A DNA stretch of 64,000 nt from Escherichia phage phi92. A model generated the notes under the pieces. The model ran no database searches. It was not told the origin of the DNA and was given only the letters and a program-made list of their open reading frames with translations. A program made the position numbers and the translations under genes. Shown here piece after piece: positions 1-64,000 of the stretch; positions within the stretch are counted from its first letter, which is position 1, and every line of letters begins with the position of its first letter. The DNA is taken from the sequence record NC_023693.1; one strand, written 5' to 3'.

Positions 1-342
1 GTTGCGTCTTCTGGTACGCGAGATGATATCATTGATATGTTCGCTCGTTTTACAGGAACAGAAAAAGAAACGATCAATACATACGTTGGATTAAATAAAA
101 CATTCGACGTATTCTTTTATAATTTGTGTCTACAATCCGATCAGGCAGTAGCACAGTTACTTAACGTTTTCCCGATCCTAAGTAGTTATCGCTTAGGTGC
201 GAAAGCGGGTGCAGCCTTTGGTTTCACTTCCTATTATGCCACAACTCCACCTCATGGTATAGGTGGTTTAGGTTCTCTTTACACAGAGGCTGAAGGAGAT
301 GATACAGGGCGAATGACTATGCTGATAGCTCAAATAGAATAA
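1..342 (+). CDS. C-terminal part of a protein whose start lies upstream of the window (probable virion/tail-module protein)
   Basis: Frame is open from position 1 to the stop at 340-342; lies directly upstream of tail-fibre genes; no motif recognised. Confidence 0.35.
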   Translation, partial: VASSGTRDDIIDMFARFTGTEKETINTYVGLNKTFDVFFYNLCLQSDQAVAQLLNVFPILSSYRLGAKAGAAFGFTSYYATTPPHGIGGLGSLYTEAEGDDTGRMTMLIAQIE

Positions 343-355
343 GGAGTTACTCTTA

Positions 356-1336
356 ATGGCAAAGCCACAATACTACCCTGACTGGGCGACACAAACAGTA
401 ACCCTCCCAGGAACGGGAAACACAAACAAGATTAGACCAAAAGAAACCATCCGTAATGTTGGTATGGACTTTGGTCAGATTATGACTTGTGAAGAAATGA
501 ACTGGATCTTAAACAATATTGGGTCTTGGATTCGCTATATGCAAGATGAATTCTTCCCAACATTGCCTACTACATATCTTCCTATAGTCGGTACTAAAAT
601 TACAATGGCAGGTGATGCTACAGGTGAAGTTACATGGAATGGTAATGCTGCTGTAACATTATCTATTCAAGTAGTAGATAACAGCCATAATCACTTATCA
701 GCTAACATTACAGACGCAACATCAAACCAAGTTGTAGGGAATGTCCTTGTTAAGCGTGATAATGGTGGTGCTATCTATGCAGGTGATATTTACACTTGTG
801 GTACAGGTGCTACAGATCCTGCAACATTATTCTTTAGAAACTACAACGGACAAACAGTAGGTAATATGTCCTCTGAACCAGGTGCAGGTGGTCAACTCTA
901 TATTTATAGAATAAACCCATCAACTGGAGGAACATCTTGTGCAGTCCGTTTATATGATGCAGGTTATGTTTTAATAGACAATCCTCGTTCTAATTCTGGT
1001 CAAGATACTGGTAATGGTAATGCTCTTGTAAGATTAGATTATCTTAACTCAAGACTAAACTCATTGCAAAGTACACTGCAAAATAATATTAACAACGTTA
1101 ATAGCAACTTGCAAGGCCAAATTAATAACATTAACAATAGAGTTTCTTCTGTTGTGTCTTCTATCCGTCTAGGTACACGTATTAAAGCTGGTGTGTCTGA
1201 GTCTCGTTTCTATGCTGGTCACGTGATCACAGGTTGGGGTTTTGGTGACAAGAAAGAACTTCGTGGTGCTTGGTATTGGTCTGCTCCGCTACAATATTAC
1301 ATTAATGGTAGGTGGATAACAGTAACCAACGTTTAG
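356..1336 (+). CDS. tail fibre protein
   Basis: RBS aaggag upstream; N/Q/S-rich heptad segment NSRLNSLQSTLQNNINNVNSNLQGQINNINNR typical of fibre coiled coils; followed by a Tfa-like chaperone gene. Confidence 0.55.
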   Translation: MAKPQYYPDWATQTVTLPGTGNTNKIRPKETIRNVGMDFGQIMTCEEMNWILNNIGSWIRYMQDEFFPTLPTTYLPIVGTKITMAGDATGEVTWNGNAAVTLSIQVVDNSHNHLSANITDATSNQVVGNVLVKRDNGGAIYAGDIYTCGTGATDPATLFFRNYNGQTVGNMSSEPGAGGQLYIYRINPSTGGTSCAVRLYDAGYVLIDNPRSNSGQDTGNGNALVRLDYLNSRLNSLQSTLQNNINNVNSNLQGQINNINNRVSSVVSSIRLGTRIKAGVSESRFYAGHVITGWGFGDKKELRGAWYWSAPLQYYINGRWITVTNV

Positions 1337-1348
1337 TAAGGAGAACAC

Positions 1349-1900
1349 ATGAAAAAAGATGTTATTTACACTGGCTTTGAACTATATCAACCAGAATTGA
1401 CAGAAGAAAATGTCATCTATCTTTCAATAGGTGCTGGTTTTCTTAAAGATAAAGATGGTAATGATTGGTACGAAATTCAGAAATATTTATCCAAAAATTA
1501 CCCTGATGCCTATTTCTTAACTCTAGATCACAACAATGTAGTTGTTGCAGCTACGAAAGATGTTTCTACATATTTTCCCGCTGGTCTTACTGTTCTTGTA
1601 ACATACAATGTTCCAGATAAAATAGAAGAAGAAAGCAACCTAGGGTCGTGGAGATATGACAATGGTAAGTTTATTTCTCATAATGGGTTTGCAATAGAAG
1701 ATGCCAACCTTAAGATGGAAAAAGAATTAACTTGGGCCACAAATCAAATATCTGCAATTCAAGATTTAGAGGAATTACAAGGTTTATCTGAAGAACAAAA
1801 AGATTGGTTAGGAAAAGTTAAACTATATCGTGCAACACTGATTCAAATTAACGTTGAAGATGCACCTAATATAACTTGGCCTACAAGACCTAAGAAATAG
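1349..1900 (+). CDS. tail fibre assembly chaperone (Tfa-like)
   Basis: C-terminus WLGKVKLYRATLIQINVEDAPNITWPTRP resembles the conserved tail-fibre-assembly C-terminal signature; RBS aaggag. Confidence 0.5.
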   Translation: MKKDVIYTGFELYQPELTEENVIYLSIGAGFLKDKDGNDWYEIQKYLSKNYPDAYFLTLDHNNVVVAATKDVSTYFPAGLTVLVTYNVPDKIEEESNLGSWRYDNGKFISHNGFAIEDANLKMEKELTWATNQISAIQDLEELQGLSEEQKDWLGKVKLYRATLIQINVEDAPNITWPTRPKK

Positions 1901-1909
1901 GGGTAATGT

Positions 1910-2251
1910 ATGGAGCTAACAGAAGTATGGGATATCGCTAAAGAGGCGATTATCCCTCTTATTGGTGTAATCTGGGTGGTCTTCAAACAGAAGATAGATG
2001 ATATAGCAAGTGATTTGGATAAAATGGAAGACAAATACCGCGAACTAGAAAAGAAGTTGGTGTTTGTTGAATCCACTTATGCTACCAAAGCAGAACTTGC
2101 TCAAATGCTTAACCAGATCAACTCTACATTAATGGCAAATAATACTGCCTTAGAACAGAAGATTGAAAAAATAATGGATTTAAAAAATGCTCCTGTTCAA
2201 TTAATGCTAGAGGAGATTACGAAGCGCACACAAAGTAAGGACAAAAATTAA
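1910..2251 (+). CDS. small membrane-anchored coiled-coil protein, function unknown
   Basis: 113 aa ORF; hydrophobic segment IIPLIGVIWVVF then charged helical region. Confidence 0.35.
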   Translation: MELTEVWDIAKEAIIPLIGVIWVVFKQKIDDIASDLDKMEDKYRELEKKLVFVESTYATKAELAQMLNQINSTLMANNTALEQKIEKIMDLKNAPVQLMLEEITKRTQSKDKN

Positions 2252-4665
2252 TGGCGAATTTTCCAACATATCCTGCTACGACACTAGAACAAGGTGTTGA
2301 TCTGGTTATATTCTCGTCTAACCAGATGCATGATGTTATTAATGGGGATGCTACAGCAACTGTAGAAACCGAAACAGGTTTAATACCTACACTGCGTAAA
2401 GCACTTGTTGATAACTTCTTCTTTAAGAGTCCTGTTGCTTGGTCAGCAGGATCAACTGAAACTGTATTTAACCAGTTACGTTATTTTGAAAACGGTATCT
2501 TGAGTGGGTACTATTATGCCCCATCTGCCACTACTGCGAACCCTGTACCTATGCAGGGCACACCTGTAGGGGACAGTAACTGGACTCTGTACGCTCTTAA
2601 AACTGAACAGTTAGCTTCAGATGTGTATCCTTGGTATTTTAAAGGTGCTACAGGATATGAAACAGAAATCAGTCCTCCTTATATCTTTGATAATGCTATT
2701 GTCACCATTAACGGTGTAATTCAGATTCAAGGTGAAGCATTTACTATCAAAGATAGTAAAATTATTCTGGCAGAACCATTAGGTTTAGATCCGTCTACTG
2801 GTCTACCTAACAAATTGTTTGCTTTTATTGGTAAAACAACAGCCTCTACTTCTTACGTAGAGAAAAACCTTTTGTCATCTACCACTGGTGCAGCAATGGT
2901 TGGTCTTCCATCTGGAGGCAACCTGTTACAAGCTCAATACTTTGTAACGCCTGAGCAGTTTGGTGCAATTGGTGATGGAGTTACCGATGATACTCAAGCA
3001 ATTTTAAAAACTATTACTTTCGCTAACACGAATAACATTCAAGTACGTGCAGATAAGAATTATAGATTCACAAGCTCAATTGCTATGTCTGGTGTTCGTT
3101 GGTATGGTGGTACATTCACTGGTAACGGTGGAACAATGATTTCTACTGTGTCCTGTTGGATGGAAAACGTTCGCTTTGAAAAATGTTATGTTAAGATGTT
3201 AGGTGGTGATTGCCGATTCTATCGTAATATCTTCTCCAACGCAACATCTACAGCAGCATTCTTAATGCAAGCAATGACAAGTGAAGGTACGTTGGACTTC
3301 AGTTACAACGAAATGTATGGTTGTAAATATGCGATCCTGCAACAAGGTACTGGAGAAGTAATGACCTATGGGCGTTACTCTAACAACTATATTCACGATA
3401 TCAAAGGTGATGCTATTGAACTTAACGTAGTTCAAAAACACTACACTGAAGGTTTGATTATCGAGAATAACCACATTGCTAACGTAGATGCTTCTGGACA
3501 AGGTGCAAACTGGGGTATTGGTATTGGTGTAGCAGGTAGTGGCCCATATGGTGTTGATGTTCCTGATTCACAATATGTACGTAACTTCAGTATCGTTGGG
3601 AATAGGGTTTACAATTGCCGTCAATGTCTACACGTTGAAATGGGTAAAAACTTCACGATACGTGATAATGAAGTTTATCCTAACACAGCAGTTTCAACAG
3701 GTACAGGTTTAACTACTTGTGGTGTTGCATTATACGGATGCCAAGATTTTGAAGTTGATGGTTTAACTGGTTATCTGCTTAATGATCCATCTGTTTCAAC
3801 ACGCATGGTCTTTATTGACTGGGGTGTTAACAATGGTAGATATGCGGGGCCACCAATTAACTTTACAATTAAGAATTTGGATATTCCAGAATCTTCAATT
3901 GAGATTGCAACATCTGGATCAGATGCCTGGGAAAACTCTACAATTGTTAGTAATATCAATTGTAATGTTTTTAAATGGCGTGGGCTACCATCTAGCTCTA
4001 CCTTTAATAATATTCGTTGCCGTAGTATTGACTTTATTGGTCAACACGGAAGCGGAGAAGGAAGTGGTGGCGGTTTCTATACTCGCAGCCAATTCACGTA
4101 TATGAAGTGGGTAGGATGTACAGCACTTAGCGGAGATGAAACAACAGTTTCTTTTGCTAAAATCTACACTGATCGTTGCGATCAGGTTGGAAATAACTTT
4201 GGTGTTCCAACTGCTGTTGATGGTACAGGTCATCGTGGGCCAGTTTTAACTACTATTTCTGAACAATATTTTACAGCTTATGATGAATTCCCAGGTGGGC
4301 GTGAATTCCCTACTGGAACAGTTATTCATTGTGCAAGCGGTAAAAAACATGTTGTTACAGTAGGTGGTGCTTTCTTTAGTGACAACGAGAAAATAAAAGC
4401 AACTGTTACAGGTCAAACCTATCTACAGTCTAATGCTTTAAACTGGGCTAGTAATGGCTACGCTAAAGCAGCAGGTACTAAGATTGTTATTCCAGGTGCA
4501 GGTGCAAATGGCGGCGATCTTGTGACAACTATAGCACGTGCTACATACGTGACAAATAGTTTGTACACAATAGATATTGCAGATCCAATTGTAACACCTA
4601 CAGCAGAGAATACACAAATTAAAGCTCTGAATCCTGTTACTTTTGTTACTGTCAATAATGCTTAA
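2251..4665 (+). CDS. tailspike / depolymerase with pectate-lyase-like beta-helix
   Basis: 804 aa; motif FGAIGDGVTDDTQAI typical of pectate-lyase-fold tailspikes; repetitive G/N/T/V-rich beta-strand segments. Confidence 0.65.
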   Translation: MANFPTYPATTLEQGVDLVIFSSNQMHDVINGDATATVETETGLIPTLRKALVDNFFFKSPVAWSAGSTETVFNQLRYFENGILSGYYYAPSATTANPVPMQGTPVGDSNWTLYALKTEQLASDVYPWYFKGATGYETEISPPYIFDNAIVTINGVIQIQGEAFTIKDSKIILAEPLGLDPSTGLPNKLFAFIGKTTASTSYVEKNLLSSTTGAAMVGLPSGGNLLQAQYFVTPEQFGAIGDGVTDDTQAILKTITFANTNNIQVRADKNYRFTSSIAMSGVRWYGGTFTGNGGTMISTVSCWMENVRFEKCYVKMLGGDCRFYRNIFSNATSTAAFLMQAMTSEGTLDFSYNEMYGCKYAILQQGTGEVMTYGRYSNNYIHDIKGDAIELNVVQKHYTEGLIIENNHIANVDASGQGANWGIGIGVAGSGPYGVDVPDSQYVRNFSIVGNRVYNCRQCLHVEMGKNFTIRDNEVYPNTAVSTGTGLTTCGVALYGCQDFEVDGLTGYLLNDPSVSTRMVFIDWGVNNGRYAGPPINFTIKNLDIPESSIEIATSGSDAWENSTIVSNINCNVFKWRGLPSSSTFNNIRCRSIDFIGQHGSGEGSGGGFYTRSQFTYMKWVGCTALSGDETTVSFAKIYTDRCDQVGNNFGVPTAVDGTGHRGPVLTTISEQYFTAYDEFPGGREFPTGTVIHCASGKKHVVTVGGAFFSDNEKIKATVTGQTYLQSNALNWASNGYAKAAGTKIVIPGAGANGGDLVTTIARATYVTNSLYTIDIADPIVTPTAENTQIKALNPVTFVTVNNA

Positions 4666-4672
4666 TTAAAAA

Positions 4673-4690
4673 GGGGCGAAAGCCCCTTTA
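4673..4690 (+). terminator. rho-independent terminator hairpin
   Basis: GGGGC-GAAA-GCCCC followed by TTTA, immediately after tailspike stop. Confidence 0.5.
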
Positions 4691-4706
4691 TAAAAGGAGT
4701 AGTAAA

Positions 4707-6668
4707 GTGATTTTAACACGTCCAAATAGTGCCATTGCAGACATGGTAGAGTCTCGCTATAGAAAGCGTAGAAGTTTTGCAAGTGGTTTTACCTTAAGAG
4801 ATGCTCGTGAAGCATTGCTCTTTGAAACTGACGGTAACTACTATCAGTGGAAAGGTTCTCTACCTAAAGTTGTACCTGCTAACTCTACTCCTACATCTAC
4901 TGGAGGGATTTCAGATACAGCTTGGAAAAATGTGGGTAATGCAGATGACATTGCTCAAATAGAATCAGAATTAGATGCTATTGAAGCTGAAATTGAAGAT
5001 CTTAGAGAATCCATCCCAGAAGCTGGTAAATCAGCTTACCAAATTGCCGTAGACAATGGTTTCCAAGGTACTGAGACACAGTGGTTGGCTTCTTTAAAAG
5101 GTGATCCAGGTGCTCCATTAAAGCTACTAGGGACGCTATCTAATACCAACCAATTACCTACAACTGGAAACAATGCAGGGGATGCATGGATTGTAGGCGA
5201 GAATATGTATGCTTGGGATGGTACTGCTTGGAGAAAAGTAAACTCACAGGGGCCAGAAGGTAAATCTGCTTATGAAGTATGGCTTGCAGCAGGAAACGAA
5301 GGTACAGAACTAGATTATCTTGCCGCAATTAAAGGTGATAAAGGGGAGCCTGGCCCAGAGGGGCCACAAGGTGTGCCAGGTAATAATGCTAATGGTTTTG
5401 ATTACCAAGGCGCAGCTAATTCCGTTTCAGATCTTCCTTCTGCATCTCCTGGAAACACATCTCAAGCATGGAGTATTGGTACATATCTATACGTGTCAAA
5501 CGGTGTAGAATGGATCAATATGGGCGCTATAGTGGGGCCAAAAGGAGATAAAGGCGACAAAGGAGATAAGGGTAACACTGGTGATTCAGCTTATCAAGTC
5601 TGGTTAAATGCTGGTAACGTTGGTACTATTGACGAATATATTGCCTCTCTGAAAGGAGAAAAAGGTGATAAGGGAGACAAGGGTGATCAAGGTGCACAGG
5701 GTATACAAGGCTTGACGGGGCCAACTGGTGCAGGGTTGACCATTATTGACATTCTGACTAGCACTTCTGAACTACCACAAACTGGAGAAGATGGTGATGG
5801 TTATCTGATCAATAATGAACTTTGGGTCTGGTTGCAAGGAGCCACAGAGTGGACAAATGTTGGTCGTTTAGCTGGTACTCCAATCACTGCAAAAGGATAC
5901 GTTGCGTCTGCAAGTGCACTTCCTCCTACAGCCAATTACGGTGATGCTTATCTGACGGAAGATACAGGTCATCTTTACATTTACACCTATGATGAACAAA
6001 CTCAAACTGCTGAATATGTAGATATGGGTAGTTTGAAAGGTGATAAGGGTGAAAAAGGTGACGCTGGTACTAACGGTACAGACGGTGCAACTTGGATTGT
6101 TAAAACAACAGATCCAATCTCTAGTGATGGTAAACAAGGTGATTATGCCTTTAATATCTCCACTGGCGAGGTGTTCTTAAAAACATCTGCAACTATCTGG
6201 ACTTCTCAAGGTACACTACCTAGTATCACAGATGCACCTAGTGATGGTAAGACTTATGCTCGTAAAGATGGAGCATGGGAAGAACTCACTAATTCTGTAG
6301 ATGGTCAAGATATAGTTCCAACAAAAGTAACAACTAATTTTATAGAGGTTACAGCATATACTAACAATTCTGTTACAGGGGACTGGACACCTCCAGGAAC
6401 ACATAACATGAATGTGTTGAATCTTACTGGTAACTCTACTATAAAAGCATGGCCTGGTGTCGAAGATAGCACAAAACCTAAACCATTCTCTGCAATAGTT
6501 TATCTTATCCAAGATGCCACTGGAGGTCGTACTGTTACTTTAGATCCATCTTACAAAGTAATTGGTTCCAGTGATATTAATACAGATCCTAACGGAGTAA
6601 CAATACTACAACTAACATATTGTGGTGTTGGCGATTACGTGGATGCTATTGTTGCTAAACGCACATAA
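4707..6668 (+). CDS. tail fibre with collagen-like G-X-Y repeats
   Basis: 653 aa; runs GDKGEPGPEGPQGVPG and GPKGDKGDKGDKGNTGD and GEKGDKGDKGDQGAQGIQGLTGPTG; RBS aaggag. Confidence 0.6.
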   Translation: MILTRPNSAIADMVESRYRKRRSFASGFTLRDAREALLFETDGNYYQWKGSLPKVVPANSTPTSTGGISDTAWKNVGNADDIAQIESELDAIEAEIEDLRESIPEAGKSAYQIAVDNGFQGTETQWLASLKGDPGAPLKLLGTLSNTNQLPTTGNNAGDAWIVGENMYAWDGTAWRKVNSQGPEGKSAYEVWLAAGNEGTELDYLAAIKGDKGEPGPEGPQGVPGNNANGFDYQGAANSVSDLPSASPGNTSQAWSIGTYLYVSNGVEWINMGAIVGPKGDKGDKGDKGNTGDSAYQVWLNAGNVGTIDEYIASLKGEKGDKGDKGDQGAQGIQGLTGPTGAGLTIIDILTSTSELPQTGEDGDGYLINNELWVWLQGATEWTNVGRLAGTPITAKGYVASASALPPTANYGDAYLTEDTGHLYIYTYDEQTQTAEYVDMGSLKGDKGEKGDAGTNGTDGATWIVKTTDPISSDGKQGDYAFNISTGEVFLKTSATIWTSQGTLPSITDAPSDGKTYARKDGAWEELTNSVDGQDIVPTKVTTNFIEVTAYTNNSVTGDWTPPGTHNMNVLNLTGNSTIKAWPGVEDSTKPKPFSAIVYLIQDATGGRTVTLDPSYKVIGSSDINTDPNGVTILQLTYCGVGDYVDAIVAKRT

Positions 6669-6672
6669 TCAA

Positions 6673-6697
6673 AGCCCCTTCGGGGGCTTATTATTTA
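6673..6697 (+). terminator. rho-independent terminator hairpin
   Basis: AAGCCCC-TTCG-GGGGCTT followed by a T-rich run after the fibre gene. Confidence 0.5.
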
Positions 6698-6707
6698 AGG
6701 AGATTAA

Positions 6708-7316
6708 ATGTATCCTATTCCTTTATTTATGTCAACAACATCAGCTTCAGTAGTAACAGCTACATCTATAACTACTTCCTCTATTGGTATTGCAATAGTT
6801 GGTGGTAAAAAACAACTGACATACACAGTTACACCGGAAGATGGTGCATTATTTGATATAGCTTTTTCATCTTCAGATAATACCAAAATGGTTATAGATA
6901 ATAGTGGTATGATGGAGTTTGTTGCCGAAGGTGGTTTTGATGCAATAATGACAGCTAAAAATAATTTAGGTGCTGTCTTAACTGATCAATCTGGTGGCTA
7001 TGCTTCAGAATTAAGTGTGTACACTGAAAGTCTATCGGCTATGGATGTAGGCACTACTCAACAGTTGGTTGCTACAATCAGTCCAGAAGGTGCTAAAGAC
7101 CTTCCAGATATGGTAATTACATACACCACAACAGATCCAGAAGTAGCTACTGTAAGCCCTACAGGGTTAATAACTGCTCTTAAAGATGGCGGTTGCCGTA
7201 TAGGTTGTACTGCAACGTATCAAGGAACAGTTGTGGCCTCTGATAGGTCTTATTTAGGTGTTAATGCTATTCCTGTTATTTCTAATGTAACAGCCGTATC
7301 TTTAATAACTCAATAG
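6708..7316 (+). CDS. Ig-like (Big_2-type) domain protein
   Basis: 202 aa; T/S/V-rich beta-sandwich-like sequence with ...VATVSPTGLITALKDGGCRIGCTATYQG resembling bacterial Ig-like group 2 domains. Confidence 0.45.
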   Translation: MYPIPLFMSTTSASVVTATSITTSSIGIAIVGGKKQLTYTVTPEDGALFDIAFSSSDNTKMVIDNSGMMEFVAEGGFDAIMTAKNNLGAVLTDQSGGYASELSVYTESLSAMDVGTTQQLVATISPEGAKDLPDMVITYTTTDPEVATVSPTGLITALKDGGCRIGCTATYQGTVVASDRSYLGVNAIPVISNVTAVSLITQ

Positions 7317-8370
7317 CTACAGATGATTCGTTCATTAAAGAAGTTATTGTCTTTGCTGGACAAGATAACGTAAATGCACACTTTACAGAACTATCTGGTG
7401 CAAATAAAGCAGCAATGAGTAGCACAACAGCCCGTAATGCATATGCTACGCAACGTGGTTTAGCAAATGCTGAAGTTCTTCCGTGTTAAATACAGCTTCT
7501 GGATCATCAGCAGCAGATAAATATGCTGACGATAAAGCTGGAACAGGTACACCAGATAACTACTGGTATGATCTGGATAACACAGCAGATGGGCCATGCT
7601 TAACTAACTTTATCACTAAAGTCACACCTTATGCAAGTAAGGTTAAAGCAATTATTTGGGGACAAGGTGAAAATGATGCTGTATCAGCATCTTCGACTGT
7701 TGCAGGTAGGTACAGTAACACTACACGTTACCATGATGCTACGATAGCTATCTTTGATAAGATGCGTACAATAGTTCCTGCTTCTCAAGCAAAAATTGTT
7801 TGGCAGATCCTAGGACGTTCTTATTTATATGGTGTAGAAGTTAATGGTGTGGATTGGCAGAAGTACAGAAATGTACAAAGAACCATCTCTACAGCACGTG
7901 ATGATGTTATCATTGGTTCTTGGGTAGATGGTGCTGAACGTTACAGTGGTTATGTTTATGAAGAAGGTATTGATGGTCGTATCCATTATATTTCTTCTGT
8001 ATACCAAACAGCAGCTACAAAACTTGCTAAATCAGCAGCAGACGGTACAGATTTAACATCAACGTCACCTGTTTGGGTTGATATGTCTGTTCCAACAGGA
8101 GGAGCCGCTGTAAGACAAGCTAACCAAGATGTAATTATCTCTTGGGAACCAGCAGGATATACTAAACATTACTTCCGAAATGTAAACGTCCTCACAGCAG
8201 CAATTCTTACAGAACAAACCCTGGATACTAACACTTACACATTTACTTATGCAGATCAGGTTGAACAATATGGATTTGCAGCAGGTACAACAGTGTTTGA
8301 TGTTGCACACTATGATGCTGATAATGACGTGTTATCACCTCTTGTCAGATTTACAGTCAATGTTACATAA
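7286..8370 (+). pseudogene. SGNH/SASA-type carbohydrate esterase, reading frame interrupted
   Basis: N-terminal block FIKEVIVFAGQDNVNAHF is in one frame (about 7286-7489, no ATG start); remainder with IIWGQGENDA continues in another frame from GTG 7483 to 8370. Confidence 0.45.
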
Positions 8371-8377
8371 ACAAAAA

Positions 8378-8402
8378 GGAGCCATTAGGCTCCTTTTCTT
8401 TT
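8378..8402. terminator. bidirectional terminator hairpin at convergent strand switch
   Basis: GGAGCC-ATTA-GGCTCC flanked by A-run and T-run; + strand genes end at 8370, - strand genes end at 8406. Confidence 0.5.
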
Positions 8403-8405
8403 ATC

Positions 8406-8837
8406 TTAATCAGTGAAAATTACGCTTACATCTTCTTTAGAGAAGAGTTTATGATCTTCACCTTTTGTCTCAAGAGTTTCATACAGATTAAGAAGTTCTG
8501 AAACGTCTTTCTCTACCAGTTTCTTCAATGTTGCAATTTTCTGTTTGCGACTCTTAATACGTTCAGCTACAACCTTACGCTGGTATCCGGCAGTACGATA
8601 ACCTGAGAAAGTTACACCAGTGAGACTTGCAGTTACAGGATCGTAGTGACGTTCAATCTGAAATTTATTAAAAGGTACAGCGTCATCACGAATAATCTTA
8701 CCGCCATTACTTACTTGACGAAGACCAGTAACTTGCTCCAGTCGTGCCATAGAAATCTTTGGAGACAGACCAGAGTCTAGGTTCATACCATTGTTAATCA
8801 GTGCTTTCAGGGTGATTTTGCTGTTCAGTGTACTCAT
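8406..8837 (-). CDS. hypothetical protein
   Basis: 143 aa ORF; strong RBS ggagga upstream of the start; start overlaps the methyltransferase 3' end by 44 nt. Confidence 0.4.
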   Translation of the reverse strand: MSTLNSKITLKALINNGMNLDSGLSPKISMARLEQVTGLRQVSNGGKIIRDDAVPFNKFQIERHYDPVTASLTGVTFSGYRTAGYQRKVVAERIKSRKQKIATLKKLVEKDVSELLNLYETLETKGEDHKLFSKEDVSVIFTD

Positions 8838-9525
8838 TTAGTCGTTCCTCCGCTTGCTTAAAAATATTTACATCGGCTTCACAGCCAAAGTATTCTCTAC
8901 CTGTTAAAAGTGCCGCAACTTGTGTTGTTGCACTTCCAGAGAAGAAGTCTAAGACTACATCTCCTTCGTTGGTGTGTATATTAATAAGGTCACAAAACAA
9001 AGTCAAGTGTTTTTGTGTTGGATGAAAACGATCTGCTCCTTGATAGATAGGATACTCAAACACACCCTTATGGTAGGAAGCATTGAAGGTTGGCTTCGAA
9101 CCTTTAACACAAACAATAGCCATCTCTTTAGCGTTACTAAGATAGTTAACACCACTGTTGATGGGTACAGGGTTTGTTTTAATCCATTCAATAGTACGGA
9201 ACATACGAAAACCAAGCGGTTCAAGGATTTCACGTAGCTCCTGGATCTTCCAGATATCATACCAAACTATGCAAGTACCACCTTTTCTAAGCACCCTGTA
9301 GGCTTCTTTGAATACTTCTTTAAAGTAAGGAATATCTACAACATCCCAATCACCAAAGTTGTAAGATACACGGAATCTATCCGTATCTTTTCCAGTCGGC
9401 TCTCCAGATTGAAAATTTGTGTCACGAGAAATAGCATATGGTGGGTCAGTAAGAATCAAATCTACACTATTGCTTTCGAGGGTTTGCAGGTAGTTTAATG
9501 CGGTGTTGTTTACAAATTCGCTCAT
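8794..9525 (-). CDS. DNA methyltransferase (N6-adenine or N4-cytosine, DPPY type)
   Basis: Motif IV LILTDPPYA precedes motif I VVLDFFSGSATT; RBS aaggag; no restriction endonuclease gene recognised nearby. Confidence 0.7.
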   Translation of the reverse strand: MSEFVNNTALNYLQTLESNSVDLILTDPPYAISRDTNFQSGEPTGKDTDRFRVSYNFGDWDVVDIPYFKEVFKEAYRVLRKGGTCIVWYDIWKIQELREILEPLGFRMFRTIEWIKTNPVPINSGVNYLSNAKEMAIVCVKGSKPTFNASYHKGVFEYPIYQGADRFHPTQKHLTLFCDLINIHTNEGDVVLDFFSGSATTQVAALLTGREYFGCEADVNIFKQAEERLNEYTEQQNHPESTD

Positions 9526-9545
9526 TATATCTCCTTCAAAGAAAA

Positions 9546-9565
9546 GGAGCCGTTAGGCTCCTTAT
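9546..9565 (-). terminator. terminator hairpin
   Basis: GGAGCC-GTTA-GGCTCC with T-rich tail on the - strand, just downstream of the SSB-like gene. Confidence 0.45.
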
Positions 9566-9585
9566 ATTCACACAATACTTAACTA

Positions 9586-10533
9586 TTAGAAACAGTGCAG
9601 GAAGTTTCGACCATACTGCAAACCAATAGGAGCAAATGGGATATCATCATCGAAATCTTGAACAACAGGTTCTGATTCTTTCGGTGCTGGCTCTTTCTTC
9701 TCTACTTTTTTAGTTTCTTTCTTAACTTCTTGTACTGAGGTAGACATTCCACGGATAGCAGCAGCTACTTTATCAGACAAAGCAAGAACTTCACGAGCAG
9801 CTTCAATAATCTCTTCTGCCGTTACAGTTTTACCTGTATGATCACGACAAGCGTTAAGAATTGCGTGTCCAACTGAAGCACCAAGATCATAGTCAGTCGC
9901 AGCAGCGCCACGATCTTTAGCAATTTCTGCTTTCAGAGTAACAGTTGCAGATTGTACCACACCAGCCAAGTCGAAAGCATCACCTTTCACACCAGCACGT
10001 AGAAGCTCCAGAGCGCCGTTTACAGCGTGTCCTGTTTCAATCCCTACGGTATCACGTTTTTTGTAGTTAGGCTTGCTACCTTCGTTATTAGATGGCTTAT
10101 TTCCACCTTTTGAAGAAGATTGTGCTTGCTGAACACCTTCTGTTGAAAGAACAGTGATTTTACCTTTAGAGGAGTTGTAGTATGTTTTGCCATTCCATTC
10201 GGAAGGTTTAACATCTATAGTTACTTCTACACCTTTTTCGATAGTAATCCACTTATCACCATCTTTAACTTGCAGGTTTTCATGTTCTGGGTGCAGTTTA
10301 ACTTCACCTAGGCTAACCCAAACACCTTTATCATCAGCACCAGCACCTTTCTCTTTAATAAGCAGAGATGCTTTGTGAGTTGATTCAATTTTCTTATCTG
10401 GCTGACCTGCAACCTTAATATAAGAGACTTTCATTTCATCAAACTTATCCAGTTTGACATATTCAACGATACCTTCAGCCCAGAATGCTTCTTTTTTAGT
10501 ACGACGGTCGATTTCAGAATTAATTACTGGCAT
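9586..10533 (-). CDS. ssDNA-binding-like protein with SSB C-terminal-tip motif
   Basis: 315 aa; RBS gaggag; contains DFDDDIPF, identical to the acidic tip of bacterial SSB, near the C-terminus; Gly/Ser-rich linker before it. Confidence 0.45.
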   Translation of the reverse strand: MPVINSEIDRRTKKEAFWAEGIVEYVKLDKFDEMKVSYIKVAGQPDKKIESTHKASLLIKEKGAGADDKGVWVSLGEVKLHPEHENLQVKDGDKWITIEKGVEVTIDVKPSEWNGKTYYNSSKGKITVLSTEGVQQAQSSSKGGNKPSNNEGSKPNYKKRDTVGIETGHAVNGALELLRAGVKGDAFDLAGVVQSATVTLKAEIAKDRGAAATDYDLGASVGHAILNACRDHTGKTVTAEEIIEAAREVLALSDKVAAAIRGMSTSVQEVKKETKKVEKKEPAPKESEPVVQDFDDDIPFAPIGLQYGRNFLHCF

Positions 10534-10549
10534 AAATTCTCCTCTATAA

Positions 10550-10948
10550 TTACATTACTTTAACACAAAACTCTCGTAAAAGAGTAGCGTCAGTTTCTTC
10601 CAACAGGTATTTACCAAGACCAATACCAAATCCTATTTCACCACTTTCGAAATGGAGGATTTGTATCTTTTCTCCACCAAGGTTAATTACTTTTGCTTTT
10701 CCAGGATTATCCAAAACATCTCGTATTGTATCCTGTAGTAGCATTAGTTCACGTTTTGTGATAGTGGTTTCAGATATCTCTTTGTTTTCTACTCTCACTG
10801 TTAAACGGTTGTATCCACCAAAGAGACATAGTATTTGAATAAAAAAGGTATTATCTTGAGGTTCAACATCTTTTTTAGTTAGCTCAAGACGATTAGTTTC
10901 TCTACTGTAGAACGTCTCGACTAAGATTTTAGAACGATTATCTGTCAT
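10550..10948 (-). CDS. hypothetical protein
   Basis: 132 aa ORF with RBS gagga. Confidence 0.4.
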   Translation of the reverse strand: MTDNRSKILVETFYSRETNRLELTKKDVEPQDNTFFIQILCLFGGYNRLTVRVENKEISETTITKRELMLLQDTIRDVLDNPGKAKVINLGGEKIQILHFESGEIGFGIGLGKYLLEETDATLLREFCVKVM

Positions 10949-10991
10949 TCAAGTCCTCATAATAACACATAATTACAATGTTTGTCAACAC

Positions 10992-11585
10992 TTAAATTTT
11001 AAATTCTTCATTGTTAAATGAATCCAGTGTACGTACTTCTGGTTCTTTGGGAATGAAAACGTCTTTTACAAAGCGGAACATAGGGAAACGTTCTGCCATT
11101 TTACGGACGTGTGCTTCTTTACCTGTGTATCGGTGATTAATAGTGCAAATATTAGTTTTCAATGCAAATTCAAAATCTGGATGATATACATAATTTTGAC
11201 CATCCCAGTAACACAAGCAAATAGCTACATCAAAGTTCCATACGATTTCACTGCGTACACCTTCTTCCATGATCATAAAGTTAAACTTAAGATCTTTATA
11301 GTATGCTTCAAATACCCATTTCAAATGTGGTAGTTCGGCATAAGTGTGTTCTGTTTGCTTAGTAAGTTGTTTAACATTACGTGCACCAACACCCAACATC
11401 AAAAATTTCTCTACTAATACGAGTGTATTGTGGTTAGGCATACGCAAGTAAATATCAATATCTTGCGCAGGTTTCTCTAATCGCCAATCACGTACAGCGC
11501 CGCCAGCTACAATTGCAAACGGATCTACCAGTTGGCACATACGTAATACTTCTAAAGCTCGTACTTTTTGATCTTCAATATTCAT
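10992..11585 (-). CDS. nucleotidyltransferase (Pol-beta superfamily, CCA-adding-enzyme-like head)
   Basis: Motif IVAGGAVRDWRL...DIDIY matches the GGxVRD...DxD nucleotidyltransferase signature; RBS aggag. Confidence 0.45.
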   Translation of the reverse strand: MNIEDQKVRALEVLRMCQLVDPFAIVAGGAVRDWRLEKPAQDIDIYLRMPNHNTLVLVEKFLMLGVGARNVKQLTKQTEHTYAELPHLKWVFEAYYKDLKFNFMIMEEGVRSEIVWNFDVAICLCYWDGQNYVYHPDFEFALKTNICTINHRYTGKEAHVRKMAERFPMFRFVKDVFIPKEPEVRTLDSFNNEEFKI

Positions 11586-11722
11586 ATTTTCTCCTATCTC
11601 TTATGGTCTTTGCGTTATTCTAGATGTTCAAACATCTAATTATGAAATGGTTTAAAAGTGCGGAACAACCTTGGCAATAACAGATTGTTCCACATAAAAA
11701 CTCCTTTAAAATCAAAGAGTTG

Positions 11723-14700
11723 TCAGTGACAAGTTGACCATGAACTACCAACATCGTAACCAGCAGTGAGAGGTACATTAAGATTGTAATACTCACCAGC
11801 TTTATTAACAGCGATAGATGCTAATTCTCCAGCACGACTGTAGGCTGTAAACCAACCACCTTTCGGAGATTCATGTACGTTAGCCCAAATCTTGCCAGTA
11901 CGTTTCTCTTCCTCTTCTTTCCAGGCATTAACTTTATCCAAACATTCTTTATCAATTTTCTTTTGTTCCTCTGGATCATCAACTTGAGTCCAACCTAAAG
12001 ATTCTTTAGAGAACCATTTAAAATGCACCAGATCACGAGTTACTTCAAGCTGTGCTTCATCGTGATATGCAATCATTTGTTGAACGAATGACTTATTTTT
12101 CCAGTCATCAACAAAAAAGTCAACAGCTAATCCTTCTTCTTCGATAAGATCGTCGTAGATAACCATTGCTCTTTTTGCACAAATAACACCACCACTCTGG
12201 AACAGAGAGTTAAGTATTGCGTGTGCAGATCGTGTAGGTACTTTCCTACCATCAATACCAAGAATGTATTTCTTACCTGTTTTAACCCAAAAATCATGCA
12301 GACGTTCTTTAAGAAGCGCAAGAGGTTTTGCAGCTTCCCAGAAAGCATCGTATACAAGCTGTCCTGTATACATATCACTACCTATAGTTTTTGCTACTTT
12401 TGCAGCTTGAGCACCATAAGTAATACCATACTTAACAGATTTAGCAGGGCTTCGTTCAAACTTACGACCAATAGTGTCAGAAATACGTCGAGCCATCATT
12501 GTATGAACATCATTAGGTTTTTCCAATAATAGAGCATTACAATATTCGTGTGGTTCCTGCTCGTACCGCCAACAATTCCCTGTAATCGTGATGCAGTCTT
12601 TCTGACGCATAACCCATGTACCGAGTTCTGTTTGTGGACACCAAACATCTTCTACACCCCATTCTTCAATAGTCAGACTTTGAACAGGGATGTGAGAGCG
12701 GTTAGCCAACGTTGCCACTTTTACTTTCTGGTCTTTCGTATTGAAGGCTACAGAAATATTACCCCCATGAACCAGGTATGAGGCAGTTAAGGCTGCTTCA
12801 AAAAGTTCTCCTGGGTTCTGCGCCCAGCGCCAAACAGGTTTTTGTTTATGTTTGTGCCAGTAACCATCCGCAATCAAAAAACCTTCCAAGAAAGCCACAC
12901 GCTCGGCATGAGACATATTAACTACACGTTCTACCCACGGAACATCCCATTTACCTTGTTGAACAGAAGTTAAACTATTTACTTGATCTTGTTCCATGTT
13001 AAATGGAGCATTACAAATAATGTTATCTCCTGTGCAAAGCTCGGCAGTTGTTCTGACTTTAGGCACATAAGTATTCCCTGTACTACGAGTATTAACATAC
13101 CAACGGTGATCTGCTGTTGCACGATAAGTATGGGATTTTCCTTTAATCTCAAACGTCTTACTATTTTTATAGAAGACCTTACCTTTTACTTTAGTCCATT
13201 CTTTAAGTCCTGTTTCTGGGTTATATCCTAAGATTTCATCCCCTTCTTGTAGATCGTGATAACCAACCCAACCTTTACGGGTTAGTGCTTGTGCATCCAT
13301 AGGTACACAGTAGTGTGATTCTATTTTTGCCTCAAGAGAATCAAAGTCATAACCAATTTGGAAGTATTTTGGAACTTCTACACCAAATAAGTTACGCATT
13401 TCATATCCGTACAGAGATGTTACACGTGGGATATTTGCTACTAACCTATGTTTCATACGAGACGTAGCTGCATCACACGTTGCAGCAGGAGTTGGTATAC
13501 GACCATCAGCCCTTACTGCTGCCAGATAACCTTTATCGTAATCCTCTTCATCTTCTTCCCAATCAGCACCACCTCCTAGAATAGAGTTCCTACGGTGTTT
13601 ATACGTAAGATACTGCACAATCTGCGTAGCATAAGGAAACTTTTCACCTAGTGCTTCCAAGTTAGGACAAATATCTTTCTCTTGCCCTTTTGTAAAGGAA
13701 GGGTTAGTAAGCACTTTAACACCACGACCTTTAGCTTTAGCAATACGATCTCTTAGTTTCCATTCCAAAGTTTCTGGTGTGCACTCCAGATGATCACATC
13801 TGTCCTGGCAGAAGTTAGATGCCAATGTTTGATCAACATAGTCACGAATAGCTTTCTCCATTTGTGCTTCATCTTTCTTAATCTTAGTGCCAGATTTAAG
13901 AGTGATATCTTTATCTTTATATTCAGATGGACTCCAACCTAAACCAACTAACCAGTTTTTAATATGTGTCGTGTCGTCTAAAGTAGCAGGTACTGTAGGA
14001 TCACAAATAGGTTCTTCTGCTGGAATAGGTAGTTTAAACTCTTTACCTAAAGCAAATAACCACCAACCATCTTCTTTTTGTACAAGTTCACCAGAATGTT
14101 TCTCTGCAAACTTTATCATGTTACTTGAAGGTTCACCATTCTTTTTAAACTGTAGTTTAGGTGGAATGAATGATTTCAAATAACCTTTAGTAGCAGGTTT
14201 AGGAGGTAGCACAGGTTCTGCCTCTAAACGACATGCTTCCATTCGAGCATCCAGATCACGAATATTATCTTCTGCTTGTTTCATATTGAAAGCAAAGCCA
14301 CGGTGCTCTTGACGTGTAATAATATCCGCTACACGTTGTTCTAAGTTAAATGGTTCAGACCACTTATTATAATCACCCCACTCTTCCATCAAATAACGGA
14401 ACACTGCGGTGTTAGCTTTGTTATCGTAAATACAGTAATACAGCATATCTGCTGCAAATGTTTTAAATCTTTCAGTTTCAGGGATATTTTTTCTAAAATC
14501 AATTTTAACATCCCCTCCAGCTTTCTTAGATAACTCTGCCAGACTATGACCACCGAAGCGATCAGGGTTTAGTGTCTTACTTAAGATCATAGTATCACAA
14601 ATTTCAATGTTACTATTACCCCAAGTATTGTACTTAATACTGTAGTTGAGTTTAAAAAATAATTTAATTGCCAGTAAGTCAAAGTTAATGATGTTATGTC

Positions 14701-15037
14701 CAACTACTTTGGTAATTTTATAGTTTGAATTACCTTTAAATTTACCTGTTCCATTTACAAAATCAGGAAAATCTTTAAGAGGGAAATGGGTATATTCTAA
14801 ATGCTCATATTCCTCCAGTCGGTATTCATACTTTCCGTCAGTCTCAACATACGGACGACCATCGAAAAGATATTTATCACCATCATGGAAAGCAATAATC
14901 TCTCCAGTATCATGACTTTCGCACACAATACAGTGCATTGCAAAACTATCTTTTAAACGATATGGACTTGCCAAGTAATCTACACTTTCGTCATTAAGCA
15001 AGTTGTTACTTTCAATGTCGAAAGTAAAAGCTCCCAT
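11723..15037 (-). CDS. family A DNA polymerase with 3'-5' exonuclease domain, interrupted by an intein
   Basis: Exo I FDIES; motif A DFDSLEAKI; motif B RSPAKSVKYGITYG; motif C YHDEAQLEV; in-frame insertion between motifs A and B. Confidence 0.8.
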   Translation of the reverse strand: MGAFTFDIESNNLLNDESVDYLASPYRLKDSFAMHCIVCESHDTGEIIAFHDGDKYLFDGRPYVETDGKYEYRLEEYEHLEYTHFPLKDFPDFVNGTGKFKGNSNYKITKVVGHNIINFDLLAIKLFFKLNYSIKYNTWGNSNIEICDTMILSKTLNPDRFGGHSLAELSKKAGGDVKIDFRKNIPETERFKTFAADMLYYCIYDNKANTAVFRYLMEEWGDYNKWSEPFNLEQRVADIITRQEHRGFAFNMKQAEDNIRDLDARMEACRLEAEPVLPPKPATKGYLKSFIPPKLQFKKNGEPSSNMIKFAEKHSGELVQKEDGWWLFALGKEFKLPIPAEEPICDPTVPATLDDTTHIKNWLVGLGWSPSEYKDKDITLKSGTKIKKDEAQMEKAIRDYVDQTLASNFCQDRCDHLECTPETLEWKLRDRIAKAKGRGVKVLTNPSFTKGQEKDICPNLEALGEKFPYATQIVQYLTYKHRRNSILGGGADWEEDEEDYDKGYLAAVRADGRIPTPAATCDAATSRMKHRLVANIPRVTSLYGYEMRNLFGVEVPKYFQIGYDFDSLEAKIESHYCVPMDAQALTRKGWVGYHDLQEGDEILGYNPETGLKEWTKVKGKVFYKNSKTFEIKGKSHTYRATADHRWYVNTRSTGNTYVPKVRTTAELCTGDNIICNAPFNMEQDQVNSLTSVQQGKWDVPWVERVVNMSHAERVAFLEGFLIADGYWHKHKQKPVWRWAQNPGELFEAALTASYLVHGGNISVAFNTKDQKVKVATLANRSHIPVQSLTIEEWGVEDVWCPQTELGTWVMRQKDCITITGNCWRYEQEPHEYCNALLLEKPNDVHTMMARRISDTIGRKFERSPAKSVKYGITYGAQAAKVAKTIGSDMYTGQLVYDAFWEAAKPLALLKERLHDFWVKTGKKYILGIDGRKVPTRSAHAILNSLFQSGGVICAKRAMVIYDDLIEEEGLAVDFFVDDWKNKSFVQQMIAYHDEAQLEVTRDLVHFKWFSKESLGWTQVDDPEEQKKIDKECLDKVNAWKEEEEKRTGKIWANVHESPKGGWFTAYSRAGELASIAVNKAGEYYNLNVPLTAGYDVGSSWSTCH
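12575..13309 (-). other. intein inside the DNA polymerase gene (boundaries approximate)
   Basis: Starts CVPMDAQALTRKGW after motif A, contains TADH block and LAGLIDADG-like FLEGFLIADGYW, ends ...ITITGN before CWRY; extein then resumes with NDVHT as in T7 polymerase GDIHT. Confidence 0.5.
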
Positions 15038-15107
15038 TCTCCCTCCTTAAAATATTTCTAAAGTCTTAATTTGTTAATACTGTACCACAAATTAATTGTT
15101 TTGTAAA

Positions 15108-15125
15108 GGGGCTTTCGCCCCTTCT
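15108..15125 (-). terminator. terminator-like hairpin
   Basis: GGGGC-TTTC-GCCCC between the polymerase start and the upstream gene end. Confidence 0.35.
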
Positions 15126-15127
15126 TG

Positions 15128-15522
15128 TTATTTATTGTCAGCACTTAGTTGTACTTTAATAAGGCAATTAGGGACACCATTGGTATTTCTCAAGCCTACA
15201 CGTTCAATTTTAACAGTGCCTGTCAAACCATTAAAAGTGGAAACAATGTTATTAATGTTTTCATCCTTACTAGTGATATCAAGAATAACTTTATCACTGA
15301 CATTTTTCAACATACGATCTACAAGCTCTCCCACAAAACCACTGGTAGTTTGAATGAGAAGGTATAGACAACCATCCTCAAACCACAAATGTTCACCATA
15401 AGCATAACCGTATGGTTCTAATTCTGATCCGTCTTGAAATTTAAACTTAGCAATAGTTTTCGTATAATCATACGCTAAAGCAGAAGGGCATACCCCATAG
15501 AGGATGTTTTCGTTGTCTTTCA
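15128..15522 (-). CDS. hypothetical protein
   Basis: Start moved to the internal ATG (MKDNENILYG) with RBS aaggag, avoiding overlap with the primase-helicase gene. Confidence 0.45.
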
Positions 15523-15533
15523 TATTTTTCTCC

Positions 15534-17306
15534 TTAATAAGAACCAGCAGAAATATTTTCTGGGTTACTTGTGTATTGATCGTAATCGTGAAGTGTAGCT
15601 GTTTTAATCTCATAGAAGAAACTACCTGCTGCACCAGTCTCTGAGAACTCACGGTTCTTTAGAATGTAGCAATATGTGCGGTTACGTTCCATAGGATCTT
15701 CAGCTTGTTTATCACGCTCCAGCGCAATTGTGATACCAGCACCTTTAGCAAGGAAGCTACTACCCATTGCATCATCTTCTACAATATGTTCATTACTATT
15801 GTTAGAAGACTTTTTAACGTGTGAAATTACAACAATGGTTATTGCATACTCTTTCATAATGCGTTTGAGCCACGTCGCAAGTTCCTCTTGTTGTGACACG
15901 TCCATACCAGAAAGCAAATCAGAATAAGGGTCGATAACAAGAATGGTTACTCCGAAATAAATAATCATTTCCAGAACCTTCTCTTTAATCACATCTACGT
16001 TAGCTCCACGATCATCACAAACATAGAAACGTGGTGTTCCATCTTCTCGTTCGTAAAAATCACGAATCTTTTCCTCATTATCTTTTAAAATCTTTTCCTT
16101 CTCTTCTTTCGTTTTACGGTGAAGAGGGATATGCAAGAATGAAGACAGTAAGTTACGAGAATACTTCTTATACGTTGCCTCCAAAGATAAAATACCAAGA
16201 GTATGTTCTGGATGTGCAAGAATAATGTGCTTCGTAATCTCGTTAACCAACAGTGTCTTACCGATACTTGTTTTTGCAAGTATAACAGTAATTTCTTCTT
16301 CTACCAAGCCTCCACCTAACATATTTGAAGCAACACGCATGAATGGAGGAAGGGTGATCATTTTAGCTTCCAGGCATTCCAAGGCTGCTTCATACAGTAC
16401 GTTAGAAGCGTAAACACCAGCAGGTGTGTACAGTTTAGCTTTGAAAAAGCGATCAATAAAATGATCAATTTTTCCTTCTACTAGCGCCTGGTTAGGATCT
16501 TTAACATCCGTTAGTTCCATCACGTAAACTTTATTACGTGGTAAGATTTTAACACATTTCTCAACTGCTGCACGTCCAGCTTCATCATTATCCATACATA
16601 GAACAATCTTTTTAAATTGATCTAAGAATTTATAACGATGTTGAAGCTGCTTATGCAGAGATGTTTCGCCACAAGTACCAGATACTACAGCAGGAACAGG
16701 ATATTTACCACCCTTGTTATAATCTTTTAGCATCTGTGTTGCAGCCAGCATATCGTGTTCACCACCAACGATTAGAATAGTACCGCTGTGGTTACGATAT
16801 TTAAACTCCCCAAAAAGATCACAATCCTTTCCTGTTTCACCGATAGGATGTGAGAAATCTTTTGGATCGATACGTTGTTTATACCCAGCAATATTGTAAT
16901 CTTTAGTTGTAGGGTACAGTGTTGAAATTACTTCGCCAGTAGCTTCATCGTACATATAACGTACACCGAAAGGCTTAGAGATATCTTCACGAATACCTCG
17001 ATAACCTTTTGGATTAGTTCCAGTGCTGGCTTTTAGTTTATCATGTACTTCTGGATTAAACTCACTACCCAAGATATCCTCCTCTTCAATTTCTTCGCCG
17101 TGTGCATTTAACCATTTTTGATCAGGGATAGTAAAGCCACAAGAAAAACAATGTGCGCCTCGATGGTCTTCATCGGCATCTAAGCCATATACCATCAAAT
17201 TGTTTTGTGATCGATCACGCCCTCCTTTCATACAACGAGGACACCCAGTATGTCCTTCTTGACTTAGATCAATGTTATACCCATATTTATTTACAACATA
17301 AGACAC
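15534..17306 (-). CDS. DNA primase-helicase (T7 gp4-like)
   Basis: N-terminal zinc ribbon CPRC...CFSCGF; C-terminal DnaB-type helicase with Walker A AKTSIGKT and Walker B VIDPYSDL. Confidence 0.8.
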   Translation of the reverse strand: MSYVVNKYGYNIDLSQEGHTGCPRCMKGGRDRSQNNLMVYGLDADEDHRGAHCFSCGFTIPDQKWLNAHGEEIEEEDILGSEFNPEVHDKLKASTGTNPKGYRGIREDISKPFGVRYMYDEATGEVISTLYPTTKDYNIAGYKQRIDPKDFSHPIGETGKDCDLFGEFKYRNHSGTILIVGGEHDMLAATQMLKDYNKGGKYPVPAVVSGTCGETSLHKQLQHRYKFLDQFKKIVLCMDNDEAGRAAVEKCVKILPRNKVYVMELTDVKDPNQALVEGKIDHFIDRFFKAKLYTPAGVYASNVLYEAALECLEAKMITLPPFMRVASNMLGGGLVEEEITVILAKTSIGKTLLVNEITKHIILAHPEHTLGILSLEATYKKYSRNLLSSFLHIPLHRKTKEEKEKILKDNEEKIRDFYEREDGTPRFYVCDDRGANVDVIKEKVLEMIIYFGVTILVIDPYSDLLSGMDVSQQEELATWLKRIMKEYAITIVVISHVKKSSNNSNEHIVEDDAMGSSFLAKGAGITIALERDKQAEDPMERNRTYCYILKNREFSETGAAGSFFYEIKTATLHDYDQYTSNPENISAGSY

Positions 17307-17318
17307 ATGATTCTCCTA

Positions 17319-17588
17319 CTAAAATGATTCGTTTGTCTCCATAATATATTGCATTTCCAAATCTTCCATATGTTTCTTAAATTGGTAAACAATTTCCGAT
17401 GGGGAAATATCTATATCAAAAAGTTCTTTTGTACCAGAATAAAATCTAATACCATCAACAATAAGACCACCATAATAATCCCAATCACTTTCTCGTGAGA
17501 AAGGATTAGGTTCTTCATAATAGTAATCTACTTCAACAATAATAGGTTCTTTATTATCTTGTTTATACTCAAAATCAAAAGTGTTCAT
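17319..17588 (-). CDS. hypothetical protein
   Basis: 89 aa ORF in operon context. Confidence 0.35.
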   Translation of the reverse strand: MNTFDFEYKQDNKEPIIVEVDYYYEEPNPFSRESDWDYYGGLIVDGIRFYSGTKELFDIDISPSEIVYQFKKHMEDLEMQYIMETNESF

Positions 17589-18532
17589 TATAAATCCTCG
17601 ATAAGCAGTCTGCGGGTTTCATTTAAATCATCAATATTGTAGTTATCTCTTACATACTTAGCAAGAGCCAATCCTTTCTCAATACAAACATCAGGAGATT
17701 CGATTAAGTATTCTACAATATCTTTCCACTCTTTAACTGAATCAGCAAAGAAGATTAGATCTTTAAATTCTTCAGTATAGTAGTTCTCTCGTGGTGAACA
17801 AACGAGTGGCAAACCTTTAGCACCAGCTTCAAGAATTTTTAAATTACTTTTGGCATTATTAAAATGATTATTTACTAATGGAGCTATGGAGATTTGATGA
17901 CCATCGTATGCTTCCATATAACACTCATAAGGACGAATACCTTCATAAACACAACCTGGTTGAATATCTTCTTTAATTTGCAACCATTGAGCACTACTTA
18001 ACTCTTCGTGATCTCTACGAAATCCACATAAAGTTAAATCTTTACCAAAATCAGGAAGAATTGCTAAATCATGTTTATGTGTTTCACTTCCCGCCCAAAC
18101 TAGTGGACTTTTAGAATAACGGTCTTTAGTAAGAACAAACTGTCCTTCATCAAAAGGTAATCCGTTAGGCACAATATGTACATTATCATTGTATTGGCTT
18201 AATTCAACCTTTAATGCCGGAGTTGTTGTGGTTACAAGATCGCTTCTTTCAAGGAACCATTTTAGGTCATCTCGGATTTGATTTTCAAATAGTCCTTCAA
18301 GCATATGCCCTTCAGGAATAATTAAAGAATCATCCAGATCCATTACCAATTTAAACCCAATTTGTTTAAGAGCCAGGAAACCTGGCTTTCCACGTGTTGG
18401 TACTCCATTGAACACAAAAATATTATGCTTAGGATTAATGGTCAGTTTGCGTTTATATGGCAAAATGATTCTATGAAAATCACATACACTATACTTTTCA
18501 TTTCCGCGTGTGTCAAGAATAATATTAGGCAT
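17588..18532 (-). CDS. glycosyltransferase-like protein (paralog 1)
   Basis: 314 aa; clear paralog of the next gene (shared HRIILPY/HRIVMPF, VWAGSETH/IWAGGASH, ILEAGAKGLP); E-x7-E-like C-terminal motif of GT-B enzymes. Confidence 0.5.
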   Translation of the reverse strand: MPNIILDTRGNEKYSVCDFHRIILPYKRKLTINPKHNIFVFNGVPTRGKPGFLALKQIGFKLVMDLDDSLIIPEGHMLEGLFENQIRDDLKWFLERSDLVTTTTPALKVELSQYNDNVHIVPNGLPFDEGQFVLTKDRYSKSPLVWAGSETHKHDLAILPDFGKDLTLCGFRRDHEELSSAQWLQIKEDIQPGCVYEGIRPYECYMEAYDGHQISIAPLVNNHFNNAKSNLKILEAGAKGLPLVCSPRENYYTEEFKDLIFFADSVKEWKDIVEYLIESPDVCIEKGLALAKYVRDNYNIDDLNETRRLLIEDL

Positions 18533-18543
18533 ATAACTCCTTG

Positions 18544-19557
18544 TTAAAGACTTTCAATAACTTGACGACGCAGTTCATTGGCATCTGCAAGATTATAATT
18601 AAGACGAACGTGTTCTGCAAGCATCATACCACGATCTTCTGTGTATCTAGGATTCCTAATTAGCTTGACAACTTCATAGTGCCAAGATGCTTTAGAGTCT
18701 GCATAGATAACAGCCTTTGCATCTACCGGATTGAAGTACGGCAGCACAGGAGAACAGATAATAGGAAGACCCTTTGCACCTGCTTCCAAAATCTTCAAAT
18801 TGCTTTTACAGTTGTTGAAGTCATTATCTACCAGAGGAGCAATTGCAATACTATGACCGTCATACACAGACATATACTCACCTAAATTTTTAATAGCTGG
18901 TTTATACTGTGCATTTGGAATTTTACGTTTTATTTTAACCCACTCCGCAGTAGTTAGATACTGACTATTATTTCCAACAGGTGCAGAAGGATACACTTCA
19001 TACCCTGCAATTGTCAATAGTGTATCATCAAATGTATTAGCTACAAGAGATAAATCAGGCTCATGGCTTGCTCCTCCAGCCCAGATAATAGGTGTGTCAG
19101 AACTACGGTCTTTTGTCAAAGTAAATTGACCTTCGTCGTAAGGTAGTGCGTTTCTAATTACGACAACATTACGATTTAAATGACGAATTTTGTAAGCTAG
19201 GTATTCTGTTGTTACAGTAACAACATCTGCTAACTTAACCATCTCTACAATAGTCTTTGAATGATTAGTAAATACGCCAGCCATATAATGTTCAGGATTA
19301 AGTGAATAAAAGTCATCTAAATCAACAATAATCTTAACACCTTGTGCCTTCAGGCGTTTAACCTCGTCTGCTCCACGAGAATACACTCTATTAAAAACTA
19401 AAACGTCTTTCTTAGGTTTAAATGTATTTCCAGCAAATGGCATTACAATACGATGGTAATCACAACCACTGCCTAACTTATTATCACACTTAAGTACAGG
19501 AGTATTAGGATTTACCATATTTTTGAGCCTCCTCATAAGAGATAAAAGTTTTACCAT
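18544..19557 (-). CDS. glycosyltransferase-like protein (paralog 2)
   Basis: 337 aa; paralog of 17588-18532. Confidence 0.5.
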   Translation of the reverse strand: MVKLLSLMRRLKNMVNPNTPVLKCDNKLGSGCDYHRIVMPFAGNTFKPKKDVLVFNRVYSRGADEVKRLKAQGVKIIVDLDDFYSLNPEHYMAGVFTNHSKTIVEMVKLADVVTVTTEYLAYKIRHLNRNVVVIRNALPYDEGQFTLTKDRSSDTPIIWAGGASHEPDLSLVANTFDDTLLTIAGYEVYPSAPVGNNSQYLTTAEWVKIKRKIPNAQYKPAIKNLGEYMSVYDGHSIAIAPLVDNDFNNCKSNLKILEAGAKGLPIICSPVLPYFNPVDAKAVIYADSKASWHYEVVKLIRNPRYTEDRGMMLAEHVRLNYNLADANELRRQVIESL

Positions 19558-20191
19558 TGCGAAGATCCTCCAGAGATTGTTTATATTGTTCCCAGTTTAC
19601 ACCAATCCCCTGTTCTTTCTCTTCTTTTGACAGATTCGCAAAAGGTAAAGGATTGTCTCCAAACACATCATCAGGATGGATAAACGCCATAATTCGAATA
19701 GGACATGGCACGCCTTGAATACCTCGGTTCAAACCTGCCAGTGGAACGCGATGAATCCACTCTGCATCTTCATATCCATAACCGTGGGTGTATGAGCGGA
19801 AATAGCCAGCTTTCTCAATAACTGCACGGGAATACATACCAAACTGGCACATACCTAGTTCCCAAATAACCACTTCCCCTTCAATACCTTTTACTTTATC
19901 TTTAAAGTATTCAGGCATACCAAAGAAATCCCAACCATTTTCCTTCGCCTGTTTTACAAAATATGTTTCCCAACCTGGAACAACAGGATAACAATCATCA
20001 TCAAAAATAAACCAGTAGTCATACCCTTCATCATAAAACTTTTTCATCAGTTCATTACGGGCATATGCAACACCTTTTCGTTCACGATCATACTGTACAA
20101 CAAAAGTAGCATTAGGATCAGTTACAAGATAATCTTTAAGAGGACGCTTACCTACAGTAATAACACCAACACCAATTTTTGTATTTTCCAA
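19505..20191 (-). CDS. GT-A-like glycosyltransferase
   Basis: 228 aa; DxD-type acidic motif YWFIFDDDCYP after a Rossmann-like N-terminus. Confidence 0.45.
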   Translation of the reverse strand: MENTKIGVGVITVGKRPLKDYLVTDPNATFVVQYDRERKGVAYARNELMKKFYDEGYDYWFIFDDDCYPVVPGWETYFVKQAKENGWDFFGMPEYFKDKVKGIEGEVVIWELGMCQFGMYSRAVIEKAGYFRSYTHGYGYEDAEWIHRVPLAGLNRGIQGVPCPIRIMAFIHPDDVFGDNPLPFANLSKEEKEQGIGVNWEQYKQSLEDLRNGKTFISYEEAQKYGKS

Positions 20192-20200
20192 AATAACTCC

Positions 20201-20764
20201 TTAAATAATTTTATTCATGTCTTGACAATGTAAAAGGTGTGAAACAGCTTTTCTAGGATCATCATTACCTAAACGGTATGTGTGAAATAAATATAACCCA
20301 CGTAGTAAACCTAGCCTTTTATTGTTAGCGTGCAATGCTTTAGAGAAAATTATATCAAACTGTATTGATCTTTCCTCAAAAGGAATTTCATTCCACAGAC
20401 TCTTACGAAAGAGAAGAAAGAATCCTGCTAAGATAGCATCTGTAGGTACTTCCTCTATTGAGTTTCCCCATTCTAGATGTGCTCTTTTTGCAATCTCAAT
20501 GTGGTGTAATATATTCGGATCTTCACTTCTTTCATTATTAAATAATTGATATGTTGATCCCAATCTGTTACAAGATGCACCAAGAACATCAAAATCAGGA
20601 TTTGAACGGACAATTGATTCCAGCCAAGCAGGTTGTTCTGGAAGAAGAAACATTGTATCAATGTCTCTTAGGCAAATCCAACTATCTTCTGGTAAGACAC
20701 TTATTGTGTCATTGATACCTTTTCCAATATCTCCAGAAAGATAGGGAGTTATGTGAAATATCAT
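20201..20764 (-). CDS. hypothetical protein (possible fourth glycosyltransferase-like gene)
   Basis: 187 aa ORF contiguous with the glycosyltransferase operon; acidic motif ICLRDIDTMF. Confidence 0.35.
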   Translation of the reverse strand: MIFHITPYLSGDIGKGINDTISVLPEDSWICLRDIDTMFLLPEQPAWLESIVRSNPDFDVLGASCNRLGSTYQLFNNERSEDPNILHHIEIAKRAHLEWGNSIEEVPTDAILAGFFLLFRKSLWNEIPFEERSIQFDIIFSKALHANNKRLGLLRGLYLFHTYRLGNDDPRKAVSHLLHCQDMNKII

Positions 20765-20821
20765 ACTCCCTCCGTATTATTACTTTAGCATTTTTAGACT
20801 AAAAAGTCCAAATGGTTTTAC

Positions 20822-21016
20822 CTATTGATTACGTTTTGCGAGTTCCATTTGGATAGCTAAACTGTGATCTCGTGCTTCCATATATTCTTTATATGTTTCA
20901 TTAAGATGATCACGACAAACATCACGCAGTTTAATCAGTTTATCTGTAGGGATACCACTAAGATCATCCCAAGATTTTACAACTTCACCAGTATCATTGA
21001 TCCCAATGGTTTTCAT
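20822..21016 (-). CDS. hypothetical protein
   Basis: 64 aa ORF. Confidence 0.3.
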   Translation of the reverse strand: MKTIGINDTGEVVKSWDDLSGIPTDKLIKLRDVCRDHLNETYKEYMEARDHSLAIQMELAKRNQ

Positions 21017-21272
21017 CTACAACCTCCTTAATTGCTACAGCACAGTTTTTGCAGATACACTGCCCTTTACCTTTAGAAATCTGGATGTAAGGTTCATTTT
21101 CATTTTCGCCCTTACGTGAGTCATATATTACAGAATTGAAGCACACAACGCAAATATTTTTTAAGATTGTATACTTATCAACTTTCTTTTTTGTTTTAAA
21201 GTTAACTTCAATAACATCAGCCATCAGTGTAACACTCCCAGTATGTTGCTTTGTGACATAACCATAGAACAT
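20994..21272 (-). CDS. zinc-ribbon protein
   Basis: 92 aa; paired CVVC...CICKNC cysteine motifs. Confidence 0.4.
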   Translation of the reverse strand: MFYGYVTKQHTGSVTLMADVIEVNFKTKKKVDKYTILKNICVVCFNSVIYDSRKGENENEPYIQISKGKGQCICKNCAVAIKEVVDENHWDQ

Positions 21273-21502
21273 TCAACATTATCGTGACTACGTGAAAAAC
21301 GTTCCCAAACATCTTCATCGACTCGTAAAGCTATACAAGGATAGACGTTATCATTGATCATTTCAATTGAATAAACATCCACATTGTCTTCGTCTTCGAT
21401 GAACATCATTGCAAACTGTTCTAAATGTTTCCTAATGTAATGTACATCCTCTTCTGTAAGACCAATAACAAGATAACTTGCAACGATAACGCCATCTTTC
21501 AT
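21224..21502 (-). CDS. hypothetical protein
   Basis: 92 aa ORF. Confidence 0.35.
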   Translation of the reverse strand: MKDGVIVASYLVIGLTEEDVHYIRKHLEQFAMMFIEDEDNVDVYSIEMINDNVYPCIALRVDEDVWERFSRSHDNVECSMVMSQSNILGVLH

Positions 21503-21512
21503 CTATATCTCC

Positions 21513-22022
21513 TTAGCGATAGAATTGATGTTCTTTGTAGCGGTACACTAGAACCATATCTTTTTCCCAGTGTGCTCTTATTGTAGATTTTTTAAAGTAT
21601 AATGCTCCTTTTGTAATATCTAATGCAATTCGTAATTCTGGAAAATGCGTATCGAGATAAAGTAGACGTTCTGCTATAGCCTTAGCTTCCTTCCACTTAT
21701 CACGTTCCATAACGTTGAATGTCTTTGTGTAAGAGAATTGTCCTTTTTGAAACAAAACTTCTTTTATAGTATCAGGGAAATATGAATCTCTAGCCCTATT
21801 CAATACTACATTACCAACAGCAGACATACCGCGCTTTCCTTGATTACGACTTTCTGCATAGATTGCACAAGCTAATAGATTTTCTTTACTATCACGCTTT
21901 GTACACTTGTGAACTACTTTAGCAGTTTTTACGTTTGCAGCTTCGGCTTGCGCCACAACAGGTGTAAATGTAAAAGCAGTTAAGGATAGTAACGCAATTG
22001 CGACAAAGGTTTTTATTGACAA
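21513..22022 (-). CDS. secreted cell-wall hydrolase (SleB/CwlJ-like)
   Basis: N-terminal signal peptide MSIKTFVAIALLSLTAFTFTPVVAQA; core AIYAESRNQG...VGNVVLNRA resembles the SleB-type hydrolase domain. Confidence 0.5.
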   Translation of the reverse strand: MSIKTFVAIALLSLTAFTFTPVVAQAEAANVKTAKVVHKCTKRDSKENLLACAIYAESRNQGKRGMSAVGNVVLNRARDSYFPDTIKEVLFQKGQFSYTKTFNVMERDKWKEAKAIAERLLYLDTHFPELRIALDITKGALYFKKSTIRAHWEKDMVLVYRYKEHQFYR

Positions 22023-22114
22023 ACTTGCCTCCTATTTTGTTAAACGAACTTTTATTGTAACACAGAAGAGGCTGTTTTGCAAGTGGAGGGGGATTATCCC
22101 CCTCTTACACTCTG

Positions 22115-22717
22115 TTAGATATTGTAAACCTTTGTATGAGTTACTACACCATCTTCTACAAAATCAATACGTTCTTGATCCGTAACTAGTGCAGACAACA
22201 CTTTAAATTTAATTTTTACACGTTCAAAAGCTGGTTGACCATCTTTAAGATAATTATGTTCAGTTGTCACTGTCTTGTTTACAAAATCAATTTTTGCTTT
22301 ACCGTTTTCGCGTAGGTGGAATGTTTTTCCTGCTTTGTACACAATTTCAACATTACCTTCGAGAATAATTCCTTCAAAAAGTTCACCATCTTCTTCATTT
22401 TCTTCACTTTTGAACAGACGACGAAACTCTTCCATATCAAGATAAACAACATCTTCAGGATGACTATCAGTAAGGTATGTCCTACCATCCATTAACCCGA
22501 AATATTGCCAGACTGCAGAATAAACATCACAATTTGATCCTGCGGTTTCCTTTAGTTTAGTTCCACGGATTACTTCATAAACTTCAAAATTAAAACCAGA
22601 CTGCAAAGCATTAAACAGTACATCACTAACTTCTAAAGCATAATCTTCATTGTTGTCAATATCCACAAGAAAATTACCGCTACGAATAAGTTTTTGACCT
22701 ACTAAAGTAATACCCAT
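22115..22717 (-). CDS. hypothetical protein
   Basis: 200 aa ORF. Confidence 0.4.
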   Translation of the reverse strand: MGITLVGQKLIRSGNFLVDIDNNEDYALEVSDVLFNALQSGFNFEVYEVIRGTKLKETAGSNCDVYSAVWQYFGLMDGRTYLTDSHPEDVVYLDMEEFRRLFKSEENEEDGELFEGIILEGNVEIVYKAGKTFHLRENGKAKIDFVNKTVTTEHNYLKDGQPAFERVKIKFKVLSALVTDQERIDFVEDGVVTHTKVYNI

Positions 22718-22742
22718 TGTTTTCTCCTCTTCTATTTAAAAT

Positions 22743-22758
22743 ATGCGCCCCGAAGGGC
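22743..22758 (-). terminator. terminator-like hairpin
   Basis: GCGCCC-CGAA-GGGCGC immediately downstream of the TerD-like gene. Confidence 0.35.
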
Positions 22759-22769
22759 GCTATGATTTA

Positions 22770-23366
22770 TTACTCGAACCAATCGTCGCCAGCGCCAAAC
22801 GCTTTAACTACATCGTAAATATCAAGCCCAGCTTTACCCACACCATACGCTTTCAGTTTCCATTCGCTATCTTCTCGCACCAGGGAGGCAACGTGGCAAA
22901 TGGTGTTACCTGCAAGTTCTGGAGCCAAGAAGTCAAAGTCCAGCAGTTCAACATTACGTTCATCATCGAAGATTTTAAGGAAACCTTCGGTAGCGTGACC
23001 AAGGCGTTTCTTACCCGTTTCGTCATCAATAGTAATTACGAATGCAATTTCCTGTGCTTCAGCAGAGATATTATCCAGTGTAACATCAATCTGCTCCATT
23101 TGTCCTACACCGTCACGAACATCTTCACCTGCAAAAGTAGAACGTTCAGGATCAAATTTCTGTGCGTAGCATACCAGGTGGCGAGGAGACAACAGTTCCG
23201 GCAGACCAGATGCATTGTGTCGGCAAATCAGAGCACTAACATCCAGATCCAGTTTTTCGTTAGATTTCCAAGAGAATTCCAGACGAATGCGTTTCAGTGC
23301 TGGTGCGATCTTTTTCAGGGAAACTTTTTCGCTAGAACCTTTTTTCAGGGAAATTTTCTGAGTCAT
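22770..23366 (-). CDS. TerD-domain stress-response protein
   Basis: 198 aa; N-terminus ISLKKGSSEKVSLKK and overall pattern typical of the TerD family. Confidence 0.65.
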   Translation of the reverse strand: MTQKISLKKGSSEKVSLKKIAPALKRIRLEFSWKSNEKLDLDVSALICRHNASGLPELLSPRHLVCYAQKFDPERSTFAGEDVRDGVGQMEQIDVTLDNISAEAQEIAFVITIDDETGKKRLGHATEGFLKIFDDERNVELLDFDFLAPELAGNTICHVASLVREDSEWKLKAYGVGKAGLDIYDVVKAFGAGDDWFE

Positions 23367-23438
23367 AATTTATTATCTCCTTTGTTGTTAATTTACGTTG
23401 TCTATTTTACTAATCTTTTCTACAAAGTCAAGCGTTTT

Positions 23439-24233
23439 TTACGCTTTTGCTCCGAATTTTTTAACCCACTCACCAAACTCTTCGGATAACAGTTTATCGT
23501 AAAGTTCTTCGTCAGACAAGGACAAATCTGCAATACCGATAAAATCAACATTATCGTATTCTTTTGCCAAGTCTTTCAGGAATTTAAAGTTTGCATTACC
23601 TACACCAACCATAAACCAGTAAACAGGAGTGTTGCGGTGTTTGTTCAGCAAACTACGTACTGCTGAAGTATCCATGTTCTCCCCGTCAGTTTGGAAGAAA
23701 ATCATTGCAGGAGTACGATCAACTTGTGCATCAGTATCTACAACCTGTTCTACAACAGTACGTGTAACTTCTACACGTTCTTTTTTACCAGTTAGTTTAG
23801 CAAGGAAACCCTTAGCCGGAACTTCTTCATACTCAACGACTTCGCGTGTAATATTTTTCATAGGTACACTACCGAAGTATGTATCATAGATCTCTTGCAT
23901 TACTGGGGCATAAGCTGTACCACCATTGATGCAAACATTAGACATACAAGAGCCGACATAATCATCATATACATCAGCCGTTGCGGGAGGCAGTTCAAAA
24001 GAAGAACTATTGAAAGCCCACATGTCAATCTGTGCATTATCATCAAATTTCATACCAAACGGCAGCAGCTTACCTACAAAATCACTAACAGTGCCATCAC
24101 GATACAGCTCACACATACTACCCGAAATATCTAAGGCGCTACCGACACGAAGAACAACATCGTTAATCTTTTTCTTACGCAGAGATACGGTAAGAGTTTC
24201 TTGACGTTTTTTAAGACTGATTTTATTGGACAT
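23439..24233 (-). CDS. vWA-domain protein with TerD-like N-terminus
   Basis: ISLKKRQETLTVSLRKK N-terminus; MIDAS-like DISGSM, GGTAY and FFQTDGENMD blocks of a von Willebrand A domain. Confidence 0.55.
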   Translation of the reverse strand: MSNKISLKKRQETLTVSLRKKKINDVVLRVGSALDISGSMCELYRDGTVSDFVGKLLPFGMKFDDNAQIDMWAFNSSSFELPPATADVYDDYVGSCMSNVCINGGTAYAPVMQEIYDTYFGSVPMKNITREVVEYEEVPAKGFLAKLTGKKERVEVTRTVVEQVVDTDAQVDRTPAMIFFQTDGENMDTSAVRSLLNKHRNTPVYWFMVGVGNANFKFLKDLAKEYDNVDFIGIADLSLSDEELYDKLLSEEFGEWVKKFGAKA

Positions 24234-24234
24234 A

Positions 24235-24504
24235 TTATTTCTCCTTTCTGAGTGTAATGTTAGTAACTTCTAAATCCACTTCTACCATTTCTGTATCATA
24301 TGAAATACAGCTAAGTTGACCTCTTTGTGAACCGTTCAGACACATTGCTTGGTTTGTATTAACCTTAATAAACACTAAGTTTCTGAACGTATCTAAACCA
24401 GCATCTTGATAGGCAACATAATATACAAATGTATCACCTGCGTCAAGTTCTCCAAAACATTTAGGTTCATCTGATTCGTCGTCTTTGATATTAAATTTAA
24501 GCAC
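24235..24504 (-). CDS. hypothetical protein
   Basis: 89 aa ORF. Confidence 0.35.
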   Translation of the reverse strand: MLKFNIKDDESDEPKCFGELDAGDTFVYYVAYQDAGLDTFRNLVFIKVNTNQAMCLNGSQRGQLSCISYDTEMVEVDLEVTNITLRKEK

Positions 24505-25060
24505 TATCTTCTCCTTTACCTACTTTCAAGCCTAAATAGAAAGCCTCTCTAGTGATTTTTTGCAACTCGTTTAAAGAGATAGTTACAACTAAATCATCTT
24601 CAATTTCTAGTTTTGAGTCTTCTTCTGTCTCAATGCAAGTATTATGCACTTTGTGGTAAGGATTGTCAACACGTTTAAATTTATTATTTTCAGTGCTGAA
24701 GAAGCAATCTGGATCTTCTTCCCCATCACCCCAACCCTGGTTAGGATCTTCTTCAGATCTTTCTGTTGGGATCTCACCTGTAAAGTGTTCTTCTAATACC
24801 AGAGCAATCCCATCTCCAAGATCGGAAGAGAACATCAAATTACAAACTTCTTCCCAAGGCATAGACCACTTAAATCTTTTACGATTGCCATGTTTATCTT
24901 CTTCGTTAGAGAAAACACTACCATAGCTATCATAATTCCCATACATCTCTTCGACAACCTTACCACCTTTCAAAAGAAATAGGTAGCAAGGAGAGCCATC
25001 GAAAGAGGTAGAGAGAGCAGCATTACCAGACTCTTTGCACAAGAAACTAAAACACCCCAT
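24497..25060 (-). CDS. hypothetical protein
   Basis: 187 aa ORF. Confidence 0.4.
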   Translation of the reverse strand: MGCFSFLCKESGNAALSTSFDGSPCYLFLLKGGKVVEEMYGNYDSYGSVFSNEEDKHGNRKRFKWSMPWEEVCNLMFSSDLGDGIALVLEEHFTGEIPTERSEEDPNQGWGDGEEDPDCFFSTENNKFKRVDNPYHKVHNTCIETEEDSKLEIEDDLVVTISLNELQKITREAFYLGLKVGKGEDSA

Positions 25061-25260
25061 TATACACCAGCCTTAAGATCAATTAAAGCCAAAGTTGTTT
25101 CAGAGTGTGTTTGCTCGTCTACAGGCGCAGTCATATGATAATACAAAAAATCTTCGGCATCATACCAATCTGATTCTTGACCTTGTTTCCAACCATCAAT
25201 GAAAGCATCTTCCATAATGGTTTGCAATTCTTCACGAGTTAAGTGAATATCTTTACTCAT
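25060..25260 (-). CDS. hypothetical protein
   Basis: 66 aa acidic ORF. Confidence 0.35.
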   Translation of the reverse strand: MSKDIHLTREELQTIMEDAFIDGWKQGQESDWYDAEDFLYYHMTAPVDEQTHSETTLALIDLKAGV

Positions 25261-25493
25261 TACACATTCTCCTCTTTTACCAATTCCATCGTTGAATTGT
25301 CAAAACCATCTTTAGAAGAATAGGTATAGACAGAACGTAGTTCTCGCAGGACAGTGAATACATTAGGATCATCTAACCAAGCATCCTGGAGGAGAACATA
25401 ACGATCTTCATTGTCATACTGAACAGCAATCATAGAACCAGACAGTTTGTAAATTTTAATATTCATAATATATTTCTCCTTAAAGTAGACCAC
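25260..25493 (-). CDS. hypothetical protein
   Basis: 77 aa ORF. Confidence 0.35.
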   Translation of the reverse strand: MVYFKEKYIMNIKIYKLSGSMIAVQYDNEDRYVLLQDAWLDDPNVFTVLRELRSVYTYSSKDGFDNSTMELVKEENV

Positions 25494-26583
25494 GTTTAAC
25501 AGTTTGAATCATACCATCTTCAAGAGATTGCACTTCTTGAATGTAATCAATACGGGCAGCACGGGCTTCAGTGTTGATTCGGTTAGTTTCTTCCAACATT
25601 TTAACTAAGTTTTCTTGATCACGACGTAATGTTTCAATATCCAATACTTGACGATTAGCAAGTTGTGTAGCTTCAATTTGGTTTTGTGCAGCCAGATCAC
25701 TACCCATTGCAATAGCAGCATTAAATTCATTCAGTACATTGTTCTGTGTATCGGCTGCTTTCTTCTGGCGTAGACTTTCAATATACATAGAAAAGTTTGC
25801 AGAGTAAGCAGGGATAACATTATTCACAATATTACGGGCTGATCGCATCAAACTTGCAGATACTTTCTGCATACTTTGTACACGTGGCCCCATCTGAACA
25901 CACAGTAAGCGTAAGGCTTTCAGGTCTGCAATACGAATTTCAAGCAGATCCATAGTATCACGAGTACGCTGACGCTCTTCTACGTCATTTTCAGGCAGTG
26001 TATTAAGGCGAATTTCTTCTTTTTCATAAGTAGCTGTTAGAAGCTCTATATCTCTGTTTAAGCTAAGAGCATATTTTGCAATAGCCTCTTCTAAACGTTG
26101 CAGATATCGTAAAGAATCTTCTTCTTTTTTCAAGTCTGTTTGGAGTGTCTTTACCAAACCTTCAATACGGTTATTAATGGTGTCAAATTCTCCAAACAAA
26201 TCTTCTTTCATACCTAAAACTTTTTTAACTAGTTTACCTAAACCTTTAGATTGTTTAATAGAGTTAGGATCAAGTTGCTTTGCTTGCTTAATAAGTGCAG
26301 TTAAACGTTCACTCATTTCATCTCCCTGAGATGAACGCTGGTGTTTAAGCACTTCAGCATTAAGGTTACGAAGAGTAAGTCCTGCATCAGCACCAACCTG
26401 TTCAATCTCTTCACGCGACATTGGAGGCAGCATTTGTACAGGTCGTGCAACAGCAGGGGCATATACAGGGCTTGCATCCATAGCACTTGGAGCAAACAAA
26501 GACTTACTTTTTTCTGTTGTTGCCGTGAATACACTCATTTCAGACGGTTTGCTTTTTACGGCACTGATAAAAGGACTGGACAT
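25480..26583 (-). CDS. TelA-like (toxic anion resistance family) protein
   Basis: 367 aa, long helical coiled-coil-like sequence resembling the TelA/KlaA family. Confidence 0.55.
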   Translation of the reverse strand: MSSPFISAVKSKPSEMSVFTATTEKSKSLFAPSAMDASPVYAPAVARPVQMLPPMSREEIEQVGADAGLTLRNLNAEVLKHQRSSQGDEMSERLTALIKQAKQLDPNSIKQSKGLGKLVKKVLGMKEDLFGEFDTINNRIEGLVKTLQTDLKKEEDSLRYLQRLEEAIAKYALSLNRDIELLTATYEKEEIRLNTLPENDVEERQRTRDTMDLLEIRIADLKALRLLCVQMGPRVQSMQKVSASLMRSARNIVNNVIPAYSANFSMYIESLRQKKAADTQNNVLNEFNAAIAMGSDLAAQNQIEATQLANRQVLDIETLRRDQENLVKMLEETNRINTEARAARIDYIQEVQSLEDGMIQTVKRGLL

Positions 26584-26651
26584 TCAATTTCCTCCATATT
26601 CTTTAGTAAATGGTGATACCTCTGTACCACCATCATAACACAAATTAAGTA

Positions 26652-27521
26652 TTAAACAAACATATCTAAATAATTTGTAGTAATAAATGCTCCATCTGCT
26701 TCCAGATTAACATAACCAGTAGCATTAGTGGTTAAGAAATCCAGATCGAAGGACTCTTTAACACCCCGTACCTCAACACGAGAGATATCGAATACAGGTA
26801 GTGTAACAGCCTCTTCGTGCAATACCGTACCTTTGTAGGTTGCCTTAATGATAAACTTGATATTACCTGTTCCAGCATCATATAAAACACTTTCAAACCC
26901 TTTGAGAGTATATTTATCACCAGAGGTGAAGTGCAAAGTTGCTTTGTTTACAGTACGGTTCTTACGAGGAGTTCCTTTCACACGTTTATGATCACTACGT
27001 CTTTTGCATTTAGGAATGAATACAAACGATACACTCTCAAGAAAGGTATCAACATCAAGGATTTTAATATCCTCTGTTGCAGCAAATTTTGAAGTAGTTG
27101 CATCAAAATGCTTTTCCCTGCGATCATACATAAAGATATCAAACCGATCTTCTAAATCAAACCGATCTTCTAAATCAAACAAATTATGCAGTTTAATTTC
27201 AGAATGCTTGCACATTGCAGCAACCTTAAACTCTTCAAAACGTGGGTGTTCTACAAGTTCTTCAAGTTTTACACCAAAGACAGTATATTGTTTCGAAGTT
27301 TTTTCTGGTGTTGGCATTACAGAAGCATAATCACCGATTGCGCTCTTAAAGCAAAATTGTTCTTGACCTGTATTTTTACCAACGAATTTACAGTATTCGT
27401 CATCGTGCATACTTTCCTGGGTAGTACCAACAAACTCAAAACCATCTTTATTCTTCTCAAGGATTTCTTGATTAAAGATCCAACCTTCCAGGCGATATAC
27501 TTTACCAACTTCTAGTTTCAT
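26652..27521 (-). CDS. hypothetical protein
   Basis: 289 aa ORF; contains an exact 18-bp in-frame tandem duplication (EDRFDL twice). Confidence 0.4.
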   Translation of the reverse strand: MKLEVGKVYRLEGWIFNQEILEKNKDGFEFVGTTQESMHDDEYCKFVGKNTGQEQFCFKSAIGDYASVMPTPEKTSKQYTVFGVKLEELVEHPRFEEFKVAAMCKHSEIKLHNLFDLEDRFDLEDRFDIFMYDRREKHFDATTSKFAATEDIKILDVDTFLESVSFVFIPKCKRRSDHKRVKGTPRKNRTVNKATLHFTSGDKYTLKGFESVLYDAGTGNIKFIIKATYKGTVLHEEAVTLPVFDISRVEVRGVKESFDLDFLTTNATGYVNLEADGAFITTNYLDMFV

Positions 27522-27556
27522 CTGTTTCTCCTTCTTATTTAATCTGTATTAAATTA

Positions 27557-28162
27557 TTAACGACGACGTGAGCTACTAAAACTACGTTTCGACGAAGAAT
27601 AACTTTTCGAAGACTTACTATAAGAGCTAATAGGGCTTGAGTAAGACTTACGAGCAGAGTAATCACTATTCACTTTCGTTGTTGATGGGCGTGAATACGT
27701 TTGTACACTTTGCTGCTTAATTGTGTTTTGTTTAGTGGTTGTATATGTATTTCCTTGTTTATCATAAAAACTATGCTTTTGTGTTGTATATGCTTTACTG
27801 TTAGTTGTAGGAGCAGCGTTGTTATTAATAATTGTTGTGTTGCTACCACCATCTCTATAACCGCCACCGCCACTATTACCACTCAACATATGACCAAGAA
27901 GCATACCTGTAGCAAACTCACCTACACCAGAAGAACCACTGCCGCCTCCTTGCACAACAACTGTTGAAGGTTGTGCAGGTGCTGCTTGAACAACTTGAGG
28001 TGCAGGCTGATTTACATATTGTTCATCTACCATCTGATTTGGTGTTTGTTGGTAACGTTGATTTTGTACATTTTCAGAATCATCACAACCTACCAGCAAT
28101 GCACTACCTAAAACAACTGCAACAATAAAAGATTTAATGTTTTTCATTTGTAACCCTCTCAT
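27557..28162 (-). CDS. lipoprotein with low-complexity Q/S/T/Y-rich region
   Basis: Signal peptide with lipobox LLVGC; G-rich and S/Y/K-rich low-complexity C-terminus. Confidence 0.45.
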   Translation of the reverse strand: MRGLQMKNIKSFIVAVVLGSALLVGCDDSENVQNQRYQQTPNQMVDEQYVNQPAPQVVQAAPAQPSTVVVQGGGSGSSGVGEFATGMLLGHMLSGNSGGGGYRDGGSNTTIINNNAAPTTNSKAYTTQKHSFYDKQGNTYTTTKQNTIKQQSVQTYSRPSTTKVNSDYSARKSYSSPISSYSKSSKSYSSSKRSFSSSRRR

Positions 28163-28340
28163 TTAAAGTCTCAACACAATTTTTAAAATCCCTAGAGAAA
28201 CAATACATCTGTTCTCCGTTCCTGTTGATAGTAATTGTATGGTTATCAATATATGTTGTCAAGATAAAAATCAAACAAAACAACCCTAGAGCAAAACAAA
28301 TATTTTCAAACAGAATCCAAAGAACACGTAAAACCACCAT
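28134..28340 (-). CDS. small membrane protein
   Basis: 68 aa, hydrophobic segment; overlaps start of downstream gene. Confidence 0.3.
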   Translation of the reverse strand: MVVLRVLWILFENICFALGLFCLIFILTTYIDNHTITINRNGEQMYCFSRDFKNCVETLNERVTNEKH

Positions 28341-28379
28341 CAGATCACCTCAACAAAGCCCCCGAAGGGGCTTAATGAA

Positions 28380-29357
28380 TTAAGCAACAGTCTGGTCTTC
28401 TTTTTCAGGGAAGATTAAACTTGCAACAACACCCAACCCAAGAGTACCTAACACAATATACATACTGATCGTCGGATCAATGTGTGCTGGCAGGAAACTG
28501 GCTTTTGCGTGCAGAGTTTCTGCAAACGGGTGATACATCAGTTTTACACCCACAAACACCAGGACTACGATAACTGCTTTCTCCAGATGAACCAAATATT
28601 TCAGTGCAACACTAAGGACAAAGAACAGAGCACGTAGACCTAAGATTGCACAGAGCATCGAAGAGAACACTAGCAGAGGTTCTTGTGTCACTGCAATCAC
28701 TGCTGGAACAGAGTCTACTGCAAAGATTACGTCAACCATTTCCATTACAAACACACAAACCAGAGCCGGAGTTGCTACACGAACACCATTTTTGATTGTG
28801 AAGAACTTCTCACCATCCATCTGATCAGATACAGGGAACAGCTTACGAACAATGCGAGTAGCCCAGTGTTTAGAGTAATCAACTTCTGCATCATTATCTC
28901 CAGCGAATACCATTTTAGCCGCACAGAAAAGGATGACAGCACCGAAGAAGATATTAACATACCAGCCCAAACTCAACAAGTAAGTACCTACTGCTACAAA
29001 CACACCTCGGAAGACAATCGCACCTGCAATACCCCAAAGTAGAATCTTGTGCTGCAAGTGTGTGCTTTTAATACCAAAACTTGCGAATACTGCTACAAAT
29101 ACTACTAAGTTATCTACAGAAAGAGATTTCTCCAACACATACCCACTCAAGAACAAGCTCGCAAAATCAGCACCGTGTTGGAAGTATACAAAACCATAGT
29201 AGGCTAATGATACCCCAATCCAGAAAATTGACCAGCCAATTGCAGATTTAAATGAAATTTCTTTGTTTTCTCTGTGTCCAAAGAAATCAATACAAATCGA
29301 CAAGACTAAAATACCCACTAAAACAACCACATCAATAATTGGGAAACCCAGTTGCAT
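28380..29357 (-). CDS. TerC-family integral membrane protein
   Basis: 325 aa with multiple hydrophobic helices and conserved acidic residues in helices, as in TerC. Confidence 0.6.
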   Translation of the reverse strand: MQLGFPIIDVVVLVGILVLSICIDFFGHRENKEISFKSAIGWSIFWIGVSLAYYGFVYFQHGADFASLFLSGYVLEKSLSVDNLVVFVAVFASFGIKSTHLQHKILLWGIAGAIVFRGVFVAVGTYLLSLGWYVNIFFGAVILFCAAKMVFAGDNDAEVDYSKHWATRIVRKLFPVSDQMDGEKFFTIKNGVRVATPALVCVFVMEMVDVIFAVDSVPAVIAVTQEPLLVFSSMLCAILGLRALFFVLSVALKYLVHLEKAVIVVLVFVGVKLMYHPFAETLHAKASFLPAHIDPTISMYIVLGTLGLGVVASLIFPEKEDQTVA

Positions 29358-29375
29358 TCTTTTCTCCTCTTTAAT

Positions 29376-29396
29376 GCGGAGGACAATCCTCCGCTC
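29376..29396 (-). promoter_or_regulatory. hairpin in leader of TerC-like gene
   Basis: GCGGAGG-ACAAT-CCTCCGC located between the - strand RBS and the upstream gene. Confidence 0.3.
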
Positions 29397-29434
29397 TATG
29401 TCGTATACTATAAACTGTTTTTAAAGAAAGTCAA

Positions 29435-29683
29435 CTAGTTCAGTTCTGTAATTTTAAGTTTATCTTCTTTGTTAATGATAGGGAAAGCTACAGCATCACC
29501 TACATCATCAATAAAGCAAATAGCAAGACCACCTTCCACTTTGCTAACCTGACCATTAAAGGCGTGATACGGGGCAGGAACAATATCTCCATCTTCAAGG
29601 AGAATAGCCTCATAAACCTTACCAATAGTACAATCACGAGTGTTTTTAAATTTTTCAAGCACTTCAACATTTACTTTACGCAT
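29435..29683 (-). CDS. hypothetical protein
   Basis: 82 aa ORF. Confidence 0.35.
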   Translation of the reverse strand: MRKVNVEVLEKFKNTRDCTIGKVYEAILLEDGDIVPAPYHAFNGQVSKVEGGLAICFIDDVGDAVAFPIINKEDKLKITELN

Positions 29684-29697
29684 ATAAAGATCCTCTC

Positions 29698-29904
29698 TTA
29701 TTTGTTAGATTGAAAGATACCACGAAGTACCGCAAGAATGAACGTCACACAGACTACACTCCAAAACGTTACAGGAACATGATGCCAGTCTAAACCGATA
29801 ATGTCAATCATATAGTTGTATGCTAAAAGCAGTAGCCAACTAGGGATTAACACAATCAAGAACACAACAATAAAACAACCTAATACTGCTAAAACACCTG
29901 CCAT
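29698..29904 (-). CDS. small membrane protein
   Basis: 68 aa with two hydrophobic helices. Confidence 0.35.
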   Translation of the reverse strand: MAGVLAVLGCFIVVFLIVLIPSWLLLLAYNYMIDIIGLDWHHVPVTFWSVVCVTFILAVLRGIFQSNK

Positions 29905-29913
29905 ACTTTCTCC

Positions 29914-30630
29914 TTATTTCAGTTTGTAAACAATTACATTTAAACCTTTGTTCACTAGAGTTTCTTCGATCATAAGTTTTACAATATTCCAAGAACCTCC
30001 AGCCAAACCACAACCAAGCATTGGTAAACCTACAATTTTACCGCCTGAAGATACAACATCGTCTCCCATACTATCTAACGCATTGTAGATAGCTTCATAA
30101 TTCAGGTCACGCTTACCTTCCTCACGACGACTATAACCATATTGTCCATATAAATTATAAATTGTCAAATTGTTTTCTGTATACTTAGTAAACGTACCTA
30201 ATTTTTTATAATCACCACGTTTAGTGGCACAATCTGCTTTAAACGCACCAGGCCACTTGCTTTTAATTTTTGGTGCAATACCACTACCCATAGTGCAAAA
30301 ACAGTTACAGCAGTGTGCTATAGCGTCTATATCGCCTCTCTCGGCTGCTGCTAAAAGATCACCGTATACCTCAATGATACCTGCTGGATAACTTGTTACA
30401 ATTTCATCTTCCCAGTACATTTGCTCTACACCACCGATCAGTGCAAAGTTTTGTGTAATGCGATCATCAATATAATTAAGACCTGAAACATACACAGCAT
30501 ATTCATCCTGTGCTGTAATACCTTGTACACGAATTCTTAAGACACCATCTTTATCTGTTGCTACACGCCCAAAATCTTTTTCTGTAATATTGGTGATAGG
30601 ATCTCCGAAAGTCGTCACTTTATTAGACAT
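29914..30630 (-). CDS. macro-domain (ADP-ribose binding/hydrolase) protein
   Basis: GDIDAIAHCCNCFCTMGSGIAPKI and GLPMLGCGLAGGSW match macro-domain signature blocks; start set to ATG (MSNKV) with RBS aaagggga, 2 nt after the upstream stop. Confidence 0.5.
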   Translation of the reverse strand: MSNKVTTFGDPITNITEKDFGRVATDKDGVLRIRVQGITAQDEYAVYVSGLNYIDDRITQNFALIGGVEQMYWEDEIVTSYPAGIIEVYGDLLAAAERGDIDAIAHCCNCFCTMGSGIAPKIKSKWPGAFKADCATKRGDYKKLGTFTKYTENNLTIYNLYGQYGYSRREEGKRDLNYEAIYNALDSMGDDVVSSGGKIVGLPMLGCGLAGGSWNIVKLMIEETLVNKGLNVIVYKLK

Positions 30631-31480
30631 AATAATCCCCTTTAACATTAGATTTGTTGATAATGTTGCTTTCAAAAAATTGACGCAGGAAATCAAAGTT
30701 CTCTTTGTATTTTTCAATATTATTGTAACCTTCTGCAAGGCAACCAAAGAACAGTTGTTCTACATAATACAAAGGAAGTTGTGAAAGTGCAATTTTAAAA
30801 TCAACTTCGCTTTGACTCATTAGATACTTAATAGGACGAACCAAACATTTAGCATCAGTTTCTTGCTTAATCATTTTAATAAAAGCTGCCAGGTTATTGA
30901 TATAGTTGAAGTTAAGTGCAGCTTCGGTGTTGGCTTCTGTACCTTCATACTTTGCAAAGTACAGGAAAAACGTATCGTTTTCAACACCTTCTTTGTCTAA
31001 AATTTCAATAAGTTTTTCTTCGTGTGTACCTGTAATATTAACATCATCAATGAAAATCAGATTTTTATCGCCCCAAAAATCACGATTGATAGAGAAAGTA
31101 TCACCATCGATCAAAGCCTTACGATCTTCTTTGCTAAGAAATCCATAATCATTGATATAGCTCACTTTACGATGAACGATATCCCACTCTACTGCTTTAC
31201 CTCCTTTGATAGAGATTAGGTAGTTGAGGTGATCTACAAAATGTTCAGATAACACTGTAGCTGCATTTTTAACATAGTTATATGGAGATGGAATAACAAC
31301 AAAACTTTCATTTACCAGTCGTTCTTCATATTTAGAAAAGAAACTTTCAGCCAGAATGCGTCCCATTCTTTTTGCTGCCTGGTTGCTGCCAAACTTTAGT
31401 TTGGAATAATCTGCAATGTTAAATTTTGCTTCCTTCAGGTTAGTAAAAGTATTAGCAAAATGTTGAATTTGATTACGCAT
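30623..31480 (-). CDS. phosphoribosyltransferase-fold protein
   Basis: PRPP-binding-type motif NLIFIDDVNITGTHEE. Confidence 0.5.
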   Translation of the reverse strand: MRNQIQHFANTFTNLKEAKFNIADYSKLKFGSNQAAKRMGRILAESFFSKYEERLVNESFVVIPSPYNYVKNAATVLSEHFVDHLNYLISIKGGKAVEWDIVHRKVSYINDYGFLSKEDRKALIDGDTFSINRDFWGDKNLIFIDDVNITGTHEEKLIEILDKEGVENDTFFLYFAKYEGTEANTEAALNFNYINNLAAFIKMIKQETDAKCLVRPIKYLMSQSEVDFKIALSQLPLYYVEQLFFGCLAEGYNNIEKYKENFDFLRQFFESNIINKSNVKGDYYV

Positions 31481-32129
31481 TAATAAGTTCCTCTTTTTTA
31501 AGTTTAGCCAACAAGTCTTCTGGATTAATAATATGACAGAACTTCATCCCTATGTCAACAGCTTTTCCATCATAAATCAAACTATCTCCAACGTGTAAAA
31601 TCTCCTCTGGTGCGAGATCAAACGTTACCATTTCATCAAAAGAGAGTTTAAAAAACCTAGGATCTGGTTTACACAAGCAAAACTCATCAGAAAAATGCAT
31701 AAAGTCAAATGGTAATTTTGTCAAGCCAGAATATACAGCTAAGAAACTACCAGGTACAAAATTAGTATTGCTCTTAATACTCAAAGAGTAGGTTGAACTT
31801 AGCTCTTCCAACTTCTTGCAAAGTTCAGGATTCAAGGTTGGAGGATGTTTTATAAACATTGCTAAACAGTCTCTTTTTAACCCATCCACTTTATCAAGAT
31901 CAATGTTCAAACGAGTAGAAAGTGTTACCCAAGCATCCTTAGACGTTCCACAAATGCCTTTTTCTGCTTTTAAATCCAAGAGAGTTTTTACCTCTTTATA
32001 TACGGTAGCTGCTTCTACCTCAGAACAAGAGGCATACTCGGCAATAACCTTGTTGCGCTCTTCTGCATACAAAGGGTTAGCAGTAATAAGAGTATTCCAT
32101 ACATCAAAAGAAATATGCTTAACAGTCAT
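31473..32129 (-). CDS. HAD-superfamily hydrolase-like protein
   Basis: Motif I-like FDVWNTL (second Asp replaced), motif II SIKSNT, motif IV GDSLIYDGK; start set to ATG (MTVKHISF) after RBS ggagga. Confidence 0.5.
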   Translation of the reverse strand: MTVKHISFDVWNTLITANPLYAEERNKVIAEYASCSEVEAATVYKEVKTLLDLKAEKGICGTSKDAWVTLSTRLNIDLDKVDGLKRDCLAMFIKHPPTLNPELCKKLEELSSTYSLSIKSNTNFVPGSFLAVYSGLTKLPFDFMHFSDEFCLCKPDPRFFKLSFDEMVTFDLAPEEILHVGDSLIYDGKAVDIGMKFCHIINPEDLLAKLKKEELINA

Positions 32130-32131
32130 TT

Positions 32132-32287
32132 TTAATCCTCCGTCCAAAAGAATATCATCTGCTTAATTTTATTGATTTCTTGATGTAGTAACTTTCCAGC
32201 ATGTGATTGATCTTTAATATTGACAGCAAGAATTTCAAGTTCCGTTAGTTTTTCTTGGATAGCTTTATATTCATCATCTGTAAGCAT
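32132..32287 (-). CDS. small hypothetical protein (51 aa)
   Basis: ATG with RBS aagggga; in-frame stop overlaps RBS of the HAD gene; below track size cut-off. Confidence 0.35.
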   Translation of the reverse strand: MLTDDEYKAIQEKLTELEILAVNIKDQSHAGKLLHQEINKIKQMIFFWTED

Positions 32288-32298
32288 TTTCTTCCCCT

Positions 32299-32502
32299 TT
32301 AGAATGGTAATCTTTGTATGTCACTTATCCCCACACCAAGAAGTCTAGCAATATCCTTATCTAAAAGCAACTCTTTTTGTTCTAAAATGTTAATCAGATC
32401 TCCTAATACTTCTTTAATGTCACGATCATTTTTAGCAACGTGACCACCTGCCGTATCAACTTTATCTTTAAAAACAAAGTAATGATCCATAATACCCTCC
32501 AT
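32299..32502 (-). CDS. hypothetical protein
   Basis: 67 aa ORF. Confidence 0.35.
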   Translation of the reverse strand: MEGIMDHYFVFKDKVDTAGGHVAKNDRDIKEVLGDLINILEQKELLLDKDIARLLGVGISDIQRLPF

Positions 32503-32509
32503 ATAAATA

Positions 32510-32528
32510 AAGGAGGCTTTCGCCTCCT
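32510..32528 (-). terminator. terminator hairpin
   Basis: GGAGGC-TTTC-GCCTCC with flanking A/T runs, downstream of the ATPase gene. Confidence 0.45.
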
Positions 32529-32536
32529 TTTATCAC

Positions 32537-33697
32537 TTAGTAAGAACGAGCACCAAACACATACTCTGTGTAGTTTTTACGTTCTTTGTTTTTAATAACA
32601 ACTTCAATGTTGTTGCCTTTATCATCGGTGAACACAAAGTGATAACCGTCACCACCCATTGTACGGATGTGTTTTTCATCATACGTCAGCAAGATACGGT
32701 CTACACCCCAGTAGTAGTCACCTTCTTCATCTTTGTCTTCTACTGTAACGACCCCTTCCATTTCAGGAAGATGTTCTTCTCCTAGCTTATGGTCTACAGC
32801 TACAACATAACGATTACCGCTAAACAAACCCTGTGCTGTCATACCGTCAATATCGGTATCTGCCGAAACATCTCCTGTACGATCTACACCGTTGACTTTC
32901 AGAAGTTTAACTTCTTTTGCAGCATAGCGGTGTTCAGTAATACTGATACCCATTAATGCAAGTGCATCAGAGAATTTGTCATTAGGGTAACGGTTAAGTT
33001 CTTCTACTAATGACTGAACAATATCAAAGTTCAAGTCCACGGAAAGATTATAAAGCGTTTCAAAATCTGGTAAAAAGGCTTTGTTCTCCAGATTTTTAGC
33101 CAGATAGTCATCCATAGTAGCTTTAGGTAGTTTCTTATAGCTAAAGCTGTAGAAAATACGGCTAGGACGATTACGCAAAAATTCTGATACATAACCATCG
33201 TTTTTAGTCAATACAAACAGCTTGTCGTAGCCACCTACACCATCCAGCAGGGTAAGCAAGCCATCCTGTGCATCTTTTTCAGCATACAGTTTATCAAATT
33301 CATCGATCATAATCATCACAGGTTGTGTGATTTTAGACATAAAATTGATAAAGCCTTCGCCATTAAAAGCACTACCGATAGGAATAGTAGGAATACCCAT
33401 TTCACGAAGAGCAGAAGACAGCATTTTAGCTTGCAAAGTTTTACCGCTACCCTTCGTACCCTCAAGGAGAACACCTGTGTTTTTACCTTTGCGGCTAAGG
33501 AACGTCTTGATAATACGTTCTGATTTATCATCAGTATCACCGTATGTTACTGAAGGGACTTCCATATCGTTTTTAGGATACAGGAAGAACTCACCACTTT
33601 GAGTAACACCTACACCAAAAGTTCCTGCTGGAATTTCTTCAATATCTGTACCAGACTTCTGACGCAGGAAGATTTGATTGCCGAATACTGTAAACAT
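32537..33697 (-). CDS. P-loop ATPase (paralog of 48994-50121)
   Basis: Walker A GTKGSGKT, Walker B IMIDEFDKL; long collinear similarity to the + strand ATPase. Confidence 0.5.
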   Translation of the reverse strand: MFTVFGNQIFLRQKSGTDIEEIPAGTFGVGVTQSGEFFLYPKNDMEVPSVTYGDTDDKSERIIKTFLSRKGKNTGVLLEGTKGSGKTLQAKMLSSALREMGIPTIPIGSAFNGEGFINFMSKITQPVMIMIDEFDKLYAEKDAQDGLLTLLDGVGGYDKLFVLTKNDGYVSEFLRNRPSRIFYSFSYKKLPKATMDDYLAKNLENKAFLPDFETLYNLSVDLNFDIVQSLVEELNRYPNDKFSDALALMGISITEHRYAAKEVKLLKVNGVDRTGDVSADTDIDGMTAQGLFSGNRYVVAVDHKLGEEHLPEMEGVVTVEDKDEEGDYYWGVDRILLTYDEKHIRTMGGDGYHFVFTDDKGNNIEVVIKNKERKNYTEYVFGARSY

Positions 33698-33717
33698 AGT
33701 TTTCTCCTCTATTTAAT

Positions 33718-34188
33718 TTAGTCAGATTCCCAAATGTTGTCTTTCTTAATCCACATTCGTTGATTATCTGAACCTCTATAACGTTTCGTTGTTGGTTGAT
33801 TCATATCATACTTACCATCTATCACTATGTCAACCAGTTTTTTAATTTTTTCTGGAATTTCCTCAAAAAGATATCCTGTATATAAGACAATATCTTTTTT
33901 GTTTCCAAAACAATCTCTTACCTTCTCAAGAACATACTCTACAGTGTCAATGTTCTCTTTGTCAAGAGGTTCACCACCTAAAACTGTTAATCCTTTAATG
34001 AAAGGTCGAGATAAATCTTTCAAGATAAGATCTAATGTTTCAGTAGTGAACTCTTGTCCGTAGTTATACGACCAGGCTTTCTGGTTAAAGCAGCCACGGC
34101 AACCGTGGCTACAACCGCTCACCCACAAAGAGCATCTTACACCGTCACCGTTGAGCATGTCAACAGGTTCATATCCGGCGTAATTCAA
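33718..34188 (-). CDS. nrdG: anaerobic ribonucleotide reductase activating protein (radical SAM)
   Basis: CSHGCRGC radical-SAM cysteine cluster near N-terminus; 156 aa; adjacent to nrdD. Confidence 0.75.
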   Translation of the reverse strand: MNYAGYEPVDMLNGDGVRCSLWVSGCSHGCRGCFNQKAWSYNYGQEFTTETLDLILKDLSRPFIKGLTVLGGEPLDKENIDTVEYVLEKVRDCFGNKKDIVLYTGYLFEEIPEKIKKLVDIVIDGKYDMNQPTTKRYRGSDNQRMWIKKDNIWESD

Positions 34189-35164
34189 AAATGTTTCTCC
34201 CTTTCTAGTACCTCTTGCATTTTACCTTTATTATAAGGGCGAGAGTTAGGGGCAGAAAGGTATCCTGACACTCTTCTGATCACAGATATGGATTCTTCTT
34301 CATGATTACCGCAACTTGGACACTCGAAGCCTTTAGCCGTTGCTTTAAATTCACCATGAAAACCACATTTGAAACACTGATCTACAGGTTGGTTCACGCC
34401 AAAATAAGGAATTTTATTGTAGGCATAATCTACAAGAGTTTCCAGTGCTTGCAAGTTATTTTTAAGGTTTGGTGTTTCTACATAACCTATGTTCCCACCA
34501 TTACTAATTTGTGCAAAACCTTCCTCATAATCCCACTTTTGGAACGGGGTAGTGTGCATCCATACAGGTTGATGGAAAGAGTTTGTCAAGTAGTCACGAT
34601 CAATAGAACCAGGATAGCGATCATTTAACGCTTTGGCAAATTTATAGCACAAGGATTCTGCTGGTGTTCCATACAAACTAAAAGCTAAACCAGAACGTTC
34701 TTTAAATGTGCCACAGATATCCTTCATATATTGAAGGATGTTTTTACCCATTGCTTTTGGATTGGTGTTACCTGGGTATAAAATCTCCATAGCTTCTGCT
34801 AAACCTACATAACCGATACTAATAGAGGCATAACCACCTTCGAATAGTTTACCAATCTCTTCATTAGCTTCTAATCGAGCTAAAGCCCCTTCCATAAACA
34901 ATGTAGGGTTTTGAGATGCTTTGGTATGTCTAATACGGTTAACACGTAGCATATGTGCCTTATACGCCATCTCCATATGTTGTTCCAACAGTTCAGTAAA
35001 TAAGATGCCCTTTTCACGGGACTCTGCTGCAATGATAGGTAAGTTTAAAGAAACTACGCCTAAGTTGAAACGACCATCATATTTTTCACCTTGCTCTGTT
35101 GCATAGTATGACAAGAAACTTCTACACATTATGTTCAAAGTGGCTCGCAAGGCCACTCCCGCAC
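34185..35164 (-). CDS. nrdD: anaerobic ribonucleoside-triphosphate reductase, exon 2
   Basis: Glycyl-radical region RRVSGYL and C-terminal CFKCG...CPSCG zinc site; frame open upstream of the track start into the intron. Confidence 0.7.
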
Positions 35165-35398
35165 CATTACGTGCTGCTGCATGTCACCATGCAGATCAGA
35201 CTATATCTTCATGCTTAAAGCATGTCTACCATTTGGGGTGTCATAGGCTTACACCCTACGCTGCTACATTCATCACAGCTAGTCGTTAGGCATTTCGTAA
35301 CAGTACCCCCTTCTTCTGTGTTGGGAGTTCTGTTACGTTTAGCACGGGATTGTCTCGTTGAGAGTTCCCCCGTTTAGGCAGATTTTACATGAGCAGTT
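35165..35398 (-). ncRNA. group I intron (T4 td/nrdD-like), ORF-less; splice sites approximate
   Basis: About 235 nt interrupt nrdD; - strand reads ...TCTGCCTAAACGGGGGAACTCTCAACGAGACAATCCCGTGCTAAAC... closely resembling the conserved core of the T4 td intron as recalled from memory. Confidence 0.6.
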
Positions 35399-36263
35399 AT
35401 AGTTTACCCATGCTTGTGACGCGACCATCTGAAGATCCTGTAACTTCTTTGTTTAAAGGTACAGAGATAAAATCAGGATAAATGCGTTCAGCACAACACT
35501 CCATTGCCAGTTGCTTCAAATCATAGTTTGGATCGCCAGCTTTCATGTTAACACCATCTTCCAAGAAGAAGATAACTTTAGGAAACACAGGAGTTACCCT
35601 ATCTTTTCCTAATCCTTGTTTGTGCACCATTAGGTAGTTTTTAGTGATCATTCTACCAAAAGCAGAGGTATCCAAACCTAAACTAATTGTTATAAAAGGT
35701 GACTGACCATTTACACTCATTAGAGTGTTCACCTGGTAGATTAAAGTTTGCATTGCATCATAGACCTGTTTATCTACCATACGCATAGCAATATCATAAT
35801 CGCCAACATCGGCATATATTTTATTAAAACTTGCTTTAACGTATTGACTAAGCCCAGTATCAACATGTGCACAAGTTTGTCCACCATATTGGCTAGAAGC
35901 TACTGCTTGAATAATTTGAGTTAGGACAGTAGTCGCTACACCGATAGATTTTGGTTTTTCAATATGTGCATTACCAATACGGAAACCGTTCTCAAGCATA
36001 TCTTGGTAATTTACCAGGCAACAATTAGTTAAAGGTGAGAGTAAATAATCTAAATCGTGAATGTGACCATACCCACTTTTATGCCATTCTGCCAGATCTT
36101 CCGGTAAAATATGGGTCATTGCCATGTGCTTGCTTAGGATACCTGCTAGTAAATCTCGGTGAGTATTAACAATCATTGCAGGTTTGTTTGCATTTTCACG
36201 AGTAAATTCTTCGGATGTTTGTTCGAGGAATCCGATTACATCCTCATATAGTTTTTGGGTCAT
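35399..36263 (-). CDS. nrdD: anaerobic ribonucleoside-triphosphate reductase, exon 1
   Basis: 288 aa N-terminal portion ending a few codons into the intron; contiguous in function with exon 2. Confidence 0.7.
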
Positions 36264-36284
36264 TAATCCTCCGTGGAAAATAAA

Positions 36285-36301
36285 AGCCAGCTTAATGCTG
36301 G
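36285..36301 (-). terminator. terminator hairpin
   Basis: GCCAGC-TTAAT-GCTGGC with T-run on the - strand. Confidence 0.4.
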
Positions 36302-36352
36302 CTTTAGGGTGGATCTTTATTTTAAATCTTTTTCGTAAGATTGTCCTTGATC

Positions 36353-37303
36353 TTAGTCAAGGTTTTTGGTAATACGTGTACAACCGTCAGAAGTCAAACC
36401 GTCAAATTGAGTTTCCCAAGTGCCATGAATATTTCGGAACAATGTTGTTACACCTTTTGGTTCATTAATAATGATTGCCATAACAAGTTTAGGATCGATA
36501 ACAGACATAATCTTTTCCTCAATACCCTCTGTAATAACATTATTGCGCACAATATTAATTGCATCTTCTTGTACAGTAAGAACACTTACGTTCTTAAGAG
36601 TATATACCTGCTGTGTAGTGTAAATGATACGAACATAACTTACAGAACGAGTAGGCACAGGTTTACGCGGTCGGCGAAAACGTGGTTTTGGTGAAGATTC
36701 AGTCTTACTTTCATTTTTTGAATAATACTCCTCAAACAGTTTAGTAAATGTTTTTACATCAACTACAAACCGATCTTTCCGATATGGAGAATTCTTATGT
36801 GCACCATTAATACCACTGTTTTCATCGAAGAAAGTAATGTTTTCTTCAGTTGAATACATTAGATAATGATCTGCATTTTTCCAATGTGGTTGTGGACAAC
36901 GAGGATTACAAACGGAAAGCAGATAACTAATATCTTCTTCCGTGGCATCAGTATCCAGGAAACACGTATTATGCACAGTCAGTTGTACTTTTTCAGCCAT
37001 ATCTTTTTCTTTATCCTCTTTAGCAAGATATTCAGTACGAATAATCTCCAGAAAATTTTCAGGTGTTACTTCCATAAATGTATATTCAGGATGAAGTTCC
37101 ATATATTCAAATCCACAACCATCTAATTGCTGTAGAAAGTTAGGGTAGAAGAACAAATCATTAACACTGTGAATCAGATCATTGATTTCTGCTTCAGTTG
37201 TGTAACCAAAACTCTTGTGAATTGCTTCGTTAAGAATATGCAGGATACCCATCTCTTCTGCTGCTTTTTTAACTTCCAGTTTATTAGCGTAAAATGCAAT
37301 CAT
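36353..37303 (-). CDS. hypothetical protein
   Basis: 316 aa ORF. Confidence 0.4.
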   Translation of the reverse strand: MIAFYANKLEVKKAAEEMGILHILNEAIHKSFGYTTEAEINDLIHSVNDLFFYPNFLQQLDGCGFEYMELHPEYTFMEVTPENFLEIIRTEYLAKEDKEKDMAEKVQLTVHNTCFLDTDATEEDISYLLSVCNPRCPQPHWKNADHYLMYSTEENITFFDENSGINGAHKNSPYRKDRFVVDVKTFTKLFEEYYSKNESKTESSPKPRFRRPRKPVPTRSVSYVRIIYTTQQVYTLKNVSVLTVQEDAINIVRNNVITEGIEEKIMSVIDPKLVMAIIINEPKGVTTLFRNIHGTWETQFDGLTSDGCTRITKNLD

Positions 37304-37320
37304 TATGTTCTCCTTCTAAA

Positions 37321-37755
37321 TTAGTTTAAAATTTCTTTTGCAATGGTAGAAGCAAGTTTTCCATCATATTGGTTCGGATACTCTGCTTTAAGGTGTTTCA
37401 TCATATCTGGCATTTTCTTGCCTGTCAAGGCAAATTCTTCGGCAATAGCTCGAAGATCATCTTCAGATAGCATTTCTGGTAAATATTTTTCCAGGGTGGT
37501 GATATCACGCATAGCTCGCTCACATTTGCTAATGGAGGCATTAACTTTCTTAAGCGAGTCTAGTTCCTCTTTAGCGTGTGCAATACCAATCTTAACAATG
37601 TTAATCATAATATCATCTTCTGATTTATTCAGATTTGCCTTTTGAGTACGAGCAAGGTCAAACTCACCAATAATATTAGTTAACAAAGCAAAAGCACCCT
37701 TATCGGTTGTACGTGCTAAGATACGATCTGCTTTCATTTGTGTCACAATAGACAT
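37321..37755 (-). CDS. GatB/YqeY-domain protein
   Basis: C-terminal ...LKAEYPNQYDGKLASTIAKEIL typical of the GatB/YqeY helical domain. Confidence 0.45.
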   Translation of the reverse strand: MSIVTQMKADRILARTTDKGAFALLTNIIGEFDLARTQKANLNKSEDDIMINIVKIGIAHAKEELDSLKKVNASISKCERAMRDITTLEKYLPEMLSEDDLRAIAEEFALTGKKMPDMMKHLKAEYPNQYDGKLASTIAKEILN

Positions 37756-37767
37756 TCTATTCTCCTC

Positions 37768-38340
37768 TTATTTGCTAATGATTTGAATCTTATTTACAAC
37801 ACGGTTTATTGCCAGTGAAGCCCTAGGCTCCGCAATACCTGTTGCATAGATATAAGGATGACCTTTTGGAGACTCCCTCATACCGAATGAACCTAATTCT
37901 AAACCATATTCATCCTCTACGTCAACCCCAATATTAGTGGGTACTAAATATGTTTTAACTCCATAATAAGTAGAGAAGAAACAGCGCATAGAGTTAGCAT
38001 ACTCTTCAATTGTAGCATCAGGGTAGAACTCAATCAACTCCAATTTCAAGAAAATATTAAAATGGGTATCATCTAAATTTTCTTCTGTGCGGTAACATGG
38101 TGTTAGTGCCATATACGGATTACCTGCTGCAAATTCAAAACCATCCTTCTCCATTTGCAGGAAAGATTGTTCTGCACTAGCTACATAGTATTTACCGTTA
38201 GGATGCCCTAATGGGCGATCCTCTTTATTTTCTGGTAGTGTATACGCCAGTATATCAGCATCCACGAGATATGGAACTTCTAACATTTGTGCAAATCGAC
38301 CATAGTAATCAATAGCTTGAGCTATTACTGCAACATTCAT
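37768..38340 (-). CDS. hypothetical protein
   Basis: 190 aa ORF. Confidence 0.4.
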   Translation of the reverse strand: MNVAVIAQAIDYYGRFAQMLEVPYLVDADILAYTLPENKEDRPLGHPNGKYYVASAEQSFLQMEKDGFEFAAGNPYMALTPCYRTEENLDDTHFNIFLKLELIEFYPDATIEEYANSMRCFFSTYYGVKTYLVPTNIGVDVEDEYGLELGSFGMRESPKGHPYIYATGIAEPRASLAINRVVNKIQIISK

Positions 38341-38588
38341 GATCGACCTCCATTGCGGAATGCACGTTTAGTAATGTTTGACATAGTGATCAAATCTTGA
38401 AGCGTCATACCAGGAAAATGCTGTTCAAGAACACCTTCAACAGCGCCTACAATATCTGATAACTCAATAAGTTGCATCAGCTTGCAATCTTGATCAATAG
38501 CATCTTGAAGTTCATAAAGCTCTTCTTGAATCTTAGCAATAGAACCGTATTTCTCTTTGCTAATCTCCTTCAAATGATACCCTGCCAC
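38337..38588 (-). CDS. MazG-like nucleotide pyrophosphohydrolase (all-alpha NTP-PPase) candidate
   Basis: 83 aa; acidic helical motifs IQEELYELQDA and ELSDIVGAVEGVLE. Confidence 0.35.
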   Translation of the reverse strand: MAGYHLKEISKEKYGSIAKIQEELYELQDAIDQDCKLMQLIELSDIVGAVEGVLEQHFPGMTLQDLITMSNITKRAFRNGGRS

Positions 38589-38598
38589 TTTAACCCCC

Positions 38599-41373
38599 TT
38601 AGTTTACCAGTTTATTTATATCGGGTAAAAGATTTATTTCACCTAAAAAATCACCTTCACCTTCCTCTAACCAACTCTCATATGCTTGTGCATGATTATA
38701 GTTACCATCAAAAGAATCTGCAACAAATTTTTCTACAGTTTTTCGAGATGTGCCAGCGCCAAATACACCAAGTTTAATACCATTGATCGGTAAAGTGGTG
38801 CTTGTTGGTACTTTCTCTGTTGCAACACGGTTGATATCTATAATCTCCTGTACGGTTGTGTTCCATTGTAAGCATTTAACACAACGGGTATGCGCTACAT
38901 ACAGTAGGTTTCGCTCTGCCTCTTCCAGTCCTACCCATTCACCAGTCTTTTTATCATAGTTGGAAGGAAAATCATTAGCAACAATAACCTGATCCCACTC
39001 CAAACCTTTAGACTTGTGTGCTGTAGTCAGTGTGACTTTTGCTGTAGGAGAATTTCTATGCGTTCTAAGTGTATGTGCTATAGTGTTCGCCTTACCAGAA
39101 ACTACGATGTTTAACAAGCGTTTAGCATCTGGATCAGCCTCTGCACACTCAACAAATTCATTCCAATCTGCGTAAGGTAATACAGTTTCATGTTTTACTT
39201 TCTCAATATCTCCTCTCCGAAGAGCATTAACACTATCTACCATAGAGATAAAATCCCTGGTATCTACGTTAATAATAATTTCTTCCCCATTTGCAATACG
39301 ATCCATTGCCTCCATAAGCAAGGTTAAATTCTTGCGAAAGATGATAGTGTAAGGTTTTGTATAGTCTACAACATCTGATTTGTAGCTACCTACTACAGTA
39401 TCAAAGCCTTTACCAACCAAAGGATGACGCAAAGGTTCTTTATCGCTTAAAATCATATTGGCAATGTTTGCCACTTTGGGGCCAAAACGGAAGCAAGCAG
39501 TTAATGGAAGCTCTGCCCCATACTTAGCTGTTTCAATCATCATATTAGAGCTACCTCTAAATTGATAAATGCAGTTGTGGCTAAGAATTTCATTGCCAAA
39601 GAAGTTAGCAGTATCCTCTACTTCAATATCATAATAGATACCCTCACTATCTACAATGTCCACAATCTCTTCTGCCGTTACAGTATCACCATCTTTTACC
39701 AACACAGACATGCCTTTAAACAAACCCGCTGCCGGAATTAAGTTATATTTGGCAGTGTCTACAGAGGACATGCATTCTTTTAAAGATGCAAACGGAACTA
39801 TTTCAAGGATCTTTTGTGCAAAACTCAATGCTTCACGATAAGAATTGAAATACTTACGTACACGGTAACGACCTTCCAATTTAGCAACACTTACGCTTAC
39901 ACCTGCTTTAATGAGTGAAGCATAGATCGGCATTTCACTTTCTGTCCACTCAAAACTGACTTGTGTTCCTTTACAACCTTGTGCTCGCAAAGTCACTGTT
40001 AACATTTTTCTTTCATCTACTGCACAATTGATGCTGTGCCAATGTGGATAAGCAAAATGATAGTCTTTATCCTCTAAAAGTTTAAAACCATTCTGTCCGA
40101 ATTGTTCAAAGATGTTATTGATCCTTTCTTGATTAATGCCGCGTGAACTTGCTTCAAATACACAAGTAGGAATGCCATATTGTAAACTGTATGCCATTTC
40201 TTTTTCCATAGCAGCTTCGCGATTTTCAACAATGTCCAACACCCATAATTTCTGTGCTTTTTCAGAACGTGTACGTTGCCCCAGTTTAGAAAAACCTTCT
40301 TTATCATCGAATTTGTTAGTGATCCCTACTCGGAAACCTAAATCTTTCCTCCACATTAGGTATACCACCATCTGGTCATCTTTCAGAACATAGGATGAAG
40401 CCCAAATACGATGGTTATGTGTCATATCTAAAGTTTTACCTGTAGCAGTAATAATATTCCTACCTTTTGTACGTGTAGATAAAGTTTTATTTGTTACTTT
40501 TCTAAATGTAACTTTACCATTAGAATAAGACTCTACCTTATCACCGATTTGCAGGTCTTTCATTGTAACCTGACCATTCTCGGTGTTAAGTACCGTGTTT
40601 TCCGACACACATTGGAATTCATCGCCCACTACCACAATTTGTTTTGCAGATTTAGCATTTCGCAGAATAGACAAGAATGCAGGGTTAACATCCTGGAATT
40701 CATCACCAAAAATAATATCATAACCAAGATCAGCACCAGACAATTCAAACAATTTTACATAGGTGTCATGCGTCATCAAAGTATCTGTATTAGGATCAAT
40801 GCGCTCTCGCCACAATTGTTTTGCATACTTAACTACTTCTGTAATTAGTTTGTGTTCGTTAATACCTTTTCTTTTAATATCTGCAAGATGTACACTAGGA
40901 AAATGTTTACGGCTGATAAAAGGATCATCCGAAAATTCAAACTTACCTACGGTTTGCTTGATCATTAAACCGATCATAGCACGAGTTAAAAGTGTTTTCC
41001 CTCGTTTATCAATAAGATTATTAATCTTAAATTTCTTTGCTATCTCGCTACCTGTACCTGCAACGTTAACATACTGTCCTTCTGGTCGTGACAGTTTTGC
41101 ACGTAAACGATGATCCAGGAATTGATAGCAAATAGAATGCAATGTACGGCATTCTACATTTAGTGGCATCTTACGTCGTGCTTCTTCTGCCATGCTTTTA
41201 TTGAAAGCTAAGTAAAGAATGCGATCTTCTGTACTGTTAGCCAGCAAATAAAGTGTTGACGTTTTGCCTGATCCAGATTTAGCTTGGATAGTTAAAAAGC
41301 GATGGTCTGGAAAAGCCTCCTTAATAGCTGTTTGCTCTTCTGTTGGAGTGAAGCTCAAATCTTTCTTAGCCAT
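38599..41373 (-). CDS. UvrD/Rep-like SF1 DNA helicase interrupted by an intein
   Basis: Walker A AKSGSGKT, motif II GDEFQDVN, motif III split as VVGDEFQ / CIYQFRGSS; start set to ATG (MAKKDL) with RBS agagagg. Confidence 0.75.
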   Translation of the reverse strand: MAKKDLSFTPTEEQTAIKEAFPDHRFLTIQAKSGSGKTSTLYLLANSTEDRILYLAFNKSMAEEARRKMPLNVECRTLHSICYQFLDHRLRAKLSRPEGQYVNVAGTGSEIAKKFKINNLIDKRGKTLLTRAMIGLMIKQTVGKFEFSDDPFISRKHFPSVHLADIKRKGINEHKLITEVVKYAKQLWRERIDPNTDTLMTHDTYVKLFELSGADLGYDIIFGDEFQDVNPAFLSILRNAKSAKQIVVVGDEFQCVSENTVLNTENGQVTMKDLQIGDKVESYSNGKVTFRKVTNKTLSTRTKGRNIITATGKTLDMTHNHRIWASSYVLKDDQMVVYLMWRKDLGFRVGITNKFDDKEGFSKLGQRTRSEKAQKLWVLDIVENREAAMEKEMAYSLQYGIPTCVFEASSRGINQERINNIFEQFGQNGFKLLEDKDYHFAYPHWHSINCAVDERKMLTVTLRAQGCKGTQVSFEWTESEMPIYASLIKAGVSVSVAKLEGRYRVRKYFNSYREALSFAQKILEIVPFASLKECMSSVDTAKYNLIPAAGLFKGMSVLVKDGDTVTAEEIVDIVDSEGIYYDIEVEDTANFFGNEILSHNCIYQFRGSSNMMIETAKYGAELPLTACFRFGPKVANIANMILSDKEPLRHPLVGKGFDTVVGSYKSDVVDYTKPYTIIFRKNLTLLMEAMDRIANGEEIIINVDTRDFISMVDSVNALRRGDIEKVKHETVLPYADWNEFVECAEADPDAKRLLNIVVSGKANTIAHTLRTHRNSPTAKVTLTTAHKSKGLEWDQVIVANDFPSNYDKKTGEWVGLEEAERNLLYVAHTRCVKCLQWNTTVQEIIDINRVATEKVPTSTTLPINGIKLGVFGAGTSRKTVEKFVADSFDGNYNHAQAYESWLEEGEGDFLGEINLLPDINKLVN
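39574..40611 (-). other. intein (about 346 aa) inside helicase motif III
   Basis: Begins CVSENTVLNTENGQVT right after GDEFQ, ends ...NEILSHN directly before CIYQFRG. Confidence 0.6.
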
Positions 41374-41374
41374 T

Positions 41375-41851
41375 TCAACCTCTCTTAATTTGTTTAACAA
41401 GCATAGGAACAAAATCTCGTTTTAAAATTTGTTCAATAATATGATCAGGTAGCTGTTGGAAATTATAATTAAAAGCTACTGTCTCACCTTTAGGTGTTTC
41501 TACCCGCACATATAACATGTTACGAAGTTTATCCACTTGTGCTGTATATTCTAAACCATGTAATTGATGTATTGCAAACATCAAATCGTCAGTTTCAGTT
41601 TGGAATCTATCACTTCCTTGCATCAAGGACAAGGTAAAAGGTAGATTTTCCCTAAGAGCCACCTTCTTAGGCACTAGTGAAGGGAAATACTCCCCAATAA
41701 CTTCCTGTGTAAGCTGAATACACTCTTTTTCAAGCTGGTTTTGTTCCTTGAGTTCACAAACACTTTTTTGTAAAGTGTTAACCTCTTTTTGCAAAGCTGC
41801 TAGTTGAGCACTTAACTTTCTTTTTTGATTACGACCAAAACGTTTAGACAT
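41375..41851 (-). CDS. hypothetical protein
   Basis: 158 aa ORF, N-terminal coiled coil. Confidence 0.4.
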   Translation of the reverse strand: MSKRFGRNQKRKLSAQLAALQKEVNTLQKSVCELKEQNQLEKECIQLTQEVIGEYFPSLVPKKVALRENLPFTLSLMQGSDRFQTETDDLMFAIHQLHGLEYTAQVDKLRNMLYVRVETPKGETVAFNYNFQQLPDHIIEQILKRDFVPMLVKQIKRG

Positions 41852-41859
41852 ATTTCCCC

Positions 41860-42375
41860 CTAGTAAAACCCCTTAACAATTTGTATTAACTCGGCACAAC
41901 GGTTGACCAACTTTTCCTCATACAATACACGTTGTGGCATATGTTGTATAATATACTCCATTTGCTCATGCCATGTCCACTTTTCTTTTTTGTCTGGGAT
42001 AACATCACTAGCACGAGAATTATCTTTTAATGTTTGTATAATCCAATTGCTTGGAAAGTGCTCTCCACCTTTCTTAAATGGTTTATAGTGGCCTAGAGTA
42101 AATTGAGAATCCCCTGTTAGAGCACCCAATTTATTTAGATGGATAATCAAACTACGAAACACGTAGTATTCATAGATGTTATCCACCGTATAGCAAGCAT
42201 AATATTTCAAGATGCCCTTATCTCGCGGATACTTACCAACATCCAGATTGCACCAGTTGACATTTTCTGGATCATAGTGGTGTTCCTTAAGCCATATTTC
42301 TCTTTCATCAAAGTCTGGATATATTACCGCCCTGCTTACAGAGTCAACAAGTGGAGATTGAGCATCAAAAAACAT
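41860..42375 (-). CDS. hypothetical protein
   Basis: 171 aa ORF. Confidence 0.4.
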   Translation of the reverse strand: MFFDAQSPLVDSVSRAVIYPDFDEREIWLKEHHYDPENVNWCNLDVGKYPRDKGILKYYACYTVDNIYEYYVFRSLIIHLNKLGALTGDSQFTLGHYKPFKKGGEHFPSNWIIQTLKDNSRASDVIPDKKEKWTWHEQMEYIIQHMPQRVLYEEKLVNRCAELIQIVKGFY

Positions 42376-42397
42376 TATATTTTTCCTTATTGGTTTA

Positions 42398-42763
42398 TTA
42401 AACGTTTTCTAAATCTTTTAAGGCATTACCCAACGTTAGAACAATAACATCGTTTGCTGCCTCTTCCCCATTGATATTGGTGAAATTTGGTGTGACAAAA
42501 GTAACCATATAAAACTCGTCCACCTGGAAGACAGCAATAACACCATCCATCTTAACATCTTGACGAAAGGAAAAACCAATCATCTTCTCTTGCAAAGGCA
42601 TATCCCCTTCCTTCATTACTGCCAGGGAGTCTTCAGGAATGTTATATTTATCTGCTCCGATGTAGATGTATGTAATGTTATCTTTATCGTGATGATACAG
42701 GGTTGCTTTTTCCATATCTAAACCTGACAGATCAAATACGTTAATTTCTTGTATAGTCTTCAT
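42398..42763 (-). CDS. hypothetical protein
   Basis: Start set to internal ATG (MKTIQEINVF) preceded by RBS gggagga. Confidence 0.4.
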   Translation of the reverse strand: MKTIQEINVFDLSGLDMEKATLYHHDKDNITYIYIGADKYNIPEDSLAVMKEGDMPLQEKMIGFSFRQDVKMDGVIAVFQVDEFYMVTFVTPNFTNINGEEAANDVIVLTLGNALKDLENV

Positions 42764-43127
42764 AAATATCCTCCCAAATCCAATAATCATCTGTGTAAGT
42801 AGGATGCCTTTTATCCCACTCTGTTCTAGCCCAAGCAACCGCTGCTACCAACACATCACCATGACAAGGTTGAGGTGCGCAGAAGCAAACTAAGTCTTTC
42901 CCTTCTAATTCTAACAAATCCTCAAGAGTGATTTTACCACAACGAATTTGCTCCCACAACCACTCTTTATATCTTTGTATAGTTGATCCTCGTGGTTCAT
43001 CATCCTTTAACTTAAAAGGATTTGCAAACTTTGAGGCTTTTAACCCCATATGAGGCATAGCTCTGCCAATGTACACTGCACCTTCAGGTATTACTTTACC
43101 TAAGTGGTAAAAATTTAATACTTTCAT
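42741..43127 (-). CDS. DUF4326-like protein
   Basis: Start set to MKVLNFYHL; conserved KDLVCFCAPQPCHGDVL block. Confidence 0.4.
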   Translation of the reverse strand: MKVLNFYHLGKVIPEGAVYIGRAMPHMGLKASKFANPFKLKDDEPRGSTIQRYKEWLWEQIRCGKITLEDLLELEGKDLVCFCAPQPCHGDVLVAAVAWARTEWDKRHPTYTDDYWIWEDIYEDYTRN

Positions 43128-43128
43128 A

Positions 43129-43479
43129 TTAACCCAAACACATCTGTGCAATCAAGCCTTGTATAAATTTATTAGCTTCTTTACTGTCGTAGTCAGTCTC
43201 TTCTGGATATCCATCTTCATCGTACACAACTGTACCTTCAATATACCCTGCCTCAATTAAGGCGCGGATCATATCAAATTGCCAGCATGAATTACCAAAT
43301 GGACGTTTACCATTAAAACACTCTTCTTCTCTCCATAACGTAGAGAGTAGTTGTCGGAAATATTCCCGTACAGTGACAGTACCAAGATCTGAATCCTCAA
43401 ACATAACATCCAAGGCATCAGGATTGCTTTTCTCTACATAAGGAATATATTTAACACCATTAATAGTTACATCAAGCAT
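43129..43479 (-). CDS. hypothetical protein
   Basis: 116 aa ORF. Confidence 0.4.
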   Translation of the reverse strand: MLDVTINGVKYIPYVEKSNPDALDVMFEDSDLGTVTVREYFRQLLSTLWREEECFNGKRPFGNSCWQFDMIRALIEAGYIEGTVVYDEDGYPEETDYDSKEANKFIQGLIAQMCLG

Positions 43480-43842
43480 TTATTTCTCCTTATCATCATA
43501 TTCTAGGAACATATCTGCACGATATGCTTTACGCTCTTCAAACTTAGCAGGATCTACAACAATAAGCAATACAAGGTTAACATCTAAATACTTCTTAACA
43601 AATAGAAATAAATCTTTTCCACAGTTAAAACCTACACCAGTATAGGCATCCCCATATTGATCTACTGATTTAATCTTCTTACTAACCGTACATTCTATGC
43701 TATTCTTTTCTTCTTGGTATAAGGCTTTTCCACCCCAATATGTAAAGAATTTAGTACCGTCAGCACCAAGTTTAAAACCTTCTGTTGCATGTCCAGCAAA
43801 TGAAAGTAAACATAACCAAGTGATCATCAGGTACTTTAGCAT
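43480..43842 (-). CDS. secreted protein
   Basis: Start set to MLKYLMITWLCLLSFAGHA (signal peptide) with RBS gggtgg. Confidence 0.4.
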   Translation of the reverse strand: MLKYLMITWLCLLSFAGHATEGFKLGADGTKFFTYWGGKALYQEEKNSIECTVSKKIKSVDQYGDAYTGVGFNCGKDLFLFVKKYLDVNLVLLIVVDPAKFEERKAYRADMFLEYDDKEK

Positions 43843-43843
43843 T

Positions 43844-44326
43844 TTAACCACCCAATTGCAAATGTTTAGAAAGAACAATATCCCACTGATCACCACAACC
43901 GTTATCTATGCGGAACATAATGTACGTATCATCTTCTTCTACGACATACCGTACCTCATAGGAATTACAACAGCCTTCCCAATTTTTAACGGCTTCTGGT
44001 GTATGATGTGTAAGAATTTCATTACCATCATATGACCAAAACAAAGGGGTAAGGTTTTCGAACGTCAGTGAAGTAGGGTTTACTTCATCTTTAACTGCTT
44101 CCTCATATTCTTTGTGTGTTTGTACTGCTTTAGTTAGTGTACTCATGTTTATCTCCTTTTCTCCTTCTTGACTACGGAGGATAGCGAACTCTCTAAACTC
44201 CACCTCACGCCATGTTTTTAGGTAGTGCTTTATAATTTGATCAACATCTGCCTGTTCAACATTACTTTTCAAGCAATAGTAATCATGGTCTTCGCCCATT
44301 CTACCCCATATGCTATACATTGTCAT
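43844..44326 (-). CDS. hypothetical protein
   Basis: 160 aa ORF. Confidence 0.4.
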   Translation of the reverse strand: MTMYSIWGRMGEDHDYYCLKSNVEQADVDQIIKHYLKTWREVEFREFAILRSQEGEKEINMSTLTKAVQTHKEYEEAVKDEVNPTSLTFENLTPLFWSYDGNEILTHHTPEAVKNWEGCCNSYEVRYVVEEDDTYIMFRIDNGCGDQWDIVLSKHLQLGG

Positions 44327-44594
44327 CTGATTGATCCTTTACATTGTTCTTGGCATACACAGGAATAACATCATTGTGATCTTTATTACTTTCATCTGTT
44401 AAAGCCCAAAACAATTTACCTGCTGGATGTTTAAAGATGTAAGCAATAGGTTCCTCTTCCTGTGCTTCTTTACTACGGATGCCATCCCGCCAGGCAAGCC
44501 AAGTGTAGATCATCATCTCTTGACGTTCTTCTTCATTAGGCCACAGATGTGGTAGAAAGTTTTTATCAAACCATTGCTTAAACTCTTCAGTCAT
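44313..44594 (-). CDS. hypothetical protein
   Basis: 93 aa ORF. Confidence 0.35.
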   Translation of the reverse strand: MTEEFKQWFDKNFLPHLWPNEEERQEMMIYTWLAWRDGIRSKEAQEEEPIAYIFKHPAGKLFWALTDESNKDHNDVIPVYAKNNVKDQSDDNV

Positions 44595-44604
44595 AATCTA
44601 CTCC

Positions 44605-44769
44605 TTAGCGTACAAAATTAACTTCTGCTTCTTTCAGCTTTGACACTTCTACATAACCACCATGATCATCTTTAATCCATTCTTTTCCTTTACGGATGAT
44701 AACAGGGTAGGTAGAGTGAGTAAGTTTAGGTACAGATCTTTTTGTTTTAGTGATAGAAATATTTTGCAT
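44605..44769 (-). CDS. small hypothetical protein (54 aa)
   Basis: ATG preceded by RBS aaggag; basic peptide MQNISITKTKRSVPK...; below track size cut-off. Confidence 0.4.
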   Translation of the reverse strand: MQNISITKTKRSVPKLTHSTYPVIIRKGKEWIKDDHGGYVEVSKLKEAEVNFVR

Positions 44770-44888
44770 AGTAATCTCCTTAGTAAATTTTACATAGAGT
44801 CTAGATTATTTAGTAGATAGAGTCAATAACTAATTACTGTTAGATCTGTATTTTGTCTTCCATACACGATGGTAAACTTCAACAGGTT

Positions 44889-45095
44889 CTAACTTCCAAT
44901 GTTCAGGACTAGTTCAGGACAATATCTACAAAAGAGAAATAGATAGATAACTAAGACAGGTATTAAATAGTAAAATGGTATACGCTCATAACCATACTTA
45001 CGAGATAACATGTAGACATATAGATAGGGTATAACAATTAATCCTATAACTATAAGTAAGAAGAGAAGTATAAACTTTAGTGTAGTAATATCCAT
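44889..45095 (-). CDS. small membrane protein
   Basis: 68 aa with two hydrophobic helices. Confidence 0.35.
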   Translation of the reverse strand: MDITTLKFILLFLLIVIGLIVIPYLYVYMLSRKYGYERIPFYYLIPVLVIYLFLFCRYCPELVLNIGS

Positions 45096-45259
45096 AGCAT
45101 TCTCCTATACAGTAATATACTCTGTTCCTGCCCCTCCATGAGTGACAGGAACAATATCTATAGAGAATACTAACTCGCTTCGCTCGTCACCTTTCAGGTT
45201 TAGGGTAGCATGTTTTTCTGAAAAAGTCAATACTCTCCACAAAACTTTACAAAATACTT

Positions 45260-45532
45260 TTACATAGGTACAACAGAGTCTGTTTTGAAGTCGTACATAT
45301 GATTTACACCTGTGATTTTTGACATAGAGATTGCACGTTTAGCACCTGCAATTACCTGGTCTGTCTTCTTAATCTCTTCACGGAACTTACGTACAGTTAA
45401 AGAGAAGAAACGATGATCCATCCATTGACGATTCACACGATCACGCTTGAAGTGACGGAAATCTTCAATCTGTTTATTGCGCAATCGGCGCAGTACATGT
45501 AATAGTTGATAGTAAGGGTGTTTATTTTTCAT
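45260..45532 (-). CDS. hypothetical protein
   Basis: 90 aa basic ORF. Confidence 0.35.
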   Translation of the reverse strand: MKNKHPYYQLLHVLRRLRNKQIEDFRHFKRDRVNRQWMDHRFFSLTVRKFREEIKKTDQVIAGAKRAISMSKITGVNHMYDFKTDSVVPM

Positions 45533-45535
45533 AAT

Positions 45536-45964
45536 TTATTCTCCAAATCGAAAATCGTCAATATCATCAAACCATACACAATGGCGAGTCCTTTCTTTTT
45601 CTGTTGCAGACATTGTTTCAACAGCTTTAGGACTAAGCACAACAGGAATGTAACGAACAGGTCGTTCATAATAGTAGCCATACTTTTCTGTATTAGCTGC
45701 CTCAAAGACTTTACGGCGTTCTTCAAGATCTTCTATGGTGAATCCTACCATATAACCATCATATTTGCTACCCCATCCTTCCTCACTTTCAACAATTGGA
45801 GTATAAAAGCCGTTACGCGTCTCTGGCGCTGGTTTTTCTTGAGTCTGAAGGCAAGCCTCCCATCCTGCTTTAAAGACGTTATAGAGCGATTTACGCACGT
45901 TATGAGTGCCGCTTTCACTTGCTGGATAGAGTTCATTAAATTTGTCTTGAATTTGTTGTGTCAT
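45536..45964 (-). CDS. hypothetical protein
   Basis: 142 aa ORF. Confidence 0.4.
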   Translation of the reverse strand: MTQQIQDKFNELYPASESGTHNVRKSLYNVFKAGWEACLQTQEKPAPETRNGFYTPIVESEEGWGSKYDGYMVGFTIEDLEERRKVFEAANTEKYGYYYERPVRYIPVVLSPKAVETMSATEKERTRHCVWFDDIDDFRFGE

Positions 45965-46107
45965 ACTCGCCCCTTAGTGATTATTTGACCAGCTAAACAA
46001 ATAGCTTGTAGTACAGTAAAGAAGTAGCCTAATTTTACACTACCTAGTACCCAGAATGCAATGTTTGCAAACAAACAAAAAGTAATATTAAGTTTAAAGA
46101 ATAACAT

Positions 46108-46308
46108 TTAATCCCCTTCATATTTAGGTAAAGGCATATATGCCACAATAGGAGGGTAATCAAAGTGAAAATGATGGTTCACCACAATAATCTTACCAGA
46201 CATACTTTTATGCACTTCACAATACCCTTTTTCACCATCTTCCATTACCACCACATACTCACCTAGTGGAATATCGTATGGATCTTCTACTTTTACCCAT
46301 CCTGTCAT
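46108..46308 (-). CDS. hypothetical protein
   Basis: 66 aa ORF. Confidence 0.35.
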   Translation of the reverse strand: MTGWVKVEDPYDIPLGEYVVVMEDGEKGYCEVHKSMSGKIIVVNHHFHFDYPPIVAYMPLPKYEGD

Positions 46309-46472
46309 TTTGTAAACTCCTCATAGTAAGGTAAAGCCTTGATCAGTTGTTCTGAAGTGCCATTTTGCACCCACGTAACACCATTGTCAACAGAAACATA
46401 CCCTTTTTTGTCAATAAATTTACGCAGACAGCCAGTGAACTTATTTTTGTAGATAACCATGTTTACTCCTTG

Positions 46473-46829
46473 TTACATCCACAGATTATGGAAATACTTA
46501 GCAAACAAAATGCGACCTTCTAAACGATCTTGCCGCTGTTTTTCATTAACTTCTTCTGGTGGAGTTGAATCCTTAAAAGAGGACTCCATTTTTTCAAGAA
46601 TTTCTAGCCAGTGTTCTGCTGCTCGTTCTTCCATATAAGGTAGATAGTCACCTTTAGCGTGTGGGTACATCCGACGAAGTAACCCACTAGGAATTTTAAC
46701 ATTGTTTGTGGCTATCACTTTTGCACGATATGCAGAAAGTGCATTGTAAATCAGTTTACTTAGTGTCACATCTAGATCAAGAAGATCACTCTCTTCAAAT
46801 TGAATTTCATCGTGTACAATTTTCATCAT
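46473..46829 (-). CDS. hypothetical protein
   Basis: 118 aa ORF. Confidence 0.4.
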   Translation of the reverse strand: MMKIVHDEIQFEESDLLDLDVTLSKLIYNALSAYRAKVIATNNVKIPSGLLRRMYPHAKGDYLPYMEERAAEHWLEILEKMESSFKDSTPPEEVNEKQRQDRLEGRILFAKYFHNLWM

Positions 46830-47110
46830 GCCTTCTCCCGATCTGCGTCTAATTTCAACAAGAAAGCTGTATACTCTTCCGAGCCTTGGTGTAAAAACAT
46901 GCGATAAGAGCTTACCAGTTTCTTCGTTGTTGTATAACGTTCCATTTCCCCAACAACACCCCCACCCAGTGTGTAGAGCACAACACCCTCAAACCCAACA
47001 TGAGTTACTACTTCAACCAAATCTGTGTTATCTCAATGGTAGTTAGGTGACACAATAAGATCGCCAACTGCCAGTTTAATGTTTGCTGCTTCGTCTTGTG
47101 AATAGTACAT
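46826..47110 (-). CDS. hypothetical protein interrupted by an in-frame TGA (readthrough, recoding or pseudogene)
   Basis: ATG at 47110 with strong RBS gaggag; 25 codons, TGA at 47033-47035, then 94 further in-frame codons with no RBS of their own. Confidence 0.4.
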
Positions 47111-47122
47111 TTTGTTCTCCTC

Positions 47123-47413
47123 TCACATTAAGACACGTTTTGTATCAATGGGGGCATTGTCGAACATGTTTATCACTTTGTCAAGTTTGTGTATTAACTC
47201 GTTCGTAATGTTCCACTCTTTGTATGATCTCCATTGTTTCTTATTCTCACCTACCTGGTGTAAAACTTTGATTGGTGCATTCAAACGTACATTGCGTTCT
47301 TTGTCCTCTTCAAAAGAGGCTAACCATTTTTCGTTATGCCCATGAACAGCAATAATAATGCCAAAACCATCAAAAGTTTCTGTAATATTCTTAGTTGCTA
47401 GTGTGATGTTCAT
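47123..47413 (-). CDS. hypothetical protein
   Basis: 96 aa ORF with RBS agagg; first gene of the - strand block. Confidence 0.4.
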   Translation of the reverse strand: MNITLATKNITETFDGFGIIIAVHGHNEKWLASFEEDKERNVRLNAPIKVLHQVGENKKQWRSYKEWNITNELIHKLDKVINMFDNAPIDTKRVLM

Positions 47414-47473
47414 ATCTAACCTCTTTTGTTACGATGCACACAGAGTACCAGAAATTAATTTCAGATCAAGTAT

Positions 47474-47502
47474 TGACATACTGTTTTATTGTGCTAATCT
47501 TA
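47474..47502 (+). promoter_or_regulatory. sigma70-like promoter in divergent intergenic region
   Basis: TTGACA at 47474-47479 followed by AT-rich -10 candidates; region 47414-47522 separates divergent gene blocks. Confidence 0.35.
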
Positions 47503-47522
47503 ATGCATACACAAATGAGAGG

Positions 47523-48084
47523 AGATAAACGAATGCAAAACATCGATCTTACTTGGATAGAAGCCAAAGAAGCAATGTTAAAAGGCAAACGCGTTAAACA
47601 TAAATACTTTTGCGAAGGAGAATGGTTTGAAATGCGTAACCGATCCCTTGTAGATGAAAAAGGGAATGACATGGGACAATGGTTCAAAAATGAAATTTGG
47701 CAGGGGACAGGTTGGTCTATAGTTGAAGAGCAGCCTAGCCCAAGCGCACTGTTTAGCCCTATTATGTATCGCGTTATCGGTGCTTTAGTTGTTGATCACG
47801 GGATTGCAGTGGAAAAAGAATGCTGGGAAGAGGTATCTTTTTTCAACCTGGCTTCTTATGCAAAAAGCCATATGCACTTGTTTGAAGAAGGGGATGAATT
47901 TGTTCTTCGTATGCGATATGGCAAAGAATTCAGATTACCACTTGATAACGATGTAGACACTGTTGTAAAATGGTTAGCAGAGCATTACGCTTACGATGCA
48001 ATTTGTGGTCGCAGCTTCGGCAACGAACGCTGGGACATGATTTGTGAAAAATATGATTTTGAGCCGGAGTACGGAGTTTTATAA
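47523..48084 (+). CDS. hypothetical protein (DUF2829-like N-terminus)
   Basis: Start set to ATG (MQNIDLTWIEAKEAMLKGKRV) with RBS gaggag. Confidence 0.4.
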
Positions 48085-48335
48085 TGTTAAGTATCAAACC
48101 TAAAATGATAACAGAAGACGAAGCAGACTTTATTTTCAAATGTGGACGTGTATGGAGAGAATTCACAAAAGGAAATGAAGTGGTTGTTGTTGTCGAACAC
48201 AAGATATCTATCCAGGATCTGTTTGGACAATATGTTGATGTTATTAAATTAGGTATTGACAAGGGTTTAGTTGAGGTGTTAACATTAGATCAAGTTGAAG
48301 CAGAGCACCTCGATAAAGTAGTGGTTGAATTTTAA
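48084..48335 (+). CDS. hypothetical protein
   Basis: 83 aa ORF; start overlaps previous stop (taATG). Confidence 0.4.
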   Translation: MLSIKPKMITEDEADFIFKCGRVWREFTKGNEVVVVVEHKISIQDLFGQYVDVIKLGIDKGLVEVLTLDQVEAEHLDKVVVEF

Positions 48336-48355
48336 AATACAGACGGGAGAAAGGT

Positions 48356-48529
48356 ATGAGTTTCTTTGTTACAGTATTTATGGCTATCTGGATTGTAGTC
48401 TCACTCGTTCTTTTCCTGGTGGGTTGTCTGGAAGAGATTAAGAAAGCGGTTATTTGCGGTTTCTTTGGCTTTATTATCTCTCCTGCCTGGATGTGGTTCT
48501 TCATTATGATTGGTTTCCTTAAAAGGTAA
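48356..48529 (+). CDS. small membrane protein (57 aa)
   Basis: RBS gggaga; two hydrophobic helices MSFFVTVFMAIWIVVSLVLFLVG...; below track size cut-off. Confidence 0.4.
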   Translation: MSFFVTVFMAIWIVVSLVLFLVGCLEEIKKAVICGFFGFIISPAWMWFFIMIGFLKR

Positions 48530-48543
48530 GTGAGGAATAAAGA

Positions 48544-48981
48544 ATGAGTAAAACAAACGCAATCGCAGATAAAGCAACTGATGTACTTCTGAACATGGTT
48601 AACGTCACTATTCAAACAATGAGTGATGTTGTAGAGTTTGGAAAACAACAAATTCCAGAAGTAATCCATCAATTATTAGTGTGGAAAGCAGTATCCGCAG
48701 GTTTATGGCAACTTTTTAGTATTTGCTTTATGTTTATTACTTTTATTGCTGTGCGGAACATCGTAAAAGCAATTAAAGATAAAGAATGCCTGTGGTCACG
48801 AGATCGCTATGGTGAAGTATCTGCTTTACCTATTGTTGGTCTTGTTGTCTGTGCTTTCTTTTTCTTTTTAGGATTTGTTATTTTCTTTTCGAATTTTGAT
48901 TGGCTAAAAATCATTATTGCACCAAAAGTGTATCTGATTGAATTTGCTGCTGATTTAATTCGTTCATCTCAACAAAGATAA
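48544..48981 (+). CDS. membrane protein
   Basis: 145 aa with three hydrophobic segments; RBS gaggaa. Confidence 0.4.
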   Translation: MSKTNAIADKATDVLLNMVNVTIQTMSDVVEFGKQQIPEVIHQLLVWKAVSAGLWQLFSICFMFITFIAVRNIVKAIKDKECLWSRDRYGEVSALPIVGLVVCAFFFFLGFVIFFSNFDWLKIIIAPKVYLIEFAADLIRSSQQR

Positions 48982-48993
48982 AAAGGGGTTAAA

Positions 48994-50121
48994 ATGAAAT
49001 ACACGATTTATGGTGATATTGTAAGTGTAAATAAAGATATGGGCGTGGAATCTAACTATCTTCCACCTGGATTCTATACTGTTAGTCGTGATCCCCTTGG
49101 CAATTATTTTTTAAGCCGTGGTAATCTAACAGGTGTACCGGATGTTCTGTATGGTGAAACAGAAAAACGAGCAAATCACGTTATTCGTACATTCCATCGC
49201 CGGAGTGCACAAGGTAAAAATACAGGCTTGCTTCTGACAGGAACTAAGGGCAGTGGTAAAACTATGTTAGCCAAGCTCATTAGTCGTGACCTTGTAGAAG
49301 AAGGTATTCCAACTATTATGGTTACTCAAGCCTACAGTGATGCTAATTTCATTGAACTTATTAGCAAGATCACCGACAAAGCAGTAATTATTTTTGACGA
49401 ATTTGATAAAGTATACGAGAAGAAACAAGATCAAGAAGCACTTCTCACTTTGTTAGACGGTACTGGTAGTGGTAATAAACTGTTTATTTTGACTAAAAAC
49501 AGTGGTTTTATCTCGGAATTCTTTTTAAATCGTCCTAGTCGTGTGTTTTATAATTTTAATTATGATAAAATCTCACTAGAAACCATGATTGACTATTTAG
49601 ATAAAAACCTGGATAACAAAGCACACTTTGATAATTTCCAAAGACTTTGGGATGTAAGTTTAGAGTTGTCCTTTGATGTGATCCAAGGTATAGTAGAAGA
49701 ACTTAATTTCTACCCTGATTTATCCTTTAAAGAATGCATCTCTATGATGGGTGTTTCTTTAGGTGGTGGTAATAAATGGGATATCAGCAGCGTTGTTATT
49801 AATGGAAAACTTCAGAAAGTTAGCTGGGTATCTAGTTGGCATAACTTTACACCTGCAATCTTTTTAGGTGGCTCGTGCACACTAGACGTGTACTTGTCAT
49901 CTCCAAGTGATGCAGATTCTAAAGAAGCCCTTGCTAATAGCTCTTACGTGGTTTTTGATGATGAAGGCGATGCTCGAATTCCATTGAACGCAACAAAAAT
50001 GAAAGCAGATCTTATTACAGGCGGTAAAATCGTTGTGTTTAGTGATGATCCAGAAGATTCTTTCCGTATTGTTCTGGAACCAACTATCACCAATGGTGCA
50101 ACTTTGGCAAGCGTGTTTTAA
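48994..50121 (+). CDS. P-loop ATPase (paralog of 32537-33697)
   Basis: Walker A GTKGSGKT, Walker B IIFDEFDKV; collinear similarity to the - strand ATPase over most of its length. Confidence 0.5.
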   Translation: MKYTIYGDIVSVNKDMGVESNYLPPGFYTVSRDPLGNYFLSRGNLTGVPDVLYGETEKRANHVIRTFHRRSAQGKNTGLLLTGTKGSGKTMLAKLISRDLVEEGIPTIMVTQAYSDANFIELISKITDKAVIIFDEFDKVYEKKQDQEALLTLLDGTGSGNKLFILTKNSGFISEFFLNRPSRVFYNFNYDKISLETMIDYLDKNLDNKAHFDNFQRLWDVSLELSFDVIQGIVEELNFYPDLSFKECISMMGVSLGGGNKWDISSVVINGKLQKVSWVSSWHNFTPAIFLGGSCTLDVYLSSPSDADSKEALANSSYVVFDDEGDARIPLNATKMKADLITGGKIVVFSDDPEDSFRIVLEPTITNGATLASVF

Positions 50122-50135
50122 GTAAGCCAGCAAAT

Positions 50136-50160
50136 AAAAACCCGCTTCGGCGGGTTTTCT
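50136..50160 (+). terminator. rho-independent terminator
   Basis: AAAAACCCGC-TTCG-GCGGGTTTTCT. Confidence 0.55.
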
Positions 50161-50195
50161 TGCATTAATGCCAGATTTAATAAGAGGAGTAGTAG

Positions 50196-51386
50196 ATGGC
50201 AGCACCAAAATCATGGGAACAATATAAAGAAGAGTGTCAACCAATAGCAGAGAGTAAGCAAATCCAAATCTTAGGATGGACGGGAGAATGGAAAGGGAAC
50301 AAGACTAAACTTAAGCTATCTTGCTCTGATCATGGAGAGTGGAACACCACGAACATTAATGATTTTAAGAATGGACGTGGTTGTCCGGCATGTACAAGTA
50401 ATAAGTCGTTAACATGGGAAACAGAATTGCCGATCTTAGAAGAGATAGCACAGAAGAAGGGGTATCAAGTGTTAGGGTACGTTGGAGAATGGAAAGGGGT
50501 TAATACAAAACTTGATTTGTTGTGTCATTGTGGGAATAGATGGCAAAGTACAATTATTAAGACATTTAAACGTGTAAATGGTTGTCCACAGTGTAGAATA
50601 GAGAAGGTAAAGCAAGCCAGTACGAAGTCAGATGATGAAAGGATCGCCTCTTTCCTTGCTAAGCGGGATTATCCAGAAGGAACTATCTTTAAACGATCTG
50701 ATCGGACTACCTTGCAAGGTCGTGCAGTTTATTGGTTTGTGTATTGCCCTATCTGTGCACAAGATGAAATAACGAAAGCTGGGTTATGTAGTGGATGGTT
50801 TGAAAGTACAGCAGGGGATTTGCAAAAAGGGACTGCCGCTTGTCGTTGTAGTAAGTCCCCTAAATACACAGACGATCAGAATACATTCCGTGCAATGAAG
50901 GTATGCGAGGATAACGGTTATCAGTTTGTTGGTTGGGTTGATAAGGTAGGAACACAGTCTAAGTTTAAATATCTGTGTCCAGAACACGGGGTACAAATTA
51001 TAACATTGGGTAGTATGGTTAGGGGTCATGGATGCCCTGAATGTGCTGGTAATAGTCAACAGCAATTATATATTAACATTGTTAAAGATAATGATATTAC
51101 CGTTGCTCTTAAGTTTGGCATAGCTAAAGATAGCGACAGGCGATTAAACAGTCAAAATAGCCGTAATCTGTTTTTTATGGAGCGTATTTGTTTATATGAT
51201 TTTAGTACAGTGAAACAATGTAAGGCTACTGAAAGAGCTATAAAGAAAAAATTAAAAACTGGTATTTTAACGGCAAGAGAGTTGAAAGACGGTTATACAG
51301 AAACAGTAAGTGTTTCTGATTTGGAAAATCTTCAAAAAATTATTACACAATATGGTGGCAAATTGGTATATAGTAAGGAGGTGTAA
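50196..51386 (+). CDS. zinc-ribbon repeat protein with C-terminal T5orf172 (GIY-YIG-like) domain
   Basis: Repeated units GW.GEWKG..TKL.L.C..HG.W...GCP.C; C-terminal LYINIVK...ALKFGIAKDSDRRLNSQN. Confidence 0.5.
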   Translation: MAAPKSWEQYKEECQPIAESKQIQILGWTGEWKGNKTKLKLSCSDHGEWNTTNINDFKNGRGCPACTSNKSLTWETELPILEEIAQKKGYQVLGYVGEWKGVNTKLDLLCHCGNRWQSTIIKTFKRVNGCPQCRIEKVKQASTKSDDERIASFLAKRDYPEGTIFKRSDRTTLQGRAVYWFVYCPICAQDEITKAGLCSGWFESTAGDLQKGTAACRCSKSPKYTDDQNTFRAMKVCEDNGYQFVGWVDKVGTQSKFKYLCPEHGVQIITLGSMVRGHGCPECAGNSQQQLYINIVKDNDITVALKFGIAKDSDRRLNSQNSRNLFFMERICLYDFSTVKQCKATERAIKKKLKTGILTARELKDGYTETVSVSDLENLQKIITQYGGKLVYSKEV

Positions 51387-51938
51387 ATGCGGATTACTGA
51401 TAAGTATGTGTTCTTCTTCTCGGCAAAAGATGAATTTAGCAACTGGTATCTATCATCTTTTATTGAACCTTTAGCACCCAAGTATAATAACTCTATTACA
51501 AGTTCTGTTGAATTTACTTGTGTGGAACAATATATGATGTGGAGAAAAGCATGTTTGTTTTATGATTACAATATTGCATCTTCTATTTTAATCGGAGATC
51601 TCAGATATACAGGAGAAAAAGAACAAGCATATTATAAGCGACTAGGTAGATTAGTTAAAGATTATGATGAAGACACCTGGACTTCTTTACGGGAGAAGAT
51701 TGTCAAACGTGGTTTGTATCTTAAATACACACAAAATGAAGATCTCAAAAATAAACTTATCGCTTACGCAGATAAGGAGTTCGTAGAGGCAAGCCCCTAT
51801 GATTCTATTTATGGTATCAAAATGGGGATGTGGGATCGGGACGTGGAAAATAAGGATTGTTGGAAAGGACAAAATCTTTTAGGAAAATGGCATACAGACC
51901 TTGCTGTTTATCTAAAAACACAATCTGATATTTCCTGA
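51387..51938 (+). CDS. NADAR (YbiA-like) domain protein
   Basis: FFFSAKDEFSNWYLSSF, EQYMMWRKA and EASPYDSIYGIKMG blocks match NADAR signature positions; RBS aaggagg. Confidence 0.5.
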   Translation: MRITDKYVFFFSAKDEFSNWYLSSFIEPLAPKYNNSITSSVEFTCVEQYMMWRKACLFYDYNIASSILIGDLRYTGEKEQAYYKRLGRLVKDYDEDTWTSLREKIVKRGLYLKYTQNEDLKNKLIAYADKEFVEASPYDSIYGIKMGMWDRDVENKDCWKGQNLLGKWHTDLAVYLKTQSDIS

Positions 51939-52154
51939 TATTTTGAAAATTTTTATTTTTATAAAAAGGGGTGTGGGTTTCATGTACGGAAATTCACCCT
52001 CTGCACAGTATACCCAGAGTAAGTATTATTCTATACTCTGTTAATAAAGTATTTAATTTGTTTGTTGGACTATGGTATCTGGTTTTTAAAAGACACATTA
52101 TCTCTTAACTACTATTTATAACAGAACAGTAAAATCATTTTTATAAAAAGGACA

Positions 52155-52355
52155 AAATTATTTAAAGTTTTTACTAGATTTTTGGCTACAAATTTTGAAA
52201 ATGAAAAGTTCAAGTTTGGTCAAAATTATTTAAAGTTTTTGTACGTATTTCTATCCAGATTTTGAAAATGAAAACTTCAATTTTTTAAAAATTCCCCAGT
52301 TTATTTAAAGTTTTTTTGCCTTTTTCCGTAGAAAAATCAAAAATGAAAAGTTCAA
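52155..52355. repeat. three tandem imperfect direct repeats (iterons, about 70-75 bp)
   Basis: Each unit contains TTATTTAAAGTTTTT ... TTTGAAAATGAAAA(G/C)TTCAA. Confidence 0.6.
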
Positions 52356-52378
52356 TTTCGTGTTTTTATGGGTGTGCG

Positions 52379-52500
52379 GATGATAATCATTCTCATTTGT
52401 AAATGAGAATCATTATCATTTAATTATGTAAGTGATAATCATTCTCACTAAGAGAATGAGAATCATTAGCAAATGAGAATTTTTCTCATTTAGAGAATAA
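52379..52500. promoter_or_regulatory. cluster of palindromic operator-like sites (Fur-box-like)
   Basis: GATAATCATTCTCATTTGTAAATGAGAATCATTATC near-perfect 36-bp palindrome, plus GATAATCATTCTCA...GAATGAGAATCATTAGC and AAATGAGAATTTTTCTCATTT. Confidence 0.45.
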
Positions 52501-52753
52501 CGCGCAGGGGTGGTGTTTGTCTCGCGCTCCCGTGTCCCCTCGCCATACAATAAGAATAGCATAACCAACAACAAAAGCAAGCGATTATTTTTATCTTTAC
52601 ATTTCTTTACAAATTTATTTTAGACGAGCTACCGGCGATCAACCTTCCAACCAGTAGTGCCCTGGTATGTTAGCCCCGCCTTTACGCCGTGGGGGTGGCG
52701 CTTCCTCTTCTGTATGTAAAACAGTATAAGCCCGATCCCTGGGCTTGTCAAGA

Positions 52754-53020
52754 TTATTTTTTGTTTTCTTGCCAGGATAGGACACCTAACCAAAAATACA
52801 TGTCGCCCCGCGCCCCTGGTGGGATCTTGCTTTCCCCGCCGCCACTGCAAGCCCATAGATAACCATTTGCGAACGTATCAAAATGATCTATCTCTTCCAC
52901 CTTATGATCGCCCAGGTTGAGAACGGTTTCAACCTTTAAGCCCGTTGCGCTTGCTACCTGGTGCACCGTGCCGCCTTGCCAGCCCAATGAGTGCATGAGG
53001 TGTGAAGTAGTATTTGTCAT
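52754..53020 (-). CDS. hypothetical ORF in GC-rich island (uncertain)
   Basis: 88 aa ORF with weak RBS; local GC content visibly higher than the surrounding phage DNA. Confidence 0.25.
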   Translation of the reverse strand: MTNTTSHLMHSLGWQGGTVHQVASATGLKVETVLNLGDHKVEEIDHFDTFANGYLWACSGGGESKIPPGARGDMYFWLGVLSWQENKK

Positions 53021-53131
53021 GGTATCGCCCTTTCTTTGATGTGCGCCCTGGTTGGCGCGGTAGAAAGATAATAGCCCTTTCCTTTATAGATAGCAAGCAA
53101 AAAAGAAATGAAAAAAGATTAAAAAAAGGGG

Positions 53132-53160
53132 TTGACGTTCCTCACCTGGTAGCGTATTAT
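53132..53160 (+). promoter_or_regulatory. sigma70-like promoter
   Basis: TTGACG, 17-bp spacer, TATTAT. Confidence 0.4.
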
Positions 53161-53287
53161 TCATCTTGTCGAGGGGGGCGAGGCACAACGACAATAAACA
53201 AAAGGAGGGCGCAATGCAGGACGGGCAAAGGTGAGGATCTCCACAATCCACCGTCACAATAACATTACTTATAAAAGGTTGATAACG

Positions 53288-53392
53288 ATGATCAAGAAAG
53301 AAAACAGCTTGACGGTTGGAACGATTAACGCTATTTTGTTAGCCGTTCCAGTGTGGATCACTGTAGCAATTGTTGTTTCAATCATTCTATAA
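53288..53392 (+). CDS. small membrane peptide (34 aa)
   Basis: MIKKENSLTVGTINAILLAVPVWITVAIVVSIIL; below track size cut-off. Confidence 0.35.
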   Translation: MIKKENSLTVGTINAILLAVPVWITVAIVVSIIL

Positions 53393-53402
53393 GGCGTACA
53401 CT

Positions 53403-53684
53403 ATGAGCAAGGTAATTAATCATAAAGAGTTAAGCCCTACCCTTTCAATGAGTGAATGTACCGATGGTTTTTGGCTGTATGATGATACGCGCGGCATGAA
53501 TTTAGCCATGCGTGAAAAAACAGAAGAGGCGGCGTATATTAAAGCCCTGGAATACTACCAACGACGACTACAGGAAGTAGAAAGTAATTATAAAAGCCTG
53601 AAATCAAAGGTTGATCATTTTGTCGGTCAAGTAGTGGAAGAGGAAGAAGATCACTATTGCGAACGGTGCGGATCATATAGCTGA
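53403..53684 (+). CDS. hypothetical early protein
   Basis: Start set to ATG (MSKVINHK); track ORF starts upstream in the same frame. Confidence 0.4.
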   Translation: MSKVINHKELSPTLSMSECTDGFWLYDDTRGMNLAMREKTEEAAYIKALEYYQRRLQEVESNYKSLKSKVDHFVGQVVEEEEDHYCERCGSYS

Positions 53685-53693
53685 AAAAGATTG

Positions 53694-53750
53694 TTGACAA
53701 CGTTTGAAAAAGTAGTAATATGTATCACATAGGGCGGCAATAGTGCCGCT
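53694..53750 (+). promoter_or_regulatory. early promoter + conserved leader hairpin (cassette 1)
   Basis: TTGACA, 16 bp, TAATAT, then GGCGGCA-ATAG-TGCCGCT hairpin. Confidence 0.55.
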
Positions 53751-53773
53751 CATAACAGAAGAGAGAAATAATC

Positions 53774-54046
53774 ATGGCATCATATAGCGCATCAATGATC
53801 GTAATGGGTATCACTGGTAAACCTATGTGCGGTGGCGGATCTTTCGCTAATATTAATATTGATGGGCGTTTATCCCTGGATGCAGCGATCACCGTGGCAC
53901 GGGAAACATTTAAAAAAGAATGTAATTTCAATAAGCAAGATTATTTAGGTTTCGCTATTGAAAAAACCGCGCGCTTTGTGGATTATAAAAGCCCGAAAAT
54001 GATCGACACTACACTAAAAGCGCAAGATGTAGCGTTTTTGCTTTAA
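53774..54046 (+). CDS. hypothetical early protein
   Basis: 90 aa ORF downstream of cassette 1. Confidence 0.45.
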   Translation: MASYSASMIVMGITGKPMCGGGSFANINIDGRLSLDAAITVARETFKKECNFNKQDYLGFAIEKTARFVDYKSPKMIDTTLKAQDVAFLL

Positions 54047-54049
54047 GGT

Positions 54050-54109
54050 TTGACACTGAAAAATAATTGGGTAATATATACCACATAAGGCGGGAAATGG
54101 TTTCCCGCC
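54050..54109 (+). promoter_or_regulatory. early promoter + leader hairpin (cassette 2)
   Basis: TTGACA, 16 bp, TAATAT, then GGCGGGAAA-TGG-TTTCCCGCC. Confidence 0.55.
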
Positions 54110-54134
54110 AGGCCATCAAAGAAAGGGTAACACA

Positions 54135-54497
54135 ATGAGCAAGCAAATCAATACTATCATGTTAAACCTGGTATCTTTCCGCGACGACGTGAAAAATCTT
54201 TCGCGTGAAGCAGTGGATGCACGGATCGAAAGCTATCGCACGCAGATCGCAACATTGCCGCTAAAATGTGATCAACATGCCGCTAATATGATGCTTAATG
54301 CTATGCTTAAAAAGATGATTCAGTGTGATCTTACCCTGGCTTATGAATATGCTGGCGATCTCTTTGTAACGTATAATAAGCCCGTTCCAGGTATGAGCAC
54401 CACGGAAGAATTGCATGCCTTAAATCTGCGACAAGATGCATGGGATAACATGCGCCGTGTTATGGTATGGGTAGAAAGCGGTAAAATTTACGAATAA
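54135..54497 (+). CDS. hypothetical early protein
   Basis: 120 aa ORF, RBS aagaaaggg. Confidence 0.45.
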   Translation: MSKQINTIMLNLVSFRDDVKNLSREAVDARIESYRTQIATLPLKCDQHAANMMLNAMLKKMIQCDLTLAYEYAGDLFVTYNKPVPGMSTTEELHALNLRQDAWDNMRRVMVWVESGKIYE

Positions 54498-54503
54498 AAA
54501 CGG

Positions 54504-54557
54504 TTGACATTGCACTAAAACCTGATAAGCTATCTTAAAGCGGGAATTGTTCCCGCT
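54504..54557 (+). promoter_or_regulatory. early promoter + leader hairpin (cassette 3)
   Basis: TTGACA, 16 bp, TAAGCT, then AGCGGGAA-TTG-TTCCCGCT. Confidence 0.5.
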
Positions 54558-54575
54558 TACATAGGATAAAACTTT

Positions 54576-54722
54576 ATGAAACAATATGTAATGAGTATTC
54601 ACACCAAAAACGGCGCTACTGTTACGACTCCGGCACGGTTTGCACTTGTAAACCGTTGCAAGAGACTAAAACGAGAGTTAAAAAATAACCGTGCAACGGG
54701 CTTTAAACGCTGGGGAGGATAA
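54576..54722 (+). CDS. small basic protein (48 aa)
   Basis: MKQYVMSIHTKNGATVTTPARFALVNRCKRLKRELKNNRATGFKRWGG; its end provides RBS ggagga for the next gene. Confidence 0.4.
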   Translation: MKQYVMSIHTKNGATVTTPARFALVNRCKRLKRELKNNRATGFKRWGG

Positions 54723-54724
54723 TC

Positions 54725-54985
54725 TTGTTTTTTCTAAAAGTTTTTGATAATGTGATCGCTTTTGAACATGCTACAACGTTCAACCTGGCGAGATACGCTA
54801 TCAGGTTTAAAGATAATGTTTATCCCCGTGCTGGCGGCGGTTACACTATTTTTAATCATCGTAATGCGCAACTAACAGATATAACGAATCCAGATCCTGG
54901 AGTGTATCGCATAGGCTGGCTACCGTCAAAAGACGCTGCAAGCATGTTTAAGGTGTGTAAACTACTAACAGAAGAGGCGAACTAG
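54725..54985 (+). CDS. hypothetical early protein (TTG start)
   Basis: 86 aa; TTG start 5 nt after RBS GGAGGA; translationally coupled to the preceding small ORF. Confidence 0.4.
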   Translation: MFFLKVFDNVIAFEHATTFNLARYAIRFKDNVYPRAGGGYTIFNHRNAQLTDITNPDPGVYRIGWLPSKDAASMFKVCKLLTEEAN

Positions 54986-54986
54986 C

Positions 54987-55541
54987 ATGGGGCGTGAATA
55001 TGTGATCCAGTCCTGGGTAAAGCATGATGCTAATGATCCGCGCATAATACCAGACGACATGATCGATCACATGGTAGGGTATAGCGGGGAGCAGATAGGA
55101 AATCGAGCGGCAAAGAGCAACGGCAACACCAGGACGCGATCCGTTCGCCCTGGATGGCTGGCGAATGGTAACGCTGACATTGCAAGCGCCGCAGATCCAA
55201 GCGATGATGCTAAAAATAATCCCTTATACAGCATTGATCCGGCTTTTAAGGTGTTAGAAGAGTATCCCGCTAAATTAGCCGCACTAGATAAGGCATACGA
55301 AGAAAAGCGCATGGCATGGACTGTATACAACACCGCTAAAATGGTGCTAGATGCAAAATTGATTAAAGCCCAGGAGAAGATCAATAAACTTGTTACCATA
55401 GCGCAAGAGGAAGACCAGGACGACCAGGAGGAAGAGGAAGAAATCATGCCTAACCTGGAAGAGGAAGAGATCCAGCCATACATGCCGACGGAAGAGGAAA
55501 AAAGACAAGCCTTAAAAAATTACGAAAATTGTATTGTGTAA
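54987..55541 (+). CDS. hypothetical protein with strongly acidic C-terminus
   Basis: 184 aa ending QEEDQDDQEEEEEIMPNLEEEEIQPYMPTEEE. Confidence 0.45.
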   Translation: MGREYVIQSWVKHDANDPRIIPDDMIDHMVGYSGEQIGNRAAKSNGNTRTRSVRPGWLANGNADIASAADPSDDAKNNPLYSIDPAFKVLEEYPAKLAALDKAYEEKRMAWTVYNTAKMVLDAKLIKAQEKINKLVTIAQEEDQDDQEEEEEIMPNLEEEEIQPYMPTEEEKRQALKNYENCIV

Positions 55542-55544
55542 GGC

Positions 55545-55600
55545 TTGACATATGCAAACAAGCCCCGTAATATATACCACATAGAGCGGGGCAACGCCTC
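55545..55600 (+). promoter_or_regulatory. early promoter + weaker leader hairpin (cassette 4)
   Basis: TTGACA, 17 bp, TAATAT, then GGGGC-AAC-GCCTC. Confidence 0.45.
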
Positions 55601-55621
55601 AAAGGTGAAATAAAAAATCAC

Positions 55622-55649
55622 TTGACACCTGAAATCAGTAAGCTATAAT
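55622..55649 (+). promoter_or_regulatory. consensus sigma70 promoter (no hairpin)
   Basis: TTGACA, 16-bp spacer, TATAAT (perfect consensus), tandem to cassette 4. Confidence 0.55.
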
Positions 55650-55686
55650 GCTTATATAAATTAAAGCGTTACTAAGGAATAAAATC

Positions 55687-56052
55687 ATGGCTAAAAATAT
55701 CAATGTTTCTGCTTATGCTACCCTGGCTAACACTGCTAAAATTGAACTATCCAGCATTGAAGCGGTACATATTAGCGCCCGTCGCTGGTTTCAAAAGTCT
55801 TATGGTAATACTTATTTCTCTTTGATGGTTGACGTTGAGATCGGCGGTAAACTGATTGAAGTCGTTAACGTTCCGTTTCAATATGGTTATGGTGATCATT
55901 TTGATACCGTCGCCCTGGAAGAGTTTAGCAAGGTTATCAACCTGGAAGGTAAAGACTTTTCAAATTATGCTTACCTTTCCCGTTTTTGCCGTGACAATGG
56001 GATCGCTGTATACAGTCATGCAAGCGATGTTAAACGTAAAAAAGATTTATAA
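55687..56052 (+). CDS. hypothetical early protein
   Basis: 121 aa ORF, RBS aaggaa. Confidence 0.45.
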   Translation: MAKNINVSAYATLANTAKIELSSIEAVHISARRWFQKSYGNTYFSLMVDVEIGGKLIEVVNVPFQYGYGDHFDTVALEEFSKVINLEGKDFSNYAYLSRFCRDNGIAVYSHASDVKRKKDL

Positions 56053-56058
56053 AAAGCA

Positions 56059-56116
56059 TTGACAGCACGAATAAAAAGCATATAATACTTATATCGAGAG
56101 CGGGAATAGTTCCCGC
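56059..56116 (+). promoter_or_regulatory. early promoter + leader hairpin (cassette 5)
   Basis: TTGACA, 16 bp, TATAAT, then GCGGGAA-TAG-TTCCCGC. Confidence 0.55.
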
Positions 56117-56140
56117 CTCACTGAAAAAGAGATTAACATC

Positions 56141-56380
56141 ATGGCTAAATCTAAAATGTACAACGGTCACAAAAATAAAACTCATTGGAATGTAAGCCTT
56201 TGGATCAACAACGATGAAGGTTTTTATAATCTTGCGCGTGAATTTATCGCAGCTAACACCAATAAGAATGACGCAGCGCGGGATATGATGTTATTTCTTG
56301 AAAGTATGGATCAAGATAAAACGCCAGACGGTTACAAGTTCAGTAAAACTGCAATCCGTGCCGCTATGGTAGGAATGTAA
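56141..56380 (+). CDS. hypothetical early protein
   Basis: 79 aa ORF. Confidence 0.45.
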   Translation: MAKSKMYNGHKNKTHWNVSLWINNDEGFYNLAREFIAANTNKNDAARDMMLFLESMDQDKTPDGYKFSKTAIRAAMVGM

Positions 56381-56389
56381 TAAAATAGC

Positions 56390-56449
56390 TTGACACTGTT
56401 TTTTATTCTGGTATAGTTTATCACATAGGGCGGGAAATGGTTTCCCGCC
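56390..56449 (+). promoter_or_regulatory. early promoter + leader hairpin (cassette 6)
   Basis: TTGACA, 16 bp, TATAGT, then GGCGGGAAA-TGG-TTTCCCGCC. Confidence 0.55.
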
Positions 56450-56471
56450 AAATCAAAGAAAGGTTATAATT

Positions 56472-56699
56472 ATGGCTATCGTTATTGTTCGCGTATCCGG
56501 TACGGTTGGAAGCTCCCAGGTAGTAGCAGTTATCACAGAGAAGAAAGGGGATGATCTTCACTCTTCCTTGAATAGCTGGGCGGTCGCTAATTTTGGTCAG
56601 TGGTCGAGCGTCGAGTATATCGAATCCTACCAGGTGCCGACGATTAGCCTAACCGATCTAAATGTTGATCGCTTGTTGTGCCTGGATGCATTAAACTAA
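56472..56699 (+). CDS. hypothetical early protein
   Basis: 75 aa ORF. Confidence 0.45.
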   Translation: MAIVIVRVSGTVGSSQVVAVITEKKGDDLHSSLNSWAVANFGQWSSVEYIESYQVPTISLTDLNVDRLLCLDALN

Positions 56700-56707
56700 A
56701 AATAATC

Positions 56708-56764
56708 TTGACAAGATAACTAAAATTAGTAAAATGTAATTCATAGGGCGGCAATAGTGCCGCT
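56708..56764 (+). promoter_or_regulatory. early promoter + leader hairpin (cassette 7)
   Basis: TTGACA, 16 bp, TAAAAT, then GGCGGCA-ATAG-TGCCGCT. Confidence 0.55.
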
Positions 56765-56785
56765 CATAGTGAGAGAGATTATCAA

Positions 56786-57001
56786 ATGGCTAATATCCGC
56801 ACACTGTTAAAAAATGCAAAGCAGGTTTTATTTTCTGATCACGATCATTTCAATAAAGACATTACAGGCGTGAAAAATCTTAAAGATGTAAAGGATGTAA
56901 TAGGTATTCGCGGATCTTTACGTAAAGGTGACATATACGGTAACAAGGTGCAATATAAACTGTCAAAAGATTATGATTTTACTTTGACATTTATTTCATA
57001 A
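56786..57001 (+). CDS. hypothetical early protein
   Basis: 71 aa ORF. Confidence 0.45.
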   Translation: MANIRTLLKNAKQVLFSDHDHFNKDITGVKNLKDVKDVIGIRGSLRKGDIYGNKVQYKLSKDYDFTLTFIS

Positions 57002-57007
57002 AACCGC

Positions 57008-57068
57008 TTGCAATACTGCAAAAATAAAGTAAACTGTATTCATCAAGGCGGTGGAATAGCCCACCGCC
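57008..57068 (+). promoter_or_regulatory. early promoter + leader hairpin (cassette 8)
   Basis: TTGCAA, 16 bp, TAAACT, then GGCGGTGG-AATAGC-CCACCGCC. Confidence 0.5.
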
Positions 57069-57092
57069 TAACAAAGAGAAGAGGAAAACATC

Positions 57093-57263
57093 ATGATCAC
57101 TTTCGCTACCCGTGAAGCCGCTCGCAACGTTGCACGTAAAGTTAATGCCGCCAACCTGGGCGCTACGCTTAAAGCCCCGGTAAAAGATGAATCAGGTAAA
57201 TGGATCTTTCCTGGTCTGCGTCACGCTGATAAGCTGGGAACATTAACGTTAAAAAACAAATAA
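57093..57263 (+). CDS. small hypothetical protein (56 aa)
   Basis: MITFATREAARNVARKVNAANLGATLKAPVKDESGKWIFPGLRHADKLGTLTLKNK; RBS gaggaa; below track size cut-off. Confidence 0.4.
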   Translation: MITFATREAARNVARKVNAANLGATLKAPVKDESGKWIFPGLRHADKLGTLTLKNK

Positions 57264-57270
57264 TATCCGT

Positions 57271-57329
57271 TTGACAGTAGCATCATTTAGAAGTAAAGTA
57301 ACAACAACGGCGGGGAATGGTTTCCCGCC
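57271..57329 (+). promoter_or_regulatory. early promoter + leader hairpin (cassette 9)
   Basis: TTGACA, 17 bp, TAAAGT, then GGCGGGGAA-TGG-TTTCCCGCC (one G-T position). Confidence 0.55.
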
Positions 57330-57349
57330 AACAATAAAGAGATAAGATT

Positions 57350-57709
57350 ATGAAATCAGTAAAAGCAATTAAAACTTACATTGTGTCGGCTATTTCTTTT
57401 GAAGGTACTACAACAGAAAAAGAAAAGATCACCGAACTGATGCGCCGTTTTAAGTCTGAATACTGGTATCAATCTAATCGTGATCGTTATAATAACAACA
57501 TGGTACAAGCTGTTAAAAGCTGGTTACAAGGTTTACCGTCAGAAATAAATATTGCTTTTAATTATAACGAGATCGATCACTTATTAATCGAATGGAAGTG
57601 TATAAAAGAAACAAGCAAAGAAACAACCGTTACCCGTGAGCGGGAAAATTATTGGTTATATATTGCAAGCATGATCGTAACTTTGGCAAAATATCATAAA
57701 GTAGCGTAA
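57350..57709 (+). CDS. hypothetical early protein
   Basis: 119 aa ORF. Confidence 0.45.
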   Translation: MKSVKAIKTYIVSAISFEGTTTEKEKITELMRRFKSEYWYQSNRDRYNNNMVQAVKSWLQGLPSEINIAFNYNEIDHLLIEWKCIKETSKETTVTRERENYWLYIASMIVTLAKYHKVA

Positions 57710-57723
57710 TCGAGAGGAAAAAC

Positions 57724-57861
57724 ATGAACGCATCACAGCAGATCGAAAAATTCAACCGCAGCAAGGCGCGTAAAGATTGGAACGAAGAGATCACCAAAAA
57801 AGGCGACAAGCGGAACAAAACAAAAAGAGATCGCAGCACAAAAAGATACTGGAACGAATAA
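57724..57861 (+). CDS. small basic protein (45 aa)
   Basis: RBS gagagga; MNASQQIEKFNRSKARKDWNEEITKKGDKRNKTKRDRSTKRYWNE. Confidence 0.35.
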   Translation: MNASQQIEKFNRSKARKDWNEEITKKGDKRNKTKRDRSTKRYWNE

Positions 57862-57867
57862 CAAAAA

Positions 57868-57890
57868 GGGCGCAATAAGCGCCCTTTTAG
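57868..57890 (+). terminator. rho-independent terminator
   Basis: GGGCGC-AATAA-GCGCCC followed by TTTT. Confidence 0.55.
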
Positions 57891-57978
57891 CTTATATAGG
57901 GGCTTGTTACCCATAGGCAATGGTAACGCCAGGGCAAGCCTATAAATCAACGTTAGACGGCTTTACAGGAGCTTTAAA

Positions 57979-58161
57979 ATGAGATTAGAAGAAATAAGCA
58001 AGGCACTAGCCCAGGGGCAAAGGTTATGCGCCAGATATCGTGATCAATATGGCTTCATAACTAGCGGCGTGATCCTGGGGATTGAAGGCAATAAGATTTT
58101 TATTGACACGTTGAAAAACGTTGTATATAGTGACAATATAATCTCAATAAAACATATATGA
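57979..58161 (+). CDS. hypothetical protein
   Basis: 60 aa ORF, RBS aggag. Confidence 0.4.
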   Translation: MRLEEISKALAQGQRLCARYRDQYGFITSGVILGIEGNKIFIDTLKNVVYSDNIISIKHI

Positions 58162-58169
58162 GGCAAGAA

Positions 58170-58571
58170 ATGAAAAAATTATTGATCGCTGGTTTAATCT
58201 CTTTTGGTATGGTTGGAACATCTAGCGCGGCGATATCCTCCACAGTAGCAGAATTAAGCGCCGTTGATGCAATGGAAAACGTCATGCTTATTAATAATGC
58301 GATCCCCGATGAAATCATGGAGGATTCACACATGATCGCTTATGGTGCTGTTACACAACTAACGGCAAAAATAGATAAATCTATTGTTAATGGCTTAAAT
58401 GAAGATGTACCATGTGAAATTATTACCAGTGTGCTGACTACTCAAAATTTTACACCGTGGTTAAAAAGTATTCAAAAAGTACACAGTACAGCCGCAGATC
58501 GTAGCAATGAAAAACTAGTGTCAGCACTTGCAACGTATACCCTAGCAAAATGCACTGAAATAAAAGATTGA
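58170..58571 (+). CDS. secreted/periplasmic protein
   Basis: Start set to MKKLLIAGLISFGMVGTSSAA (signal peptide) with RBS gagg. Confidence 0.45.
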   Translation: MKKLLIAGLISFGMVGTSSAAISSTVAELSAVDAMENVMLINNAIPDEIMEDSHMIAYGAVTQLTAKIDKSIVNGLNEDVPCEIITSVLTTQNFTPWLKSIQKVHSTAADRSNEKLVSALATYTLAKCTEIKD

Positions 58572-58596
58572 CAGCATAGAAAGCACGTTATAAGAT
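58568..58596 (+). promoter_or_regulatory. sigma70-like promoter (no hairpin)
   Basis: TTGACA, 17 bp, TAAGAT. Confidence 0.4.
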
Positions 58597-58618
58597 ACAC
58601 ACAACAAAGGAGAACTAC

Positions 58619-58921
58619 ATGAACGGCATAGCTAAAACGTTTTTTCTTTTTTCTGGTGTAAATGATCCATCAATAAAAGTCGATAGTGTAAAAGAAAACA
58701 ATACTATCACCGCTAAATTGTTTCAAGATGAAACAAATAACGTGCTAATCATTAATCTTAAAGAAATAACGAAAGGTTATTATACTATTGCTTACCATGC
58801 AATCTATCATGCTGGTACTAGTGAGGAAGTGCAAACAAGCAACAACGAAAGCGCGGCGCTACCTGGTGATCTGGTGCTGGGCGTTATCAGTTTAATTGTC
58901 AATGATTTTTTTAAGGAGTAA
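58619..58921 (+). CDS. hypothetical protein
   Basis: 100 aa ORF, RBS aaggag. Confidence 0.45.
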   Translation: MNGIAKTFFLFSGVNDPSIKVDSVKENNTITAKLFQDETNNVLIINLKEITKGYYTIAYHAIYHAGTSEEVQTSNNESAALPGDLVLGVISLIVNDFFKE

Positions 58922-58925
58922 AACC

Positions 58926-59021
58926 ATGCCCTATTTACATTTATTTTTCGGGATCTTATTGTCAGGATCTTTTTTCTTCTGTATACTTGTTTCTATTGTA
59001 AACCACGTTTTAAGACATTAA
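58926..59021 (+). CDS. small membrane peptide (31 aa)
   Basis: MPYLHLFFGILLSGSFFFCILVSIVNHVLRH; RBS aaggag. Confidence 0.35.
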   Translation: MPYLHLFFGILLSGSFFFCILVSIVNHVLRH

Positions 59022-59030
59022 GGAAACAGC

Positions 59031-59150
59031 ATGAAAATTATTCCCGTACAATATAGCGTAATAAATCCAGCATACGAGGAAGGAAGGAAAACAAGCATGG
59101 TTTTATGTTATATTGCTACTATAACCATGTTGTTATATATTGTGTTTTAA
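59031..59150 (+). CDS. small membrane peptide (39 aa)
   Basis: MKIIPVQYSVINPAYEEGRKTSMVLCYIATITMLLYIVF; RBS taaggaa. Confidence 0.35.
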   Translation: MKIIPVQYSVINPAYEEGRKTSMVLCYIATITMLLYIVF

Positions 59151-59179
59151 TAGGTTTTATAGTTGTACGCTTTAAAGGC

Positions 59180-59207
59180 TTGACAATTTTTTGTTATGCT
59201 TTAAAAT
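59180..59207 (+). promoter_or_regulatory. sigma70-like promoter (no hairpin)
   Basis: TTGACA, 16 bp, TAAAAT. Confidence 0.45.
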
Positions 59208-59250
59208 ATATCTTGAAAACGGCAAAGGCCGCAAACAAAAGGGTAAAATT

Positions 59251-59574
59251 ATGAAATCTGTGATCGGTGTTTATTTGGATAACTCTGATTTTTTCTATCA
59301 TCGCGCGCGTTTACTTGATGCTATTGAAATGATAGAATCAGGCTTTAAAGAGTATCGCCTTGCACATGATGACCTGGAAGCATTACAGGGCAATAGTGTT
59401 TTTACATTGCAAGCGAAAGCACTATGCAAAAGCCGGATCGACATTGCGAGCAAAAAGATAGAACGCGGCATGTCCTGGTTGCGCACCGCAGAAATCAACA
59501 TGGGGCAATGGTACGGCGAAAACTTAGAAAATAAACATGCTTTTGTCAATGTAGAAAATATTGAAGATTATTGA
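59251..59574 (+). CDS. hypothetical early protein
   Basis: Start set to ATG (MKSVIGVY) with RBS aaaaggg. Confidence 0.45.
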   Translation: MKSVIGVYLDNSDFFYHRARLLDAIEMIESGFKEYRLAHDDLEALQGNSVFTLQAKALCKSRIDIASKKIERGMSWLRTAEINMGQWYGENLENKHAFVNVENIEDY

Positions 59575-59636
59575 TTGACAGCACACTGAACTGGTAGTAT
59601 ATTGTATCTCATAGAGCGGGGAAATGGTTTCCCCGC
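59575..59636 (+). promoter_or_regulatory. early promoter + leader hairpin (cassette 10)
   Basis: TTGACA, 17 bp, TATATT, then GCGGGGAAA-TGG-TTTCCCCGC. Confidence 0.55.
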
Positions 59637-59656
59637 CTTAAAAGAAGAGATAAGCT

Positions 59657-59941
59657 ATGAAGATCACAAAAGCACTTTCCAACTATGCAGCACGTCGCGG
59701 CTTATGTTTAACCGTTGAAAACCTGGGGAAAGAAGATTTTTTGTGCTTTTGGGAGCTTGAGAATGATAATGAGTGGATCTTCTCTTATTCTATCTGCGAA
59801 GATCAAAACGGTTGTTTATTAACCTGGCGCGGTAATATCTATCTACCGGAAGAAATCAAAGAAGAATTGCCAGGCACGATCATGACTGAGAAACAGCTTA
59901 AGGAAGTGATTAATTTTGTAGGGCAAAACATTAAAAAATAA
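59657..59941 (+). CDS. hypothetical early protein
   Basis: 94 aa ORF. Confidence 0.45.
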   Translation: MKITKALSNYAARRGLCLTVENLGKEDFLCFWELENDNEWIFSYSICEDQNGCLLTWRGNIYLPEEIKEELPGTIMTEKQLKEVINFVGQNIKK

Positions 59942-59942
59942 T

Positions 59943-60000
59943 TTGACACTAGGCAAACAACGTAGTAAAGTTTATCACATAGGGCGGCAATAGTGCCGCT
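59943..60000 (+). promoter_or_regulatory. early promoter + leader hairpin (cassette 11)
   Basis: TTGACA, 17 bp, TAAAGT, then GGCGGCA-ATAG-TGCCGCT. Confidence 0.55.
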
Positions 60001-60022
60001 CACAACTAAAAGAGAAATCAGC

Positions 60023-60217
60023 ATGGCGCTTAAAAAACTAACAAGCAATACTCGTTGGGATGAAATCGACGGGGAAGTATACATTTTCGCCCGTAAACCA
60101 GGTGATCAAAAATGGTCAAAGGCTTTTACTTGCCACCCTGCAACAATAGACCTGATAAAAAGGGAAGGTCTACGTGAAGCAGTAGCGAGAAGTTTACTGA
60201 TCCCTTATAAAAAATAG
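60023..60217 (+). CDS. hypothetical early protein
   Basis: Start set to ATG (MALKKLTSN). Confidence 0.45.
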   Translation: MALKKLTSNTRWDEIDGEVYIFARKPGDQKWSKAFTCHPATIDLIKREGLREAVARSLLIPYKK

Positions 60218-60218
60218 T

Positions 60219-60279
60219 TTGACAATATGCTGTTATCTGGTAAAGTGTACGACATAGGGCGGGGCAATAAGGCAACGCC
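60219..60279 (+). promoter_or_regulatory. early promoter + degenerate leader hairpin (cassette 12)
   Basis: TTGACA, 16 bp, TAAAGT, then GGCGGGGCAATAAGGCAACGCC with only a short GGCG/CGCC stem. Confidence 0.4.
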
Positions 60280-60301
60280 ACACATCAGAAAGGGAAAGAT
60301 T

Positions 60302-60538
60302 ATGACTATAGCAACAGTATTAACCGCCGTTAAAACCGCAGAATCATCCGGCTTGCATGTTGAGATTATAGATCAACCAGGTGGCGATCTCCTTGTCCAG
60401 GTTTACCCGCCGAAAGTAGGGGATGATTATTATTGGTGCTATTCTGATACGTTCGAACAAGTAGACACGAAAGCGATCACGGCTTTTATTTTAAAAGCTA
60501 TTGAAGAAAATAACTTTCATTATAACATCAATCAATAA
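60302..60538 (+). CDS. hypothetical early protein
   Basis: Start set to ATG (MTIATVLTAV) with RBS aagggaaag. Confidence 0.45.
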   Translation: MTIATVLTAVKTAESSGLHVEIIDQPGGDLLVQVYPPKVGDDYYWCYSDTFEQVDTKAITAFILKAIEENNFHYNINQ

Positions 60539-60558
60539 ACCATAAGCGGGGTAGCATC

Positions 60559-60663
60559 ATGTTAGAGAAAATTTTCACGGTTGTAATAGTGGGCCTGGCG
60601 TTATCGGTTGGATTGGTTGCAACTATGGCTAACATGATCCTATCTTCCCACGGTATCGGCTAA
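60559..60663 (+). CDS. small membrane peptide (34 aa)
   Basis: MLEKIFTVVIVGLALSVGLVATMANMILSSHGIG. Confidence 0.3.
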   Translation: MLEKIFTVVIVGLALSVGLVATMANMILSSHGIG

Positions 60664-60677
60664 AAGAGAAACACAAC

Positions 60678-61064
60678 ATGAAAACAGAAATCATTATTGA
60701 AATCATCAACGGTTATAAAGAAGCCTTTATTTTTGCCGAACCAGCGACGGATCACAATGGGGAATATATTGAGAATCTAGACGATTATGATTTTTCTCCT
60801 AGCGCCCTGAAACGTATTACCAGCGATGTGACCGCCTTTTGTAGTGCCAATGTTGCCGCTATCTCTGAGGCAATGAGCGACGGCGCTACAGCAAACCAGA
60901 TCGGGAATGATTTACATTTCACCCGTAACGGTCACGGCGTAGGCTTTTGGGATCGCCCTGAAATATACACTACTAACACCGCCAACCGCCTAACAAATGC
61001 AGCTAAATTAATGCCATCGGTGCATGCTTACATTGGTGAAGATAATTTGATTTATATTGAATAA
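60678..61064 (+). CDS. hypothetical early protein
   Basis: 128 aa ORF. Confidence 0.45.
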   Translation: MKTEIIIEIINGYKEAFIFAEPATDHNGEYIENLDDYDFSPSALKRITSDVTAFCSANVAAISEAMSDGATANQIGNDLHFTRNGHGVGFWDRPEIYTTNTANRLTNAAKLMPSVHAYIGEDNLIYIE

Positions 61065-61070
61065 AAAGTA

Positions 61071-61129
61071 TTGACACCGATCCCCAATATGGTACTATTT
61101 ACCACGTAGGCGGGAAGTGGTTTCCCGCT
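61071..61129 (+). promoter_or_regulatory. early promoter + leader hairpin (cassette 13)
   Basis: TTGACA, 16 bp, TACTAT, then GGCGGGAAG-TGG-TTTCCCGCT (two G-T positions). Confidence 0.55.
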
Positions 61130-61186
61130 AAATGAGAGATTATCATTATGTTCGATATCAGCCTGGACAAATAAGAGATTCCCATA

Positions 61187-61732
61187 ATGAACGCCTTGAT
61201 CGACAAAAAAACCTTTCTTAATAACGCCTACGTTAATGAACTACTTTCATCCGGTCGCTGGGTTAGCCACGGATCTGACCTTCAAACATGGCTAGATGAG
61301 TGCGACGAGGTTCCCGCCGCCTTTTCAGGTAAAAATTTGCAGCAGGTTATAAATGATACTGAATTTTTAAACTTCTTCCGTGAGTGGTTAAGCTGCCGCT
61401 TTGATTTTGCTATGAAATATCTGATCCAAGACATTAACCAACACACGGTTATTCGGCGGGCGGTATACCTAACCCCGGCACAAAAGGCCGAAATATTGCC
61501 CGGTTCTTTTGTTAATGTTGGTAAATATTGGACAGTATCCAGGACTGTGGAGCCATACGGGGCCACCTACACAAAGGATCGGGAGATAGTAACAATCACC
61601 ACAGAGTTAGACCTTAATTCAATCGACCTTATTCAGACGATGATCTCTCGCATGGACTATATTAATGGAGATTATGAAATGGAGATACAAACAAAGGAAA
61701 ACTTACCTGTAAAAATTCTCGCTATAGAATAG
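61187..61732 (+). CDS. hypothetical early protein
   Basis: 181 aa ORF. Confidence 0.45.
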   Translation: MNALIDKKTFLNNAYVNELLSSGRWVSHGSDLQTWLDECDEVPAAFSGKNLQQVINDTEFLNFFREWLSCRFDFAMKYLIQDINQHTVIRRAVYLTPAQKAEILPGSFVNVGKYWTVSRTVEPYGATYTKDREIVTITTELDLNSIDLIQTMISRMDYINGDYEMEIQTKENLPVKILAIE

Positions 61733-61755
61733 CCCGCTGCCCGGCGGGTTTTCTT
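61732..61755 (+). terminator. rho-independent terminator
   Basis: GCCCGC...GCGGG stem followed by TTTTCTT. Confidence 0.5.
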
Positions 61756-61788
61756 ACAGTTTTTTACAATTCTACCTATTGACACCGG

Positions 61789-61839
61789 ATCGCCCTTATA
61801 CTAAGATGTATCACGTAAGGCGGGAAGTGGTTTCCCGCC
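61789..61839 (+). promoter_or_regulatory. early promoter + leader hairpin (cassette 14)
   Basis: TTGACA, 17 bp, TAAGAT, then GGCGGGAAG-TGG-TTTCCCGCC. Confidence 0.55.
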
Positions 61840-61857
61840 AGATATAGGAGTCATATC

Positions 61858-62088
61858 ATGATCGAACAAATTAAACGCGCTGAGGCTATTAACGGTAATG
61901 TGATCTATTTTGTCAACAATAACGAAAAAGGCGTACCATATGCGGCGGTAATAGTACAGCCTGACGGCGATTATTGGTTTACTGTATACGGATCTTATTC
62001 TTTTGGGCGTCCAGTACATGATAAAATTTTGGAAGTAGCTAATCCCACTGGGAAGAATATCACAGTAGAAAAATTCTATGAAAAATAA
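61858..62088 (+). CDS. hypothetical early protein
   Basis: 76 aa ORF, RBS aggag. Confidence 0.45.
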   Translation: MIEQIKRAEAINGNVIYFVNNNEKGVPYAAVIVQPDGDYWFTVYGSYSFGRPVHDKILEVANPTGKNITVEKFYEK

Positions 62089-62163
62089 CTTGCTTTATAG
62101 CCTCTGTTAATTTATAGTTATCGTGTAGGGCAAACAATTTTAAACGGTAAACGAGGAATCTCC

Positions 62164-62547
62164 ATGAGCAATATCATCAACCTGGCGGCGACTGTAAACG
62201 GTAAAGATTTTAACGGCGCTGTAGATCGTGATCCTATGTGGTGCTTATCAGTGTTTAAAGGCGATCTGGTTGAAGTTAGAACAACCGAAGGGTATAGCGA
62301 TGATTATAAATGTGAGATTCATTTGCACAACTGGTACACGGGTAAAACTTATGCGCTGAATCATGCGTTTATCGGGAAAATTGAATATCGCGAGATGATC
62401 GACGAGGAAACCGGGCAAGATTTTAGCGACTATGTTTATATTCGTTCAGAAACATTAGCCGAACGTTTGATCGAGAAAATGAAAGCAAAAAATAAAATTA
62501 ATTTAACTCATTGGATTGATATAACAAACGATCCAGCTTATCAGTAA
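62164..62547 (+). CDS. hypothetical early protein
   Basis: 127 aa ORF, RBS gagga. Confidence 0.45.
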   Translation: MSNIINLAATVNGKDFNGAVDRDPMWCLSVFKGDLVEVRTTEGYSDDYKCEIHLHNWYTGKTYALNHAFIGKIEYREMIDEETGQDFSDYVYIRSETLAERLIEKMKAKNKINLTHWIDITNDPAYQ

Positions 62548-62563
62548 ATAACATTTCATACCA

Positions 62564-62589
62564 GGGCGCTTATTGCGCCCTTTCTTTTT
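62564..62589 (+). terminator. rho-independent terminator closing the early array
   Basis: GGGCGC-TTATT-GCGCCC followed by TTTCTTTTT. Confidence 0.6.
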
Positions 62590-62803
62590 ACCTAAATAAA
62601 GATGATAGCTTTTACCTATCAAAAACGTTCACCGAAAAAAGTGAATAGATCGCGGTATCGAGCTAATCAAGGAGCAGATGAACAACCATACCATGAAGAT
62701 CATAAGGCGCTTACAACGTGTTTTAGACCGCTTATTTTTAATTTCTCAATGTAACTATCGGGCAAAAACAGCCTTTTTCTTGTCTTTCCTCTTAAATGAT
62801 AAT

Positions 62804-63948
62804 CATTCTTATTTATAGCTGATTATTTATGCAATAAACTGCATAATGCAATAATGATAATCATTCTTAACTTAAGACCATCTAACCTATAAAATAATAA
62901 GCTATCTAACTAAATTAAACCTAATTATCTCACTTTTATTTATAACTTACTGTTATTATCTCATTGATAACATTGTATTAAACAACAATAACTAATATAA
63001 ATCATTACTAAGCTAACTATAATCTATCTAACCCTTAAAACTACAATTATAATCTATCAAATTGTTGCACAAAGTAACTATTAAATTGTTAGTAACATTA
63101 CTAAATAATTTACATCCTACTTATTTATGATCTAATCTTTACCTCCCTATCTATTACCTAAATAACCATTTCATGTAGTAATCATTTCATACAATAACTA
63201 TAACAAGAAATATAATTCGCAAGCGTATCATTAGCAGCCTATGCCGGACACATAGGCGGCTAATAATAACGCAACTACACACCCCACATAATAACCATCA
63301 CCGATAGTTATTATTTGTGCTTATGTAGCTTGCAACAATTGCAAGCGCAACAATATACGAGAGTATATTGTATTCCCTTACATTGTTGCGGTGCGTTATT
63401 ATTAGCTAATGTTTAGAACATTGGCTATAATATAAGCTAAATAATAAGCTATGCAATAATAAACATGGTGAATAATGACATTGATGATCATAATGCGCCA
63501 CCCTCCAGGGGGCGCTATGTGTACACAAAGAAATCTTTCTTGTCAAGAAAAATATCATCACTATTGCGCAAAATTATTTACATCTGAATAGATGATTTTT
63601 CATACTATTGCCCCCATAATTATCTTTATTTGTTACCCCTAAATATCCTATTTGTTGAGCCTACTTTCTTAAAAGCGCAATAAATCAGAATTATCTTGAT
63701 TTTTAGTCGGTTTTATAGTATAGAAAATATGTAAATGATAATCATTATCAGCTATCTTCCACGGGTGGCACTATTTCACGCCAGATCATTTCATTTGACA
63801 AGGTGTATATAGATGTTTAGACTTGCCAAGCCATTGATTTACTTAGAATTTATCTGTTTTGTTGTGAGTAGTACCTTTCTTGCTCAGAAAATAATCAAAA
63901 GTCTTATAAGTCATTGAATGATAATGCAAATGATAATTATTCTCATTG
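62804..63948. promoter_or_regulatory. non-coding AT-rich region with four Fur-box-like sites and short repeats
   Basis: AAATGATAATCATTCTTA at 62804 and 62852, AAATGATAATCATTATC at 63733, AATGATAATGCAAATGATAATTATTCTCATTG at 63916; recurring (A)TCTATCTAAC motifs; no ORF of 60 aa or more. Confidence 0.4.
63259..63406. repeat. nested inverted-repeat structure
   Basis: Exact 14-bp inverted repeat GCTAATAATAACGC / GCGTTATTATTAGC enclosing palindrome GCTTGCAA-CAA-TTGCAAGC and inverted repeat CGCAACAAT...ATTGTTGCG. Confidence 0.5.
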
Positions 63949-64000
63949 ATATTTGAGGGGGACGGTCGGCAGAAATCGGGGGGCGCTGAAAATCGCGTTA

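Follow-up and report, generated by a model that had tools for sequence, protein, structure and literature searches.

The stretch of DNA analysed here, referred to as the window, covers 64,000 nucleotides of the genome of Escherichia phage phi92 (NC_023693.1) and is 98–99% identical to the Justusliebigvirus phages Paula, Nernie, muut and alia, which are E. coli myoviruses of ~146 kb belonging to the Stephanstirmvirinae. For the portions of the genome beyond the window the complete annotation of Nernie (PP925835) was used as a proxy. The window harbours a gene encoding a SleB/CwlJ-like murein hydrolase (Table 1), and the larger setting of this gene is an early/middle replication-metabolism arm. 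Directly upstream a complete Ter-type (tellurite-resistance-like) cluster of membrane-stress and nucleoside-metabolite genes was found (22770..33697, minus strand), and on the other side of the hydrolase gene four glycosyltransferase genes are located (17588..20764, minus strand). The gene is therefore situated between envelope-stress genes and glycosyltransferases and not among the replication genes proper. A first-pass annotation, made from the letters of the window, had placed it inside a replication block, which holds for the wider arm but not for the immediate setting at the junction of the Ter-like cluster and the glycosyltransferases. The same annotation described the gene as not near tail or lysis genes, and this agrees with its position outside the structural module and with a distance of ~48 kb to the spanin genes in Nernie (measured across the join of the linear-record ends).

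Table 1. Features at the hydrolase locus of phage phi92 and the second lytic gene in phage Nernie (positions are those of the window unless another record is named)
Feature	Position	Strand	Basis or remark
SleB/CwlJ-like (Hydrolase_2) murein hydrolase, CDS including stop	21513..22022	-	ORF list, PF07486, PHROG 938
Predicted mature periplasmic enzyme, ~141 aa, 16.6 kDa, pI 9.8	21516..21938	-	
Predicted catalytic Glu57, GAA codon, motif Y-A-E-S-R	21852..21854	-	Alignment with the Glu of SleB Y-G-E-S-R-G
Predicted Sec signal peptide, codons 1–28	21939..22022	-	Hydropathy, homologue alignment, -3/-1 rule
Shine-Dalgarno sequence AGGAGG, 5 nt before TTG	22028..22033	-	Sequence; alignment with Schickermooser and Nernie
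Sigma-70-type promoter-like element, TTGCAA-17 nt-TACAAT, extended -10 TG	22054..22082	-	Consensus scan
GC-rich hairpin GAGGGGGA-TAA-TCCCCCTC, no U-tract, between upstream ORF and -35	22086..22104	-	RNA fold
TerD	22770..23366	-	Ter-type cluster upstream of hydrolase
vWA-TerF-like	23439..24233	-	Ter-type cluster
TelA	25480..26583	-	Ter-type cluster
TerC	28380..29357	-	Ter-type cluster
Macro-domain protein	29914..30747	-	Ter-type cluster
PRTase ComF-like	30623..31480	-	Ter-type cluster
HAD hydrolase	31473..32147	-	Ter-type cluster
AAA ATPase	32537..33697	-	Ter-type cluster
T4 e-type lysozyme, 166 aa, annotated 'hypothetical protein'	Nernie PP925835 58828..59328	+	Outside window

Two further features of the surroundings were observed. 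One of the glycosyltransferases (228 aa, 19505..20191) matches PF20691 TAGT, a TET-associated glycosyltransferase, below the threshold (E=6.6e-5; 23.4 bits, cutoff 27.5), raising the possibility of a DNA sugar modification instead of a modification of surface polysaccharides. A perfect palindromic GC hairpin (GCGCCCCGAAGGGCGC, 22745..22760) with T-rich flanks on both strands lies in the gap separating the TerD gene from the 200-aa ORF that precedes the hydrolase gene, and it looks like a bidirectional intrinsic terminator.

The hydrolase precursor consists of 169 aa (19.5 kDa, pI 9.7) and is read from a TTG codon (22022..22020) to a TAA stop; the first in-frame ATG appears only at codon 66, leaving TTG as the sole sensible start. 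A Pfam search revealed Hydrolase_2 (PF07486) over profile positions 2–100 of 100 (E=6.5e-20, 72.1 bits against a cutoff of 27) and no other Pfam domain in the protein, which also matches PHROG 938 'endolysin' and, in sequence, the SleB catalytic domains 4F55 and 4FET. The profile score, the SleB-type catalytic fold and the conserved catalytic glutamate all place it in the Hydrolase_2 family. A standard homologue search returned only close relatives, with at least 61% identity, and the wider family was collected by an exhaustive search of representatives. Among 169 family members Glu57 and Arg76 are invariant (169/169), and N75, H165, Q95 and F96, all present in the phi92 hydrolase, are conserved in at least 96%. 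With the domain match and these conserved residues, the observation of a SleB/CwlJ-type hydrolase is real and goes far beyond chance. In the predicted mature part the pair Cys40/Cys52 is invariant in the homologue alignment and homologues of other lineages have Cys pairs of their own, a feature typical of periplasmic proteins and one that would fit such a location. More than 20 Justusliebigvirus records contain an annotated gene whose product is 99.4% identical to the hydrolase; some label it 'endolysin', others 'putative cell wall hydrolase' or 'hypothetical protein'.

When compared with SleB of Bacillus (4F55, 4FET), a germination-specific lytic transglycosylase, the phi92 hydrolase shows ~25% identity and reaches 51.9 bits with the SleB equivalog TIGR02869 against a cutoff of 236.5, matching profile positions 81–199 of 201 only. 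The N-terminal PG_binding_1 domain of SleB is absent, and a predicted 28-aa signal peptide and a short linker are found there; the Cys40/Cys52 pair is in turn absent from SleB. Judged by these comparisons the protein is a member of Hydrolase_2 and not an orthologue of SleB. SleB requires muramic-delta-lactam, and E. coli lacks a cortex containing it, so that the phi92 hydrolase must have another substrate specificity. The assignment of Glu57 was made by alignment with the catalytic glutamate of SleB. In SleB the catalytic glutamate is indispensable for the lytic transglycosylase activity (PMC12331253).

The N-terminus of the precursor has the layout of a classical Sec signal, consisting of an n-region MSIK with one basic residue (Lys), an h-region F6–T20 (TFVAIALLSLTAFTFT), a Pro21 hinge and a c-region VVAQAEA. 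The only hydrophobic peak of the protein is located here, at residues 5–20, where the 15-residue Kyte-Doolittle mean is 2.07, compared with at most 0.65 elsewhere. Overlapping AXA sites at 24–28 provide candidate signal peptidase I sites after A24, A26 or A28, of which A28|A29 fits 17 of 20 aligned homologues directly and the other three after a shift of one residue. In all 20 homologues (60–98% identity) a -3/-1 site is kept at reference positions 24–29 despite a variable c-region, and as the N-terminal 30 residues lack cysteine the protein is not a lipoprotein.

Of 168 family representatives, the closest among 1.8 billion clusters, 148 also have an N-terminal hydrophobic segment. Among the distant homologues rV5 shows the signal MKIKIFAIILSAFLSLPVVA|A (...SLPVVA|A), the T5-like phage SP3 ...SFSSQA|S and CB7 ...APALA|K, and in the homologues of PaP1 and KPP10 the N-terminus is transmembrane-like with no obvious cleavage site. 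A signal peptide has been reported for the CB7 homologue (Buttimer et al., PMC7344957), but a paper on related phages states that no signal peptides were found (PMC10698182); the sequence features described here would side with the former. Of the two properties that the first-pass annotation had ascribed to the protein, the SleB/CwlJ-type hydrolase core is thus confirmed by the Pfam match and the conserved Glu57, and the signal peptide is upheld as a predicted signal of the Sec type, with its n-h-c layout and conserved -3/-1 site.

The core of the signal (LLSLTAFTFTP; codons 10–21, 21960..21995, minus strand) is 96% identical where the mature domains are only 70–72% identical, and codons 10–24 are identical even at synonymous sites when the window is compared with the Phapecoctavirus Schickermooser. 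This could be due to recombination, to a constraint on the 5' part of the RNA or to a role of the segment beyond targeting; since ALTFTP-like cores are still present in homologues with 41–50% identity, selection at the protein level is favoured.

The spacer upstream of the hydrolase gene measures 92 nt and contains a hairpin and a promoter-like element. Phapecoctavirus keeps both the Shine-Dalgarno sequence and the TTG start. In Schickermooser the -35 hexamer, the spacing and the TG of the promoter-like element are kept as well, with TATACT as the -10 box, and the gene upstream is a different one (TerD in Schickermooser, the 200-aa ORF in the window). The promoter scan as a whole was not enriched over shuffled sequences (39 matches against 33 expected), and the call at this locus carries weight only because of its conservation across genera. 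Other genes of the replication arm are preceded by similar promoters with a weak -35 box and an extended -10 box, and perfect TTGACA promoters are concentrated in the early region of small ORFs at 53–62 kb. In the intergenic gaps of that region (53685..61857, plus strand) an array of near-consensus sigma-70 promoters (TTGACA-16/17-TAnnnT, with up to 12/12 matches) was observed, and the region is probably the immediate-early one. The hairpin upstream of the hydrolase gene has a folding energy of -18.7 kcal/mol (z = -3.9), none of 200 shuffles being as stable, and an equivalent one with a different loop is found in Schickermooser; it may serve termination, processing or stabilisation.

Evidence on the time of expression besides the promoter match comes from homologues that are only 30–40% identical to the phi92 hydrolase. 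In rV5, where the SleB gene overlaps the first part of rIIA, a sigma-70 promoter annotated by Kropinski is located upstream of the SleB gene in the same orientation, before the gene for a MoxR ATPase. RNA-seq data for gp151 of PAK_P3, comparing 13 with 3.5 min, gave a late/early log2FC of 0.62 (p=0.28), and the lack of a significant difference indicates that the gene is already transcribed at 3.5 min. Together with the promoter-like element these observations point to probable early/middle or constitutive expression in phi92, rather than to late expression coupled to lysis.

For Nernie 76 proteins annotated as hypothetical or structural were scanned with Pfam, revealing a phage lysozyme (PF00959) of the T4 e type (Table 1). 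It matches T4 lysozyme with a phmmer E-value of 2e-52, is ~50% identical to T4-like e genes, keeps the residues corresponding to E11, D20 and T26 of T4 lysozyme and has no signal peptide. In the Pharokka-style annotation of Nernie the SleB-like gene is the sole 'endolysin', and the assumption that it has no counterpart was rejected once this lysozyme had been found. In both Nernie and phiWec179 the lysozyme is labelled 'hypothetical protein' and the label 'endolysin' sits on the SleB-like gene. The lysozyme is present in 54 phage records at 95% identity or more and in 77 at 60–90%, and the SleB-like gene in 53 and 77, respectively; the matching counts show both hydrolases to be fixed features of the Stephanstirmvirinae. 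In agreement with this, the genome announcement of a Phapecoctavirus lists two lytic proteins, one with PF00959 and one with PF07486 (PMC10793346). Spanins of the Rz/Rz1 type adjoin TerL in Nernie and are, like the lysozyme gene, located beyond the window, so that we infer the presence of both in phi92 from genomes that are ~98.7% identical.

An adjacent holin gene was looked for and rejected, as neither of the two genes flanking the hydrolase gene in the window encodes a membrane segment. A genome-wide hydropathy scan revealed scattered small membrane proteins, among them a 145-aa ORF with three transmembrane domains (Nernie 99851..100288) and a 70-aa ORF with two (73227..73439), none of them linked to either hydrolase or to the spanins. 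The most similar to a class I holin is the 145-aa ORF, which lies at ~47440..47877 on the plus strand of the window and on the minus strand of Nernie. The search for holin and spanin genes elsewhere in the genome, suggested at first pass, hence yielded the Rz/Rz1 pair beside TerL but no holin linked to a hydrolase or to the spanins. The SleB-like protein shares the muralytic catalytic domain with endolysins; it is not the sole hydrolase for the lysis stage and its gene is not linked to holin or spanin genes. An endolysin dependent on a signal peptide, one of the two functions that the first-pass annotation had offered, thus appears unlikely beside the e-type lysozyme and the Rz/Rz1 genes of Nernie and the subfamily-wide counts of the lysozyme. 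The other, a periplasmic remodelling enzyme, fits better as a putative function.

The closest counterparts, in the Justusliebigvirus phages Paula, muut, alia and Nernie (97.6–99.4% aa identity) and in Phapecoctavirus phages such as Schickermooser and iGC_PHA_EC001 (~75%), have the same position, promoter and TTG start. The 'SleB' proteins of the Vequintavirinae (rV5 ORF2, CB7_83 of the Pectobacterium phage and CR3_087 of the Cronobacter phage) are of the same size, with the same domain and an N-terminal signal peptide. Their genes are located in the early/middle arm, with a separate endolysin and spanins next to the terminase, as in the relatives of phi92, but the proteins are only 35–40% identical to the phi92 hydrolase. 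In CB7 there is an overlap between the 3' end and a gene with two transmembrane domains, and in rV5 one between the SleB gene and the beginning of rIIA; neither arrangement occurs in phi92. An overlapping holin candidate with two transmembrane domains was found in Certrevirus alone, a hint that the gene may truly serve lysis there. Several Vequintavirinae have been described with a SleB-like gene together with a lysozyme or an M15 peptidase (PMC7344957, PMC12210895, PMC11370258), and expression of the CB7 homologue was reported to be toxic in E. coli (PMC7344957, data not shown in that paper), which would be consistent with an active exported hydrolase.

Outside these subfamilies PaP1 g029, KPP10 ORF143, PAK_P3 gp151, AKFV33 ORF81 and SP3 gp079 all have Hydrolase_2 following an N-terminal export signal or anchor. 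The Pseudomonas (PaP1, KPP10, PAK_P3) and T5-like versions are located among genes of DNA metabolism, beside a validated (PaP1 g072) or annotated (T5-like phages) endolysin; their identity to the phi92 hydrolase is ~30–36%, for the catalytic domain only, and those of Pseudomonas phages look membrane-anchored and not cleaved. For PaP1 the endolysin g072 has been validated by experiment, and g029 is the cell wall hydrolase (PMC3652863); the early-gene region of AKFV33 contains a 'cell wall hydrolase SleB' in addition to a lysozyme and a holin (PMC3326045). The authors of the PAK_P3 study regard gp151 as an auxiliary metabolic gene and a possible reason why cell-wall precursors accumulate in the course of infection (PMC4933390). 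A conserved partner, inhibitor or immunity protein encoded nearby was considered and rejected, since an all-against-all BLASTP of the flanking genes in eight lineages gave nothing in common beyond close relatives. With no flanking gene shared across lineages the hydrolase is a stand-alone module.

Taken together, it is probable that the phi92 protein is a holin-independent, Sec-exported accessory murein hydrolase and not the primary endolysin. Transcription within the early/middle arm would start at a sigma-70-type promoter belonging to the gene itself, a modest one, and translation is probably kept low by the conserved TTG start. The precursor would be exported through the inner membrane by its classical Sec signal peptide with no need for a holin, and signal peptidase I would cut it, probably near Ala24–Ala28, releasing a basic periplasmic enzyme of ~16.6 kDa in which Cys40 and Cys52 probably form a disulphide. 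This enzyme would cut the glycan strands of E. coli murein by means of Glu57, by analogy with SleB probably as a lytic transglycosylase. Given an early/middle promoter of its own, nicking and thinning of the sacculus may occur before, and independently of, the late lysis programme. Primary lysis would be left to the T4 e-type cytoplasmic lysozyme, a holin and the Rz/Rz1 spanins, all encoded elsewhere, and the sacculus would already be nicked or thinned by the time the holin lets the lysozyme out and the spanins act. If the protein is indeed accessory, its purpose may be to weaken the wall in advance and so speed up and complete lysis, an interpretation that we consider plausible but short of probable.

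Export by Sec independently of a holin, as proposed for the phi92 hydrolase, is also the route of Lys44 of the Oenococcus phage fOg44 and of the SAR endolysins P1 Lyz and phage 21 R. These are the only endolysins known in their phages, encoded in lysis cassettes and having other catalytic folds, whereas the relatives of phi92 have a separate cytoplasmic endolysin, and the conserved cleavage site would argue against a SAR domain. A true signal-peptide endolysin similar to Lys44 would be exported by Sec, restrained in the periplasm and unleashed when a holin or pinholin depolarises the membrane, the e-like lysozyme then being redundant or otherwise used. The label 'endolysin' in PHROG and RefSeq would agree with this, as would the toxicity of the CB7 homologue and the class II holin candidate overlapping the gene in Certrevirus, and a redox switch might be formed by the conserved Cys pair, which is close to the catalytic Glu. 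Such a role is nevertheless unlikely, considering the canonical soluble endolysin kept throughout the subfamily, the different gene that is the validated or annotated endolysin in PaP1 and the T5-like phages, the lack of membrane proteins encoded on either side in the window, the sigma-70-type promoter of the gene within the early/middle arm, and the homologue gp151 of PAK_P3, whose expression is not specifically late.

If the N-terminal segment were not cleaved, it would act as a SAR domain or a permanent anchor, tethering the enzyme to the inner membrane and rendering it active only after release. Ala, Ser and Thr abound in the h-region, its degree of conservation relative to the mature domains is unusual for a disposable signal peptide, and the N-termini in PaP1 and KPP10 resemble anchors. 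We nevertheless find this improbable, as every one of the 20 close homologues keeps the -3/-1 site just after the Pro hinge, the homologues in rV5, CB7 and the T5-like phages have textbook cleavable signals, and the hydrophobicity of the h-region equals that of ordinary signal peptides. It is quite improbable, too, that the exported hydrolase has a purpose apart from lysis, in host physiology (release or recycling of muropeptides, enlargement of the cell) or in blocking superinfection by a change of the wall. The treatment of PAK_P3 gp151 as an auxiliary metabolic gene (PMC4933390), the neighbouring envelope-related Ter genes and glycosyltransferases and the overlap with the start of rIIA in rV5 agree with such a role, but they are purely circumstantial and no neighbour is conserved across lineages. 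A virion-associated lysin piercing the wall at DNA injection, conceivable for a murein hydrolase in a contractile-tailed phage, was rejected as highly improbable, since a protein exported by Sec and cleaved in the periplasm cannot enter virion assembly in the cytoplasm, the gene lies outside the structural module, and the structural proteins of CB7 were named in the region CB7_4-36, with CB7_83 not among them.

Much of what is described here is already known: the gene is in GenBank for dozens of near-identical phages, and the SleB-like domain, the signal peptide of the rV5-like homologue and the arrangement with two hydrolases have been published. The finding matters little in itself and has two modest uses. 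The first is a warning for annotation, as pipelines call the SleB-like gene 'endolysin' and the e-type lysozyme 'hypothetical protein', and the mining of these phages for enzybiotics or lysis cassettes would take the wrong gene. The second is the question it raises, namely what leads large virulent phages of at least four unrelated lineages to retain an exported hydrolase of the SleB fold beside a conventional endolysin. Tentatively, and with more doubt than for phi92 itself, SleB-fold hydrolases bearing a signal peptide or anchor might form a distinct class, shared by several lineages of large virulent phages with Gram-negative hosts, whose members act in the periplasm independently of a holin, are expressed early or in the middle of infection and serve to remodel the sacculus beforehand rather than to bring about terminal lysis. 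The proposed class spans the Stephanstirmvirinae, Vequintavirinae, T5-like Demerecviridae, Pakpunavirus, Nankokuvirus and others, in 1146 phage records. If this were true, the routine annotation of exported SleB-fold hydrolases as 'endolysin' would be wrong, and their possible tasks would include the release of muropeptides, enlargement of the cell, priming of the wall for the spanins and the exclusion of superinfecting phages.

What the first reader, a model, noticed from the sequence alone, without database searches (positions are those of the whole stretch)
22770..29357. Ter-like stress-response gene set (TerD, TerD-vWA, TelA, TerC) inside a virulent-phage replication block
Four genes within 7 kb carry hallmarks of the bacterial tellurite-resistance-associated families: a TerD-domain protein (22770-23366), a vWA protein with TerD-like N-terminus (23439-24233), a TelA-like protein (25480-26583) and a multi-helix TerC-like membrane protein (28380-29357). 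They are interleaved with unassigned genes, a lipoprotein and small membrane proteins. These families are normally chromosomal or plasmid-borne and of unclear biochemical role. Their co-occurrence in a phage suggests deliberate remodelling of host membrane or metal/stress physiology during infection.
Basis: partly seen in the sequence, partly recalled or inferred. Interest (0 to 1): 0.8.

Follow-up and report, generated by a model that had tools for sequence, protein, structure and literature searches.

The report
Known Ter gene set in phi92-like phage
The four "tellurite-resistance-type" genes are really there and well conserved, but this is a phi92-like E. coli phage in which they are already annotated and discussed in the literature, and what they do during infection is still untested.

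Summary
Pfam assigns 22770-23366 to TerD (5e-28), 23439-24233 to vWA-TerF-like (7e-39), 25480-26583 to TelA (3e-34) and 28380-29357 to TerC (1e-38), all on the minus strand. The window is 98% identical to phi92-like coliphages (Justusliebigvirus: VEcB, alia, Paula), where these genes are already annotated. Published work describes the same terC/terD/terF-vWA/telA sets in other virulent phages and proposes superinfection exclusion.

What I add:
- A translationally coupled HAD-like/PRTase_3/macro trio lies directly upstream. HAD-PRTase_3 recurs beside Ter genes in three differently arranged phage lineages, but also occurs alone.
- TerC is 46% identical to plasmid ter-operon TerC and keeps all five acidic residues required for Alx Mn2+ export.
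- The vWA "TerD-like N-terminus" is only a 20-residue motif that belongs to the TerF C-terminal module.
- The TerD calcium motif is degenerate.
- TelA has no bacterial relative above 27% identity, so the set is old in phages.
- The interleaved ORFs are lineage-specific.
- The Ter genes are under strong purifying selection, and TerC and TerD each have a sigma70-like promoter.

Best reading: an early-expressed, reduced Ter envelope module. Exclusion of rival phages or colicins is plausible but unproven. Novelty: already known. Interest: about 0.3.

The parts
31473..32129 (-). HAD-like hydrolase with non-canonical motif I (FDVWNTL: the nucleophile Asp is present, Asp+2 is replaced by Trp). It overlaps the PRTase start by 8 nt.
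   Evidence: Pfam Hydrolase 1.3e-5, just below cut-off. NCBIfam HAD-IA families, all below their cut-offs. Motif conservation across 8 phage lineages. 9 nt and 0 aa differences from Paula.
30623..31480 (-). PRTase_3 (ComF-like phosphoribosyltransferase) with an invariant PRPP loop, IFIDDVNITGTHE.
   Evidence: Pfam PF15610 6.1e-41. 49 invariant columns among 8 lineages. A HAD gene is always immediately upstream. dN/dS 0.024.
29914..30630 (-). Macro-domain protein with an extra N-terminal domain of about 90 aa. It overlaps the PRTase stop by 8 nt and is probably a separate DarG-like counter-defence gene.
   Evidence: Pfam Macro 3.1e-7. Best NCBIfam and PADLOC hits are DarG, 5.5e-13 and 1e-13. 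Absent after PRTase in KP13-16 and L007, and next to NAMPT in phiPsa397.
29698..29904 (-). 68-aa protein with two hydrophobic segments.
   Evidence: Hydropathy. PHROG of unknown function. 60% identical in phAPEC8.
29435..29683 (-). 82-aa unknown protein, absent from phAPEC8.
29407..29434 (-). Sigma70-like promoter TTGACT-16-TATAGT in the 77-nt gap upstream of TerC, followed by a 5'-UTR hairpin (GCGGAGGA..TCCTCCGC).
   Evidence: phAPEC8 annotates a host-dependent promoter at the equivalent site.
28380..29357 (-). TerC family membrane protein with 9 hydrophobic segments. All five acidic residues essential for E. coli Alx Mn2+ export are conserved (E76, D82, E206, D209, D215).
   Evidence: Pfam 1.2e-38. 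NCBIfam Alx subfamily 323.8 bits. 46% identical to plasmid ter-operon TerC and 37% to K-12 Alx, with residue mapping. Residue requirement from PMC10197570.
28134..28340 (-). 68-aa protein with an N-terminal TM segment. It overlaps the lipoprotein start.
   Evidence: 49% identical in phAPEC8.
27557..28147 (-). Lipoprotein (signal peptide, lipobox LLVGC, then Asp-Asp at +2/+3). It has a Gly-rich hydrophobic core (GVGEFATGMLLGHMLSG) and a low-complexity Ser/Thr/Gln tail.
   Evidence: Sequence. 35% identical in phAPEC8 gp054, lipobox LTAC|ED. Inner-membrane retention is inferred from the +2 rule (established knowledge, not tested).
26652..27521 (-). 289-aa lineage-specific unknown protein with a DLEDRF tandem duplication.
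   Evidence: No Pfam, NCBIfam or credible PADLOC hit. Only 16 homologues in 1.84 billion representatives.
25480..26583 (-). TelA-family protein, all-helical and without TM segments.
   Evidence: Pfam 2.6e-34. Nearest bacterial homologues are at most 27% identical. dN/dS 0.034. The AF2 model is low-confidence.
25060..25466 (-). Two small acidic unknown proteins (25260-25466, 68 aa; 25060-25260, 66 aa).
   Evidence: PHROGs of unknown function. Partly conserved in phAPEC8.
24497..25060 (-). 187-aa protein whose N-terminal 135 aa belong to a very conserved, uncharacterised phage family. It is not Ter-linked elsewhere.
24235..24504 (-). 89-aa unknown protein.
23439..24233 (-). Stand-alone vWA domain of the TerF C-terminal type. 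The DxSxS part of the metal-binding (MIDAS) motif is present (LDISGSM).
   Evidence: Pfam PF10138 7.2e-39. Aligns to TerF residues 192-404. 7 nt and 0 aa differences from Paula.
23404..23431 (-). Sigma70-like promoter TTGACT-16-TAAAAT in the 72-nt gap upstream of TerD.
22770..23366 (-). Single-domain TerD protein. DxDxSA is kept (LDLDVSA), but the acidic Ca2+ loop is degenerate (GEDVRDGVGQMEQ in place of GDNRTGEGDGDDE).
   Evidence: Pfam 5.1e-28. PDB 2kxt/2kxv 8.6e-15 with alignment. Phage TerD alignment. 13 nt and 0 aa differences from Paula.
22745..22760 (-). GC-rich hairpin (GCGCCC-TTCG-GGGCGC) followed by ATATTTT, 10 nt after the TerD stop. Likely an intrinsic terminator closing the set.

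Best explanation
This is the conserved, phage-adapted reduced Ter module of the phi92/phAPEC8 lineage (Stephanstirmvirinae). It is not a recent host capture.

Shown:
- The four core proteins are one TerC-type metal-transporting membrane protein, one TelA, one stand-alone TerF-type vWA and one TerD.
- They lie in about 6.6 kb behind two sigma70-like promoters and end at a hairpin terminator.
- A coupled HAD-like/PRTase_3 pair lies immediately upstream.
- All of these genes are under strong purifying selection.

Inferred mechanism:
- The genes are transcribed early by host RNA polymerase.
- TerC inserts in the inner membrane and moves a divalent metal (Mn2+-type site).
- TelA, the vWA protein (through its metal-binding site) and TerD assemble on the cytoplasmic face of the membrane.
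- The co-transcribed lipoprotein, predicted to stay in the inner membrane, faces the periplasm.
- Together they alter the envelope and ion state of the infected cell. The phage factory is thereby protected from outside insults, above all superinfecting phages and colicin-type toxins. These are the phenotypes (Phi, PacB) that the plasmid ter operon is reported to confer.
- The HAD-like/PRTase_3 pair makes a ribosylated small molecule from PRPP that may feed or signal to this module. That link is the weakest step.
For: Identity of the parts:
- Pfam and NCBIfam hits above curated cut-offs.
- PDB TerD match.
- TerC is 46% identical to ter-operon TerC, and all five residues essential for Alx Mn2+ export are kept.
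- The vWA protein keeps the DxSxS part of its metal-binding motif and aligns to the TerF C-terminal half.

Functional constraint: against Paula, TerD has 13 nt changes and 0 aa changes, vWA 7 and 0, TelA 18 and 2, TerC 11 and 1, PRTase 21 and 2, HAD 9 and 0.

One conserved unit:
- The set is colinear in phAPEC8.
- It is rearranged but still within 12 kb in Klebsiella phage KP13-16.
- An unrelated phage contig, L007, carries TerC-TerD-vWA-HAD-PRTase_3 in 7 kb.
- Only the Ter families and HAD/PRTase are shared between these lineages. The filler ORFs are not.

Old in phages: TelA relatives at 39% identity or above all sit on phage contigs of about 150 kb, and the nearest bacterial ones are at most 27% identical.

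Early, host-type expression: TTGACT-16-TATAGT and TTGACT-16-TAAAAT sit exactly in the two intergenic gaps, and phAPEC8 annotates a host-dependent promoter at the equivalent site.

Exclusion idea:
- The ter operon is reported to give phage inhibition and colicin resistance (Whelan 1995, as cited in PMC9796965 and PMC8386662).
- Iyer et al. propose Ter-based competition with superinfecting phages (PMC7824862).
- Klebsiella TerC is needed for tolerance to envelope-active agents (PMC9933665).
- The classical ter locus also carries a PRTase and a HAD.
Against: - No experiment exists on any phage Ter gene, so the exclusion phenotype is extrapolated from a much larger plasmid system (TerZABCDEF plus accessory genes).
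- TerB, TerA, TerZ and TerE are absent here.
- The phage PRTase_3 and HAD have no detectable similarity to the ter-locus PRTase and HAD.
- The HAD-PRTase_3 pair occurs alone in T4-like, Rhizobium and Caulobacter phages, far from any Ter gene. It may therefore be an independent nucleotide-metabolism or counter-defence cassette.
- The HAD lacks the Asp+2 general acid of phosphatases, so a "nucleotide to nucleoside" step is uncertain.
- The acidic Ca2+ loop of TerD is degenerate.
- The promoter pattern count is not significant on its own: 2 found against 1.27 expected.
- None of the core proteins hits a PADLOC defence model.
Confidence: 0.5

Rival explanations
1. Metal-management module for the phage's own needs. 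TerC exports Mn2+, or hands it to secreted proteins as B. subtilis MeeF/MeeY do. TerD, vWA and TelA act as metal-sensing or regulatory partners. The purpose would be to set cytoplasmic Mn/Ca for phage enzymes, or to metalate exported phage proteins such as the signal-peptide cell-wall hydrolase encoded 750 nt downstream. Exclusion of competitors would not be involved.
For: - The phage TerC keeps all five acidic residues required for Alx Mn2+ export and scores above the cut-off for the Alx metal-homeostasis subfamily.
- TerC proteins metalate exoenzymes during secretion (PMC10550928).
- TerC occurs alone in several 75-90 kb phages (Proteus, Vibrio, Pectobacterium, Aeromonas). It therefore has value to phages without the other Ter proteins.
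- A Hydrolase_2 cell-wall hydrolase with an N-terminal hydrophobic signal lies just downstream.
- The vWA protein has a metal-binding motif.
Against: - It does not explain the tight co-conservation of TelA, vWA and TerD with TerC across rearranged lineages.
- No Mn-sensing yybP-ykoY riboswitch precedes the phage TerC.
- The Hydrolase_2 family is not known to me as a Mn enzyme.
- In Klebsiella, TerC was dispensable for resistance to metal stress (PMC9933665 abstract).
Confidence: 0.25
2. Two unrelated modules that are merely neighbours. TerC, TelA, vWA and TerD form a membrane module of unknown role. HAD-like/PRTase_3/macro is an independent nucleotide, NAD or ADP-ribose cassette used for counter-defence or salvage, for example a DarG-like macrodomain reversing DNA ADP-ribosylation.
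For: - HAD-PRTase_3 is an obligate pair in many phages that have no adjacent Ter genes. There it sits among nucleotide-metabolism genes such as TK, adenylosuccinate synthetase, NMN adenylyltransferase/Nudix and NT5C.
- Ter sets without HAD/PRTase_3 exist (phiPsa397).
- The macro domain is closest to DarG, and phage DarG mimics are known counter-defences (PMC11481870, PMC13309987).
- There is a promoter between the two blocks.
Against: - HAD-PRTase_3 lies within a few kb of TerC, TerD and vWA in three differently ordered lineages.
- Classical ter loci also pair Ter proteins with a PRTase and a HAD.
- Iyer et al. count PRTase and HAD as Ter signal-synthesis components.
Confidence: 0.2
3. A host-benefit "moron" that gives the bacterium tellurite or other xenobiotic resistance, or non-functional passenger DNA.
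For: The GenBank product names say "tellurite resistance". Iyer et al. mention possible xenobiotic resistance during pseudolysogeny.
Against: - The phage is virulent, with no lysogeny genes seen in the annotated relatives.
- TerB, TerA, TerZ and TerE are missing.
- Warring et al. judge such partial sets unlikely to give tellurium resistance.
- Strong purifying selection and conservation over more than 130 genomes exclude decay.
Confidence: 0.05

Closest known systems
Annotated orthologues in phi92 (gp172, gp173, gp178, gp182, gp185-187) and other Justusliebigvirus/Phapecoctavirus genomes
   Same: 98% nucleotide identity over 12 kb, with the same genes in the same order. The products are already named stress protein, toxic anion resistance protein, membrane-bound tellurium resistance protein, phosphoribosyltransferase, phosphatase and hydrolase.
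   Different: Essentially nothing. The window differs by an 18-nt indel in the 289-aa ORF. Outside the finding, it also has a group I intron in nrdD and an intein-like insert in the helicase.
Ter gene sets described in other virulent phages: Klebsiella phiKp34, Pseudomonas PhiPsa374 (Otagovirus), Caulobacter and Acinetobacter jumbo phages
   Same: The same four families (terC, terD, terF-type vWA, telA) are clustered. Published interpretations include an antiviral, stress-response or superinfection-competition role, or function unknown (PMC8386662, PMC9796965, PMC7824862).
   Different: Proteins are only 20-40% identical to those here, except TerC of KP13-16 at 68%. Gene order differs. phiKp34/KP13-16 have two TerD genes. 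PhiPsa397 lacks HAD/PRTase_3.
Plasmid/O-island terZABCDEF tellurite-resistance operon with its accessory PRTase/ATP-grasp/HAD block (IncHI2 R478 type)
   Same: TerC is 46% identical. TerD is 27-28% identical to TerD/TerE. The vWA protein is 24.5% identical to the TerF C-terminal half. A PRTase and a HAD are present in both loci.
   Different: The phage lacks TerZ, TerA, TerB, TerE, the TerD half of TerF, the ATP-grasp, HpcH lyase and StiP protease. The phage adds TelA, which in plasmids belongs to the separate kilA/telAB system. The phage PRTase_3 and HAD are not detectably similar to the plasmid ones.
E. coli Alx and B. subtilis MeeF/MeeY (TerC-family Mn2+ exporters and exoenzyme metalation factors)
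   Same: Nine-TM TerC fold. All five acidic residues essential for Alx are conserved. The phage protein scores above the cut-off for the Alx NCBIfam subfamily.
   Different: Only 37% identical to Alx. No Mn riboswitch lies upstream. It is embedded with TelA, vWA and TerD partners that E. coli K-12 does not have next to alx.

Membership tests
TerD domain family (PF02342) | Full-length match to the TerD beta-sandwich profile and to solved TerD structures | tested here: met
   98.2 bits against a cut-off of 25.3, profile positions 3-178 of 187. 2kxt/2kxv 8.6e-15 and 3ibz 3.3e-13 over residues 5-180.
TerD domain family (PF02342) | Canonical Ca2+-binding motifs (DxDxSA and the acidic GDNxTGxGxGDDE loop; motif definition recalled from the Klebsiella TerD structure paper) | tested here: inconclusive
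   LDLDVSA is kept. The loop reads GEDVRDGVGQMEQ, with three acidic positions replaced by V, Q and M. phAPEC8 shows the same pattern, while L007 and phiPsa397 keep DDE. Metal binding was not measured.
TerF (TerD + vWA fusion) | N-terminal TerD domain fused to a C-terminal vWA-TerF-like domain | tested here: not met
   Only the vWA-TerF-like half is present. The protein aligns to TerF residues 192-404. There is no TerD Pfam hit. Similarity to the phage's own TerD is limited to 20 residues, E 0.086.
vWA-TerF-like (PF10138) | Profile match above cut-off and the DxSxS part of the metal-binding (MIDAS) motif | tested here: met
   134.5 bits against a cut-off of 29.4. D-I-S-G-S at residues 35-39, read directly from the translation. 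The downstream Thr and Asp positions were not checked in an alignment.
TelA (PF05816) | Near full-length match to the TelA profile | tested here: met
   119.2 bits against a cut-off of 30, profile positions 13-330 of 332. The TelB/KlaC partner of the plasmid telAB system was not found among the ORFs scanned.
TerC family / Alx subfamily | Profile match above the curated cut-off, multi-TM topology, and conserved intramembrane acidic residues needed for Mn2+ export | tested here: met
   PF03741 133.1 bits. TIGR03718 323.8 bits against 246.4. 9 hydrophobic segments. E76, D82, E206, D209 and D215 correspond to Alx E86, D92, E213, D216 and D222. Transport activity is not testable here.
Complete TerZABCDEF tellurite-resistance system | Presence of TerB and of multiple TerD paralogues (TerZ, TerA, TerD, TerE) | tested here: not met
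   There is no TerB hit and only one TerD-domain gene among all ORFs from 21.5 to 33.7 kb.
Complete TerZABCDEF tellurite-resistance system | Confers tellurite resistance, phage inhibition and colicin resistance | not testable with these tools
   Phenotypes are reported for plasmid R478 only (cited). No data exist for any phage set.
Ter-associated nucleoside-synthesis module (PRTase + HAD phosphatase) | PRTase with an intact PRPP-binding loop next to a HAD enzyme, linked to Ter genes | tested here: met
   PF15610 6.1e-41. The IDDVxITGxHE loop is invariant. HAD is always immediately upstream. The pair is adjacent to Ter genes in 3 lineages, but free-standing in others.
Ter-associated nucleoside-synthesis module (PRTase + HAD phosphatase) | HAD member is a canonical DxD phosphatase orthologous to the ter-locus HAD | tested here: not met
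   Motif I is FD(V/F)W(N/K)TL in all 8 phage sequences, against FDFDGTL in the plasmid HAD. There is no BLAST similarity to the plasmid HAD or PRTase at E <= 1.
Known anti-phage defence systems (PADLOC, e.g. TerY-P) | Match of core proteins to curated defence-system models | tested here: not met
   No PADLOC hit for TerD, vWA, TelA, TerC, PRTase_3 or HAD. Only the macro domain hits DarG.

The most novel reading that the evidence does not exclude
The minimal four-protein phage Ter set (TerC, TelA, vWA, TerD), perhaps driven by a small ribosylated product of the HAD-like/PRTase_3 pair, is a self-contained device. It would reprogram the inner membrane of the infected cell to block DNA entry by rival phages and uptake of colicins. 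Because it works in E. coli K-12 with a tractable virulent phage (the BASEL phi92-like isolates), it would give the first mechanistic handle on what Ter systems do. That question has been open since the 1990s.
Probability: 0.2. Interest if true: 0.7.

Novelty: already known. Interest (0 to 1): 0.3.

Why it matters
The biochemical role of Ter proteins (TerC, TerD, TelA, TerF) is still unresolved, although they are widespread in pathogens and linked to gut and bladder fitness in Klebsiella. A virulent coliphage that keeps a stripped-down, strongly conserved four-protein version, expressed from host-type promoters in a K-12-infecting background, is a convenient minimal system for finding out what these proteins do. 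As a genome-scan finding it adds little: the genes are already annotated, and the hypothesis is already in print. The useful refinements are these:
- the true extent of the module;
- the conserved transport residues of TerC;
- the non-canonical HAD;
- the fact that HAD-PRTase_3 is a separable phage cassette;
- the fact that the interleaved ORFs are lineage-specific filler and not system components.

Tried and rejected
1. Recent capture from the host: rejected. TelA is at most 27% identical to any bacterial protein. TerC is 46% identical to plasmid TerC and 37% to Alx. The DNA search of 5,426 E. coli genomes found only a 200-nt stretch at 69% identity.
2. Mn riboswitch upstream of the Alx-type TerC: none found. 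Rfam reports only a group I intron elsewhere in the window.
3. TelA fold assignment: the AF2 model was poor (pLDDT 57.8, pTM 0.36). Foldseek against the PDB returned only generic coiled coils, with no hit at E <= 0.001. No conclusion drawn.
4. TerD-vWA fusion: rejected.
5. Interleaved unknown ORFs as hidden system components:
   - None is shared with KP13-16, L007 or phiPsa397.
   - The 289-aa ORF has only 16 homologues in 1.84 billion representatives.
   - The 187-aa ORF belongs to a widespread family that is not Ter-linked and has no fold match.
6. The 68-aa TM protein plus overlapping lipoprotein as a spanin pair: considered. The lengths (68 aa, 196 aa) and the composition do not fit. The spanin paper lists a phi92/phAPEC8 family but does not name the genes. 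Left open, judged unlikely.
7. Defence-system membership: no PADLOC hits for the core proteins.
8. The Anantharaman 2012 Ter paper and the phi92 genome paper could not be read because they are not held. The afdb50 fold library was unavailable.
9. dN/dS against phAPEC8 for vWA and HAD is unreliable, because the comparison was ungapped and the genes carry indels. Only the Paula comparison is used.

Full report
**What the window is.** All genes between about 8 and 48 kb are on the minus strand. The 12 kb around the finding is 97.8-98.1% identical, over its full length, to more than 50 sequenced E. coli myophages of the genus Justusliebigvirus (phi92-like; VEcB, alia, Paula, ALITA). It is 60-90% identical to Phapecoctavirus and to Klebsiella and Citrobacter relatives. 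In the annotated record of phage Paula, the region lies between DNA polymerase, primase/helicase, glycosyltransferases and a cell-wall hydrolase on one side. On the other side are an AAA ATPase, class III ribonucleotide reductase and a UvrD-type helicase. "Inside a virulent-phage replication block" is therefore fair.

**Check of the observation.** All four ORFs exist at the stated coordinates and exceed Pfam's curated thresholds:
- TerD: 5.1e-28.
- vWA-TerF-like: 7.2e-39.
- TelA: 2.6e-34.
- TerC: 1.2e-38.

TerC also passes the NCBIfam TerC/Alx metal-homeostasis subfamily cut-off, at 323.8 against 246.4 bits. TerD matches the solved Klebsiella and Streptomyces TerD structures at 1e-13 to 1e-15.

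First, the vWA protein has no TerD domain. It shares only its first 20 residues with TerD (E 0.086). The whole protein, that motif included, aligns to residues 192-404 of plasmid TerF, which is the vWA half.

Second, the set does not stop at 29357. Directly upstream, with 8-nt overlaps that suggest translational coupling, lie three more genes:
- a HAD-like hydrolase (31473-32129);
- a PRTase_3 ComF-like phosphoribosyltransferase (30623-31480, 6.1e-41);
- a macro-domain protein (29914-30630).

**Anatomy.** The only two sizeable intergenic gaps in the set each carry a near-consensus sigma70-type promoter. TTGACT-16-TATAGT lies 50 nt upstream of TerC, and TTGACT-16-TAAAAT lies 38 nt upstream of TerD. 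These are the only two occurrences of that pattern in 64 kb. The count alone is not significant. phAPEC8 annotates a host-dependent promoter at the equivalent TerC site. A GC-rich hairpin follows the TerD stop. The likely transcription units are therefore:
- HAD-PRTase_3-macro plus two small ORFs;
- TerC through vWA;
- TerD alone.

None of this expression pattern has been measured.

**Functional residues.**
- *TerC.* It is 46% identical along its full length to ter-operon TerC and 37% to K-12 Alx. It keeps all five intramembrane acidic residues shown to be essential for Alx Mn2+ export (phage E76, D82, E206, D209, D215).
- *vWA.* The DxSxS part of the metal-binding (MIDAS) motif is present (LDISGSM).
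- *TerD.* It keeps DxDxSA, but its acidic Ca2+ loop is degenerate (GEDVRDGVGQMEQ). TerDs of other phage lineages retain DDE at that position.
- *PRTase_3.* The PRPP loop is invariant.
- *HAD.* It has the nucleophile Asp, Ser/Thr, Lys and the GD...D motifs. In all eight phage lineages examined, Asp+2 is replaced by Trp (FDVWNTL), unlike the FDFDGTL of the plasmid ter-locus HAD. Its usual label "phosphatase" is therefore doubtful.
- *Lipoprotein.* It has Asp-Asp after the lipidated Cys. By the +2 rule this predicts inner-membrane retention. This is an inference.

**Comparative evidence.**
- The whole block is colinear in phAPEC8, at 49-81% protein identity.
- In the more distant Klebsiella phage KP13-16 the order is scrambled. 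TerC, vWA, two TerDs, TelA, HAD and PRTase_3 still lie within 12 kb.
- An unrelated phage contig (L007) carries TerC-TerD-vWA-HAD-PRTase_3 within 7 kb.
- Pseudomonas phage phiPsa397 has TelA-vWA-TerC-TerD without HAD/PRTase_3.
- The HAD-PRTase_3 pair, always in that order and usually overlapping, also occurs without neighbouring Ter genes in T4-like, Rhizobium, Caulobacter and other phages.
- All-against-all BLAST shows that only the Ter families and HAD/PRTase_3 are shared among these lineages. The interleaved ORFs are specific to the phi92/phAPEC8 group.
- Against phage Paula the core genes show almost only synonymous change, with dN/dS between 0 and 0.03.
- TelA relatives at 39% identity or above are all on phage contigs of about 150 kb. 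The nearest bacterial TelA is 27% identical over 40% of the length.
- Across 50,697 phage records, homologues are found in 244 (TelA), 214 (vWA), 175 (TerC) and 155 (PRTase_3) records.

**Comparison with the classical system.** A plasmid ter locus fetched for reference carries TerZ, A, B, C, D, E and F, plus ATP-grasp, PRTase, HpcH lyase, StiP protease and HAD genes. Relative to it:
- The phage lacks TerB, the extra TerD paralogues, the TerD half of TerF, and all accessory enzymes except a PRTase and a HAD.
- Those two phage enzymes show no detectable similarity to the plasmid ones.
- The phage adds TelA, which in plasmids belongs to a different operon.
- No core protein matches a PADLOC defence model.

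This is a reduced, differently composed Ter set. It is not a member of the TerZABCDEF system.

**What is already known.**
- GenBank records of phi92, Paula, VEcB, Eryne and others already name these products.
- Iyer et al. 2021 describe Ter systems in jumbo "and certain other related smaller tailed phages". They assign PRTase and HAD to signal synthesis, TerD and TerB to sensing, TerC to the membrane, and TelA and the TerF vWA to sub-membrane structures. They propose use against superinfecting phages (PMC7824862).
- Warring et al. 2022 and the phiKp34 genome paper report terC, terD, terF-vWA and telA clusters in virulent phages and note that the function is unknown.

The finding is therefore real but already known.

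**Mechanism.** I commit to the following, with stated uncertainty: an early-expressed, inner-membrane-associated module that changes the envelope and ion state of the infected cell and protects it from external insults. TerC acts as a divalent-metal transporter, and TelA, vWA and TerD act as cytoplasmic partners. The identity and conservation of the parts are shown. Early expression, assembly and the exclusion phenotype are inferred. The inference rests on the reported Phi and PacB phenotypes of the plasmid operon and on the envelope-stress tolerance role of Klebsiella TerC.

The main rivals are:
- a metal-management role for the phage's own enzymes or exported proteins (supported by the TerC residues and by phages that carry TerC alone);
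- the view that HAD/PRTase_3/macro is an unrelated neighbouring cassette.

**Dead ends.**
- TelA could not be modelled confidently.
- No riboswitch precedes TerC.
- The 289-aa ORF is nearly an orphan.
- The 187-aa ORF belongs to a remarkably conserved but Ter-independent phage family with no fold match.

**Verdict.**
- Observation: confirmed.
- Interpretation: partly supported.
- Novelty: already known.
- Interest: about 0.3, mainly because the minimal phage set is a tractable entry point to the long-open question of Ter function.

Noticed in passing
window 35177-35451 (-), within nrdD (34185-35156 + 35397-36263): A group I intron (Rfam RF00028, 70.6 bits, E 6.6e-16) splits the class III ribonucleotide reductase gene exactly at NRDD profile position 263. 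The close relative Paula has an uninterrupted 1800-nt nrdD.
   Followed up: partly
window 38599-41412 (-): The UvrD-type helicase is 937 aa here against 578 aa in Paula. It carries a Hint/intein-like insert at about residues 267-613. The Intein_splicing hit (32.5 bits) and the Hint hit (28 bits) are both just below the Pfam cut-offs.
   Followed up: partly
[not shown]
   Followed up: yes
window 29914-30630 (-): The best family match of the macro-domain protein is the DarG antitoxin macrodomain (5.5e-13 and 1e-13). It carries an extra N-terminal domain of about 90 aa that is absent from phAPEC8 gp050. phiPsa397 has a 36%-identical homologue beside NAMPT and PRPP synthetase. It is plausibly a DarG-like counter-defence, a kind already described in other phages.
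   Followed up: partly
window 31473-32129 (-) and homologues in L002, L003, L005-L008, L010: The HAD-like partner of PRTase_3 always has Trp in place of the Asp+2 general acid (FDVWNTL). It may therefore not be a phosphatase. The HAD-PRTase_3 pair is a widespread two-gene phage cassette of unknown product.
   Followed up: partly
window 18544-20764 (-): Three consecutive glycosyltransferase-like genes, one with a weak TET-associated glycosyltransferase hit (6.6e-5, below cut-off). They are conserved in phAPEC8 and KP13-16. The BASEL paper mentions a putative dTDP-glycosylation machinery in phi92-like phages.
   Followed up: no
window 28380-29357 (-) against Phapecoctavirus genomes: TerC is about 95% identical in some Phapecoctavirus phages (ECO340P1, tuntematon, BI-EHEC) but about 71% in others. 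This suggests recent exchange of this gene between the two genera.
   Followed up: no
GenBank MG065639, MG065645, MG065656, MG065689 (against window 22000-34000): Records named "Campylobacter phage" (A150, A145, C3, A110a) are 97.8% identical over the whole 12 kb to this E. coli phage lineage. The host label may be wrong or reflect contamination.
   Followed up: no
window 29358-29406 (-): A perfect 8-bp stem (GCGGAGGA-TTG-TCCTCCGC) lies between the TerC promoter and its ribosome-binding site. Paula annotates it as a terminator on the opposite strand. Its role (5'-UTR stabiliser, attenuator, or terminator for the opposite strand) is unknown.
   Followed up: no

What the first reader, a model, noticed from the sequence alone, without database searches (positions are those of the whole stretch)
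27141..27176. Perfect 18-bp in-frame tandem duplication inside a coding sequence
AAACCGATCTTCTAAATC occurs twice in direct tandem on the + strand, duplicating the hexapeptide EDRFDL in the - strand protein 26652-27521. This is a very recent slippage event and a possible site of length polymorphism.
Basis: seen in the sequence. Interest (0 to 1): 0.25.

Follow-up and report, generated by a model that had tools for sequence, protein, structure and literature searches.

The report
Private 18-bp duplication in phage gene
One phi92-like E. coli phage carries an extra, perfect in-frame copy of 18 bases (six amino acids) in a surface loop of an uncharacterised protein; every known relative has a single copy, so this is an ordinary one-off replication-slippage mutation rather than a variable or functional repeat.

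Summary
Bases 27141-27158 and 27159-27176 are identical. The perfect period-18 array runs 27138-27180 (2.4 copies) and is the only perfect tandem duplication with a period above 7 in the window; about 2e-8 are expected by chance. It lies in frame in the minus-strand gene 26652-27521 (289 aa), the homologue of phi92 gp179 (phrog_27504, no Pfam match, function unknown). It turns FDLEDRFD into FDLEDRFDLEDRFD (aa 115-128).

All 53 related Justusliebigvirus genomes, 4 further contigs and all 15 listed members of a 191-member protein cluster have one copy (283 aa). The single-copy sequence is GTTTGAT-TTAGAAGATCG-GTTTGAT, a 7-bp direct repeat spaced exactly one unit apart. That is the classic substrate for slipped-strand duplication. 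The window's gene is nested within its relatives, so the duplication is derived. It is also the only indel in 20 kb against one relative.

The extra residues fall in a low-confidence coil at an indel-prone position of the family alignment. "Very recent" cannot be shown from copy identity alone. "Site of length polymorphism" is not supported beyond this one genome. An assembly artefact cannot be excluded without reads, but is unlikely. Verdict: ordinary, low interest.

The parts
27138..27180 (-). Perfect tandem array, period 18, 2.4 copies. On the coding strand it reads GTTTGAT-TTAGAAGATCG-GTTTGAT-TTAGAAGATCG-GTTTGAT and encodes (L)FDLEDRFDLEDRFD, aa 114/115-128.
   Evidence: TRF; own scan found a 25-nt identity run at period 18; sequence read directly.
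27159..27176 (-). Either copy can be counted as the extra one; the alignment gap can be placed anywhere within the 25-nt overlap.
27141..27158 (-). Copy 2 in coding order (codons 122-127, DLEDRF). Each unit contains a GATC tetranucleotide.
27138..27144 (-). 7-bp microhomology ATCAAAC (GTTTGAT on the coding strand). It recurs at 27156-27162 and 27174-27180. Relatives have only two of these, 18 bp apart; this is the slippage substrate.
   Evidence: DNA alignments with 7 relatives
26652..27521 (-). Host gene, 289 aa: homologue of phi92 gp179 and a phrog_27504 member. Function unknown, no Pfam match. Relatives are 283 aa.
25480..26583 (-). Downstream neighbour: TelA-family (toxic anion resistance) protein.
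   Evidence: Pfam PF05816 E=2.6e-34; phrog_5890
27557..28162 (-). Upstream neighbour: Ser/Gly/Gln-rich protein, homologue of phi92 gp180. The true start is probably the second Met, giving 196 aa as in relatives.
   Evidence: phrog_21570 match from aa 6; annotation of relatives
28380..29357 (-). TerC-family integral membrane protein, in the same co-directional gene block.
   Evidence: Pfam PF03741 E=1.2e-38

Best explanation
This is a single, lineage-specific tandem duplication produced by slipped-strand mispairing during phage DNA replication, or by an equivalent microhomology-mediated unequal exchange. The ancestral gene contained two 7-bp direct repeats (GTTTGAT, the Phe-Asp codons plus one base) spaced 18 bp apart. 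The nascent strand ending in the second GTTTGAT re-paired with the first one on the template, so the intervening 18 nt were copied twice. Because 18 nt is six codons, the reading frame is kept. The protein gains DLEDRF in an acidic stretch that is modelled as a surface coil between a helix and a beta-strand of the middle domain, so the change is most likely neutral or nearly so. It is not a programmed or recurrently variable repeat.

Shown: the duplication itself, the single-copy state with flanking microhomology in all relatives, the derived polarity, and an intact gene under purifying selection. Inferred: the slippage mechanism, the loop location and the neutrality.
For: The repeat is perfect and far beyond chance.

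All 53 relatives in the phage collection cover a 241-nt query with 223 nt, which is exactly 18 fewer. The same holds over 1.4 kb and at the protein level, 849 nt for 289 aa. Base-level alignments with 7 relatives all show AATTT-GTTTGAT-TTAGAAGATCG-GTTTGAT-ATC, invariant across the 25-nt core.

Distances in the gene are 0.018 between the window and ESCO9, but up to 0.043 among the relatives. The window is therefore nested and the two-copy state is derived. More distant homologues (21-32% identity) are no longer than the single-copy form at this alignment position, and the position is gap-rich.

Over 20 kb (17000-37000) against phage A150, at 98.1% identity, the 18-bp insertion is the only indel, so the assembly is not indel-prone.

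The gene has dN/dS of 0.11-0.20. The AF2 model built with a 15-sequence alignment (mean pLDDT 75) places aa 112-128 in coil between helix 107-111 and strand 129-133, with pLDDT <50 at 120-124.
Against: There are no reads, so the duplication cannot be verified independently of the assembly. No second genome carries it, and the exact 289-aa protein is absent from a 15-billion-protein collection. The structural placement rests on a medium-confidence model with a shallow alignment, and the low pLDDT at the site could simply reflect that the insert has no counterpart in the alignment. The mechanism is inferred from the product, because slippage and unequal recombination between the 7-bp repeats give the same result.
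Confidence: 0.85

Rival explanations
1. Assembly or sequencing artefact: the real phage genome has one copy, and the second unit was introduced by mis-assembly, a consensus error or a PCR/cloning slip during sequencing.
For: The allele is a singleton. None of the 53 relatives plus 4 contigs has it, no junction hits were found in three large collections, and the exact protein is not in the 15-billion-protein collection.
Against: A 36-43 nt array is far shorter than any sequencing read, so assemblers do not normally create or collapse it. The surrounding 20 kb shows no other indel against a 98%-identical relative and the ORF is intact. The product has exactly the structure expected from a biological slip between pre-existing 7-bp repeats.
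Confidence: 0.07
2. Selected, functional expansion: the acidic FDLEDR motif is an interaction or metal-binding element of a protein that works with the neighbouring TelA/TerC genes, and doubling it was favoured in this phage, for example as adaptation to a host.
For: The gp179 family keeps its position between TerC-like and TelA genes even in distant phages: Phapecoctavirus tuntematon and Pseudomonas phage PsgM04F. The single-copy 25-nt core is invariant in 7 relatives that differ by 1-4% elsewhere. The gene is under purifying selection.
Against: There is no recurrence in any other lineage. The motif itself is not conserved in distant homologues, and the site is gap-rich. The protein has no Pfam, PDB-sequence or informative fold match, so no binding function can be assigned. 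One event in one genome is what neutral mutation predicts.
Confidence: 0.05
3. A contingency or VNTR-type hypervariable locus whose copy number changes at high frequency, as the first reader's 'site of length polymorphism' suggests.
For: Once duplicated, the 43-nt perfect array is itself a better slippage substrate than the ancestral 7-bp repeats (established knowledge of repeat instability; inference).
Against: There is no copy-number variation among 53 genomes, 4 contigs or the 15 listed members of the 191-member cluster. The array has only two full copies. The unit is a multiple of three and intragenic, so it cannot switch expression on and off.
Confidence: 0.03

Closest known systems
Slipped-strand (Streisinger-type) or microhomology-mediated tandem duplications and deletions between short direct repeats, as classically mapped in phage T4 rII and E. 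coli lacI (own knowledge of the literature, not re-read here)
   Same: The copies are head-to-tail with no spacer. The unit length equals the spacing of a pre-existing short (7-bp) direct repeat. The event is a single step, and the in-frame product is tolerated in a coding region.
   Different: Nothing substantive. It is simply an instance not present in the searched databases, and the event itself was not observed, only its product.
Phase-variable / contingency simple-sequence repeats and VNTRs in bacterial and phage genes
   Same: A tandem repeat inside a coding sequence that could in principle change copy number by slippage.
   Different: Only two copies; no variation among relatives; the 18-nt unit keeps the frame, so there is no on/off switching; no evidence of selection for variability.
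phi92 gp179 / PHROG phrog_27504 (uncharacterised Stephanstirmvirinae protein encoded between TerC and TelA)
   Same: The host protein matches the profile end to end (E=4.7e-197, aa 1-289 to profile 1-283) and has the same neighbours.
   Different: It is six residues longer than the profile and than every other member seen.

Membership tests
Slippage / microhomology-mediated tandem duplication | Two or more identical units directly abutting, head to tail | tested here: met
   27141-27158 equals 27159-27176 at 100%; the array is 27138-27180
Slippage / microhomology-mediated tandem duplication | The single-copy (ancestral) allele has a short direct repeat whose spacing equals the duplicated unit | tested here: met
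   GTTTGAT...11 nt...GTTTGAT in all 7 aligned relatives
Slippage / microhomology-mediated tandem duplication | The duplicated state is derived, not ancestral | tested here: met
   The window is nested within single-copy relatives by pairwise distance. Distant homologues are not longer at this site. All 53 relatives are single-copy.
Slippage / microhomology-mediated tandem duplication | The allele is present in the biological sample (read or PCR support) | not testable with these tools
   No reads are available. Indirect support only: it is the sole indel in 20 kb against a 98% relative.
Contingency locus / VNTR | Copy number differs among closely related genomes | tested here: not met
   All 53 genomes and 4 contigs have one copy. 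All 15 listed cluster members are 283 aa. The junction is absent from three collections.
Contingency locus / VNTR | Copy-number change shifts the frame or alters a promoter (on/off switching) | tested here: not met
   The unit is 18 nt (6 codons) and lies inside the ORF, which stays open
phrog_27504 (phi92 gp179-like) | Full-length significant match to the family profile | tested here: met
   E=4.7e-197, aa 1-289 against profile 1-283/283
Ter stress-response proteins (TerD/TerB/TelA/TerC domains) | The host protein carries a recognised Ter-family domain | tested here: not met

The most novel reading that the evidence does not exclude
The gp179-like protein is an unrecognised, conserved partner of the phage TerC-TelA module (synteny is kept from E. 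coli to Pseudomonas phages), and the acidic FDLEDR loop is a functional contact or ion-binding element whose doubling in this phage is adaptive rather than neutral.
Probability: 0.04. Interest if true: 0.4.

Novelty: new member of a known kind. Interest (0 to 1): 0.08.

Why it matters
It matters very little. It is a textbook-clean product of slippage between 7-bp microhomologies, and could serve as a strain-specific marker (an 18-bp amplicon length difference) for this phage among Justusliebigvirus isolates. Showing that it is a private, in-frame, loop-located insertion means it does not need to be treated as a functional repeat or a variable locus. The host gene's conserved position between TerC and TelA in several phage genera is the more interesting lead, but it is independent of the duplication.

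Tried and rejected
1. Function of the host protein. Pfam gave nothing. PHROGs gave only unknown-function families. A profile search against PDB sequences gave nothing below E=0.39. HMMER against 1.84 billion representatives found only 16 hits, all uncharacterised.

3. Other carriers of the duplication. The 36-mer was absent from IMG/VR, and the junction 28-mer from JGI metagenome contigs and GTDB genomes. Positive controls with the single-copy 30-mer found 2 IMG/VR and 2 metagenome contigs, so these collections hold few relatives and the negatives are weak on their own. The 53-genome comparison carries the weight.

4. Exact-sequence look-up of the 289-aa protein: not in the collection.

5. Literature. 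A search for 'phi92' plus 'tellurite' found one unrelated cocktail-metagenomics paper. A search for 'Justusliebigvirus' plus 'TerC' found none.

6. Ancestral two-copy state with loss in the others: rejected on parsimony and nesting.

7. Phase variation: rejected, because the unit is a multiple of three and there is no variation.

Full report
**Observation.** The + strand reads ATC-AAACCGATCTTCTAAATC-AAACCGATCTTCTAAATC-AAAC at 27138-27180.
- Tandem Repeats Finder reports period 18, 2.4 copies, 100% matches and score 86.
- My own scan shows a 25-nt run of identity at period 18 (27138-27162). This is the only perfect tandem duplication with a period above 7 in the 64-kb window. From base composition, 1.7e-8 such runs are expected over periods 6-100.
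The perfect array extends 3 nt to the left and 4 nt to the right.
- The array lies in the minus-strand ORF 26652-27521 (289 aa) and is in frame.
- The in-phase duplicated peptide is DLEDRF (codons 116-121 and 122-127), and the protein reads ...HNL-FDLEDR-FDLEDR-FD-IFMY... (aa 115-128).

**Source of the window.** The region is 95-99% identical to 53 genomes of phi92-like E. coli myoviruses (genus Justusliebigvirus, subfamily Stephanstirmvirinae).
- No record is closer than about 98.4% over 20 kb.
- The host gene corresponds to phi92 gp179, according to the annotation of phage PATM.
- It matches PHROG phrog_27504 (unknown function) end to end, aa 1-289 against a 283-position profile. It has no Pfam match.
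- It is a real gene: dN/dS against seven relatives is 0.11-0.20.

**Comparison with relatives.** Every relative examined has exactly one copy.

| Comparison | Result |
|---|---|
| 241-nt query (27040-27280) against all 53 related genomes | 223 nt covered, exactly 18 fewer |
| 1401-nt query | 1383 nt covered |
| tblastn of the 289-aa protein | 849 nt covered |
| 90%-identity protein cluster, 191 members | all 15 listed members are 283 aa |
| Exact 289-aa protein in the 15-billion-sequence collection | absent |
| Junction-specific strings in IMG/VR, JGI metagenome contigs, GTDB genomes | absent |
| Single-copy control string | 2 IMG/VR and 2 metagenome contigs, each with one copy |

**Ancestral state and mechanism.** All seven relatives aligned at base level read AATTT-GTTTGAT-TTAGAAGATCG-GTTTGAT-ATC on the coding strand.
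- This is a 7-bp direct repeat whose spacing (18 bp) equals the duplicated unit. The window has GTTTGAT three times, with the 11-nt spacer twice.
- That is the signature expected from slipped-strand mispairing, or unequal exchange, between short direct repeats. The mechanism itself is inferred from the product; the model is established knowledge.
- Polarity: the window's gene differs from ESCO9 by 0.018, while relatives differ from one another by up to 0.043. The window is therefore nested among single-copy genomes.
- Homologues at 21-32% identity are no longer than the single-copy form here. The duplication is therefore derived: one gain on this lineage.

**Age.** With at most 1.8% divergence since the nearest known relative, at most about 0.3-0.65 substitutions are expected in 36 nt. 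Perfect identity of the copies therefore does not show that the event is 'very recent'. It only post-dates the split from all sequenced relatives. Because a 43-nt perfect array is prone to collapse, it is probably not old (inference).

**Artefact?** This cannot be tested without reads.
- Against phage A150, the 20-kb stretch 17000-37000 is 98.1% identical, and the 18-bp insertion is the only indel.
- Against PD114, the only other indels are three small ones elsewhere, and A150 does not share them.
- The array is much shorter than a sequencing read.
- I put the probability of an artefact at about 7%.

**Consequence for the protein.** HMMER against 1.84 billion representatives finds only 16 relatives.
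- These share a C-terminal domain of about 110 aa (KRxKG...TVNKA...SG..YT.K.F...VRGVN..F), behind variable N-terminal and middle modules.
- In that alignment the insertion site is gap-rich.
- An AF2 model built with the 15-sequence alignment (mean pLDDT 75, C-terminal domain about 90) puts aa 112-128 in coil between helix 107-111 and strand 129-133. pLDDT is below 50 at aa 120-124.
- The extra DLEDRF is thus most simply a lengthened acidic surface loop, likely tolerated (inference).

**Context.** The gene sits in a co-directional minus-strand block between a TelA-family gene (25480-26583) and a TerC-family membrane protein (28380-29357), with the Ser-rich gp180 homologue in between. Distant homologues in Phapecoctavirus tuntematon and in Pseudomonas phage PsgM04F also lie between TerC-like and TelA genes. 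The family is therefore a conserved, unexplained member of this phage TerC-TelA block. That is a lead about the gene, not about the duplication.

**Verdict.** This is a real, perfect, in-frame 18-bp tandem duplication, private to this genome and explained by slippage between pre-existing 7-bp repeats. It is not a variable locus and not a functional repeat on present evidence. It is ordinary: a new instance of a well-known kind of mutation. Interest is about 0.08.

Noticed in passing
window 25480-29357 (- strand); L008 1201-5500; L009 1849-6043: The gp179-like orphan family (only 16 representatives among 1.84 billion proteins) keeps its place between a TerC-family membrane protein and a TelA-family protein. 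This holds in Justusliebigvirus, in Phapecoctavirus (tuntematon gp097) and in Pseudomonas phage PsgM04F. It suggests an uncharacterised conserved partner of a phage TerC-TelA module.
   Followed up: partly
window 38599-41412 (- strand): A 937-aa UvrD-like helicase ORF carries an intein: Intein_splicing and Hint matches at about aa 267-613, between the helicase N- and C-terminal domains.
   Followed up: no
window 51939-52628: An ORF-free stretch of about 690 bp between genes contains a 67-bp x2 tandem repeat (52153-52284, 81% matches) and a 29-bp x2.1 repeat (52386-52447). It may be a regulatory or origin-like region.
   Followed up: no
window 4707-6668 (+ strand): A tail-spike/fibre protein (Tail_spike_N domain) has collagen-like G-X-Y runs (GDKGDKGDKG). 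These account for the 9-bp tandem repeats TRF reports at 5541-6061.
   Followed up: partly
window 50196-51386 (+ strand) and 48994-50121 (+ strand): A protein with four CapR-homology domains lies next to an AAA/STAND-like NTPase.
   Followed up: no
L010 (MG065639.1) and hits H20-H23: Four GenBank records named 'Campylobacter phage' (A150, A145, C3, A110a; marked UNVERIFIED) are 98% identical to this E. coli Justusliebigvirus over 20 kb. They are probably mislabelled or contaminant phages.
   Followed up: no
window 27141-27176: Each 18-bp unit contains a GATC tetranucleotide, so the duplication creates two GATC sites 18 bp apart where relatives have one (read from the sequence).
   Followed up: no
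P0002 (234 aa; ENA contig of 148 kb): One metagenomic relative of gp179 has a 7-aa deletion (aa 49-55) and a frameshifted, truncated C-terminus. The gene may therefore be dispensable in at least one genome, or that assembly contains errors.
   Followed up: no
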